Below, one piece after another: positions 1-59,989 of a stretch of DNA of 59,989 nt. Under the pieces are notes generated by a model. That model was not told where the DNA came from. It searched no databases and was given only the letters and a program-made list of their open reading frames with translations. Made by a program: the position numbers and the translations under genes. Origin of the DNA: Octopus sinensis (lineage: Eukaryota); contig NW_021835452.1 of NCBI RefSeq assembly GCF_006345805.1, positions 1 to 59,989 of the forward strand, written 5' to 3'. Position 1 is the stretch's first letter, and each line of letters starts with the position of its first letter.

Positions 1-33
1 CTGCAAATATGTGCAAGATTCTTAACCACATTG

Positions 34-360
34 CGACGCGTGGCTGAATTGTAAGAAGCTTGCTTCCCAGGCATATTGTTCCGGTTTCAGTCCCACTGCT
101 TGTCAGCTTGGGCAAGTGTTTTCTACTATAGTCTCGGGCCTGCCAGAGCCTTGTGATTTGATCTAGTAGACGGAAATGGAAAGAAGCGTTTATTCCTGCC
201 TCTCTTTGTCCCCTCCGGCCACTTGACCGCTGTTGGTGTGTTTACTTAGCGATTCAGCAAATGACATCGATAGAATAAGTACCAGCCTTAAAAATAAAAA
301 GAAGTATCGTGGTCGATTCATTCCACATAAAAAAAATCCTCAAGTCGTAGCCCCTGCATG
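34..360 (+). mobile_element. tRNA-derived SINE, family A, degenerate copy
   Basis: Aligns by eye to the better copies at 3325-3747 and 58817-59227 (gtttcagtcccactg, ttgggcaagtgt, gtagacggaaa, gatagaataagtac). Confidence 0.7.
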
Positions 361-408
361 GCCATATACAGTATATACAGTACATACATACATACATGCA
401 TACACACA

Positions 409-461
<53 letters not shown>

Positions 462-467
<6 letters not shown>

Positions 468-1115
468 GTCATCCCATAAGTTCTGTCTGATTTTACCGTT
501 TTATTAAAATTGAATGAAATTTGATAATATTTTAGAATTCTAATGGAATTAAAATTTATTTTTATGTATTTTACAGAATAATAGAATTAAAATTGCTTTG
601 ATTAAAACCCTTGCTAATATGGAAGTATCCAAAGAGCATTTCAGGCACATAATACCTTACTAGTACAAAAAAGGAAACTCTGCAGCCGAAGCGACTCGAA
701 ACATACACTCAGATTATGGGAAAGAATGCTTGTATGAAAGAACTTGCAGATGGTTTACAAAATTCCGAAGTGGAGATTTCAGCCTTGAAGATGAAGAGTT
801 CAGTTGAGTTTGATGATAAGCTCCTTGAGGCATTACTTGAAGAAACTCCTGCATTATCAGTTGAAGAATTGGCAATAAAGCTAAGGTCAAACCATAGATC
901 TGTTCATCGTCATCTTCAACAACTTAGAAAGGTTCCTAAACTTGTAAAATGGGTGCCTCATTAATTATCTGAAAGCAACCGCAAATCTCGTGTTGACATC
1001 TGCTCTTCTCTCCATTCTCGCGAACTCTTTTCACCCTTTTTGAATAGACTTGTGACTGGTGACGAGATATGGATCTTCTATCGAAATGATAAACGTTGTA
1101 AACAGTGGCTTGGTA
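462..1115 (+). pseudogene. mariner transposase fossil (5' TIR plus N-terminal half), truncated at a SINE
   Basis: TA plus TIR-like tcaggtcatcccataagttctg after a (TA)n tract. ATG at 619 gives MEVSKEHFRHII..KKGNSAAEATRNI..RWFTKFRSGDFSLEDE. KLVKWVPH (mariner WVPHEL motif) and LVTGDEIWI (first catalytic D) follow. Stops and frameshifts present. Confidence 0.85.
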
Positions 1116-1117
1116 AA

Positions 1118-1740
1118 AGCTCCAGGCAAAAGGCCCGACATTTTTGAGGAGGGAGCCAGTGTATTAGATCAACCCCAGTACACAACTGGTACTTAATTTA
1201 TCGACCCCGAAAGGATGAAAGGCAAACTCGACCTCGGCGGAATTTGAACTCAGAACGCTAAGACAAACAAACTACCGCTAAGCATTTTGCCCGACGTGCT
1301 AATGTTCCTACCAGCTTGCCGCCTTACGATAAACAAAATATTCTTTTTTATTCTAGGCACAAGGCCCGAAATATTTGGGTAGGGGCCAGTCGAGTAGATC
1401 GACTCCAGTAAACAACTGGTACTTAATTTATCGACCCCGAAAAGATGAAAGGCAAATTCGACCTCGGCGGAATTTGAACTCAGAACGTAGCGACAGACGA
1501 AATACCCATTTCTTTACTACCCACAAGGGGCTAAACACAGAGAGGACAAACAAGGACAGACAAACGGATTAAGTCGATCATATCGACCCCGGTGCCTAAC
1601 TGGTACTTATTTAATCGACGCCGAAAGGATGAAAGGCAAAGTCAACCTCGGCGGAATTTGAACTCAGAACGTAACTGCAGAGGAAATACCGTTAAGCATT
1701 TCGTCCGGCGCGCTTACGCTTCTTCCAGCTCGCCGCCTGA
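1118..1740 (-). mobile_element. three consecutive family-B SINE copies (1118-1323, 1354-1503, 1510-1737)
   Basis: The core actggtacttaatttatcgaccccgaaaggatgaaaggcaaagtcgacctcggcggaatttgaactcagaac occurs three times. Heads end in ccagctcgccgcc-like sequence. Confidence 0.85.
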
Positions 1741-1899
1741 ACTGGTATAAATATTGAAAGGGAAAAACATCCCTTATTAAATACCTGACCTAATACTTGG
1801 AAAAAATATGCTAAATATCAAAAATGATAATAATAATGATATAAATAGAAATGTAATAAAAAATCCAGTATATTTTACTGTATTGTACGTACTTTTGCA

Positions 1900-3250
1900 A
1901 TTTCATTATCATTGATTTTAGGGCAGATGGTTTTGTGAAATATTTTCAAAAATCCTTCAACTATGGACCACATTCTGTGGCTATAGGCTTAGGAGAAAAG
2001 TGAAGTAGAGTGTTAGCTTCATGAAAATCATCAAACACGGTTAGGAAATTATCAAGCAGTATTTGCTATTTATCTTTTTATTCTTCCAGATGGTTCCTTT
2101 TGTTTTAATACCACTTAATTATTTACTCTCCTACCATTTGCCAAGTTTCACGACAATATATCTGTTGAAGCTCACCTGGGCATGATGTGCAATACTGTTC
2201 TTGTTTCTGTCGAGTGGCAAGACGAAAAGTCGCTAACAATTCATTACATCAATAAGCCTCATTAGTTCGTGTATCCGTTCATAATTTTGCAGCTGAGGAT
2301 AAGGTCATTCGTCATCTTTAAGAAAAACGTCTATTGTCTCCAAGATATTCCCAAAACCTCTCAATGATATCTGCTGGACAGATATCATTAAAGTTATCTT
2401 CAATTTTTCGGTTCTTGTATAAAATTTCAGAACTGGCAGTAGGTGTTCTCATTTAAGCATAAAACATTGAGAATTTCAAGTGCAGGTTACTTAACATCTT
2501 CCTCTTCAACATTCAGGCAGCATGGTGTTCCCATTAATTGATATAGCGAATCGAGAGAAAGTCTAAGAAATTGGAATCACTTGTTAGAAGTGAATTTGAT
2601 TCTGCACTGCCTACCACCGCTTCGCCATTCAAAATGTTCCATCTACAGCAATGGTAACAAGTTTATTTAGTGCAATATCAGCAATTTCTAAATCTATCTC
2701 AAACACAATTTATTTCCAGTAAAACTTTATAAAACCTCCATTACACTTAGTCCAAAAGTTATTTTTTGATACAATCTCTTAGGGAGCAATTACTGCCGTT
2801 GCTGATTTATCTTCTATGGCTGTCTCTCTCCCAAGAAGTAGTCACGATGTAATGAAATTTTTGAAAACATTTAGCTCGTTCCCAGCTTGCAATATCAGTA
2901 TTGAAATTAGAGATAGGTCTCTTTGGAGGCTGACGTGAAACTGGCGCTTGTACCATAAGTTACTGAAGTTTTGTGCTTTATACTTTTGGTCGGATATTCT
3001 TACCACTTTAGCTTGAATATTATTATCTTTGAATGGTGTTGTATATTTTCAGCGAAGAGTGTGTTGTCAGAATATATTACCTTGATGATATTTTAGAGCA
3101 GCTGTTCATCCCGAGTCTCATGTTTTCCACAGAAATGTAACATAATTGACATTTTCTGTCTCATCTTAAGTCTCCAAGTTCTTCACTGTTCCTTTATTTA
3201 TTGTCCCCACCCCTTTTTGTATTGTAAACGCAATGTGATGTGATTTAGCG
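1900..3250 (-). pseudogene. heavily decayed hAT-superfamily transposase (SPIN/GTF2IRD2-like)
   Basis: Minus-strand fragments NKLVTIAVDG (compare hAT KLVSITTDGA), ERFWEYL..LETIDVFLKD and FLTVFDDFHE. Many stops, no continuous ORF. Confidence 0.4.
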
Positions 3251-3324
3251 ATATTAAGTCCAAGAAAGTCTACACTTCATTTTTTACTACACCTATCTTG
3301 AAGATTTCAGACGAATACACTCAT

Positions 3325-3747
3325 GCGCAGGAGTGGCTGTGTGGTAAGTAGCTTGCCAACCAGCCACATGGTTCCGGGTTCAGTCCCACTGCGTGGCATC
3401 TTGGGCAAGTGTCTTCTGCTATAGCCCCGGGCTGACCAAAACCTTCTGAGTGGATTTGGTAGACGGAAACTGAAAGAAGCCTGTCGTATATATGTATATA
3501 TATATATGTATATGTATGTGTGTGTGTATTTGTGTGTCTGTGCTTGTCCCCCTAGCATTGCTTCACAACCGATGCTGTGTGTTTACGTCCCCGTCACTTA
3601 GCGGTTCGGCAAAAGAGACCGATAGAATAAGTACTGGGCTTACAAAGAATAAGTCCCGGGGTCGATTTGTTCGACTAAAGGCGGTGCTCCAGCATGACCG
3701 CAGCCAAATGACTGAAACAAGTAAAAGAGTAAAAGCGAGTAAAGAGT
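3325..3747 (+). mobile_element. tRNA-derived SINE, family A, near full length
   Basis: A-box-like tggctgtgtgg, B-box-like ggttcagtccc, CORE-like ttgggcaagtg, internal (TA)/(TG) tract, 3' tail actgaaacaagtaaaagagtaaaag. Confidence 0.9.
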
Positions 3748-3799
3748 ATATGCATAGTTTTCTTTTGGTATGTTTAACATTTCATATCCAGGTCTTAGC

Positions 3800-4600
3800 T
3801 GAAACATCTTAGTCAATCTGTTTTAGAATTATTGGACATCTCTAGGAAAGTTTTTCTTCCAGAACAGCTCTCATCGAAATGTAGGATGTTGTTCTTACAG
3901 ATTTTTTTTTATCACGAATTATGATACACCGCTGTCATCTTTTTTGCTTTTTAGTACGTACTGTTTGAGAGATGCTACACGACGTTCGAATACTGTCTGC
4001 ACTAATCCCAAGCCACTACATCAATAATCTCTACTTCAGCTTCAGCATCGATGTAAGATTTTCCAGTTGGTGCAAGGATGTTGCAGATTTTAATGTCTAC
4101 GTAGTGTATTTCCTTTACAGACAAGTTAAATATCCCAAATGTTGGGATGTTATACGCTCGCATAAGAAATTCATTGTGGGATATTGTCTTCCTGCAACAG
4201 GAGAATACCGACTGCCATTAATTTTCTAAATGATAAACGAAATCTCAAGTTTAATATTATTCTCATTCAATTTTTTTAAAGTTTCGTGTAATATTCTTGG
4301 ATCATGTTATTATTGTTCACATCACAACAATGCCTAGGTATTCGTAACATATTTTATGCGGAACAGGGGAGATAGAAAGCCCATCGATGCACAGATTTTG
4401 GCTTTGAGGGACTGGTTTTCTATGTTCAGCAATCAAATACGAATTCTTCTTTTGACCAAATTTTATTCCTGTAGCAACTGGAAATGTTGTTAACTCCAGC
4501 ACTTTTCGATCGTAAGCATTTTTATCACGGATTTTCAATTTATCTACAAAGAAAATATAGTTCACATTGGCAGTCGTAGGTTAGCTATTGGATTTTTGTG
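3800..4600 (-). pseudogene. very old non-LTR retrotransposon RT-thumb remnant, possibly R4-like
   Basis: Minus-strand HKICYEYLGI (YKYLG-like), then AYNIPTFGIFNLSVKEIHYVDIKICNIL, which resembles the region after YKYLG in the 9.4-10.9 kb element. Weak similarity. Confidence 0.3.
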
Positions 4601-5505
4601 AAAGAAATGTAACGGATATGAAACCAAAATAAACAGAAATACAAAAATATGATTTTTTTGGAGTATTTATAACATAGCATGCGATCGTTCTGCTCTTACT
4701 TATGTAAGGATTGTTGTCCAGGTCTTTGTGAGTCTCTCAAAGTGAGCAATTCGGGTGGCAGGTTCTTTTGTCATGTGCATCTACTGCAGTAACAATGTGT
4801 GTTGAACAGAGTCGAATGCATTTCCATACTGTCACAATGATTTTCTGGTGTTTTCTATGTTGGCTTCTGACTGAACAGTCTTTTGTCACATTCACAGACT
4901 CACTGCTCTCCCCAACTGTCAACCCACTTGAGAAAAATAAAAAGACCGAAAAGACAGAGTCCCACAAACAAAGCGGGATCGACAGTGAGTCACAGAAAAG
5001 GAAATGGGCTCAATAGTTAAGAAGTTTACTTCGCAATAACGAGGCACCTGGTTGATCCCATTGCGTGTCATTTTGGCCATCTACCCATAACAAAGTGGGT
5101 CGTCTATCATAACTAGGGTAAAATTTGTGAGTGAAATTGCATAGATGGAAATTCATTAGTATCACATCACATGGGTTGTAACTGTATATCAATGATCCAT
5201 ACTGCTCGCACGGTGTCATACTGACCCCGACTGAGAATTACTGTAAATTTACACCTCTGAAATTCTCACCCCACAACACGTTAATTTAATCCGTAGATAG
5301 TTCAGTTGTTCCAATAACTGAATTAACTTTGTCGATATCAGCGGAGATCCATATGGTATTTTATACGAAAGTAAGACTCGGTGGACACAACTGGAACGCT
5401 TTTAATTCTAATTCTGTTCAATCACGTCTCAGAATATTGAAAAATATATGACTGTGGGAACAGGGATCAGTGAATCGAATATCGAACATTAACTACATAC
5501 TCTGT

Positions 5506-5553
<48 letters not shown>

Positions 5554-6082
5554 TGTGTGTGTGCATGTGTGTGTGTGTGTTGAGTACACAGTAATCTTTG
5601 GACTGAGTGATTCGAATATTACATTATGATGATGAATAGTGAATCAGAGAGAATCAAATATGTAGCGCAGTATAGGTTCTCTGGAAGGCTATAGATCTTT
5701 TTGTAAATATGTATGTATATAGAGAAACACACAGACACAAATCCAAGTTTATATACAGAAAAGCAAAGAGAACGAGAGAGAGAGAGAGAGAGAGAGAGTG
5801 AGAGAGAGAGAAAGCAGAGTGAGAGAGGAGAAGCAGAGAGAAATGGAGACAAATATATCTACATACATATATATATATATATATTTGCAACTCTGTACAT
5901 GCGCATGCACGTGTATAAATGTATATTTCTATTTATCTCTCTTTATCTCACTGCTTGCGCGTGTGTGTGTTTGAATGTGCGTATGTTATATATATATATA
6001 TATGTAATATATATATATATATATAATATGTATATATATATTATTATTGTTATATATATATATATGTTTATTTCTTTATTGC

Positions 6083-6245
6083 CCACAACGGCTAACCATA
6101 GAGGGGACAAACAAGGACATAGGGATTAAGTCGATTGGATCGACTCCAGTGCGTACCTGATACTCATTTAATCGACCTCGACGGAATTTGAACTCAAGCG
6201 TAGCGGCAGACGAAATATCTCTAATCGATTCCGCCAGCTCTTGGC
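6083..6245 (-). mobile_element. family-B SINE, internally deleted
   Basis: cccacaacggctaaccatagaggggacaaacaaggac..tcgacc..ggaatttgaactc..ccagctc matches other B copies. Confidence 0.75.
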
Positions 6246-6285
<40 letters not shown>

Positions 6286-6395
6286 GTGGGTGCATACCTG
6301 TATCCACGTATGTGTGTACGCTTATTATGGGTGGTTATATTTATATACATGTGGTGTGTGTAGGTGTTTCCTGTGTGTGGATGATTGAGAATGCG

Positions 6396-6455
<60 letters not shown>

Positions 6456-6914
6456 TATATATATATAATCTGCATATATATATATATATATGGGTGCGTA
6501 CGTGTATGCGCGTATGTATGTACGCATATATATGGGTGTATATATATATATACAAATGGGTGTGTGTATGTGTGTTTGAGTGTGCGTCTGTATAGATATG
6601 TGTGTGTGCGTGCGCACGCATCCATATTGTCCTTGGATTTTATCTGATGAGCAATCATTCCTGCAGACTGTATATCTCGAGGCGAATAAACTCCGTAAGG
6701 TTTGACCGGTCACTATCGCATGGCTGTTTTAATAACTGGGATTACTGTTGCGGTTTACCGGAGTTGAGAGAAATCGTATAAACGGAGAAGCGCAGTAAGA
6801 AGAAAATAAATAAAGATTCGTGGTACGTTGATATCAGCGAGGAAAATCTGACTCGGCTTTGATAAGTGAAGAAAAGGTAAAAAAACAAAACAAAAAGGAA
6901 AATGAAAATATGAA

Positions 6915-9245
<2,331 letters not shown>

Positions 9246-9425
9246 CGATTGAGATGAAGATAGTGTTAAATCTGAGATTTTGTTTAGCATTTATATAGAT
9301 TTCTATAATTTCTTGTTTTACTTAATTTAAAGAAAATAATTCCACTTGCGCGTGCTTTGGCTCTATTAACAAAAGTATTTTCTTCATTGAAACTGATTAT
9401 TATTATCATTATTATTATTATTATT

Positions 9426-10914
9426 CAGTAGTTTTATTTTTATTTTTATAGCGTGCTTTCACTTCACTACCGAGCGCAGCTCTGTGTGCCTTGGGTATGT
9501 GCTGTGATTTGTTGTGATGCTCTGATGGTTATTGTATGGAAAGTGTTCTGCGTAGGATGTGTGCAGTGCCTAGTAGTGCAATTTTCTGTATGTTATATGT
9601 GTTTGTAAGTCCTGGTGTTTTTGTTATGTATTTGTCTGATATTCTTTTATCATGCCTAATGCACCTACTATGATAGGAATTGTTTCTGTTTTCAGATTCC
9701 ACATTCTAGTTACCTCTATTTCCAGGTCTTTGTATTTTGAGAGTTTCTCCATTTCTTTTAGAGACACGTTGTCATCTGCCGGTACTGATACATCAATTAG
9801 AAAGCATTTTTTTTCTTCATGGTCTCTGACAACTATATCTGGTCTGTTGGCTTACTTTCTCTATCTGTGCGTATCGGCATATCCCAGAGTATGGTGCTTT
9901 CTCGTTTTCTGTGACCTTTTCTGGTGTGTGCCTATACCATCTTTTTTCTGTTGTTATTCCATAATGTTGGCATAGCTTCCAATGTATGTAAGTTCCAACT
10001 CTGTCATGTCTGTGAATATATTCCTGCTTAGCCAGGAACTGGGCAGCTAGAGATAATATGATTATTGTTTCTTGTCCATCTCCACATATTCTGCAGTTAC
10101 TTGTAATATTCTTTTCATTACATGTTTTTGGTAATTTCTGGTGGGGAGGCTTTGGTCTTGTGCTACAATTAAAAATCCCTCTGTTTCTGCTTTGAGTCCT
10201 GAGCTTCTCAACCATTGCTGGGATTTTTCTTTGTCTATTTCTTTTGCGTTTAGTTTAGTCCAGTATTTACCTGAAGGGGCTTTTCTTGCCATCGTTTTAT
10301 CATGGTTCGTTGCTGTTCTATTTTTAGTTTGGATTCATTTTTTATAGCTTTTGTTGTTTCTTCATCTTCTTCTTCTTCTTCATGTTTATTAGGTGGTATG
10401 ATTTCTTGTTTGTATTTGTCAGCTTCCTTAAATACTGAGAACAGTTTTTTTGTTTTGCTCGTGTTTTGCCGCTATCTGGATCAGTTTTCCTTCCTTCTGA
10501 AGTAGATATTTTTGCAGTCCTATGGTGGTTATTTTATAGTAGTTTTCCAGCTGTATAAGGCCTCTACCACCTTCTATACGTGTATATATAGTCTTTCTAT
10601 GTCAGATTTTGGGTGATGCATCCTAGATCCTGTTATTATTTTTCTTGTTTTCCTGTCTATTTTGGTCAGTTCATTTCGTGTCCAGTTAAGGATATTGTAG
10701 CTGTAACTTATAACTGGGACAGCTAAAGTGTTGATACCTATTATCTTGTTTTTAGCATTGAGCTCTGTGTTTAGTATTGATCTAACTCGTCTATAATATT
10801 CTTTTTTTATTTTCTCTTTCATTTGTGTGTGTTGTGTCGTATCTAGTTCATGGATTCCTAAGTATTTGTAAGTTTGGCTTTGGTCTAATTCTTTTATTTC
10901 ATTTGCTTCATCTA

Positions 10915-10916
<2 letters not shown>
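9426..10916 (-). mobile_element. 5'-truncated R4/Dong-type non-LTR retrotransposon (RT thumb, CCHC, restriction-like endonuclease, 3' UTR)
   Basis: Minus strand: QTYKYLGIHE, KEYYRRVRSIL..NKIIGINTLAVPVISYS..IDRKTRK..HHPKSDIERLY, CRICGDGQETI(N)HIISSC (across a frameshift), ANRPDIVVRDHEEKKCFLIDVSVPADD (PD..D RLE motif), KLSKYKDLEIE. Stop at 9529-9531. (ATT)n on both flanks. Confidence 0.88.
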
Positions 10917-10954
<38 letters not shown>

Positions 10955-10959
10955 TATTA

Positions 10960-10990
<31 letters not shown>

Positions 10991-11759
10991 TATCATTATT
11001 TGTGGCCCTAAACTCTTCAAGGCAGTGCTGTAGAATGATCGCACTCCAGTGACTTAAACAGGGAAAACAAAATTTAAATCAAAGAATTTTGCGAGTACCC
11101 GTTCTAATATACGTACATACAGTTACGTATATGAATACACACACACATACACACACACACTCACGCACTCTCTTTCAAACACACATACACACATACACAC
11201 ACAATCATACCTACATGGATATGTGAGTCTGTGCACCGCTGCCGTCGTCAACATCACCATATGAACTCACAGCAACATTGTCTTCATGAAAACGTTTGTG
11301 AATAACAAAATATGAATATAGAAGATATAAGAATCAATAACTTCAAACACCTCAAAAATTAATTATACCTAACATAATCAATAACAACCCTATAACAAAC
11401 AATATAATTATTTCACAGAGACTCGGCTCCACCGACCTCCCATTAAAGGGAGAGAAATCTATATGACAAATACTGTAAAAATTTTGTAATAAAGTGCAAA
11501 GCAGCAGCCATATTTTTATAATTAAATGAAAATGTAGTGTCACCAGTACTTTTAATAAGACAAAACAAAATAACATTCTCTATAGAAAAGCCATCGAAAA
11601 GAAATTAGCAACAAGAATAATACGGAAGTGGAAGAAAAAGATGGATGCTCGACTGGATCACAACTAAAAGAAAACAAAAATCCAACAAGATGGAAGCAGC
11701 TACAAGAACAACGAAAGGATGCAAAACAATAACCACAAGAATAATAATAACACATAAGT

Positions 11760-12075
<316 letters not shown>

Positions 12076-12554
12076 CCTTAGTAATTAGAATGTCAGCGAC
12101 AATAAGGTGTATACGAACAACATTTACAAACAATGATGTTCTTTTCTTTTTAATGTAACCATACTTATAGCGGCGAACATGCGAAGCAACAACAGCTAAA
12201 TGCAGGAATGTTAATCAGAAATAACAGATCTTGCACGACAGCAATGCAACGGCGCCATATCCTACAGAAAATACAGCAACAACACAAATGTTTAGCAGCT
12301 GCAACAATAGTGGACTTGAGAATATTATTAAGAGCAATATATAAGCAAAATTTGCTCCGTAAAGACCAGCGACATCTACAACAACGTTAAGTTCAAATGT
12401 ATTTTTATATAAAGTTACGAATTCACCCGCACCACCAACAACATTATCATCATCAACAACAATTACCATAAGCAGAGCAACAATAGTAAACAAACACCAC
12501 GGACGCTCCAAGATTCTTTCAGCTCGCTTTTTGATAATAACAATAATAACGGTA

Positions 12555-13090
12555 ATTCTTTCTGCTATAGGCACAAGGCCCCTAGTACGCAACTGGTATT
12601 TTAGTTCATCGACACCGAAAAGATAAAATGCAATGTCGACCTCAGCGGAATTTGAACCCAGAACGTAGTGACGGGTGAAATACTACTAAGCATTTCGTCT
12701 AGCATGCTAATGACAGAAAGTAGAGAAATAAATAAATAAATAAACATAATCCCCAATATAGGGGGCAGTTCACTTAGGGTACCCCAGGGTAAACCCCATA
12801 CAAAAATCCCGAGTAAGTCAATGACATAGACCCATAAAAAATGAGACGCTAATCATCGTGGGGGGAATTTCATCTCAGAACGAAAAGATGGAGCAAATTC
12901 TGATAACCAATTTTGCTAGCGTGCTAATGATTTTGCTAGCTCTTCGACAATAACATTGGATGCACAAGGCCTCAAATTTGGTGGGAGAGACTAGTCGACT
13001 ACATCGAGTACACTGTTTCACTGGTACTTAATTTATCGACCCCAAAAGATGAAAGGCAAAGACAACCTCGGAAAAATACGAAATCAGAAC
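12555..13090 (-). mobile_element. cluster of degenerate family-B SINE fragments
   Basis: ggcacaaggcc, actggta..tcgac, aaaggcaaag, ggaatttgaacccagaacg motifs at about 12560-12710 and 12960-13090. Confidence 0.7.
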
Positions 13091-13674
13091 GCAGCAACAA
13101 CTGCCATATATAATATTATAAACCAACACTGCAATTTTTAACTTTACCATCATTATTGGCATCATGCAGGACAGCGCAGAATCCAAAACAGCGCAGAGTT
13201 CTAGATGAACTGTATGATCCGAAAGAAAACAATTACTAAATATCAGGAGAAGCACAGCAACAATACCAATAACAACAATTATTAATACAACATGAATGAT
13301 AATACGAACAGCCAAGAATAACAAAAACAAAAAGATCAAGATAAACAAACACAACAGTAAAGGCCTAAAACAGACATGCGAAAAAAGTAAATAACCAACG
13401 AGTAATAAACGGGAACGAAAGCGACAAAAGAAGTCAGCAAGAATTGTAACAGCAACAACAACAAGAACAACGAAAGTATCTAAAGTTGTAGATGAAGAAG
13501 AAAAACGGCGAAAGACAAAATGCCTGTACTTATCCGTGTTCATGACTATGTTTACCTTTATAGGTACATATGTACGTTTCGATTTGTGTCTGTGTGTATG
13601 CATGTATGTATGTGTATATATATGTGTGTGTATGTGTTGTATGTCTGAGTAAGTATATTATATTGATATAAATA

Positions 13675-13706
<32 letters not shown>

Positions 13707-13727
13707 CGTGTATATATATATATACAT

Positions 13728-14403
13728 ATATCAACAATTGAGGGTAATTCTTTGTTTTTTTGGCTGCTATTTCTACTAAGTTCAGTATGTGGCAAAGTAA
13801 TTTATTTTACTAAGCCCAAATTATATAATGTAATATTTTGAATTCGCCTTAAATGGTCCTTTTACATACTGAACACTTGGTGAAATTGATTAATTAATTA
13901 ATTTTACCCTCAATTGTTGATATTATAATTCATTTCTCTCGGTCATACTGCCTCGGTTCTCGCGGTTAAAATATAATGTTTGCTAGATAGACCACGTGGG
14001 TGGAATGGGGAGTGCAGAGATTTACGCCTGCGCATTTTGAATTTGTTGACACTGTTTAGTTGGAGTGGTTCATCTGAAGCGACAAGTCGCTGATAGGTAA
14101 AGTTCCTTCTTTTTAGTGTTTCCAAATCCAAATTAAGAAATTTTGAGCTGACGAAAGAAATGCTGATTTTATTTGGCTAATCTTGAAACGTTGACGTACT
14201 CAAACGATCTATGTACTTGTGATATTTTTCTGTATTTACCTCCAAACCTTCGTGAGCTGTCTGGAGTAAACATTATCTGAGAGAAATTTTCTTTAAGTAG
14301 TAGAAATGCTAAGAATATTTTTTTTTTTTTTTTTTCGCTGCTATTTCTACTAAGTTCAGTATGTGGCAAAGTAATTTATTTTACTAAGCCGTAATTATAT
14401 AAT
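13728..14403 (+). mobile_element. hammerhead-containing retrozyme/Penelope pLTR-like element (574-bp unit plus about 60-bp terminal redundancy plus 20-bp inverted 5' end)
   Basis: 54-bp direct repeat at 13763-13816 and 14337-14390. 13728-13747 is the exact reverse complement of 13904-13923. Hammerhead at 14142-14204. (TA)n-rich flanks. Confidence 0.7.
14142..14204 (+). ncRNA. type I hammerhead ribozyme (predicted)
   Basis: Stem I tttgag(14142-47)/ctcaaa(14199-204); core CTGACGA 14148-54; stem II aaga/tctt extended by gctga/ttggc; GAAA 14185-88; stem III acgt-tg-acgt; GTA cleavage triplet ending at 14198. Confidence 0.8.
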
Positions 14404-14435
14404 ATATATACATATAATATTATATCATATACACG

Positions 14436-14480
<45 letters not shown>

Positions 14481-14489
<9 letters not shown>

Positions 14490-14780
14490 CATGTATATAT
14501 ATATACACAAACACACATATGCACTTCGTATTTCATGTTTACGTTTGTGACGTTATGCATCCATATATGCATATACATATACATATATATGTAAGGATGT
14601 ACGTATATGTATATATGCACATATGTATGTATTATCAATATGTATTATTATTTATATACGTACATACTTACCTATATATGTATATGTATATGCATATATG
14701 GGTGCATAACGTCACAAGCGTAAACATGAAATACGAAGTGCATATGTGTGTTTGTGTATATATTTACATGTATATATATA
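14481..14780. repeat. long inverted repeat, arms about 125 bp, spacer about 45 bp
   Basis: cacatatgcacttcgtatttcatgtttacgtttgtgacgttatgcatcc is mirrored by gggtgcataacgtcacaagcgtaaacatgaaatacgaagtgcatatgtg. An inner pair gtaaggatgtacgtata/tatacgtacatacttac also matches. Confidence 0.85.
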
Positions 14781-15262
14781 TATATATATATACACACACA
14801 ACACACACATATATATATATATATATATACACACACATATAGATACACACACATATGTGTATATATATGTGCGTGTGTGTTTGTGTGTGTGTATATATCT
14901 ATTTATATATTTATAGATATCAATATCTGCCGGATGTGAGTATAAGGCAATATTGCTTTACACTCAGTCAAATATTTTTGTGTAAACGTACGCATATGTG
15001 TGCGTGATTCCGCCGTAATTAGAGCCCTATTCACGTATGCGATTATTTATACAAACATGGATGTGTAAGCATGAACTTTTAGTACCCATGTATGTGGGCG
15101 TATCTTTCTATGTCCATTTACACACACATTTACACACACATATACACACACAGATATATCTATATAATATATATACATACACATATATATATATCTTGTG
15201 TATACATATATATAAATATATATGTACATAAATACATATATATGCATATATATACACAAACA

Positions 15263-15336
<74 letters not shown>

Positions 15337-15454
15337 GCATGTATAATAGTACACACAGATATATGAACATATTGCATGAACGTGTATAGAATACATATAT
15401 ATATAGTATGTGTGTGTATATATATACACACACATAATATATATATATATATAT

Positions 15455-15496
<42 letters not shown>

Positions 15497-16159
15497 TGAT
15501 AGATAGATAGACAGATAGATAGGTAGATAGGTATACACGTATGTATATATGTTTGTGTGTGTCTACATAGTTATGAATACTTGATGCATTGACCCATGTG
15601 TTGAATTATTCTTTGCTTACATGTGCATATGCTCATGCATACATATAAAACATGCATACGAATTCAAGTATGTATGTGTGTGTTTGATTGTGTGTCTATA
15701 CACGCCCCCACGCTTGTGATAGAATTTGAATAAGTATGACGTATCGATGTTCACACTTCAAGTAAATCAAATATATATTTTTGTTGTGTTTCTATTATTA
15801 CTTTGGTTTTCGCTCCACCCCCGCCGCACCATCCATGTATTTTCATATGTGTGTGTGTGTGTGTGTTTGTGTGTGTGTGCGTTTGTATATGTCTGTGAAT
15901 GTATGTAAACGAATGGTCGTTTATAGTTATTGTCATTACATATATATATACATTAAACATGACGTATATATATATATGTATATATTATATGTATATGTGT
16001 GTGTTTGTGCCTGGGTGTAAGTGTGTTACTCTGTATGTTACCAATAAATACAAAAGAATTTACTGAGACATTCCTACACAAAAGGAGAAGATAATAGAAT
16101 CAAAAATGTTAATAAATATTTTCTAAAGGTTCACAAGATTGATGTTTAATAACAATGAT

Positions 16160-16266
16160 GAAAATAATAATAATAATATAATAATAATAATAATAATAAT
16201 AATATATTATTATTATTATTATTATATTATTATTATTATTATTATTATTATCATTATCATAGTTTT

Positions 16267-16297
<31 letters not shown>

Positions 16298-16312
16298 TAA
16301 TAATAATATTAA

Positions 16313-16343
<31 letters not shown>

Positions 16344-16367
16344 GTTATTATAATAATAATAATAATA

Positions 16368-16400
<33 letters not shown>

Positions 16401-16409
16401 GTTATTATA

Positions 16410-16440
<31 letters not shown>

Positions 16441-16471
16441 TATTGTTATTTCATTAGTTATTATAATTATA

Positions 16472-16509
<38 letters not shown>

Positions 16510-16533
16510 TATTATTATTATTATTATATTATT

Positions 16534-16564
<31 letters not shown>

Positions 16565-16606
16565 TTATTATTATTACTATTATTATTATTATTATTATTA
16601 TTATTG
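16160..16606. repeat. (AAT)n/(ATT)n microsatellite with repeated strand switches
   Basis: Directly visible. Confidence 0.95.
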
Positions 16607-17109
16607 CATGTATAATGATATGATCCATTTTTAACTACAGTTTGCCAACTTTTTACTATGTTGTTCATTTCCGATCTCTTGTTTTAGACGTTGCTGGTGT
16701 CTTTCTGGGTTTTTAGGTTATTAATTTTTGTTTTAAGTTTCCCTTACAATTTCCTTCCTCTACCCTTCCATACCATTGCCCTCTCCTCTCTCTTTCATTC
16801 TTTGTCTCACTTTCTCTGTCTCTGTCTCTCTTTCTCTCTCTCTTTCTTTCTATCTAGCTTATATATTAATTTATATATATATACATATATAATTTTTTAT
16901 ATATACATTTATACATACATACATGTATATATATATATGAATGTTTGCGGCTTTGGCTCTGAGATTTTGTTAGAATTGATATATGTACAGGTATGTGTGT
17001 GTGTGTGTGTGAAAATTCAGGTTGCGAAGAATAAACTGTCGTCTAAATTAACCAAAAATGAAAATAACACTGACATCTCATTTTAACAGTCATATTTACG
17101 AAAATTGCA

Positions 17110-17275
17110 TAAAAATATCTTGAAATATCAAAGAATAAATTAATTCAATAAAATCGCCATTGGCTTCAACGAAAGTCTCCAATCGGCTTCAGAATCTCCT
17201 GCAACTCTTTGGACTCTCACCTTGCTTAAGTTTAGTGAATGCTGCCATAATATTTCTGAAAAAAAGACTTTTATG
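17110..17275 (-). pseudogene. Tc1/mariner transposase C-terminal fragment
   Basis: Minus strand IMAAFTKLKQGESPKSCRRF*SRLETFVEANGDFIE resembles the conserved C-terminus (RF..RLEAVV.A.G..FE). Confidence 0.5.
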
Positions 17276-17531
17276 AGTTGCCAGAGAATATAACCCTCAG
17301 AGGCGCTAGTGTTGAAATAGATTTACAATGAATGTAGAAACAGACTGACATTTAGTTCTCGCAGTAAACATACAAATAAATTTGCATATAGTACATTTAC
17401 CACACTTACAGAAGCATCCTCTCCCTCATAGTAATTTTATTAAGAACACTAGTCTTATTGTTAGTATTCTTATTGTTGATATCATTGCTATTTCTATTAC
17501 TGGCATTATTATCATTATCATTATTATTATT

Positions 17532-17597
<66 letters not shown>

Positions 17598-18532
17598 CTA
17601 AGGTCATTGCTCTATTTATTTCTTTGGTTGGTATTATAAAGAAATCATTATTACTGCAACACTAATTTTTATTCCGTTTAAACCTTGCTTTTTTTTTATT
17701 TTCATCATTGTTCTCGTTGTTATTGTTTGTTTAAGATGGCGTTGCTGTTGGCGTTGGGAGCCTTCAGTTCTATAACTCTCCTTTTTTCTCTCTCTCTTTC
17801 TGTCTCTCACTCTCTTTTTTTGTGTCTTTTCTATAAGAAATATGCAATGATTTATTTAAGCTAAGGTCATACAGACGGCACTCATATAATAACAAATGGA
17901 TCACAGGTCACCGTCCTGTATCCAGAAAAGGAATAAATCGTGATATTATTCAAGAGTTCCGTGTTTTTACAGTTTGAGTTATGGCAATGCTTGATTGATG
18001 CATCCACTCAGGACAAAAACAAAAAAAAGAAAACAAAACAAAGAAAAAAAAACTAAAGCATTTAAAGAAGAAAATCTCTGAACAAAAAATGACGGCCATT
18101 GCAACATCTCTTCATCGGGCAGTACCACTGTAACCATTACGGACATTAAAAAATATCACCATAGCCACCACGACGCATCACCACCACCACCATCATCATC
18201 ATCATCATTTGCATAATTTGCTTAAATGACAGCAGCTGCCGAGCCAACTCAAAGAATGAGTTTCAACATGGTCGGTCTATTCGTTAGAAATAACTAACAA
18301 ATCTACCTGAGTTCGCACGCTATCACCTTGAAAAAAATCGGAAACGTTATGTAGAGGAATCTCAGACACAATGCACATAATTTAAATATGGTATGGTCAC
18401 GGCCTAAATGTCGTTAGTCATAATTGGTCCGTTCGATCCAGGCTGATCTAGGGTCTTATTAAACAACAGCGTCAACCACATCAAATTTACTCTACCTAAA
18501 CCAGAAACAATCCGATTTCTATGGTACGAATT

Positions 18533-18589
18533 CTTCTTCTTCTTCTTCTTCTTCTTCTTCTTCTTCTTCTTCTTCTTCTTCTTCTTCTT

Positions 18590-18620
<31 letters not shown>

Positions 18621-18640
18621 TTATTATTATTATTATTATT
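18533..18640. repeat. (TTC)n followed by (TTA)n microsatellite
   Basis: Directly visible. Source of the poly-K and poly-R ORFs. Confidence 0.95.
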
Positions 18641-18644
18641 AATT

Positions 18645-19160
18645 GAGAGAACCGTGCATACCATGAAAGTGACACTGGAGTAAAATAAACCAAGCCCAGT
18701 CTATCCATCATGACTACCCGTATGATAACGGTACACCAGGTACATAGGCACATACATCACAACAATATGTGCATGACATGATGATCTCATCAAGATAAGC
18801 AGCCCATGACCTTGCAGGTGGAATCCAGTTAGAATTTTCCTCAGATCGCGTAGGGCTGTTTAACAATGTTGAATGAAATACCCAATGTTTCCAAAGGTGA
18901 ATTATTCAAACCCCAAAAAGTCCACTCAACAAATGGCTATGATGCTCCTCAACTACTTCTGCTCGTGATCAGAGATTCACATATCGTCAGCCACTAAGGA
19001 AAATGTTCAACTGGTTAATGTCAAGCAACTGACAAGAAAATCTGTTGTACTGAGCAGAACATTTGCTGTAGCCCATCTTTTATACCAAGACAAAACTATG
19101 TACATGATAACACTTCCAATAAGTAAAAATCAGAATCTATGAGAGCTAGTGCCTGTTTAG
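18645..19160. mobile_element. probable interspersed repeat of unknown class
   Basis: Sequence such as cgtgatcagagattcacatatcgtcagccactaagg..gtagcccatcttttataccaagac resembles a repeat I recall from octopus DNA. No second copy in this window. Confidence 0.3.
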
Positions 19161-19815
19161 AGCACTTTGGTGAAAATTATATACGACCTCCTACTTTTCT
19201 TGTATACATGTTAAAATGTATAACATTAACCTGGAATATCATATTTAAATGAAAAATATAGGCACGTAACTTGTGTTTTTCCGCTTGCTGGTGACATTAC
19301 TTCAATGTATGGTCGCGTGTTATGAAGTTCACTTTGCAGTCATAAAGTTTTGGGTTCAATCTCGTTGTGTGTAGTCTTTTGGCTAGTGTATTTGTTTTGT
19401 ATATGTTTTCGACAGTCGGGGTACGATGTGGTAATTCTTTTCTTGGTGAGATTCTACGATTCTACGATTGCAGCTTATGTGTATGGATATCTGTGATTAT
19501 TATTCTATTCGATTTTCGAAAATTAGCTTTTACGTGGGAGAGCTGAGGAGGTCCTGGTTTTAAAAGTATAGCGAATGGCTTGGTTGAAGACTCAACCTTC
19601 CGAGTTTTTTTTTTTACAGGGATTAGAAAAACTGAAGAATCGCTGCGGGAATCTGAGAGGGGAAAACAATAATTAACTGATCCTCTTGTATTTTCTTTTA
19701 CCCAAATCCAGGAACTTTTCAACACCCACTCATAAATTTTAATCATGCTTTTCCAATTCAACTAAATTCTATTTAATACAGTTCTATATTTAAGAGATTA
19801 AGAATTATGTAGAAT

Positions 19816-19996
19816 ATTTACATTATTTACGTTCGACGGATAATTGTCCTCATCTTGTTTGTTGTTAGGAATGAGAACCCAGGTTCGGAATTTTCCCAAG
19901 ACACCTGATGAAGGTTGGAGTGTATATCAGCCGAAACGTTGTATTAACAACAAACAAGATGAGGACAAATATCCGTCGAATGTAAATAATGTAAAT
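19816..19996 (+). mobile_element. Penelope-type pLTR fragment with inverted 5' copy (52-bp arms)
   Basis: 19816-19867 is the reverse complement of 19945-19996 with 2 mismatches. The spacer holds a CTGATGA...GAAACGTT motif. Confidence 0.7.
19900..19945 (+). ncRNA. minimal type I hammerhead-like motif (PLE type)
   Basis: gacac-CTGATGA-a-ggttg(loop)cagcc-GAA-ACGT-T-gtatt. Stem III is only the ACGT palindrome, the triplet is GUU, and stem I has one mismatch. Confidence 0.55.
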
Positions 19997-20929
19997 AATG
20001 TAAATTCTACGTATTCATATCTACACATCTGGAATATCTTCCAATTAATATGAAGATTATTGAATGTAGTAAAATATATTACTATGTGGACAGCAGAGAG
20101 TTCAAGATGAAATATACAATATTTTAACGTAATACAATAAGGACTTAGAGATACAACTATAAATGTTTCATATATAGCCTCAATGTATGACATTCGTGAG
20201 GAAGAGATTATCCTTAGGAGAATTACCTTTAAAACACTCTGTTTTAAAGATAATTAGAAATTTACGGTAAAATAGCTTTTTCCTGTTTTTAAACTTTAAC
20301 GGTTGGGAGTTGCATCTTGTTGGGTTCCGTAATAAAGATGATGATAATAATATGCTCATTTCGATAAAATCGATAAACTGACTGGCATATTGTAAAAAAA
20401 AAAAAACCCTTGGAGATATGAAAGACAAATTTGACCGCTGCAGGATTTGATCCGAGAACGTTAAGAACCGGTTGAATTACTGTAAGATATTTTGTCTATC
20501 GTTCTAACGACCCTGTCAATTCACCGACATAAATTAATGCTTTCTTTCTTCACCACATTTAAGTTAATACCAATTAGAAACACTAGACAACTACAGACGA
20601 CAGGGAACACATATTTGAAGGGACATGTCATTCGTGTGGCCGGCTTTCCAGCTGCTTTTCCTGAACACATAGTAAGATTTTGAACAGCACTGCATACGTA
20701 ACGAAGTAGCACTTGTAACGCATAACGCGTTCTTAACAGTTCGAGGAAAAAATTGCTTCTCCCTCTACCCTACGATGCATATTTACATATTCGCAGTTAC
20801 AGAGATTGAGACAATGAGAGCTACGTGTTTTTAACCAATGATGAGATAACAGCCCTTTCTCTCAACGGTTTGAAGAAAGTCTGGCTCCCTGCGATGTCGG
20901 TCAATTATAACTTTAAATGCCTATCTATC

Positions 20930-21000
20930 TACCTATCTACTTAAATATATATACATACATATACATATATGTATATTTACATACATACATATGCATACAA

Positions 21001-21040
<40 letters not shown>

Positions 21041-21227
21041 AAATATAGATATATGTATATGAATATATAAATATATAAAAGCGAATATATATATATATGT
21101 GTGTGTATGAATGTATATATATATGTATGTATATATATATGTATGCATGTATTTATGTATGTGTGTGTATGTATGTATGCATGAATGTATGTATGTATAT
21201 ATGTATGTACGTATATATGTATGTATG

Positions 21228-21258
<31 letters not shown>

Positions 21259-21803
21259 ATATATATATATATATAATATATATATATATAATATATATAT
21301 ATATATTATATATATATATGTATGTATGTATGTATGTATATGCCTCTTGTGCAATTACTTGCCGGAAGCTTTTAGTCACCTCAGGCAACTCTTTACGTAA
21401 ATATCCTCAAAATATGTGGAATACGTCTATATCCTATCGTCTGCAAATCTCTCTAAGGATGCCACCATCTCACTTTCTCCCTCCTTCAATAACTTTTATA
21501 TATCTTCCTTCGTGTCTTTCTTTGTAATTCTTTCCTGTTCTGTCTCTCTCTCTCTCTCACATTCCTCTTATCTTTCTCTCTCTCTCACATTCTTCTTATG
21601 TCTCTTATGTGACTTTCTCTTTACCTCTCTCTCCTCGTTGCTCTCAATCTCTATTTCTGTCTCTCTATGTCCGTCTGTTCGTCAAACAAGTATATTCTCA
21701 TCATGTGTAACTATTTTCAAATTATATGCCTCTTTAGTTCTCCTATTTTCTAGGGAACTGCTTCCGTTACATATAATAGACCATTGAAGGAGTTCCTAAG
21801 GAT

Positions 21804-21844
<41 letters not shown>

Positions 21845-22173
21845 TATATATATGTATGTATATTCGTTTATTTTTGCTTCTCCCGTCACAATTTTGTCCA
21901 AGGTAAGAATCCTTTGAGCATGTAATTGCTTCGAGTGTTCAGCAAGTTGCCCGAAGGCGAAGTCGTTCGTAATCTCTATTTGCATCTGGGAATGAAACAA
22001 ACGGAACAGACGAGAGTGAAGTAGAGAAAGCATTGTGTAGAATAGGATTAGAAAAAGAAACGGTTTGAAAGAGAAGGAGAGATGGAGAGATGGAGGAAGA
22101 AAGAGAATAAAAAAAAGAAACAGTCACATGCTCATCAGATATGTGTATATATATATATATAATATATATATAT

Positions 22174-22236
<63 letters not shown>

Positions 22237-22545
22237 ATATATATATTATATATATACATATATATATATAAGTACATAAAATACATATATATATACATCT
22301 ATCTATCTATCCATCTATATATATAGATAGATATATGTATTATGTATGTATATATACACACATACATAATACATAAAATATGTATATATACATATAATTC
22401 ATATAATAATGTATATATATATAGTACATATAATAATGTATAGATATGTATGTGTATGTGTGTCTCTGTATGTTCATATATATATGTATATATGTATGTA
22501 TGTATGTATGTATGTGTGTATGTATGTATGTGTGTATGTATAAAT
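20930..22545. repeat. (TA)n/(TATG)n/(TC)n microsatellite fields
   Basis: Directly visible at about 20930-21340, 21540-21670, 21810-21860 and 22140-22545. Confidence 0.9.
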
Positions 22546-23133
22546 GCTCATCCGTTGTTGGTCTGTTTGTGTGTTTGGTGTGTGTGCTCGGAAGTGTATA
22601 TTTGCATATTTATGCGTATGCATGTATGTGCGCATATATGTATATGCGAGTGGATCAGTCCATGTTATTCTGTATGTACGTCTGAGGATACGCGAGAGTG
22701 AGCGAGAAACGACGAAATGATTCATCAATTGTTGATGAACACACACACAAACACACACACACACACAACACACACATACATAAATTCATATATATATTTA
22801 TATATACATACGTACGCACGTATAGTGAGAGAGAGTGAGAAGACGACAAAGAAACTAAGAATATGACATTGTATTTGTTATGTAAATATATGACAACTTA
22901 CATGAAAAAATAAAAACAAGAATAAGGGAATAAAAATTTCTAACACATCTTGGATATTATAAAAGAAACGACATCCAACATTCACGAACTCTAACAACAT
23001 AACTACAGGCGTTTTTAGTTAAAGCGATTGATAATTTCAATACACAAACAGACGACGGATCAAATAATAAACACAGTTATTACCTCGATTGTGTCTCTGA
23101 AATGCTCTGGAATGCCGTTCGTTATCCATATTC

Positions 23134-23181
<48 letters not shown>

Positions 23182-25184
23182 ATGTAATCAGGGAAGAGAA
23201 TCCATGAAATGCATTTTCCGTACTGAAAATTAAAATAGAAAATGATTTTGTTAGAAAGGTGACACACACCATTTATTGGGTGATTAATAAAACTACGCAA
23301 ATAATTAGTCAACACATTTATTAGTAGAATATATTACTGGCTGCATCCAGGTGGTGATCTGAGAGAATCGTTCGATCGTCAAAAGCAAGACGTCCATCTT
23401 TGTTTTCTTCTTGCGCACTACGTTCTGAATTCGTATTTCGCTGAAGTCCTCCATTTGACTTCTATCCATTTCGGAGTCAATGAAATAAAGTATCCTTCAA
23501 CTACTGAAATGGATGTAATAGACTGATCTCATTTCTAAAGATTGCTGTCGTTGTACCGAAATTTGACACTACTGAAAGTGGCCATTTTGTAGAATAATTA
23601 CAGTGTCAGTGAAATGCATCGCGTAATTTCTTTCGGATTTTCAATTTGTGATTTCAAATTTCGCAGCGGCCATCTTTGCCTTCCATCGTTTTGGTATCGA
23701 TAAAATAAGTACCAGTCAGTAACTTGGGTCGAAGTAATCGATTAACTCCCATTTCCCAAATTCCTAGCCTTCTATTAAAACTTGTGGCCCTTATTATATG
23801 CGGCGGGCTGGCAGACCCTTTAGAGCTTCCCTCATAATGCATAGCGCATTGCTTCATTACTTCTAGCTGATCTTAGTTAAAATCTTTCAGATGTCAACCT
23901 TGTGTTCCATCAATTCGAGTAGACTTATTAAAGTACCAGTCAAGTCCTGTGATCGATGTAATAGATTTTCCCCCTTTCTATCCTCGTGGTAACATTACAA
24001 ATAATTATATACAAAATGGGTACAAGTTCACAAAGTTTAGTGGCTTATATCTAGATCAGACATGAAGGGTATATATTTTATAGATAACTAAGAATGAAAT
24101 GCAAATATGAGCTTGTTGAACTTGGCGCCCAAACTGTAAAGGAGCGTAAATAAACACTAAAAGTTATTTGTACGATATGCTAATATTTTTTCACTATTTT
24201 AGTATATTAGTAATTCTAATTGATGTGCATTGGCAGCGATGCTGAAGTTGGGAATGTAATCGATACCATCGACTCCAATACTTGGTAGGAATTACCTCTT
24301 ATCGACCCAGGAAGGATTAGAAGCAATAAGAGCGCCTGCTGGATTTTGAACTTAAAGAATTGAGAATAACGATTCGGTCAAATCACCAGGTTATTATAAT
24401 AAATTATTGATAACAAATAATATTTATTATAATTTCAGTGATTCCTGTAAAATGAGAAATACGTTTGGCAATATTTATTTTGAGCATACCATTGATTACA
24501 ATGGCGTCCAATGAATGACCAGAACTCACTGTATCGCCAACTAGATGTTAAAAATGGCAACATAAACATTATGACGTTTATAGTATTTGAACTTAAAATG
24601 TACATGCTGGAAAGAAAAATGAATTTGGATTATCATAGGCGTTTCAAGTCGGAATGATGAAAGGTAAATCTAATCCTCAGATGAAGTCTGAATATCGAAA
24701 TATGGCACTTCCAATTTTACTTTGAATGGCCTTAATCGTGTGTAGTGTTAACAAGAGCCCTCCCCGCTAAAGTCACATATGTCTCTGTCTAAGTTACGAG
24801 AATAAGACCTGACACTTGAGGTACGTGATGTACGCCACTGAAGCTGATCTGGAATTTAATGTATCATTCGAATTCCCTAAATTACTTTCAGACAGGATTT
24901 TGATCCTCGTCTGGTTTTAATAACTCATTTTCGACGTGGTTCACCTAAAATTAAGCTAAGATTGTATTGAAGTTAGTAAATACACTCGAAATTACACACC
25001 ATTCCCTTAGGCAAATGGATTACGTACGAAATATATTTGATATAAAACTCCATACGAAAGAAATTACATAGTAAAGTATGCGAATTTAAATTGGCGTAGA
25101 CTGCTCACAAGTGTCAGTTAAGTTAAATTACACAGTTCTAGGTTTTCTATTGTTTAAAGTTGACCATACATATGCATGTGTAAG

Positions 25185-25560
25185 TCGGGGCAAAAGTGTC
25201 CACACCATTTCCATATAATTTGCCAGATTTTTTCACGCCTGGAAGTATCTTGTTCCATTGAATATTGCTCTCCTTTTAGGTTGTAATCATCCACCAAGTG
25301 TCTTAACATCCTTGATCACATTCAAATTCGAGTCGTCAACAATGCAGATATTCTCCTTTATACTACGGTGGAGCATTCGGTTATTCCTCAAAATATATTT
25401 TCTTTATCTTTTCTATAAATATTTCCAAGGCCGTTGGCTCTGATGGACATTCAAGTTTAATACTCTCCGTCAAAAACTGTATACCTCTCACCTGCTTTTC
25501 TTCCCAGGTGCATCATTCCTCTCATGAGCTTCATCAGAATTTGTTGTGCAATAAGATAAA
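25185..25560 (-). pseudogene. decayed Tc1-like transposon 3' end
   Basis: The minus strand ends ...tgtggacacttttgccccgac (TIR-like). Fragments resemble EWPSQSP and the terminal TLV..Y..R..A...G..T.Y motif. Confidence 0.3.
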
Positions 25561-25760
25561 AACCAAAGCTGTGTAAACATTAGAGCATTTATCCATAAAT
25601 GGTCTAATATCTTCACAGGCTTGGTTTTCTTTAACCCATTATTTGCAAAATTAACGAATCTGGAACTTAACTATGGTCTGTCTATAGCAATTATTCAGTA
25701 TTACTTGACACATTTTGGTCTCAATGACACCATTATCTCAATACATTGCAGAGTAAAGTA

Positions 25761-25900
25761 ATTTATTTTATAGAAGGAGCTTCTACAGGACTATAACTGT
25801 TTCATTCAGATGAAATCTTCAGGAAGCTCCTGAGCTTCCTGAAGATTTCATCTGAATGAAACAGTTCTAGTCCTGTAGAAGCTCCTTCTATAAAATAAAT
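25761..25900. repeat. near-perfect palindrome, 69-bp arms with 2-nt loop
   Basis: 25761-25829 against 25832-25900, one mismatch (ctataac/gttctag). Confidence 0.95.
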
Positions 25901-25907
25901 ATATATA

Positions 25908-25940
<33 letters not shown>

Positions 25941-26589
25941 CCTGAATGCACAAGTGGATGTAATACAAGATACTTATAAGACTCACTGCAAGAATTCATC
26001 ACTTCAAAGATTTGCAAGAACAATCGCAACAAATACCACAATTAATATGAAACATACCGTTGTTAAATTTTGAAGAACTGTTGATTTGTTTCGGAGCAGT
26101 AAATTAACACGACCTTTATACAACGATTAAATTTATTTGGCAAAATAAAAAAAAACAGCACAGGGGCAATAGTAGGAAGCGAACTATAGACCTTTAGGTC
26201 GGCTGAATTATTTCTGTGACAGTAATTGCAAATACCAATGATCCTTTCTGTTTTCTAATACAAATCTAAACCAAATTCTCACGTATTTTACCAATGACTC
26301 TATTCATTAGATTTCTTTCCCTTTTTTCGATGAAAATAAAAGATTTACAGACATCAGAAGCAAACAAAGACCCTCCTAATATGAAGGTCAAACAAGTTTA
26401 TTTTAGACATTACAGCACCTGTCACCGTATACAGATGGATTTAGGAAGGTCAGCTTATTAAACCACTAGAAACGGATTAAATCCCAAAGCTGGCTCTAAG
26501 ACCAACATTAAGTCGATCTAACACCGGTGCATTTCTATACCATTTCGTTGTACAGACACACTTTAAATATACATTTACATATATATTAC

Positions 26590-26636
<47 letters not shown>

Positions 26637-26802
26637 GCATACACACATTAGGATGTGTGTTTGTATGAATGTTTATATATCAAAATAGCAAACAGGAAAT
26701 CATTACTATGGTTATTAGAATTTTGAGAACTTACAGCGTTGCACTAATGAGGAAAAAATTGCTTTAGTATATATATTTATATACATGCATACATACATAT
26801 GC

Positions 26803-26849
<47 letters not shown>

Positions 26850-27419
26850 TACACGTACATACACTCGTATATACACACGTGCGTTTGTTTTTTCATCTAC
26901 CCGCCTTCGCGATGTTGAAGTGGGCGAAATCTACTTGTCAGTTACTTGTAAGGGTGAGGTCAATTCTTATTGTTCCCTTGTTTAAAGTGCTCCACAACCT
27001 TACGTTGAGCTGTCGATGCGTTACAAACCTGGACAAAGTATTTTCTATTGTCCACTCTGAGAATTGTCATCTGCTTAAGCCTCTTCCCAGCGGTCAGTAA
27101 GCCCACGCCCAGTATGGTTTTTGTCAGCGATTTAACGGCATATCAACTCCAGTACGTCTTTGACATGCTAATAGAGGTAAATAAATAACGAAGACAGAAC
27201 GCAAACAATAAAATAAGAATGCAAGAGAGTGAGTGAAAGAGAGAAGGAGAGAGATAGACAGAGATAGACAGAGAGAGAGAGAAGCATACAGACAAGTAGA
27301 CTGACCGACAAATAGAAAGTGTGAGAGTCTAGAGAATCTAGTATGTGCATGAAGAATGGGTAAGGAAAACAAGAAGAGATATAGAAGCGGATATGCTAAG
27401 AAGGACTGGGAAGGAGTAT

Positions 27420-27485
27420 GTCTATCTATCTATCTATCTATACTATCTATCTATCTATATATCTATCTATCTATCTATTTATCTA

Positions 27486-27531
<46 letters not shown>

Positions 27532-27580
27532 CTATCTATCTATCACTATCTATCTATCTCTATCTATCTATCTCTATCTA

Positions 27581-27610
<30 letters not shown>
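27420..27610. repeat. (TCTA)n-(TC)n microsatellite, 5' flank of the Tx1 element
   Basis: Directly visible. Confidence 0.95.
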
Positions 27611-27611
<1 letters not shown>

Positions 27612-27826
27612 GACGGATGTGATGTCGTTTCAGCTCCGAAGGTAATCATTTATTTTGACCATTTAAAAGTGTATATTGACAAACATTTTGTGCTTAAAAG
27701 TTGTGCAACAACATCCACTGTAAACCTTTGATAAATATCGACACAAAAATTTTGCCCCTTGTGGGCAAAATTAAAAGAAAAAATTCTCATAGCCTTCGTG
27801 GTTTCATTTAGCCATTTTATTTCAAA

Positions 27827-29977
27827 ATGGCCACTGGCCACCACGAGGCTGAGTTGCAAGTGAAGCGTGACGCAGAAACAGAAAAACAGGATGCTCTGTT
27901 AGCATACGCCGAACCTGACAACTCCACCACCACCAACAGCAACAAATACAAAACAAAGGTCGCAAGGCCAAGCACCGTCAACACCATCAGTGAGTCCACC
28001 ACCACCACCACCACCAACACCATGGCAGAATCTGCTACTAAAACTGCTATCCCTACTAAAGATATCGCCACCAATAACAACATCACCATCACCGCCACCA
28101 AAGACCGTGCCGTCAATGCTACTAATACTACCAACACCACCGCCGTCACCAAGAACGACAATAACAACAACAACAACGACGACAACAACAATTCCCTTCA
28201 ACCACTGCTCACTCCATCACCAACAAGTGAAAAAATAACGACGACAAGCAAACGAAATGTCGAATTTTGCCCTAGTGCAGGACTAAAGTACGCAGGCAAT
28301 TTTCCACCCCTTCCTACTAGCACGATCGAACCAAACACACCAATTTTACAAACTGCAGCCAACAACAACATCACCACAAGCAACAACAATAACAAAACAA
28401 CAACAAATTTCGCTGAGGCGATTAAAGAAAAAAAAACAACAATATACTTTACGGCTCAACAAATACAGGACACGAACATCAAAATAACAGAATCAGAAGG
28501 TATAGTAAAATAAACATACCAGAAGATATTTTGGAAAATGAAAAAAGACGAACAATCATTTATAAAATAGTTAACAAAAAAACAAAAATCCCAGAGAAGG
28601 CCAACACAAGCAAAATAGAGAAGTGCTTGAAACCCATCTGGGATCACAAAGAATATGTAACCTGGTGGAACAAATTTGCCCACATACAAGTTGTTTTCTA
28701 CACCGAAGAGTTAGCTAGACATTTCTCAACGCTAACTCTTCACTCAGATGAACTCCAACTTACACCAAGCTATCGGGGACAGAAAGTGACTAAGATCACT
28801 CTAAACAATGTCCCCAATATAGCCAATAGTCTATGGCTTGTAAAGGCCTTATGCGTAAAAATGGCGAACTATACTATTTTGGAAACCACAGTCACAGAGC
28901 ATAAAAACTGGGTGGGACAAAAAAATAGAATTTCTTCTACATATACATCATGAGGATATAAAAAAAATACCCACCCAGATATGTGTATCAGACGACCACA
29001 AGTTATATGTGGTCGTCGATGGCAGAAGACCACGTTGCTACATATGCGGCAGTGAGCAACACCTCAAAAAAGACTGCAAATCTGCCGCAAGTAAACAACA
29101 GCAACAACAACAGCAGCCGGAAACAAAAACAAATAAAAAAGGTTTACTACCCACACCACTTTTTGCAGGAACAAACCTCACCAAACAAACAACCACACCA
29201 ACTGCAGCACCAAGAACAGAAGCAGCATCACCAACAACAACAACCAAGAATATACCAACTCCCAAACCAAGGACATCTGCCAAAAAGACACCCAGCAAAA
29301 ATGAAGAAACAATTACAACTCCAAATCCCCACAAAATTGAGACCCTAAACAACACAACAATACCCACAATCACTCAAACACAAAATACCCAAACCCCACA
29401 TCCAAAACCGCATACACCACAACCAAACACACCACCACCAACCACACCAACAACAAAACCAACACAGTCGACAATAGACCCAATTCTTTCCCTCTTCCAG
29501 ACTCCGATTCGTCTGATCTGTCATTAGACGAAGAAGACACGGAAGATTGGCAAATAGCCACAGGGGGGAGAAGAAAAAGGGAAAAAAAAGAAAAGAAAAA
29601 ATAACAAACAAAGCGGGAAGATACACACTCCCGAAACAAAAACATCCACAGAAAACACACACATCAACACAAACACACCACATCAAACCCCCCAAAAATG
29701 TTGACAGCCATAAACACAAACAACCACGACCTAATGGAACACATTAGGTCAAACACTAACATTACTGAAAACGACAAAAACAAGTAACCACCCACATACA
29801 ACACCACCACAACACATTAAAATAATACACGTGACACAGAACACATACAGCACCCTGAAATCTCTTTACCCTGATGCAGTAGGGAGATTTCAAAAGTACT
29901 CATCGAAAAAACTGTATAAAAGCCTCATAGAAGAAGACCGTGAGGTGAAAGACAAAGAACTTTCGAAAAACAAGTAA
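27827..29977 (+). CDS. retrotransposon ORF1 (gag-like nucleic-acid-binding protein), frameshifted as assembled
   Basis: aaaATGG start at 27827. T/N-rich N-terminus, RRM-like middle (RRTIIYKIVN..HIQVVFYTEELA..KVTKITLNNVP), zinc knuckle CYICGSEQHLKKDC, acidic/basic tail. Last coding-like block LKSLYPDAVGRFQKY..KNK* ends at 29977. Track ORFs 27827-28513, 28531-28953 and 29009-29527 are joined by frameshifts. Confidence 0.7.
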
Positions 29978-30019
29978 CCTTTTCTCTCTCCTTTTCCTTT
30001 TTTGCACTTTTATCGGAAC

Positions 30020-33000
30020 ATGCTCAGAATAGGTAGTATAAATGTACGTGGCTTGGGGTCGCCTTGGAAACAAGGCTACCTGTTAAATGACATCAAGTCA
30101 CTAAATCTGAATATCATAGCCATCAGTGAGACCAGACTCCACAGCTTGCGGGCACTCCAGCACATTTTCGGTACACATTTCAACATTTTTCTCCGTGTCT
30201 ACCGAGAATGGGCGGAGGTGGCACCGCGGTGCTTATCCGGAAGAGTCTGGATCTCAAAGTAAGAGCAAATTTCCTAGACCCGGAGGGTAGGCTGGTCGTT
30301 TTGGATGTCGATGGCAGCAATGAGTGTGCTTTTCGACTGATAGCAGTTTATGCTCCGTCCTTAACAGGCCGACCAGATTTCTTTCGACGTCTAGAGTCTT
30401 TCATGGGAACGTCTCGTCCTTTACTTTTAGTGGGGGATTGGAATGCCACCCTGGACACGCATCTAGACTACGTGGGCAGAGATAGCAATAGAAGGGGATG
30501 CAAATGCCTCAAAGACCTGCTCAGACGTTTCCAACTGTCTGACAGGTACCGACTGGACCACCCGAATGTGCCAATGTGGACATGGAGTAACCGCATCGGG
30601 TCGTCCAGATCATACTTAGACAGAGTATTCTGTAGGACAATAGATAAAAATAGTGTAGGTTGTCCACAATTTCATATAGTCAGTTACACAGATCACAAGT
30701 TTGTGACTTGTACACTTGACTTAGATAAGACACATAGGCAGGGTCCTGGTTACTGGAAACTGAACGCGTCTTTTACAGCACGACAGGTTTACAGGGACCG
30801 GATCAGCACATTAGTTAAGAGAGCTTTGACGGGTACCATCATCAACAACAGATGGTGGTATGCCCTAAAAAAAGCGATTAAAGCAGAATCAGTCAGATAC
30901 AGTAGAGCCTTAGCATTAGACCGAAATAGAATAGAGGGAGAATTAGTTAAGGTTTTAGAAGAGGCTCTTAGAACTGGCATCGCGTCCAACGTACTGGCGG
31001 CGAGATTGGCCCTCGACCAACACCTCAACGCCAAACACGAGGGATGCGTTGTCAGAGCTAGGATGCGTTGTCAGAGCTAGGATGCGTGCTCTGAGGAACG
31101 AAGGAGTTGGAGCCGCCCAAGAGGCCCGAGTGGTGGAGACGCAACGAGGCAACAGAGCCACCATCAAGTCTCTTATAGATGAACAGGGGCGCGAATTGCT
31201 CGAGCCTAAAAGGATGTGTGGGGTTTTTCAACAACACTTCACCCAACTGTTTGGGACAAGTGGTGAGTCAGAAAGCAGAGTGGACTTTAGTGCCTACCTG
31301 CATGCCTTGCCACGACTCTCAGCAAGGGAGGTGGAGTCTTGTGAAAAGCCTATCACAGCTGCGGACGTACAGGATGCGATGGTAGGCTGCGCGAGAGACA
31401 AGTCACCAGGCTTGGATGGTCTGCCCTACGAATTTTATTTTCATATGCCAGACTTGTTTGGAGGCGTCTTGGCAGCTGTCTACTGCAACTGGCAGCAGAA
31501 CGGGAGTATTCCTGCTTTTGTAAAGCGAGGAGCAGTGGCACTGATCAAGAAAGACCCAAACAAGGGGGACGTCATAGATAATTTCAGGCCCATCACTCTG
31601 CTCAACGCAGATTTGAAAATTTTGGCCAAGGTGTTAGCCGAGAGGTTGGCGCTTGTCATCAAGAAACTAATCGACAAGGCGCAAACATGCGCCGTGCCGG
31701 GTAGAAGTATTCATGACAACCTCCATCTGATGCGCTACATCATAGACAGGGTAGTTAAAAATCCTGGCATGGGTGGGGCGCTGATCAATTTGGATCAATC
31801 AAAAGCCTTCGATAGGGTAGACCATCACTACTTGGAGGCTGTCCTCAAAGCGGCTGGTTTCGGTCCAGTTTTCCGCGGTTGGATCGCTGCCTTATACAGC
31901 GGCATCCGCTCAGTAGTTCGCGTAAATGGTCATCTATCCAGACCTTTTAACATCATGCGTTCGGTTCGTCAGGGATGCCCCCTCTCATCGCTGCTGTATG
32001 TACTGACTCTTGAGCCACTACTGCGGAAACTGGCGACGCTGAGGGGCATCCCACGAGAGCTGGGATGCGGGAGGAGCGTGTCTGCATACGCGGATGACGT
32101 CACCGTCATAGTGTCGAGCTACGAGCACATCGAGCTGGTCGGCGAGACACTGAAAGAATACGAAGCGGTAACGGGAGCAAAAATTAACCGGGAAAAGTCA
32201 GTGGGCTTGCGGCTCGGCACCTGGAGAAGCAAGCCCATGCCGTCCAACAGCGTCTCCATCGTGGGACGCTGGACGGACGGACCGGTTAAATTGCTCGGGG
32301 TCTGGTTCGGTCCGGACCTCCAAATGGAGAAGAACTGGGGCGAGATAACGACTAGGGTGGCTACTCTCACCCAGAAATGGACTGAGAGAAAGCTATCCCT
32401 AAAAGGTCGGGCGGAGGTGGCGAACGCGTACATCGCATCCGTCATCGAGTATCGTCTGACCGTCGTGCCTTGTCCCGACCCTACCATCACCAAACTGGAA
32501 CGCATACTCTTCCGCTTCTTGTGGAAGGGAAACGTTCCGATGGTTAGGCGATCCATTTGCTGCCAACACCCGCTAAATGGAGGGCTGGGCATGCCGTGGT
32601 TGATGATGCGCAGACATGCGCTGAGACTGCGACATCTCCGGCGCTTCATAGACAACGGTGAACAGGGGTGGTCGCCTTTTGTGCGGCGCGCTTTCCCGCA
32701 GCTCGTCTCCTTGGACGAACTACAGTCATGGATCAAGCAGAGACCGAGGCTAGGCGAATGGCACCGCGAGTGTCGCGTTGCTCTCAAGCAACTCTGCCGT
32801 CCGGGATCGAACTTGTGCGACTCCATCACAACAAAGGCATTCTATAGAGGATTAGTGGAGGGGAGGTGCGACGACGAACTCGGGCAGAGTCTGGGCGTCG
32901 ACGAGGAACACCTGACCCGCCTGTTCAGGACAACTTTCGGGCCGGGACCTATGAACAATCACCAAAGATCCCTGGCCTGGCAGTGCTATCGAGAAGCATT

Positions 33001-33472
33001 ACCTGTTCGGGATAGCTCTACAGACACGGTTCCAGACACACTGGACCGACTTGCCCGAGATGCGGTCAGAGCGACGAAACCGTTCTGCACGCACTCGTGC
33101 AATGTCCAACCATTTCCGACCTGTGGGCTTATGCCGAACGGGCTGCTGTCACGTGTGGGACGAATCCGCCTATCGGCCGAGTCTATCGTGAGAATTGCTC
33201 CGCCCCCTTCCCTCAACCGGGAAGGCAAGGCAGTTTTCATCGTACTGGTGGCCATGGTGAAAGAATGTGTGTGGTGGACTCGAGCGAAAGGATTAGAGAC
33301 AAACACTTACCTCTCTGGCCAATCGCTCATCAACTTTTTCAAGTACCACTTGAAAAGGAAGGTGAGAATGGAGAGGGAAGTTTTGTCTCGCGAAAGATTC
33401 AAAAAAAGATGGGTGAATGTTGCAAAGATGGTGCGTGCTAGTAACGAAACCATTTTGAGCATGATCCTGTAG
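30020..33472 (+). CDS. retrotransposon ORF2: APE endonuclease, reverse transcriptase, C-terminal CCHC; frameshifted as assembled
   Basis: APE motifs SINVRG, ISETR, AVYAP, GDWNA, YLDR, TDH, YWKLN. RT motifs SPGLDG, FRPITLLN, DQSKAFD, RQGCPLS, YADD. CPRCGQSDETVLHALVQC at 33052-33105 in a shifted frame. Confidence 0.92.
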
Positions 33473-33772
33473 ATCGTAAAAAAGAAAGAAAGAGAGCATT
33501 TTTGACCTCATGTGTTTATTTCCTCCCTGACTGGGGTTCCCGTGGTCTTTTCTGTAGGCTTTTCTTCCCACGGATGAACCCAATCTTGTTATATCAATGT
33601 TTACACCATTATTCTGTGATACACGATTTCTTTTTTTCCTTTTTTTCCTCCTCTCGATCCCTTTTGATCGCAATCTTACATTTTTATTTTTTTCCACCCT
33701 CGAAAAGAAAAGCTCTGCATTTGTATTTGTCCCCTCTGTATTCAGCCCTGTGTGGCTAATAATAAAAGAAAG

Positions 33773-33776
<4 letters not shown>

Positions 33777-33845
<69 letters not shown>

Positions 33846-33880
33846 AATATATATATATATATAATATATATATGTATGTA
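33777..33880. repeat. (TATC)n-(TA)n microsatellite, 3' flank of the Tx1 element
   Basis: Directly visible. Confidence 0.95.
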
Positions 33881-33886
33881 TGTAGG

Positions 33887-35040
33887 TATAGGAGTTGGAC
33901 AACATAATGGAAACACCTAGCATAATTTTGAAATATCTATAAAAACGTCAAAAGCTTGTTTATTTTTATATTTTCTCTTTATTTATTATTAGTGTTACTG
34001 AATATGTTTTGCAAAAGTTGCTGTTTCTTTTCAGATATCATTAGTAAATGGTAATTGAAATTCATTAAAATGACGGATCATTCGGACTTTCGAAGAGGTC
34101 AAATTGTTGTTGCTCGTACGACAGGCGCTAGCATAATTGAAACGGCTGAAATGTTTGGTGTATCAAGAAGTACTATCTCGAAAGTAATGGCAGCTTTTGA
34201 AAAAGAAGGAAAAACCTCCTCGTCGAAACAAACTCCGGAAGAATACCCAAACTTTCAGATAGGGACCGGCGGACTCTTAAGCGAATTTTTAGAAAGGATC
34301 ACAAAATTACAGCTCCCAAAATTACTGCAGAGCTTAATGACCACCTCGAGATCCCACTTTCCACAATAAACCTTTCGCCGGGAGCTGCACGAAGTCGGAT
34401 TTCACTGGAGGGCTGCAATCAGAAAACCCCTACTTTCAAAAACAAACGGTGCAAAGCGTTTAGAGTGGAGCAATAACCTACAGAATTGGTCCCTGGAGCA
34501 GTGGAAGAATTTTATCTTCTCGGACGAGTCCTCTTTTAGCTTATTTCCGACCACCGGCCGAGTATACATGTGGAGACAGTCAAAAGAAGCATTTGATCCT
34601 GACTGCCTTCTTCCAACTGTTGAACATAGGGGAGGATTGTGATGATCTGGGTGGGGGGATATATCTTGAAAATCCGCCTGCCAAATGGTCTCCCTACATG
34701 TCAGAATCAATAGTCAAGACTATTTAACCATTTTATCTGATCAAATTCATCCTTTGGTTGTGGAACTGTTTCCGGAGGCAAACGCAGTTTTTGAGGATGA
34801 TAAAGCACCAATTCACACGGCTAAATTTCTTACTGAATGGCAGGAAGTACATTCTAGTGAAGTTGAACAATTTATCTGACCACCACACTCCCCAGATCTC
34901 AATATTGTTTAACATTTATGGAGCATTTTAGAAAAACAAATAAGTAGTCGATATCCTCCACTATCATCACAAGAACTGGAGAGTGTTTTAGCTGAAGAAT
35001 GGACAAAAATTCCTTTGGAAAAAATTCAAAGTTTGTGCTC
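33887..35040 (+). pseudogene. Tc1-family (DD34E) transposon fossil lacking the 3' TIR
   Basis: TIR-like taggagttggacaacataatggaaacacc. MTDHSDFRRGQIVVARTTGAS..FGVSRSTISKV; AIRKPLL..RLEW; FIFSDES (D1); FEDDKAPIH (D2); PHSPDLNIV*HLW (E mutated). Frameshifts and stops present. Confidence 0.88.
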
Positions 35041-35049
35041 CATGATAGA

Positions 35050-35225
35050 TTGCTAGGCACTAAATCTTTTTCTATTTTCTCATCCTGTTTATCTCTGTGT
35101 TCCTTTCTTGTGAAAAGCGTATGCTCGAAACGTAAAAGACTTTCTCACTTGCCGAGCGTTAAACTAATACATCCGTTTGTTGTTTACATACCCGTCTTCT
35201 TCTTTTGTTTTTATGTAAATTATCA
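35050..35225 (+). mobile_element. probable Penelope-type pLTR fragment with a degenerate hammerhead-like core
   Basis: cttt-cttgtgaa-aagcgtatgctc-gaaacgta-aaag at 35103-35138. The core is mutated. Confidence 0.35.
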
Positions 35226-35226
35226 C

Positions 35227-35278
<52 letters not shown>

Positions 35279-35289
35279 TGTGTATGTAT

Positions 35290-35500
35290 ATGTATTTGTG
35301 GGTTTGTTTTTTGTGTCTCTGTCACCCCACTATCGCGCATCAACCGAAGCTGTTGTGTTTATATTTACTTCCCCGTCACTTAGCGGTTCGGCAATATAAA
35401 CCGATAGAATAAGTCCTGGGGTCGACCTGGTCAACTAAAGGTGGTGCTTCAGCATGACAGAAGTCAAATAACTGAAACAAGTAAAAGAATCAAAGAATAT
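35290..35500 (+). mobile_element. family-A SINE, 3' half
   Basis: ccccgtcacttagcggttcggcaa..gatagaataagtcctggggtcg..gcatgac..actgaaacaagtaaaagaat. Confidence 0.8.
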
Positions 35501-35716
35501 ATATATATATACATATATATGTATATATGTATGTATGAATATATAAAGACAGAGGGGAAGAAAGAGAGAAGATATATATATATATATATACAACCACTTA
35601 TATACACATCACTATCATACTATATGCAGCTACTCAGCTATATGTGAACACAAGTAAGTACGATTGAACGTTTGAATACATGTATTGATGCAAGGAGATA
35701 CGTACATATGCACGTA

Positions 35717-35753
<37 letters not shown>

Positions 35754-36240
35754 CTTTACACAAATATGAGCTGCTAGTGGACGTAAAATCAAATATGTTA
35801 GTATAAACTTGATGGCAGAATTTGTGCGAAATCTTCAGGCAAGACAGACAAACGATTCGTTGATATTTCTGCCCTCATGAAAAACAAAGTGTAAACAGAA
35901 CGTGACGGAAACAATGAAGCAGATAAGAAGATATATGTAGAATATCTCAACAACTGTTAGCTGTTTCAAGCTTCAGATTCATAAAAGAAATAAAACACGC
36001 AGACACACACACACACAAACGCAGATAGACAGACACACACACACACAATCGCAGATAGACAGTCACACACACACACACAGAGGCAGAAACGGTACTTACT
36101 CTGGCCATATATAAATATACATATTTGGAATATTAGTAAATATAATTATTTAACGTGCATTAGTGCCGTGTAACTTAGCTAGTCTCTCTGTTTGTCTTTT
36201 AATATATATATATATATTTGTATACATATATGTATATGTG

Positions 36241-36284
<44 letters not shown>

Positions 36285-36668
36285 ATGCACAAACTCTAAA
36301 GGACAGATTCCCTCGTACGAACGCATATATATATACGAATTGGCTTCAAAATTGTTGTCTCTTACCGCAGTGATACGCCATTTTTGAGAGCAAAGCGACT
36401 AGGTAAATAATTTCTACTTGTTAAAATAACAAAATATAAGGATAACAATGTTTCATCGAAGTTTTCTTCCATCCCAGGTAACAGACAATGAAGGTTAATT
36501 CTTCTTCATATTTTTCTGATAAAATTTGACAGCGAATACTATTGCAAAAATAATATTCTATTACATAATTTTCGTTAAAATTACAATCCAGCGGTTTCTC
36601 CCTCGGAGACTTGCGAGCGCATAAGCATTCTCCAAAGACAATTGCAATGGCGTCTAAGACCGGATAAA

Positions 36669-37215
36669 TACTGGTTTGTCCGGAAAGTTTGTGCCGATTT
36701 ATAGTAGCTTACCTTTCGACTAATATTAGAACATGGTTGAATCCATAAAATAGGATTTGACTACACCTCCATTTAGAACACAGTCTAAGCTATCTTTTCG
36801 TGGAAGAAGGTTTATGTTCCTATAAACTGTGTTAATTCTTTAACCCTTTGGAATGGAAGATAAGAAAGTTCATTTTCGGCACTTGATTCTTTGGGAACCA
36901 GACAAAAATTGCTGCAGCTCGTCTGGAATGTGTTACTCCACCCTCCATATACACAGGTATTGCTCCTTCCACTTATTCAGGTCTTAATGGTAAAAATTTC
37001 AATTCCTTGGATGACGTAAAAAGATACCTTGATGAATTCTTTGCCATGAAACCACCTGAATTCTGAGAAGAGGGAATTTTCAAGTTAAAGGAATGATGGG
37101 GACACATTGTGCAACAAAATGGTTCATATTTGTTGATTAAGAATATAATGGCAAGTATTTATTGACCTTTTTCTTTCTTTTAAAAATCAGCACGAACTTT
37201 CCGGAAAACCCAATA
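36669..37215 (+). mobile_element. internally deleted mariner element with both TIRs and TA target duplication
   Basis: ta-ctggtttgtccggaaagtttgtgccgattt ... aaatcagcacgaactttccggaaaacccaa-ta. MEDKKVHFRHLIL (ATG 36853) is fused directly to TRQKLLQLVWNVLLHPPY..NGKNFNSLDDVKRYLDEFFAMKP. Confidence 0.85.
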
Positions 37216-37399
37216 TTATGAATTATGTATTTTAATTTTTCTAATATATTTTCCGGTGACTGTGTAACTTGATTACATCGACTCTATGTTTCAACTGCTT
37301 CTTGTTTTATTGACTCCGAAAAGATGGAAAATAACGGTGACTTGTGTGGTACCTAATTTCAGAACTTAAATACCGCTACGCGTTTTTGGCCAATATTTT

Positions 37400-38105
37400 A
37401 AATTCCGCCGAGATCGACTTTGCCTTTCATCCTTTCGGGGTTGATAAATTAAGTACCAGTTGCGGACTGGGGTCGATCTAATCGACTGGACCCTCCCCCA
37501 AAATCCCGGGCCTTGTGCCTAGAGTAGAAAATAATATTACAGTTAGAAAATTGCAGTTTAGGGCAGCGAGCTGGCAGAAACGTTAGCACGCCGGGCGAAA
37601 TGCTTAGTGGTATTTCGTCTGAATTTACGTTCTGAGTTCAAATTCGGCCGAAGTCGACTTTGAATTTCATCCTTTCGGGATCGATTAAATAAGTACCAGT
37701 TACCCACTGGAGTCGATATAATCGACTTAATCCGTTTGTATGTCCTTGTTTGTCCTCTCTAGGTATTTCGTCTGTCTCAACGTTCAGAGTTCAAATTCCG
37801 CCGAGGTCGACTTTGCTTTTCATCCTTCGGGGTCAAATAGATGAGCACCAGTTACACACTGGGGTCGATGTAATGGACTTAATCCCTTTGTCTGTCCTTG
37901 TGTGTCCCCTCTATATCTAACCCCCTGTGGGCAATAAAGAAATAAATACTGCACTTAGAATAAAGCAGCGAACTGTCAGAATCGTTTGCACGGCGATCGA
38001 AATGCTTGGCAGTATTTCGTCTGTCTTTACGTTCTGAGTTCAAATTCCGCCAAGATCGACTTTGCCTTTCATCCCTGCGGGGTCGAGGAATTAAGAACCA
38101 GTGAA
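37400..38105 (+). mobile_element. cluster of four family-B SINE copies
   Basis: aaattccgccgaggtcgactttgcctttcatcctttcggggtcgat..aagtaccag recurs at about 37405, 37640, 37795 and 38040. Heads read ggcagcgagctggcagaa. Confidence 0.85.
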
Positions 38106-38152
38106 ACACTAGGAGCCAACTTGTACAAATACAAAGCAAATGTCAAACATAG

Positions 38153-38162
38153 AATAATAATA

Positions 38163-38201
<39 letters not shown>

Positions 38202-38283
38202 TGATGATAAAAATAATAATAATAATGATAATAATAATAATAATAATAATTATTATTATTATTATTATTATTATTTTTGTTAA

Positions 38284-38350
<67 letters not shown>

Positions 38351-38463
38351 AACCGCTCGATTACTCCGGAAAGTGCTCGAAAAATAAGAGGTGTTACCTT
38401 AGTTCACTGGTAGTGAACAGCTAACACTGTAGTATATCTCCAGCCTTAGAAGCTGTGCAAGGC

Positions 38464-38530
<67 letters not shown>

Positions 38531-38580
38531 TTAATAACATCGACGACGACGATGTTGATGCTGCGGCTGATGATGACAAT
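38153..38580. repeat. (AAT)n directly followed by (ATT)n, then a further (AAT)n tract
   Basis: Directly visible. Confidence 0.95.
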
Positions 38581-39209
38581 GATGGTGATGATATTAATAA
38601 CAGCTCAATAAATTGAATACGTACAATAAGAAAATATACAAACACAAAAAAGGTCTCATAATCATACCTAGATTGAACAATATGTAAAAAAAAAGAAGCA
38701 AAACATGATGATAGCATACCATTTAATAATAGGATATATATAAAACAAAAACTTAAGTAAATATCAACAACACAACAAGATTAATAAACTCTAATATTAG
38801 CAGAAAGATTAACATCAGATATATTAATACAGCCCTGTGAAAATACCGTTGTTTACACAATATACGAGCAATGCCATTACTGAACTGCACAGACTAAGAT
38901 CCGATTAGAATAATACGCCATTTTTCTTAGTCCGTTCTGCTGTTAATTTCTTTTGTTTTACCGATTGCTTTCTCTTGTTGTTGTTATTTTTGTTGTTGTT
39001 ATTGTTAATGGGGTTGCTGTTCATGTTGTTAGAGTGTTTTTGTTTGTTTTTCTTTGTTTTGTTTCTTGCATTTCCCTTGGTCTTGCTGATGTTGTACTGG
39101 CGGCAGAAATTGTCGCTATATAGTTTCTGTGTATCTATGTGAATCTAAAGCTGTGTGATTGTGTGTAATTCTGTGTGCGTTTGTGTGTGTATCTACAAGT
39201 AAATATAAA

Positions 39210-39221
39210 TATATATGTGCA

Positions 39222-39259
<38 letters not shown>

Positions 39260-39327
39260 TTTATATATATATAAATGTATGTATCATATTTTTACTTCCC
39301 AGTCTCTATGTGAATATATAAAAGCAC

Positions 39328-39359
<32 letters not shown>

Positions 39360-39387
39360 TATATTATATATATATATATATAATATA

Positions 39388-39428
<41 letters not shown>

Positions 39429-39677
39429 CATATATCTGTATGTATGTATGTATGTATGTATGTATATATGTATGTATGTATGAGCGCGTGCTTGAGTGTG
39501 TATATATTAGTATGCGTATATACGTGTGTATACAAATATGCATATATCTATGTGCATGTATGTGTGTATATATTTAAAATATATTTATATTTATATACAA
39601 ATGTATGTATTTATTTATAGATATATATGTATACATATAATAATATGCATACATACACACATATATGTATCTCTGTT

Positions 39678-39719
<42 letters not shown>

Positions 39720-40430
39720 ATATATATATATATGTCTGTGTGTGTACGTTTTAGTGTATGTCCGTGTGTGAAATAATAGATGCGTACATGCGTGGGTGTC
39801 ACTTAAGCTTATGTGTTTATTACCATTTTCTTTTAGTTTTAACATTTATATATATGTATTTTTTTTTCTTCTGTACCAAACTTCGTTGAAGCTAAGATAA
39901 GACCCATGTGGGTAATATGCCTTGAGGCGATGCTGCCACGTAGAATACCACGATAATCGAGCTATAAGCGCTTCTTCCTTCTAATCTTCGTTCTTATTAG
40001 ATACCCAATAAATTCTGCGGTTATTTTTGTTGTTGTTGTTGTTGTTGTTGCCCTTGTTGATGCTTTCCGACTTCTTCTTCTTCTTCTTCTTCGACGTCGT
40101 TGTCATCGTCGTCGTTGTCGTAGTAGTAATGGCAGTATTTTCTTCTCCATCATCATCGTCATCATCCTCCTCATCATCATCATATTTAGACTTGATATCG
40201 TTATCGTTATTACAGATGTTTTTTTTTGTTTTTTTGTGTGGGTTTTTATGCTATTTTTTAAATCATTGTTGATCCTGCCCCTGTGTTGTTTAAGTATCAG
40301 ACGAGCATAGATTACGATTATCTGAACTGTGTACACATAAACACACATTCGTAGCTCAATTACTCATTTGTAAAATAAAGAAACATAATATTTAATAATA
40401 AAAATAATCATGATAATAATGATAATAATA

Positions 40431-40481
<51 letters not shown>

Positions 40482-40554
40482 TAATAATAATGATAATAAT
40501 AATAATGATAGTAATAATAGTACTACTACTATTACTACTACTACTATTAATAAC

Positions 40555-40612
<58 letters not shown>

Positions 40613-40977
40613 TAACAAGACGTAGAAGAAGACGAAATAAGGAAATTGATGATCATTTTTGTGATGATGATGATGATGATGATGACGACGACAACGACAG
40701 TAATGATACTGATGATGATTAAGATGGGGGTGGTTGGGTGAGGTGGTTGTGTAGTTGTTTTGGTACTGGTGGTGTTGGTAGTGTGGGTTATGGTGTTGGT
40801 AGTGGTGGTGTTGATGCTGATGCAGCTGCTGATGATGAAGATGATGATGATCAGAATGAACATTAGTTAAGAAACAGCGAGTAGAGAGTTACACGGAATA
40901 TGAGATAAAAAGAGAGACAGAGTGTCAAAATGTATGTATGTATATATATGTATATATATGTATATATATGTATATAT

Positions 40978-41027
<50 letters not shown>

Positions 41028-41031
41028 TATA

Positions 41032-41063
<32 letters not shown>

Positions 41064-41152
41064 ATATATATATATATATATAACGATAAATAGATGTACA
41101 TATATAAATATATGTATGTGTGAGTGTACATATATATATCTATATATATATA

Positions 41153-41190
<38 letters not shown>
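39210..41190. repeat. (TA)n, (TATG)n, (AAT)n, (GAT)n microsatellite fields
   Basis: Directly visible, with short unique spacers. Confidence 0.9.
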
Positions 41191-41195
<5 letters not shown>

Positions 41196-41592
41196 TATAT
41201 TCCTGTACGCAAATTTGAGTGTGTATGTGCGTGCGCTTATGTGAAAGGCGGAAAAGATATGATGAAAAGGATTGTCCAGCGTTCTAGGTCTTCTTTATTG
41301 TCAGATCTAGTTAGGTTGTCAATGGACCCGAAACCGTACTGCTTGCTTTTAGCCACTCTCACTTCACACATAAACCATCAACATTTGACTAATACGCCTT
41401 AAATCTCACTGTTATGAATGATATAAACTTTCTTATCGAAAGACAACAGCTAAACCAATTTTGCGCACATACAAACGTACACTAACGTAGCGTTGAAACG
41501 ATCGAGGATTTACACGCATGCATATTTCTGAGTAAATGCAAATATGTGACAAAACGCTTTCATGTATTCACGCACATGCATATGTATGTGAA

Positions 41593-41922
41593 GGCGCATG
41601 GCTCAGTGGTTAGAGCATCGAGCTTACGATCGTGAGGTTGTGAGCTCGAATCCCGGACCGGGCTGCGTGTTGTGTTCTCGAGCAAGGCACTTTATTTCAC
41701 GTTGCTCCAGTTCACTCAGCTGTAGAAATGAGCTGCGACGTCACTGGTGCCATGCTGTATCGACCTTTGTCTTTCCCTTGGATAACACTGGTGGCGTGGA
41801 GAGGGGAGGCTGGTATGCATGGGCGACTGCTGGTCTTCCATAAACAACCTTGCCCGGACTTGTGTCTAGGAGGGTAACTTTCTAGGTGCAATCCCATGGT
41901 CATTCATGACCGAAGGGGGTCT
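41593..41922 (+). mobile_element. tRNA-derived SINE, family C, full length
   Basis: A box tggctcagtgg, B-box-like gctcgaatccc, central gcaaggcacttt..ctccagttcactcagctgtagaaatg. Related inverted copy at 43313-43540. Confidence 0.85.
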
Positions 41923-42083
41923 AAAAATATATATATATACGCACTCGCACACACAAGCCCACACACATATATACAGAGAGAAAGAGAGAGATGTATTTTA
42001 TACATATATATATGCATACATACTCACACATAAATTTATATACATATGCATTCACAAACGCAGACTCATATATGTATATGTAT

Positions 42084-42138
<55 letters not shown>

Positions 42139-42208
42139 TGTATGTGTTATATACCTGCACACACTCACACACACACAGACTAACACATATGTAAATGGTA
42201 CATCGACG

Positions 42209-43010
42209 TATCAGATTGAGTGAAAAATAAGCAACGTTTTGAACCATGAAGAATTTGTAGTGGAATTTTGCAGAGTTTTGAATGTTTTTCAAACATTCTT
42301 TTTGCAATTGTCTGATAATACATGCATAGACTTGCCCAAAAGCATCAATAAATTAACATTGATATTTCTTTTCCCCGTTGTTACAATCGTCTGAAATGGA
42401 ACTGTCAAAGCGCGATTTTCGAGCAATTTTGCTATTCAACTTCAAAAAAGAGCGTAAAGCAGCTGAAACCTCTCGCAATATCAACGAGGCGTTTGATGAG
42501 GAAATGACCAGTGAGTGGTCAGCTCGAAAATGGTTTAAACGATTTCGCAGTGGAGACCTGAGCCTTGAAGATCGTGAGAGTAGTGGACGCCCATCTGTCA
42601 TCGGTGACAGTCAATTACAGACCGTCATTGAGAAAGATCCACGTAAAACCACTGGCTAAAAACTTCAGGTTAGCCAGAAAATTGCATGCAACCATTACAC
42701 ACGATCTGAAAATCAAAAAACCTCGCCATATAGGCACCACACGATTTGAAGGAGAATCAGAAAATATGCTGATATGAAATTTGCTTCGCTTCTTCTTCGT
42801 AACCAGACTAATCTATTTCTCAAACGTATTGTAAATTGCGGTGAAACAGGGATTATGTACAATAATTTTAAAAAAATTCTTTGCAGTTGTTGGACCCAAA
42901 TGAAGCACCGAAAACTTCCCTTCAAAAAGAAGTTTATGGTGACTGTTTCGTGGTGTAAAGAAAATGCTTTCAACTGGGAATAGACTTCAATTAAGTTTCC
43001 AACCACCGCC
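42209..43010 (+). pseudogene. mariner transposase fossil
   Basis: ATG 42396: MELSKRDFRAILLFNFKKERKAAETSRNINEAF..RKWFKRFRSGDLSLEDRESSGRP (mariner HTH). Later CGETGIMYNN (TGDEKWILYDN-like) and KKFMVTVSW. Frameshifted. Confidence 0.85.
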
Positions 43011-43312
43011 GGATTTTGTAAAATGAAATGCATCTTTCGCACAGTATATTTGGTATTATAAACATCACAAGTCTATAAATAAAATCATACGAGTATTCTT
43101 ATTTTGCCTGACGAACACTGTGCATCGCTCGGACCAGGATTTATAACATATTGTTTTGATTATGAGGGCAATACGTAAACCACAAAGCGTGTGTGTGTGT
43201 CTGCTTGTGTGTGTATATATAGAAAGAGAGAGTGAATGAGACAGAAGGAGAAAAGCGTTAGTCGTGTACAGTGATCAATAAGAGATTATATAAATGACAA
43301 GGGAACATGAAA

Positions 43313-43910
43313 TTGACCACGGGATTGCACCTAGAATGTTACCCTAGAAGGCACAGGTCCACGCAACGTTGTTCAGGGAAGACCAGCAGTCGCCCATGCA
43401 TACCAGCTTCTATTCCCCACGCTTCCGATGTTATGGAAGGAAGGGAAGGGTGAATCCTGATGCAGCGTTGCCCCAGTGACTTCGCAACTCATTTCTACGG
43501 CTGATTGAACCAGAGCAACGTGAATATAAAGAGTGTGAGTGGATTTGGTAGACGGAAACTGAAAGAAGCCCATCGTATATATATATGTTTCTTTATTGCC
43601 CATAAGAGGCTAAACATAGAGGGACAAACAAGGACAGACAAACGGATCAAGTCGATTACATCGACCCCAGTGCGTAACTGGTACTTAATTTATCGACCCC
43701 GAAAGGATGAAAGGCAAAGTCGACCTCGGCGGGATTTGAACTCAGCCCATCGTATATGTATATGTATATGTGTGCTTGTTATTTATGTCTGTGTTTGTCC
43801 CCTCCACCATCGCTTGACAACCGATGGTGGTGTGTCGGTAAAAGACACCGATAGACTATGTACTAGGCTTACAAAGAATACGTCCTGGGGTTGAATTGTT
43901 CGACTAAAAG
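43313..43910. mobile_element. nested SINEs: family C (minus, 43313-43540), then family A 3' half (plus) interrupted by family B (minus, about 43585-43745)
   Basis: Motif matches to other copies. A 13-bp duplication gcccatcgtatat at 43568-43580 and 43745-43757 flanks the B copy. Confidence 0.8.
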
Positions 43911-44155
43911 AATATATATATACATATACATATATATAAACATATATTAATTTCTAAATTCACACTACCTCAATATATACCGTTATATATATATATGTGT
44001 GTATATAAGTCTATACATACATATATGTATATATGATATCTATATATATTATGTATATTATACACACACACGCACACACACACACACACACATATATATG
44101 TATATACATATATTAGTTTATTAATTCCTATTACCTCAATATATACCGTTATATA

Positions 44156-44222
<67 letters not shown>

Positions 44223-44833
44223 CTGTGTATATATATGGAGAGAGAGAGATTTAGATAGATATATAGAGAGTTAGATATTCATACACATTAGTGTATTTAC
44301 ATTTGTATGTGTAATATATGTGCAAACACACAGACACGCACACAAAAACCCACACATAAACACACACACACATACAAAAACACACACATAAACACACAAA
44401 CACACAAAGACACATACACATACAGCCTCGCATACAAGCAAGCATACTGACACAGACATTTGTTCGTAGATTTAATTCTTTAACACGCTAAGCATTGTGT
44501 CTTACATTTTATTTCTATACACACATTTTGATATAAGAGAACATTCTCTCTGGAACAGCAAAGATGTCTGTAACTTGAAACAAAAAAATAACAAAACAAA
44601 ACAAAATAAGAAAACCTAAACAACAAACAAAATCAAACACAGCAGCAACAACAACAACAACAACAACAACCCCTTCTATGTAACCACTACCCTTCACTTA
44701 GTTTCCTTCTTCAACTGGCACACCTTTGGAATCCTTTTTCAAGGACTACGATGTCTATATTATTATCAAGCAGCCCAGCCTTATACGCCCCTGAACGCCC
44801 TTTCTCTCCCAACACGGAGACAGATATTTATGC

Positions 44834-44890
<57 letters not shown>

Positions 44891-45251
44891 CACACATTCT
44901 CTCTCTGCAACACTCCACCTGAAACCGTAATTCGGATGACGCTAGTAAATTAACTACTTGCTACCTGAAACCGTCTGCTTCCTACAGCCCACTCTACAGA
45001 TTAAACACAACCCAAGAGTATCCAGGTGGTCCCCTAATAATTCATGTTTCCTTCGTTGGGCATGTGTGTTTATGTGCCTGTACGTGAGGGTTTATGTATG
45101 TATGTATGTATGTATGTGCGTGTGTATGTGCATATAGGCATACACATATATGGAAATATGTATAGGTCTATGTATGTATTCATGTATGAATGTGTGAGTG
45201 TATCTGTCTATACATACATATGATGCGTGTACATCAAGATATATTTATATG

Positions 45252-45285
<34 letters not shown>

Positions 45286-45526
45286 ATATATATTTATAAT
45301 TAATCAATATAGGGTGGCAAGGAAAATTTTGTAGAATTTTATTGCCACCAGCGGCCCAGCGGGAAAAAAATTAAATAGTCATAGACCATTTTTAAGTTCA
45401 ACATTAACAATTAAGGAACGGCCATAATAGGCCATTCACCCACTAGAAATAACAGCCAAGCTTCTACCGCAAATAAAGATCAATTCCGTAAACAGGAGAG
45501 AAAATTAAAAAAACATTTACCCTGTA

Positions 45527-45633
45527 ATTTCTTGTACGGTATACCGTTTCATCCGTTGTTTAATGGTAAACCAACCTAATTAAATTAAATCAAGCCAATC
45601 TTCCATAAGCCCTCGGATTCATCAGCAAGAAAT
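45527..45633 (-). ncRNA. type I hammerhead ribozyme (first of ten minus-strand copies; the last ends at about 50015)
   Basis: Minus strand: AUUUCUUG-CUGAUGA-AUCCG-(58 nt)-CGGAU-GAA-ACGGUAUACCGU-A/CAAGAAAU. 8-bp stem I, 5-bp base of stem II, palindromic stem III, GUA cleavage between 45535 and 45534. Confidence 0.9.
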
Positions 45634-48600
45634 AGCTCTCGGGACAGATAATTACACGAGGCATATCCAATCTTGCCAAGTCAATATCTGACCTAAAATT
45701 TTCAAATCGTCGCACTCGCGCCAAATTTATCGGCAGCAAATAAATATCAGCCGTCGATTCCATTACGGAATTAACCAAAAAATTCATAATTAATCAATAT
45801 AGGGTGGCAAGGAAAATTTTGTAGAATTTTATTGCCACCAGCGGCCCAGCGGGAAAAAAATTAAATAGTCATAGACCATTTTTAAGTTCAACATTAACAA
45901 TTAAGGAACGGCCATAATAGGCCATTCACCACTAGAAATAACAGCCAAAGCTTCTACCGCAAATAAAGATCATTCCGTAAACAGGAGAAAATTAAAAAAA
46001 CATTTACCCTGTAATTTCTTGTACGGTTTATACCGTTTCATCCGTTGTTTAATGGTAAACCAACCTAATTAAATTAAATCAAGCCAATCTTCCATAAGCC
46101 CTCGGATTCATCAGCAAGAAATAGCTCTCGGGACAGATAATTACACGAGGCATATCCAATCTTGCCAAGTCAATATCTGACCTAAAATTTTCAAATCGTC
46201 GCACTCGCGCCAAATTTATCGGCAGCAAATAAATATCAGCCGTCGATTCCATTACGGAATTAACCAAAAATTCATAATTAATCAATATAGGGTGGCAAGG
46301 AAAATTTTGTAGAATTTTATTGCCACCAGCGGCCCAGCGGGAAAAAAATTAAATAGTCATAGACCATTTTTAAGTTCAACATTAACAATTAGGAACGGCC
46401 ATAATAGGCCATTCACCCACTAGAAATAACAGCCAAAGCTTCTACCGCAAATAAAGATCAATTCCGTAAACAGGAGAAAATTAAAAAAACATTTACCCTG
46501 TAATTTCTTGTACGGTATACCGTTTCATCCGTTGTTTAATGGTAAACCAACCTAATTAAATTAAATCAATAAGCCAATCTTCCATAAGCCCTCGGATTCA
46601 TCAGCACAAGAAATAGCTCTCGGGACAGATAATTACACGAGGCATATCCAATCTGCCATCCAAGTCAATATCTGACCTAAAATTTTCAAATCGTCGCACT
46701 CGCGCCAAATTTTCGGCAGCAAATAAATATCAGCCGTCGATTCCATTACGGAATTAACCAAAAAATTCATAATTAATCAATATAGGGTGGCAAGGAAAAT
46801 TTTGTAGAATTTTATTGCCACCAGCGGCCCAGCGGGAAAAAAATTAAATAGTCATAGACCATTTTTAAGTTCAACATTAACAATTAAGGAACGGCCATAA
46901 TAGGCCATTCACCCACTAGAAATAACAGCCAAAGCTTCTACGCAAATAAAGATCAATTCCGTAAACAGGAGAAAATTAAAAAAACATTTACCCTGTAATT
47001 TCTTGTACGGTATACCGTTTCATCCGTTGTTTAATGGTAAACCAACCTAATTAATTAAATCAAGCCAATCTTCCAAGCCCTCGGATTCATCAGCAAGAAA
47101 TAGCTCTCGGGACAGATAATTACACGAGGCATATCCAATCTTGCCAAGTCAATATCTGACCTAAAATTTTCAAATCGTCGCACTCGCGCCAAATTTATCG
47201 GCAGCAAATAATATCAGCCGTCGATTCCATTACGGAATAACAAAAAATTCATAATTAATCAATATAGGGTGGCAAGGAAAATTTTGTAGAATTTTATTGC
47301 CACCAGCGGCCCAGCGGGAAAAAAATTAAATAGTCATAGACCATTTTTAAGTTCAACATTAACAATTAAGGAACGGCCATAATAGGCCATTCACCCACTA
47401 GAAATAACAGCCAAGCTTCTACCGCAAATAAAGATCAATTCCGTAAACAGGAGAAAATTAAAAAAACATTTACCCTGTAATTTCTTGTACGGTATACCGT
47501 TTCATCCGTTGTTTAATGGTAAACCAACCTAATTAAATTAAATCAAGCCAATCTTCCATAAGCCCTCGGATTCATCAGCAAGAAATAGCTCTCGGGACAG
47601 ATAATTACACGAGGCATATCCAATCTTGCCAAGTCAATATCTGACCTAAAATTTTCAAATCGTCGCACGCGCGCCAAATTTATCGGCAGCAAATAAATAT
47701 CAGCCGTCGATTCCATTACGGAATTAACCAAAAAATTCATAATTAATCAATATAGGGTGGCAAGGAAAATTTTGTAGAATTTTATTGCCACCAGCGGCCC
47801 AGCGGGAAAAAAATTAAATAGTCATAGACCATTTTTAAGTTCAACATTAACAATTAAGGAACGGCCATAATAGGCCATTCACCCACTAGAAATAACAGCC
47901 AAAGCTTCTACCGCAAATAAAGATCAATTCCGTAAACAGGAGAAAATTAAAAAAACATTTACCCTGTAATTTCTTGTACGGTATACCGTTTCATCCGTTG
48001 TTTAATGGTAAACCACCTAATTAAATTAAATCAAGCCAATCTTCCATAAGCCCTCGGATTCATCAGCAAGAAATAGCTCTGGGACAGATAATTACACGAG
48101 GCATATCCAATCTTGCCAAGTCAATATCTGACCTAAAATTTTCAAATCGTCGCACTCGCGCCAATTTATCGGCAGCAAATAAATATCAGCCGTCGATTCC
48201 ATTACGGAATTAACCAAAAAATTCATAATTAATCAATATAGGGTGGCAAGGAAAATTTTGTAGAATTTTATTGCCACCAGCGGCCCAGCGGAAAAAAATT
48301 AAATAGTCATAGACCATTTTTAAGTTCAACATTAACAATTAAGGAACGGCCATAATAGGCCATTCACCCACTAGAAATAACAGCCAAAGCTTCTACCGCA
48401 AATAAAGATCAGTTCCGTAAACAGGAGAAAATTAAAAAAACATTTACCCTGTAATTTCTTGTACGGTATACCGTTTCATCCGTTGTTTAATGGTAAACAA
48501 CCTAATTAAATTAAATCAAGCCAATCTTCCATAAGCCCTCGGATTCATCAGCAAGAAATAGCTCTCGGGACAGATAATTACACGAGGCATATCCAATCTT

Positions 48601-50556
48601 GCCAAGTCAATATCTGACCTAAAATTTTCAAATCGTCGCACTCGCGCCAAATTTATCGGCAGCAAATAAATATCAGCCGTCGATTCCATTACGGAATTAA
48701 CCAAAAAATTCATAATTAATCAATATAGGGTGGCAAGGAAAATTTTGTAGATTTTATTGCCACCAGCGGCCCAGCGGGAAAAAAATTAAATAGTCATAGA
48801 CCATTTTTAAGTTCAACATTAACAATTAAGGAACGGCCATAATAGGCCATTCACCCACTAGAAATAACAGCCAAAGCTTCTACCGCAAATAAAGATCAAT
48901 TCCGTAAACAGGAGAAAATTAAAAAAACATTTACCCTGTAATTTCTTGTACGGATACCGTTTCATCCGTTGTTTAATGGTAAACCAACCTAATTAAATTA
49001 AATCAAGCCAATCTTCCATAAGCCCTCGGATTCATCAGCAAGAAATAGCTCTCGGGACAGATAATTACACGAGGCATATCCAATCTTGCCAAGTCAATAT
49101 CTGACCTAAAATTTTCAAATCGTCGCACTCGCGCCAAATTATCGGCAGCAAATAAATATCAGCCGTCGATTCCATTACGGAATTAACCAAAAAATTCATA
49201 ATTATCAATATAGGGTGGCAAGGAAAATTTTGTAGAATTTTATTGCCACCAGCGGCCCAGCGGGAAAAAAATTAAATAGTCATAGACCATTTTTAAGTTC
49301 AACATTAACAATTAAGGAACGGCCATAATAGGCCATTCACCCACTAGAAATAACAGCCAAAGCTTCTACCGCAAATAAAGATCAATTCCGTAAACAGGAG
49401 AAAATTAAAAAAACATTTACCCTGTAATTTCTTGTACGGTATACCGTTTCATCCGTTGTTTAATGGTAAACCAACCTAATTAAATTAAATCAAGCCAATC
49501 TTCCATAAGCCTCGGATTCATCAGCAAGAAATAGCTCTCGGGACAGATAATTACACGAGGCATATCCAATCTTGCCAAGTCAATATCTGACCTAAAATTT
49601 TCAAATCGTCGCACTCGCGCCAAATTTATCGGCAGCAAATAAATATCAGCCGTCGATTCCATTACGGAATTAACCAAAAAATTCATAATTAATCAATATA
49701 GGGTGGCAAGGAAAATTTTGTAGAATTTTATTGCCACCAGCGGCCCAGCGGGAAAAAAGTTAAATAGTCATAGACCATTTTTAAGTTCAACATTAACAAT
49801 TAGGAACGGCCATAATAGGCCATTCACCCACTAGAAATAACAGCCAAAGCTTCTACCGCAAATAAAGATCAATTCCGTAAACAGGAGAAAATTAAAAAAA
49901 CATTTACCCTGTAATTCTTGTACGGTATACCGTTTCATCCGTTGTTTATGGTAAACCACCTAATAAATAAATCAAGCCAATCTTCCATAAGCCCTCGGAT
50001 TCATCAGCAAGAAATAGCTCTCGGGACAGATAATTACACGAGGCATATCCAATCTTGCCAAGTCAATATCTGACCTAAAATTTTCAAATCGTCGCACTCG
50101 CGCCAAATTTATCGGCAGCAAATAAATATCAGCCGTCGATTCCATTACGGAATTAACCAAAAAATTCATAATTAATCAATATAGGGTGGCAAGGAAAATT
50201 TTGTAGAATTTTATTGCCACCCTCGGCCCAGCGGGAAAAAAATTAAATAGTCATAGACCATTTTTAAGTTCAACATTAACAATTAATGTTAATTGTTAAT
50301 GTTGAACTTAAAAATGGTCTATGACTATTTAATTTTTTTCCGCTGGGCACTGGTGGCAATAAAATTCTACAAAATTTTCCTTGCCACCCTATATTGATTA
50401 ATTATGAATTTTTTGGTTAATTCCGTAATGGAATCGACGGCTGATATTTATTTGCTGCCGATAAATTTGGCGCGAGTGCGACGATTTGAAAATTTTAGGT
50501 CAGATATTGACTTGGCAAGATTGGATATGCCTCGTGTAATTATCTGTCCGAGAGCT

Positions 50557-50663
50557 ATTTCTTGCTGATGAATCCGAGGGCTTATGGAGAGATTGGCTTG
50601 ATTTAATTTATTAGGTTAGTTTACCATTAAACAACGGATGAAACGGTATACCGTACAAGAAAT
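50557..50663 (+). ncRNA. type I hammerhead ribozyme in the inverted unit
   Basis: atttcttg 50557-64, CTGATGA 50565-71, atccg..cggat, GAAA, acggtataccgt, cleavage after A50655, caagaaat 50656-63. Confidence 0.88.
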
Positions 50664-50785
50664 TACAGGGTAAATGTTTTTTAATTTTCTCCTGTTTACG
50701 GAATTGATCTTTATTTGCGGTAGAAGCTTTGGCTGTTATTTCTAGTGGGTGAATGGCCTATTATGGCCGTTCCTTAATTGTTAAT

Positions 50786-51599
50786 ATATATATATATATT
50801 ATATATATATATATAATCATGCCTATATATATATACCTATGCTTATATACGTATATATATATATACACACACGCGCGCACCTACATATACATACACTTAC
50901 ACACTCACATACATAAGTATCTATCAATCCATATATACATAAAATATATATATATATGTGTGTGTGATGTACTTATATATATATGTGTGTATATATGTAT
51001 ATATATATATATATTTATATTCATATATATATATATATATACATGCATGCATATGTAGATGTGTGTATAGGTACATATATATGCATCTATATACACATAT
51101 ATACATATATATACATACTGTAGAGATTTTGTGTTGTGTGTTGTGTATATATATGCGTGTATGTGCACGTATGCATTTGTATATGTATGTATGCATGCAA
51201 GTATGTATATATATTATATATATATATATATATGAATGTATGTAGGAACGTATGTATGTATATATAAACTTGTTTCTTAACGATGAGAACGATTTCGGAT
51301 GAAAATAGTTCAAAGCTATTTCATGTCACTCTCAATAATTACGAGAGCCGCTCGTTACTATATATATATGTATATACATTTTTTTTTTGCTATATTTCCT
51401 TTTCATTGTTTTTCACTTTTCCACCAGACTTAACAGTGGGTTGGATATGGTACTGACATAAGGAAATCTGCACCAGCCCTTCTTTGCGTCCTATATACTT
51501 TAGACATTTCCTATCCCTCTATTCTGTTGTATTGTTTGAAAACATGAAGCTCTTATCTGCCTCATCATCATTATTATTATTATTATTATTATTATATTA

Positions 51600-51640
<41 letters not shown>

Positions 51641-51790
51641 TGATTATTGTTATTATTATTATTATTATATTACTAATATCATTATTATATTATTATTATT
51701 ATTTTATTTTATTATTATTATTACTTTTTTTTTTCTTCTTTCAAATTTTCTTCCATTTCTGCCGAGTGTCTTCCCTATGATATTATTATA

Positions 51791-51839
<49 letters not shown>

Positions 51840-51991
51840 GTTAGATTATTATTATTATTATTATTATTATTATTGTTATTATATATATTATTATATTATT
51901 ATTATTATTATTGTAATTAATTATTATTATTATATTATTACTATTTCATTATTATTATATTACTATTATCATTATTATTATTATTATATTA

Positions 51992-52029
<38 letters not shown>

Positions 52030-52096
52030 TCGTATTATTGTTATTATTATTTATTTTATATTATTATTATATTATTATTATTATTATTATTATTAT

Positions 52097-52129
<33 letters not shown>

Positions 52130-52192
52130 TATCATTATTATTATATTATTATTATTGTTATTATATTATTAATTATTATTACTATTATCATT

Positions 52193-52223
<31 letters not shown>

Positions 52224-52567
52224 TTATTATTATTACTTTTTTTTTCTTCTTTCAAATTTTCTTCCATTTCTTGCCGAGTGTCTTCCCTATTATTATTATT
52301 TTATTATTATTATTATTATTATTATTATGATTATTATTATTATTATTATTATTATTATTTTATCTTATCACTGTCATCATGACTAACATCCTTATTCTCA
52401 TTACTGCCATTATTGCTAGTATTACTGTTGTAGTTAATTATTATCCTTATTTATATCATTATCATCATCAATGTCGTCGTCGTCGTCATCATCATTGTTA
52501 TCACCATCATCGTCACCATCATCTTCGTTTTTGTTATTCTCTCTTCTCCTTTTTCATATTATTATTA

Positions 52568-52612
<45 letters not shown>
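50786..52612. repeat. (TA)n/(TATG)n then long (TTA)n microsatellite fields
   Basis: Directly visible. Confidence 0.9.
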
Positions 52613-52614
<2 letters not shown>

Positions 52615-53040
52615 GATGCAGCGAGAAGGAAGAATCGCTAGCACGCCAGAAGAAAAAATGCTTGCCAGCATTTCGTTGGTCGTTACAATGTGAGTTCAAA
52701 TTCCGCCTTGGTCCACTTTGCCTTTCATCTTTTCGGAGTCGATAATTTATGTACCAGTGAAACACTGGTGTCGATGTAATTGAGTAGACCCCCTTCCCGC
52801 ACAATTTCAGGCCTTGTGCCTATAGTAGAAAGGATTATTATTATTTTTATTATTACCATTATTTTTATGGCATCAATGAGGCAGAGTTTTTAGCATGCTA
52901 GACGAAATGCTTAACGGAGTTCAATTTCCGCAGCGGTCGACTTTGCCTTCGATTATTTCAGGGTCGATAAATTAAGTACTAGTGAAACAGTGAGACCTAT
53001 GTAAAAAAATTGAAGCCTTGCGCCTCCTGTAGAAAGGTTT
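52613..53040 (+). mobile_element. two family-B SINE copies ending in (ATT)n
   Basis: gagttcaaattccgcc..ctttgcctttcatc..gtcgata..ggccttgtgcctatagtagaaaggattattatt. Second, degenerate copy at about 52870-53040. Confidence 0.75.
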
Positions 53041-53074
53041 ATTATTATTATGAATAATATTTTTTAGCAGTCTT

Positions 53075-54325
53075 GTGTTTATGGCGTACTTTCTCTACAC
53101 AAAGGAGCACAGCTATGTGTGCCTAAGATATGTGCTGGGGTTTCTTGTGCTGCTCATATATTCACGGTATTGAAAGTGTTTTACGTAGGATGTGTGCAGT
53201 GCCTCATAGTACTATTTTCTGTATGTTATATATACTTGTAAGCCCTGGTGTTTTTGATATGTATTTGTCTGAATGTTTTTTTTATCATACCTAATGCGCC
53301 TAATATAATAGGAATTGTTACTGTTTTCAGGATGCACTTTTGAGTAACCTCTGTTTCCAGATTTTGTATTTTGAAAGTTTTAGAGAAACGTTGCCATTTG
53401 TTGGTATTGATACATCAGTTAGAAAAGGTTTTTGTTTTCCTTGTTGATCTCTGACAACTATGTCGTGTCTATTAGCCTTCATTTCTCTATCTGTGTTTAT
53501 TGGCCTATCCTAGAATATGGTGGCTTTCTCATTTTCTGTGGCCTTTTCTGGCGTGTGCCTATACCACCTTTTTTTAATCTTCTTATTCCATAGTTTTGGC
53601 ATAGCTTCCAGTTTATATAGGTCCCAACTCCGTTGTGTCTGTGAATATAGTCCTTCTTAGCCAGGACTGGGCACTCAGTGCCAGAGATTTATCGTTTCTT
53701 CTCCATCACCACTTATTCTGCAGCTACTTGCATTTTTTTTTCATTACATATTTTTGGTGATTTCTGGCGGGAAGATTTTGATCATATGCTGCAATTAAAA
53801 TCCTTCAGTCTCTGCTTTGAGTTCCTGAGCTTCTCAGCCACTGTTGGGATTTTGCTTAGTCTATTTCTTTTTTGTTTAGCTTAACCCAATATTTGCCTGA
53901 AGGCGCTTTACTTGCCATCGTTTTATCATGATCCTTTCCAGTCCCAGTTTTACTTTGGATTTTAGTTGTTTTACAAGTTTTATTGTTTCTTCTTTATCTT
54001 CATAGTTGCTAGGTGCTATGACTTCGTTTCTGTATATGTCAGCTTCCTTAAAGACAGAAAATAGTTCTTTGTTTTGTGCGTGTATTATAGCTATTTGTAT
54101 TAGTTTTCCTTGCTTCTGAAGTAGATTTTCTGTAGTTATATGTTGATTATTTTGTAATAGTTTTCTAACTGTACAAGGCCACTAACCCCTTCGATATATT
54201 GTATATATAGCCTTTTTTATGTCAAATTTTGCGTGGTGGATCCTAAATTCTGGCATTATTTTTCTTGTTTTCCTGTCTATTTTGATTAGTTCATTTAAAA
54301 TCCACTTAAGAATATTGAAAAGAAA
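53075..54325 (-). mobile_element. second 5'-truncated R4/Dong-type fragment
   Basis: Colinear with 9426-10700 over about 1.2 kb (gcgtaggatgtgtgcagtgcct, tctctgacaactat, ttttcttgttttcctgtctattttg), with many substitutions. Confidence 0.85.
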
Positions 54326-54489
54326 GTTAATTTTTAAACTCATAGCATTTTTTGCGAACTAAATTTATCTGTTAATAAATCTGACTCAAATATATATGTA
54401 TATTTATATATATATATATGTGTGGTGGTGTGTCTCCCCTCCTCTCTCTCGCTCTAAAATATATATGTGTTTATATATATATATATTAT

Positions 54490-54535
<46 letters not shown>

Positions 54536-54573
54536 GTAGTATATATATATATATATATATAGTATACTATATA

Positions 54574-54635
<62 letters not shown>

Positions 54636-55049
54636 GTATATATATATATATATATATTGGGGAGATATGTGTAGAGAAATGTATTATTAAAAGAGTGTTT
54701 CGTTTTGCTAAAAATTTATTAAAAACGCGCGTTATGTAATTTGCTGTCTATGCAATGGAATAGGTATTATGTAGATGTCAATGTCGAATAAAGTTCTCTT
54801 TATTTCAAAAAGAATTCTTGTGACTTTTTCGGAACAATTATTTAAATGTCAAATTGTAAATATTGCTTTTCAGTTTTTACGAACATACAAACATTCGTGC
54901 ATGTATATATTATGTACATATACATATGCATATATATCTGTGTGTCTGTGTATGTATCTGTGTAGATGCACATATGCATGTACATTTATGTATTATATAT
55001 ATATATATACACACACAAATATGTATATATACATATGTATTGTATATAA

Positions 55050-55150
55050 GTGCCAGACTTACAAAGAATAAGCCTTGGGTCGATTTCATCGGCTAAACGT
55101 GGTGCTCTAGCATGGCCGCAGTCAAATGACTACATGGAAAAAGAATAAGT
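55050..55150 (+). mobile_element. family-A SINE 3' tail
   Basis: cttacaaagaataagccttgggtcgattt..gcatggccgcagtcaaatgact. Confidence 0.7.
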
Positions 55151-57379
55151 GAATTAACAAAAATATTCCAATTGGAACTTGGCAAGATTTATTCATTAAA
55201 AGGTAAATGAAATGATTCGCACTAATCCATAGCATTAATCAGATGTGGCAGTGTTTAGTTGACACTCACATTAGTTGTTTTCTTCAAACAATAAACAAAA
55301 CGTGTTGTATTAGAATAAAGTAAGAAATATTACTTATTATATAACTTATGCCTCTTGGTTTCATCATTATAAGAAAGCATACATTACAACAGTCGATTTC
55401 GAAACAGCTCAGTAAAATCGTTAGAGAGATTCTTTTCAAACCCTCCTTAGTGCTTAGTTCAAAAGCTTTCGTCATTAACTTTCAACAAAATATAATCCAG
55501 AGAATTTATAAGATTTTCATTGCGGCCTAAGTAAATATACTTCGTTACTTTTAAGCTTATTTTGTATGTAAAGCACTTAACAAAATGGTGTATTTTATGG
55601 TTTTGTTTTAGACAAGAATATATGAAGTATTATTCCATTCTGTTCGCTTTAGAACTCAGGGAAAACCCCAAGACTTTATAATAATTCTTAATACATTAAA
55701 ACTAATATTTTCTATTCATTGAAATATATTCCTGTTATCTATTCATCTCTTAAATCATACCAAAGACAAGCACATTATACTGGGATCGATAGCTTTTATG
55801 TTATCTTTCATATATTCAGTTTTGAGAAAATGTATATTTTGAAATTCTCTATGTCAAAGAACGTGAAAATAATACGGATTTTAGAAGAATTATGACCTTG
55901 GTATTAACGCGGATGTAACGATCGACATAAGTGGCACTAGTACATGAATGATATTTATTTTCTCAATACTTAACATGATAAGTGACAAAGCCTGTTTTAA
56001 CGAGCAATTCATTCATAATATAGTGAGATGTATGCATGCAAACACACACACAAATAGTGAACTGATGGCGCGTTGCAGTAAATGGCATACCAGCAGGAAA
56101 AAATTAAGTGTAGCACAGGTAAAATTCTATAATAAATCAAGGTGGAAAAGAAGAGAAGATAAGGGTTTAAAACTAATGAAATTGAATTTGGAATTAAACG
56201 GAATGACATTTTTTGAAGGGCTGGTAATGAAGTAAAAACAGTGAGGGAAAGCAGCGTTTGGATGATGTAGTTCTATATAACCATAGCACTCTGGTATGTA
56301 GGTCTAACTGAGATCACCCCTTGCGGTTCATAATGTCTTACTGAAGACAACTCAAATATTGTGCATTTCGTAGATGGAAGGTTTTTCGTTCTTGAAATTA
56401 TTTTTTACATCACGTGTACCAACTAGGTGTTTTTGTCTACCCCAGCAACTTTAGATCTCTTGTCTCAGCACTCTCAAATGGATCAGCACCCTTAATGCTT
56501 TATAGCATTTAGTGGTAATTCGTTCTTAGAAACCCATTTTGACTTTTTTCTCAAACGTCATTTCTCTTCAGCTCCGTTTTAAAACCCGCCCTTACTGTGA
56601 TACAAAAGTGACGGCAAGTCACAGATCCACATCATTTTGAATTCCTCTTATTGTCACGTGTTTAATTCTTTGCCCTATTTAGTGGGGCAAAAGTGTATGG
56701 GTGGAGTTATATCAAAACAATTCAGTTTGCAGGTGAACAAAGTCCTCGTTTTCAAAAGTGCAGTTGTCGCTAACATAAATCTTTCCCCTTTCTACTGACA
56801 AACATTTCTCCCGAAATTTCTTTCAGCGAATGCTTCTTATTGCTGTCTTGATAATAATTCGCTTCCAACGCTATTCTTTCTTTAACATATAAACATTTTC
56901 TTCCGCTTTCTTGTGAATTAGAACTTTCGGCCCAAAACACTGATTTTACAAAATATTTTCAATTCTTTTTTCTGAGACATATTATTTATTGCAACAGAAA
57001 AAAGACTAGGTTCAACAAATATGAATGACTTAGAATGTTTGTCACTTTGCTAGTATTAGATACTGTGGTCAGTATCTTCGTAATTATTTGTTAGATGGTT
57101 CGAAATATTTTTCTTCGATTTTTCGTTTATGAAGATGTTTATAATTTTTTTCCTTGTACAATCTCTGTTGCAAATGCTGCAGTATCATGTCTTTCGTTTG
57201 TGTTTGTACTCTGTGTGTAACTGTCAGTTGTTTTCCTCTTGGGATGTGGTTAGAAAAAGTTAGTAATATAAATAAAATCAAATGATTTTCATTTCTAACG
57301 CGTTTATCGGAACACCACGAAGTTCTGAAGTCATTAAAATCGTGTAAAATACGCAAAATCAAATTTCATCTGGCATTGT

Positions 57380-57772
57380 CTGAATACCACCAACAAATAT
57401 AACATCACCACCACCACCACCAACAACAACAACAGCAATAACAATGATAATGGTACCAATAATAATGATGGCAGATTTTGGTGTGGATGGGGATAAACAA
57501 ATACGTAGTACTTTTGCAGTGTTTGTTGATGAATAATGACCATGATTATGAAGGTGGTGAGCGCGGATGAAGATAATGAAGAAGGGAAGGAGGAGGAGGA
57601 TAATGATGATGAGGAAGGGAAGAGGAGGGGGACGACGATGGTGATGAGGTTCGTGGTACGGCCCTGGAACTCGCGTTTGCGGTTTGCATACTAATGATGA
57701 CATGGGTAATAACACTGATCACCACCCTCACGGGCATCGTTTCCATCGACATTTCCTTGCATCATCATCATT

Positions 57773-57808
<36 letters not shown>

Positions 57809-58107
57809 GTCAACATCATAACCACGATCATCATCACCACTCAACTACTTTACCGCCACTACCCCACACCATCATCATCGTTATCGTTTTCGTTACCATC
57901 ATCATCGTCATCAACACGATCATCGCAAACATCACAATCATCATCATCAGCAGCAGCATCATCATCATCAAGACAATACCTTTCCCACCATCACTATCAT
58001 CATCGCCATTGTCAACATTTGCATCAACATCCTGTTCACCCTGCACCACCACCTCCTCCTCCTCCTCCTCCACATCATCATCTTCATGATAATCAACATT
58101 ATTTCAG

Positions 58108-58159
<52 letters not shown>

Positions 58160-58170
58160 TAATAATAACA
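57380..58170. repeat. imperfect (CAT)n/(GAT)n/(AAT)n trinucleotide field
   Basis: Directly visible. Source of the poly-H and poly-I ORFs. Confidence 0.9.
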
Positions 58171-58816
58171 ACAGAAATAATTACAATGGTTGATTAATTA
58201 GGCATGAAGACAAGTAATCGAGTAGAAATAACTGCCGTGTATCAGTGATTGATAATCGATTACTTTATGATGCCTATAATATCGCCAACCCATTTTCTCA
58301 AAGTTGTTTCGTTATTTTTTTCCTTCTTTATTTCTTAGTTATTAAAATAGGATATCATAACACCGAATCACACAACCAAGTGAGTCTTTTTTTTTCTTAT
58401 TTATTTTACGTTTATTTTCTTCGGTATTTCATTTCTTTAGTTTTTTTAAATTAATAGCGACTCTCATTTAATATTAATGGCCGCGTTACGCTATGTTCCT
58501 CCGCAAGTTAATATTATTTTTTTATTCGCTTCAAGCACAACGTCCATAAAAAAAATCATCGTTAACATCGCTATTTTCTCGGATGTTGCCGCTGTTGCTA
58601 TCATCATCCTGCTGCTGTTGCTGTTGTTAGGTATTTTTGTTGATGTTGTTGTTGTTGTTGTTTTTGTCGTTGGTTTTTAACCCCATGCCAGCTCTAATCG
58701 TGCAGTCATATGATCAAAGCTGATCCTCTCTATTGTTTTCTTTTATTTTTAATCATTCTTTTGTTATTTTTTCAGGTATAATGTATGTAAGACAGCTTCT
58801 ATTATATATATATATG

Positions 58817-59031
58817 CTCTTTTATTTTGTTTCAGTCATTTTGACTGCGGTCATGCTGGAGCACCGCCTTTAGTCGAGCAAATCAACCCCGGGACTTATT
58901 CTCCGTAAGCCCAGTACTTATTCTATCGGTCTCTTTTGCCGAACCGCAAAGTGACGGGGACGTAAACACACCAGCATCGGTTGTCAAGCAATGCTAGAGG
59001 GACAAACACAGGCACACAAACATATATACGC

Positions 59032-59089
<58 letters not shown>

Positions 59090-59225
59090 GACAGGCCTCT
59101 TTCAGTTTACGTCTACCAATCCACTGCTATAGCAGAAGACACTTGCCCAAGGTGCCATGCAGTGGGACTGAACCCGGAACCATGTGGTTGGTTAGCAAGC
59201 TACCTACCACACAGCCACTCCTGCG

Positions 59226-59227
<2 letters not shown>
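58817..59227 (-). mobile_element. family-A SINE, full length, within (TA)n
   Basis: Reverse complement of the 3325-3747 copy, with a longer internal (TA)n. Ends ccacacagccactcctgcgcc. Confidence 0.9.
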
Positions 59228-59269
<42 letters not shown>

Positions 59270-59564
59270 CTTCCCTTAACGTTTACCGAATGCAATCGAG
59301 TAATTTGAAGGAGATTTGATTTCTGTTACTAGCAAGTCAAATGGCCGCCTAAATACTCCTTCATTGCCTTTATCGGATATTTGAAATACGGGAGTAAATA
59401 ACATTGCACTTCAGAGTTTGAAGAGTAAATGCTGGATTCGGGAATGGTAAAAATAGTTTCACTGAATTGAACGTCTTTTGTTATCCTTGTTCATATTTAA
59501 TTATGGCAGTTCTTTAAAATGTTTCACAACAACAAAAACAACAAGAACAATAATAATAATAATA

Positions 59565-59610
<46 letters not shown>

Positions 59611-59611
<1 letters not shown>

Positions 59612-59989
59612 GGATAGAGGAGGAGCAAAAGAGATGGACAGGAAGTCAAGAAAGCTCCTAACGATGCATGGAGCTCATCATCCGCGTGCATACATTGATC
59701 ACCTCTACATGAAGAGGGAAAATGGAGGAAGAGGACCGATAAGTGTGGAAGACTGCGTGTGTTTCGAACTCGAGAGCTTAATAAGATACCTAGCCCAAAG
59801 TAAGGAAACGTTGTTAGTGACAGCTAGGAACGAGGGAAAGCAGAGAATAAAGAAAAACAAATGAAGAGGTACAAAAAGGACATGATGAAAAATTACGCAA
59901 GCAGGGACTATACAATCAATTCCATATAGCCACAACAGAAGTGGCTGGATAAAATATGTGGGATAGGTTGATGAATGGAACACAAAAAA
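59611..59989 (+). mobile_element. third R4/Dong-type fragment, starting right after (AAT)n and running off the window
   Basis: MDRKSRKLLTMHGAHHPRAYIDHLYMKRENGGRGPISVEDC matches the DRKTRK..HPKSD.RLY..R..GGRGL motif. Confidence 0.8.

What the first reader, a model, noticed from the sequence alone, without database searches (positions are those of the whole stretch)
45296..50785. Tandem 489-bp array in which every unit encodes a type I hammerhead ribozyme: a retrozyme-like circular-RNA element
Seen: each unit's minus strand reads AUUUCUUG-CUGAUGA-AUCCG...CGGAU-GAAA-CGGUAUACCG-UA/CAAGAAAU, with all conserved core bases and three helices; a few copies carry small indels. There are ten head-to-tail copies plus one inverted copy. 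Established: a transcript spanning tandem hammerheads self-cleaves to unit-length RNAs that can circularise. This is described for newt satellite 2, Schistosoma SM-alpha, cricket pDo500 and non-LTR retrozymes of corals, mussel and axolotl, which are thought to be mobilised by Penelope-like elements. Inference: this is a non-coding retrozyme family yielding a ~489-nt (circular) RNA. I do not know whether it has been reported in cephalopods.
Basis: partly seen in the sequence, partly recalled or inferred. Interest (0 to 1): 0.92.

Follow-up and report, generated by a model that had tools for sequence, protein, structure and literature searches.

The report
Hammerhead-ribozyme tandem repeat (retrozyme), probably cephalopod
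A 5.5-kb block of near-identical 489-bp repeats, each encoding a self-cleaving hammerhead RNA motif, looks like a retrozyme, a small non-coding mobile element thought to spread through circular RNA; it seems to be an unreported cephalopod member of a known class, not a new kind of system.

Summary
Window 45292-50286 is a head-to-tail array (period 487-489, 10.25 units, about 98-99.8% identical). One inverted unit lies at 50289-50785. Ten type I hammerhead motifs lie on the minus strand and one on the plus strand. All core bases are present. The isolated motif and the whole 489-nt monomer both fold at minimum energy into the three-helix hammerhead. A structural descriptor gives zero hits in random sequence. 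Rfam Hammerhead_1 scores only 20-22 bits against a gathering score of 34, because helix II carries a 68-nt extension. Every sequence-testable feature of metazoan non-LTR retrozymes is met: tandem units of a few hundred bp, 36% GC, no coding capacity, no LTR, and a strongly self-paired sense RNA. The locus also has a Penelope-like insertion layout: tandem copies, an inverted copy at the 5' end, and both outer ends in (TA)n. No Penelope element lies nearby. Self-cleavage, circular RNA, dispersal in the genome and covariation could not be tested, and no relatives could be retrieved. The host is probably an octopod. I found no report of retrozymes in cephalopods. Verdict: a real feature and a new member of a known kind, with an unusual hammerhead variant.

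The parts
45292..50286 (-). Sense tandem array: consensus 120-489, nine full 489-nt units, then consensus 1 to about 238-242 (10.25 units)
   Evidence: TRF period 487, 10.3 copies, 98%; BLAST of the consensus; unit alignment
50289..50785 (+). Inverted copy, consensus 120-489 plus 1-131 (501 nt, 1.02 units). It lies head-to-head at the 5' end of the sense array.
50247..50328 (.). Centre of the roughly 500-bp palindrome. The arms meet at 50287/50288 with a 2-nt spacer, at a TTAA motif. Rfam mislabels it as weak miRNA-like hairpins.
45239..45291 (.). (AT)n tract next to the 3' end of the sense array. It is either the target microsatellite or a 3' tail.
50786..50865 (.). (AT)n tract next to the 3' end of the inverted copy
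45527..45633 (-). Hammerhead copy 1: helix I 8 bp, core CUGAUGA at 45625-45619, 68-nt helix II, GAAA, palindromic helix III, cleavage between 45535 and 45534
46014..46122 (-). Hammerhead copy 2 (helix III loop UAUAAA); cleavage after 46022
46503..46614 (-). Hammerhead copy 3, with a TG insertion between helix I and the core and a TTA insertion in helix II. It fails the descriptor and is probably inactive if the insertions are real.
46998..47101 (-). Hammerhead copy 4 (small deletions in the helix II extension); cleavage after 47006
47480..47586 (-). Hammerhead copy 5, in the unit closest to the consensus (47488-47976); cleavage after 47488
47969..48074 (-). Hammerhead copy 6; cleavage after 47977
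48454..48559 (-). Hammerhead copy 7; cleavage after 48462
48941..49046 (-). Hammerhead copy 8 (helix III loop shortened); best Rfam Hammerhead_1 score, 22.3 bits
49427..49532 (-). Hammerhead copy 9; cleavage after 49435
49913..50015 (-). Hammerhead copy 10 (1-nt deletion in the 3' strand of helix I, leaving 6 contiguous bp); cleavage after 49921
50557..50663 (+). Hammerhead of the inverted copy; cleavage after 50655

Best explanation
This is a non-autonomous, non-coding retroelement of the metazoan 'non-LTR retrozyme' class, in a genome that is probably that of an octopod cephalopod. The minus strand of the array would be transcribed as a multimer. Each unit's type I hammerhead would cut after GUA (for example between 45535 and 45534). 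That would release 489-nt RNAs with 5'-OH and 2',3'-cyclic phosphate ends. The hammerhead junction holds these two ends side by side, so a host RNA ligase, or the ribozyme's own reverse reaction, can close them into a circle. The 12-nt palindromic helix III (ACGGUAUACCGU) would also allow the two-copy 'double hammerhead' form in multimeric transcripts. The near-identical tandem copies are best explained by one integration event, in which a reverse transcriptase ran about ten times round a circular (or multimeric) RNA template. That enzyme most likely comes from a Penelope-like element elsewhere in the genome. Shown here: the array, the complete core, the fold, the lack of coding capacity and the locus layout. 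Inferred: transcription, cleavage, circularisation, and the identity of the reverse transcriptase.
For: The array and its 11 motifs are real. The core is complete: C3-A9 is CUGAUGA, G12-A14 is GAA, A15.1 pairs with U16.1, C15.2 with G16.2, H17 is A, and C1.1 pairs with G2.1. All 45 positions of Rfam Hammerhead_1 align. The 122-nt motif folds into the hammerhead junction at minimum energy, -32 kcal/mol, z -3.8. The whole 489-nt monomer keeps that junction, with helix I (nt 1-8 with 393-400) closing a branched body: -140.2 kcal/mol, z -4.43, 61% paired. The antisense strand reaches only -96.9 kcal/mol. The sense strand is G+U-rich and 24 of its 150 pairs are G.U. The descriptor gives no hit in random sequence. 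GC is 36%. The longest ORF is 65-68 aa, is broken in several copies and has no homologue. No RT or GIY-YIG domain lies within about 9 kb on either side. Published retrozyme features match: type I hammerhead, tandem units of 150-450 bp (51-972 bp in a 2026 survey), GC below 50%, no LTR/PBS/PPT, self-paired RNA. The layout matches described Penelope-type insertions: partial tandems, an inverted copy at the 5' end, and microsatellite targets including (TA)n. None of the array ends falls at the cleavage site. Both 3' ends lie in A/T-only runs next to (TA)n, with a joint chance of about 0.008. This fits target-primed reverse transcription on an uncleaved or circular template. The units differ almost only by homopolymer indels typical of long-read error, so they are essentially identical, as expected from a single event.
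Against: Rfam Hammerhead_1 stays below its gathering score (20.5-22.3 against 34 bits). The base pair at 10.1-11.1 is A-U, whereas G-C is described as highly conserved in canonical hammerheads. Compensatory changes at that pair do occur in the cricket pDo500 satellite. Helix II is a 68-nt extended hairpin instead of about 4 bp plus a loop, so the usual loop-loop tertiary contacts cannot be recognised. Only one locus is visible. No dispersed copies, target-site duplications, covariation or expression data could be obtained. No Penelope-like element is in the window, and the only intact retroelement there is an AP-endonuclease LINE. Near-identity of the units is equally expected from recent unequal crossing-over.
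Confidence: 0.72

Rival explanations
1. It is an ordinary local satellite. A sequence that contains a real or former hammerhead was amplified at the DNA level by unequal crossing-over or replication slippage. The inverted copy arose by a fold-back replication error. No RNA-mediated mobility or circular RNA is involved today.
For: Only one locus is seen in 60 kb. The units are essentially identical, as in homogenised satellites. The inversion junction sits at a short self-complementary TTAA, where DNA-level template switches also occur. Classical hammerhead satellites such as pDo500, also about 500 bp, were first described in just this way.
Against: The sense RNA is strongly and strand-specifically structured, and the hammerhead junction survives in the global fold. 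Both outer ends abut (TA)n within A/T runs, with 3' ends facing outwards. The layout matches a retroelement insertion pattern. Hammerhead satellites tested so far were all transcribed and self-cleaving.
Confidence: 0.13
2. The element is a retrozyme, but an AP-endonuclease LINE such as the one 12 kb away mobilised it, not a Penelope-like element. The inverted copy would then result from LINE-type twin priming.
For: A LINE with apparently open endonuclease and RT reading frames lies at about 27.8-33.9 kb, and its 3' end carries (TATC)n and (AT)n microsatellites. Twin priming by LINE machinery is an established source of 5' inversions (own knowledge). Insertion at A/T-rich DNA fits AP-endonuclease nicking preferences (own knowledge). 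A review states that retrozyme repeats carry no motif that identifies their autonomous partner.
Against: Retrozymes co-occur with Penelope-like elements in 32 of 35 species, and in Xenopus their sequences group with Penelope pseudo-LTRs. Type I hammerheads are a Penelope feature. BLAST found no significant similarity between the unit and the LINE, only a chance 14-nt match at 31610-31623. There is no poly(A) or (TATC)n tail.
Confidence: 0.08
3. The array is a string of solo pseudo-LTRs left by a Penelope-like element that lost its coding region, not an independent retrozyme family.
For: Penelope pseudo-LTRs carry hammerheads and form tandem and inverted structures. Retrozymes appear to derive from pseudo-LTRs.
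Against: There is no RT or GIY-YIG remnant inside the array or within about 9 kb. Ten identical units without any internal region are not the usual partial-tandem Penelope structure. Metazoan Penelope hammerheads are mostly minimal variants that lack a stable helix III, whereas this one has a 4-bp helix III.
Confidence: 0.05
4. Part of the picture is an assembly artefact. The copy number, the palindromic junction and the indels would reflect long-read assembly problems in a repeat, not the real locus.
For: There are 27 private indels against 9 substitutions, mostly homopolymer deletions. Sequence errors cluster near the palindrome centre. Penelope-type tandem and inverted structures are known to cause assembly trouble.
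Against: The inverted arm does not mirror the array beyond 501 nt. It ends in its own (AT)n tract and unique flank, unlike a fold-back chimeric read. The hammerhead and the tandem organisation do not depend on the exact copy number.
Confidence: 0.15

Closest known systems
Metazoan non-LTR retrozymes (Cervera and de la Pena 2020, PMC7229834): coral about 225-245 nt, mussel Mytilus galloprovincialis about 350-390 nt, axolotl 330-350 nt
   Same: A type I hammerhead in one polarity, head-to-tail units of a few hundred bp, low GC, no ORF, no LTR/PBS/PPT, and a highly self-paired predicted RNA with the hammerhead ends side by side. The mussel hammerheads also lack the archetypal loop-loop nucleotides.
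   Different: The unit, at 489 nt, is longer than the 170-400 nt quoted for invertebrates, though it lies within the 51-972 bp of the 2026 survey. Helix II is a 68-nt extended hairpin. The 10.1-11.1 pair is A-U. Helix III is stable (4 bp with a tetraloop). Expression as circular RNA is not shown here. The host lineage, cephalopods, is not among those described.
pDo500 satellite of Dolichopoda cave crickets (PMC2837043)
   Same: A tandem unit of about 500 bp with one hammerhead per unit. Single and double hammerhead forms have been proposed for it. Natural variation at 10.1-11.1 is tolerated through compensatory change.
   Different: The pDo500 hammerhead is compact (49 nt). It makes up about 5% of the genome and is conserved across species with documented compensatory mutations. 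None of this could be examined here.
[quoted passage not shown]
   Same: Type I topology, a palindromic helix III region, a helix II longer than usual, and the insertion layout of tandem copies plus an inverted copy at the 5' end in a microsatellite.
   Different: Metazoan Penelope hammerheads are minimal, usually lack helix III, keep G10.1-C11.1 and often carry an extra base between positions 9 and 10.1. Here there is a full helix III, A10.1-U11.1, no extra base and no RT/GIY-YIG ORF.
Rfam RF00163 Hammerhead_1; newt satellite 2 and Schistosoma Sm-alpha type
   Same: All 45 consensus positions align, with the same core and topology.
   Different: The score of 20.5-22.3 bits is below the gathering score of 34. 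Newt and Schistosoma motifs have a helix II of about 4 bp with a conserved loop and a helix III of 1-2 bp.

Membership tests
Hammerhead ribozyme, type I (structural definition) | Conserved core: C3 U4 G5 A6 N7 G8 A9, G12 A13 A14, the A15.1-U16.1 pair, and H17 (not G) at the cleavage site | tested here: met
   The sequence reads CUGAUGA ... GAA A ... U A in all 11 copies. One copy has a TG insertion next to the core.
Hammerhead ribozyme, type I (structural definition) | Three helices around the core, with helix I open-ended | tested here: met
   Helix I has 8 bp, helix II has 5 bp plus an extension, and helix III has 4 bp. This is the minimum-energy fold of both the 122-nt motif and the 489-nt monomer. 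Ten of 11 copies pass the descriptor, against 0 hits in random sequence.
Hammerhead ribozyme, type I (structural definition) | Base pairs supported by covariation among family members | not testable with these tools
   The units are essentially identical and no relatives could be retrieved.
Hammerhead ribozyme, type I (structural definition) | Self-cleavage activity | not testable with these tools
   This needs in vitro transcription.
Rfam RF00163 Hammerhead_1 | Covariance-model score at or above the gathering score (34 bits) | tested here: not met
   No hit at gathering. Scores are 20.5-22.3 bits. The full model aligns, but the insert of about 57 nt in loop 2 and the A-U pair at 10.1-11.1 lower the score.
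Canonical metazoan type I hammerhead (Schistosoma or newt type) | Helix II of about 4 bp capped by a loop that docks on loop 1, with G10.1-C11.1 | tested here: not met
   Helix II is a 68-nt extended hairpin and the 10.1-11.1 pair is A-U. The definition comes from PMC4209133.
Canonical metazoan type I hammerhead (Schistosoma or newt type) | Palindromic 15.2-16.2 positions and loop 3, allowing a dimeric hammerhead | tested here: met
   ACGGUAUACCGU is a perfect 12-nt palindrome.
Metazoan non-LTR retrozyme | Head-to-tail tandem units of a few hundred bp, each with one type I hammerhead | tested here: met
   There are 10.25 units of 489 bp. Published ranges are 150-450 bp and 51-972 bp.
Metazoan non-LTR retrozyme | GC content below 50% | tested here: met
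   36.4%.
Metazoan non-LTR retrozyme | Non-coding and non-autonomous, with no LTR, PBS or PPT | tested here: met
   The longest ORF is 65-68 aa, is broken in several copies and has no homologue. No terminal repeats exist beyond the unit itself. No RT or endonuclease lies in the flanks. PBS and PPT were not searched for specifically.
Metazoan non-LTR retrozyme | Monomer RNA predicted to be stable and highly self-paired | tested here: met
   -140.2 kcal/mol, z -4.43, 61% paired, with the sense strand much more stable than the antisense.
Metazoan non-LTR retrozyme | Many dispersed genomic copies, with target-site duplications when visible | not testable with these tools
   Only this window is available and it holds one array. 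Any duplication is hidden by the (AT)n flanks.
Metazoan non-LTR retrozyme | Expression as unit-length linear and circular RNA | not testable with these tools
   No transcript data could be reached.
Metazoan non-LTR retrozyme | Co-occurrence with Penelope-like elements in the same genome | tested here: inconclusive
   None is in the window. The literature reports Penelope elements in a squid genome and Naiad remnants in cephalopods.
Penelope-type insertion architecture | Partial tandem copies, an inverted 5'-truncated copy at the 5' end, and insertion into a microsatellite | tested here: met
   The layout comes and the description from PMC8557442. The 30-40 bp 'tail' that paper mentions was not recognised.
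Penelope-like element (autonomous) | An ORF with reverse transcriptase and GIY-YIG endonuclease | tested here: not met
   No such domain lies in or around the array. The window's RT has an AP-type endonuclease.

The most novel reading that the evidence does not exclude
The locus may be a frozen record of one integration event that reveals the mechanism. A break in a (TA)n microsatellite would have offered two 3' ends. Each primed reverse transcription on a circular 489-nt RNA at an A/U-only stretch. One cDNA ran about 10.25 turns by rolling circle. The other stopped after almost exactly one turn (501 nt, 1.02 units), where the enzyme met its own starting point. The two cDNAs then joined head-to-head at a TTAA. 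If other insertions repeat this pattern, it would be direct structural evidence that animal retrozymes integrate from circular templates by a Penelope-like, twin-primed mechanism. It would also mean that each such locus can produce a roughly 500-bp hairpin RNA able to feed small-RNA silencing of the family.
Probability: 0.25. Interest if true: 0.6.

Novelty: new member of a known kind. Interest (0 to 1): 0.42.

Why it matters
Retrozymes are among the most abundant sources of small circular RNA in invertebrates, reaching up to about 1% of total RNA in mussel. Their partner enzyme and their mode of integration are still inferred rather than shown. A cephalopod family would extend the known range within molluscs to a lineage noted for unusual RNA biology. 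It would also explain part of the 'Hammerhead_1' hits listed without comment in cephalopod genome papers. Rfam misses this variant at its gathering score, because of the 68-nt helix II and the A10.1-U11.1 pair, so routine annotation probably undercounts such elements. The clean layout of this locus offers a concrete pattern for testing the rolling-circle, Penelope-type integration model genome-wide.

Tried and rejected
1. Rfam at gathering thresholds over the whole window gave no hit. The permissive scans gave only sub-threshold Hammerhead_1 matches plus spurious miRNA-like hits on the (TG/TA)n flanks and the palindrome centre, which I rejected as low-complexity or hairpin artefacts.

2. I used the recurrent 65-aa sense-strand ORF as a handle to retrieve other copies from public assemblies. 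The exact look-up found nothing and the homology search found no candidate. The ORF is treated as spurious.

3. A DNA pattern scan (hammerhead core plus the base of helix II, with the insert free) gave 4 hits in metagenome contigs. All were chance matches without helix I or any other similarity. The same scan of viral contigs gave 0 hits.

4. I checked 22 kb of Argonauta hians DNA and a 3-kb contig carrying the related LINE for the unit and found nothing.

5. I looked for a Penelope-like partner. The window's RT is an AP-endonuclease LINE. Stop-free segments within about 9 kb of the array gave only a decayed mariner HTH_48 domain.

6. I tested whether the flanks beyond the (AT)n tracts mirror each other, as an inverted duplication or fold-back read would predict. 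They do not.

7. My first idea that the junction hexamer TTAATT is self-complementary was wrong. Only the TTAA tetramer is.

8. A second hammerhead-like motif at 14142-14205 passed the descriptor. It does not fold as a hammerhead and has no Rfam support, so it is not counted as part of the finding.

9. ARAGORN found no tRNA-like genes.

Full report
THE OBSERVATION. Tandem Repeats Finder reports one large array at 45292-50286: period 487, 10.3 copies, 98% matches, score 9616. AUUUCUUG-CUGAUGA-AUCCG ... CGGAU-GAAA-CGGUAUACCG-UA/CAAGAAAU occurs ten times on the minus strand and once on the plus strand. I cut the array at the predicted cleavage sites and aligned the nine full units, which gave a 489-nt consensus. 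BLAST of that consensus against the window gives the exact layout.

- On the minus strand, 50286 down to 45292 holds consensus 120-489, nine full units, then consensus 1 to about 238-242.
- On the plus strand, 50289-50785 holds consensus 120-489 followed by 1-131.
- Nothing else in the 60-kb window resembles the unit.

MORE THAN CHANCE. I wrote a relaxed structural descriptor: helix I of at least 5 bp, CUGANGA, helix II of at least 4 bp with up to 90 nt enclosed, GAAA, helix III of at least 3 bp, then U and a non-G base. It recovers 10 of the 11 copies. It gives no hit in 200 random 60-kb sequences or in 20000 random 489-nt units of the same composition. The copy it misses (46614-46503) has a TG insertion between helix I and the core.

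THE RIBOZYME. All core positions are present: C3-A9 is CUGAUGA, G12-A14 is GAA, A15.1 pairs with U16.1, C15.2 with G16.2, H17 is A, and C1.1 pairs with G2.1. All 45 consensus positions of Rfam Hammerhead_1 align. The 122-nt region folds at minimum energy into the three-way junction, -32 kcal/mol with z -3.8. Three features depart from the canonical metazoan type I motif as defined in PMC4209133.

- Helix II is 5 bp (AUCCG/CGGAU) extended by a long imperfect hairpin, 68 nt in all, instead of about 4 bp plus a loop.
- The 10.1-11.1 pair is A-U rather than the 'highly conserved' G-C. Compensatory changes at this pair are documented in the cricket pDo500 hammerhead.
- Helix III is stable: 4 bp including A15.1-U16.1, with a UAUA loop.

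One feature agrees with the metazoan pattern. Helix III with its loop, ACGGUAUACCGU, is a perfect palindrome, which is what allows two neighbouring copies to form a double hammerhead. The long helix II insert and the A-U pair explain why Rfam scores only 20.5-22.3 bits against a gathering score of 34, and why the default scan finds nothing. Membership of RF00163 by score is therefore not met, although the structural definition is.

THE WHOLE UNIT. The 489-nt monomer, cut at the ribozyme site, folds to -140.2 kcal/mol with z -4.43 and 61% of bases paired. The global minimum keeps the hammerhead. Nucleotides 1-8 pair with 393-400 as helix I and close a branched body of about 385 nt. The 5' and 3' ends sit side by side at the junction, which suits ligation. 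The antisense RNA reaches only -96.9 kcal/mol with z -3.18. The sense strand is G+U-rich, and 24 of its 150 pairs are G.U, which suggests structure at the RNA level on the hammerhead strand. GC is 36%. The longest ORF is 65-68 aa on the sense strand. It is interrupted in several copies and has neither an exact match nor a homologue in the protein collection. No other ribozyme family matches either strand.

VARIATION. The nine full units differ by 27 indel events and 9 substitutions in 4386 nt. Every event is private to one unit, and 19 indels are single-base deletions in homopolymer runs. Such an indel-to-substitution ratio is not what biological divergence looks like. It is typical of long-read consensus error. 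The real units are therefore probably about 99.9% identical. Two consequences follow. The array carries no covariation signal. It is also either very young, made in one event, or kept homogeneous.

THE LOCUS LAYOUT. The inverted copy lies at the 5' end of the sense array, head-to-head. The arms meet at 50287/50288 with a 2-nt spacer at a TTAA, which makes a palindrome with arms of about 500 bp. Both outward-facing ends are 3' ends in the sense of the RNA, and both run directly into (AT)n tracts, at 45239-45291 and 50786-50865. The flanks beyond these tracts are not mirror images, so this is not a simple fold-back read. None of the end points coincides with the ribozyme cleavage site. The two 3' ends fall at the end of A/T-only runs of 9 and 5 nt, and the joint chance of that in this unit is about 0.008. 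The inverted copy is 501 nt, or 1.02 units.

[quoted passage not shown] I read the layout as the trace of target-primed reverse transcription from both sides of a break in a (TA)n tract, on a circular or multimeric template. This is inference from one locus. DNA-level fold-back replication or LINE-type twin priming could give a similar picture.

SURROUNDINGS AND HOST. No reverse transcriptase or GIY-YIG endonuclease lies in the array or within about 9 kb on either side. The only domain found there is a decayed mariner HTH_48 near 42.4-42.7 kb. The one apparently open retroelement in the window, at about 27.8-33.9 kb on the plus strand, has a zinc-knuckle ORF, an AP-type endonuclease and an RVT_1 domain. 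It is therefore a LINE, not a Penelope-like element. Its closest named relative is a protein of the octopod Argonauta hians at 62% identity. Unnamed sequences from an NCBI assembly and from JGI samples reach 68-69%.

RELATIVES. I could not retrieve any, and the full list of attempts is in the section on what was tried and rejected. The exact ORF look-up, the protein homology search, the metagenome pattern scan (four chance hits), the viral scan and the fetched cephalopod DNA were all negative. The collections at hand hold almost no animal genomic DNA that can be searched by nucleotide sequence. These negatives therefore say nothing about how widespread the family is.

COMPARISON WITH WHAT IS KNOWN. 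Metazoan non-LTR retrozymes are defined by several features: type I hammerheads in short tandem repeats (150-450 bp), multiple copies, no LTR/PBS/PPT, GC below 50%, and abundant self-paired circular RNAs of about 170-400 nt. They were demonstrated in a coral, a mussel and the axolotl (PMC7229834). A 2026 preprint widens the consensus length range to 51-972 bp. It reports that 75% of families have at most seven units per array. It also links retrozymes to Penelope pseudo-LTRs by co-occurrence and by phylogeny in Xenopus. The present element meets every feature that sequence can test. It differs in the details of its hammerhead and in unit length, where it resembles the roughly 500-bp pDo500 satellite.

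I found no paper in the library that reports retrozymes or hammerhead repeats in cephalopods. The giant squid genome paper lists 235 Hammerhead_1 matches without further analysis. The PLE survey mentions only old Naiad remnants in cephalopods.

VERDICT. It is a new member of a known kind, not a new kind. Its main points of interest are three: the lineage, a hammerhead variant that standard annotation misses, and a locus layout that can be used to test the proposed integration mechanism. Cleavage, circularisation, mobility and the partner enzyme remain inferred.

Noticed in passing
window 14142-14205 (+): A solitary hammerhead-like motif, UUUGAG-CUGACGA-AAGA..(22 nt)..UCUU-GAAA-CGUUGACG-UA/CUCAAA. 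It has all core bases and shares A10.1-U11.1 and the GUA triplet with the array motif. It passes my descriptor, which gave 0 hits in random sequence. However, its minimum-energy fold is not a hammerhead (z -0.29), and Rfam gives no hammerhead match even at E<=10. It may be a decayed relic of another retrozyme or Penelope family, or a chance match.
   Followed up: partly
window about 27800-33900 (+): A LINE with apparently open reading frames: an ORF with a CCHC zinc knuckle (29009-29527), an AP-type endonuclease (30208-31080) and a reverse transcriptase (31049-33472). These are followed by (TATC)n at 33774-33860 and (AT)n. The endonuclease and RT frames overlap by about 30 nt in different frames. 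The closest named relative is from Argonauta hians (62%).
   Followed up: partly
window about 42363-43000 (+): A decayed mariner-type transposase remnant. Pfam HTH_48 matches with E 9e-16, and the reading frame is broken by stops.
   Followed up: partly
window 37609-37913; related pieces near 41.6 kb, 43.5-43.9 kb and 52.6-52.8 kb: A 152-bp unit present twice in tandem (84% match). Similar sequence recurs elsewhere in the window, seen as recurring translated strings such as STPV-NWYL-RKDE-QSR. It is probably a dispersed SINE-like repeat. ARAGORN finds no tRNA-like structure.
   Followed up: no
window 53300-53700 (-) and 9817-10215 (-): Short translated remnants that resemble each other (strings such as NRHDIVV and WKLCQ-YGI). 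From memory they look like the C-terminal part of invertebrate LINE ORF2 proteins. They are probably old truncated LINE 3' ends.
   Followed up: no
whole window, for example 6915-7338, 8735-9218, 16205-16605, 51570-52363: Long trinucleotide microsatellites are unusually dense (ATG, GAT, TAT and ATT, each up to 160-270 repeats), alongside many (TA)n and (AC)n tracts. They produce long spurious low-complexity ORFs.
   Followed up: no
window 45590-45787 (-) and the equivalent position in other units: A 65-68 aa ORF recurs on the sense strand of the unit and overlaps the 5' half of the hammerhead. The unit length (489) is divisible by 3. The ORF has no homologue, is broken in about half the copies, and is treated as spurious.
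   Followed up: yes
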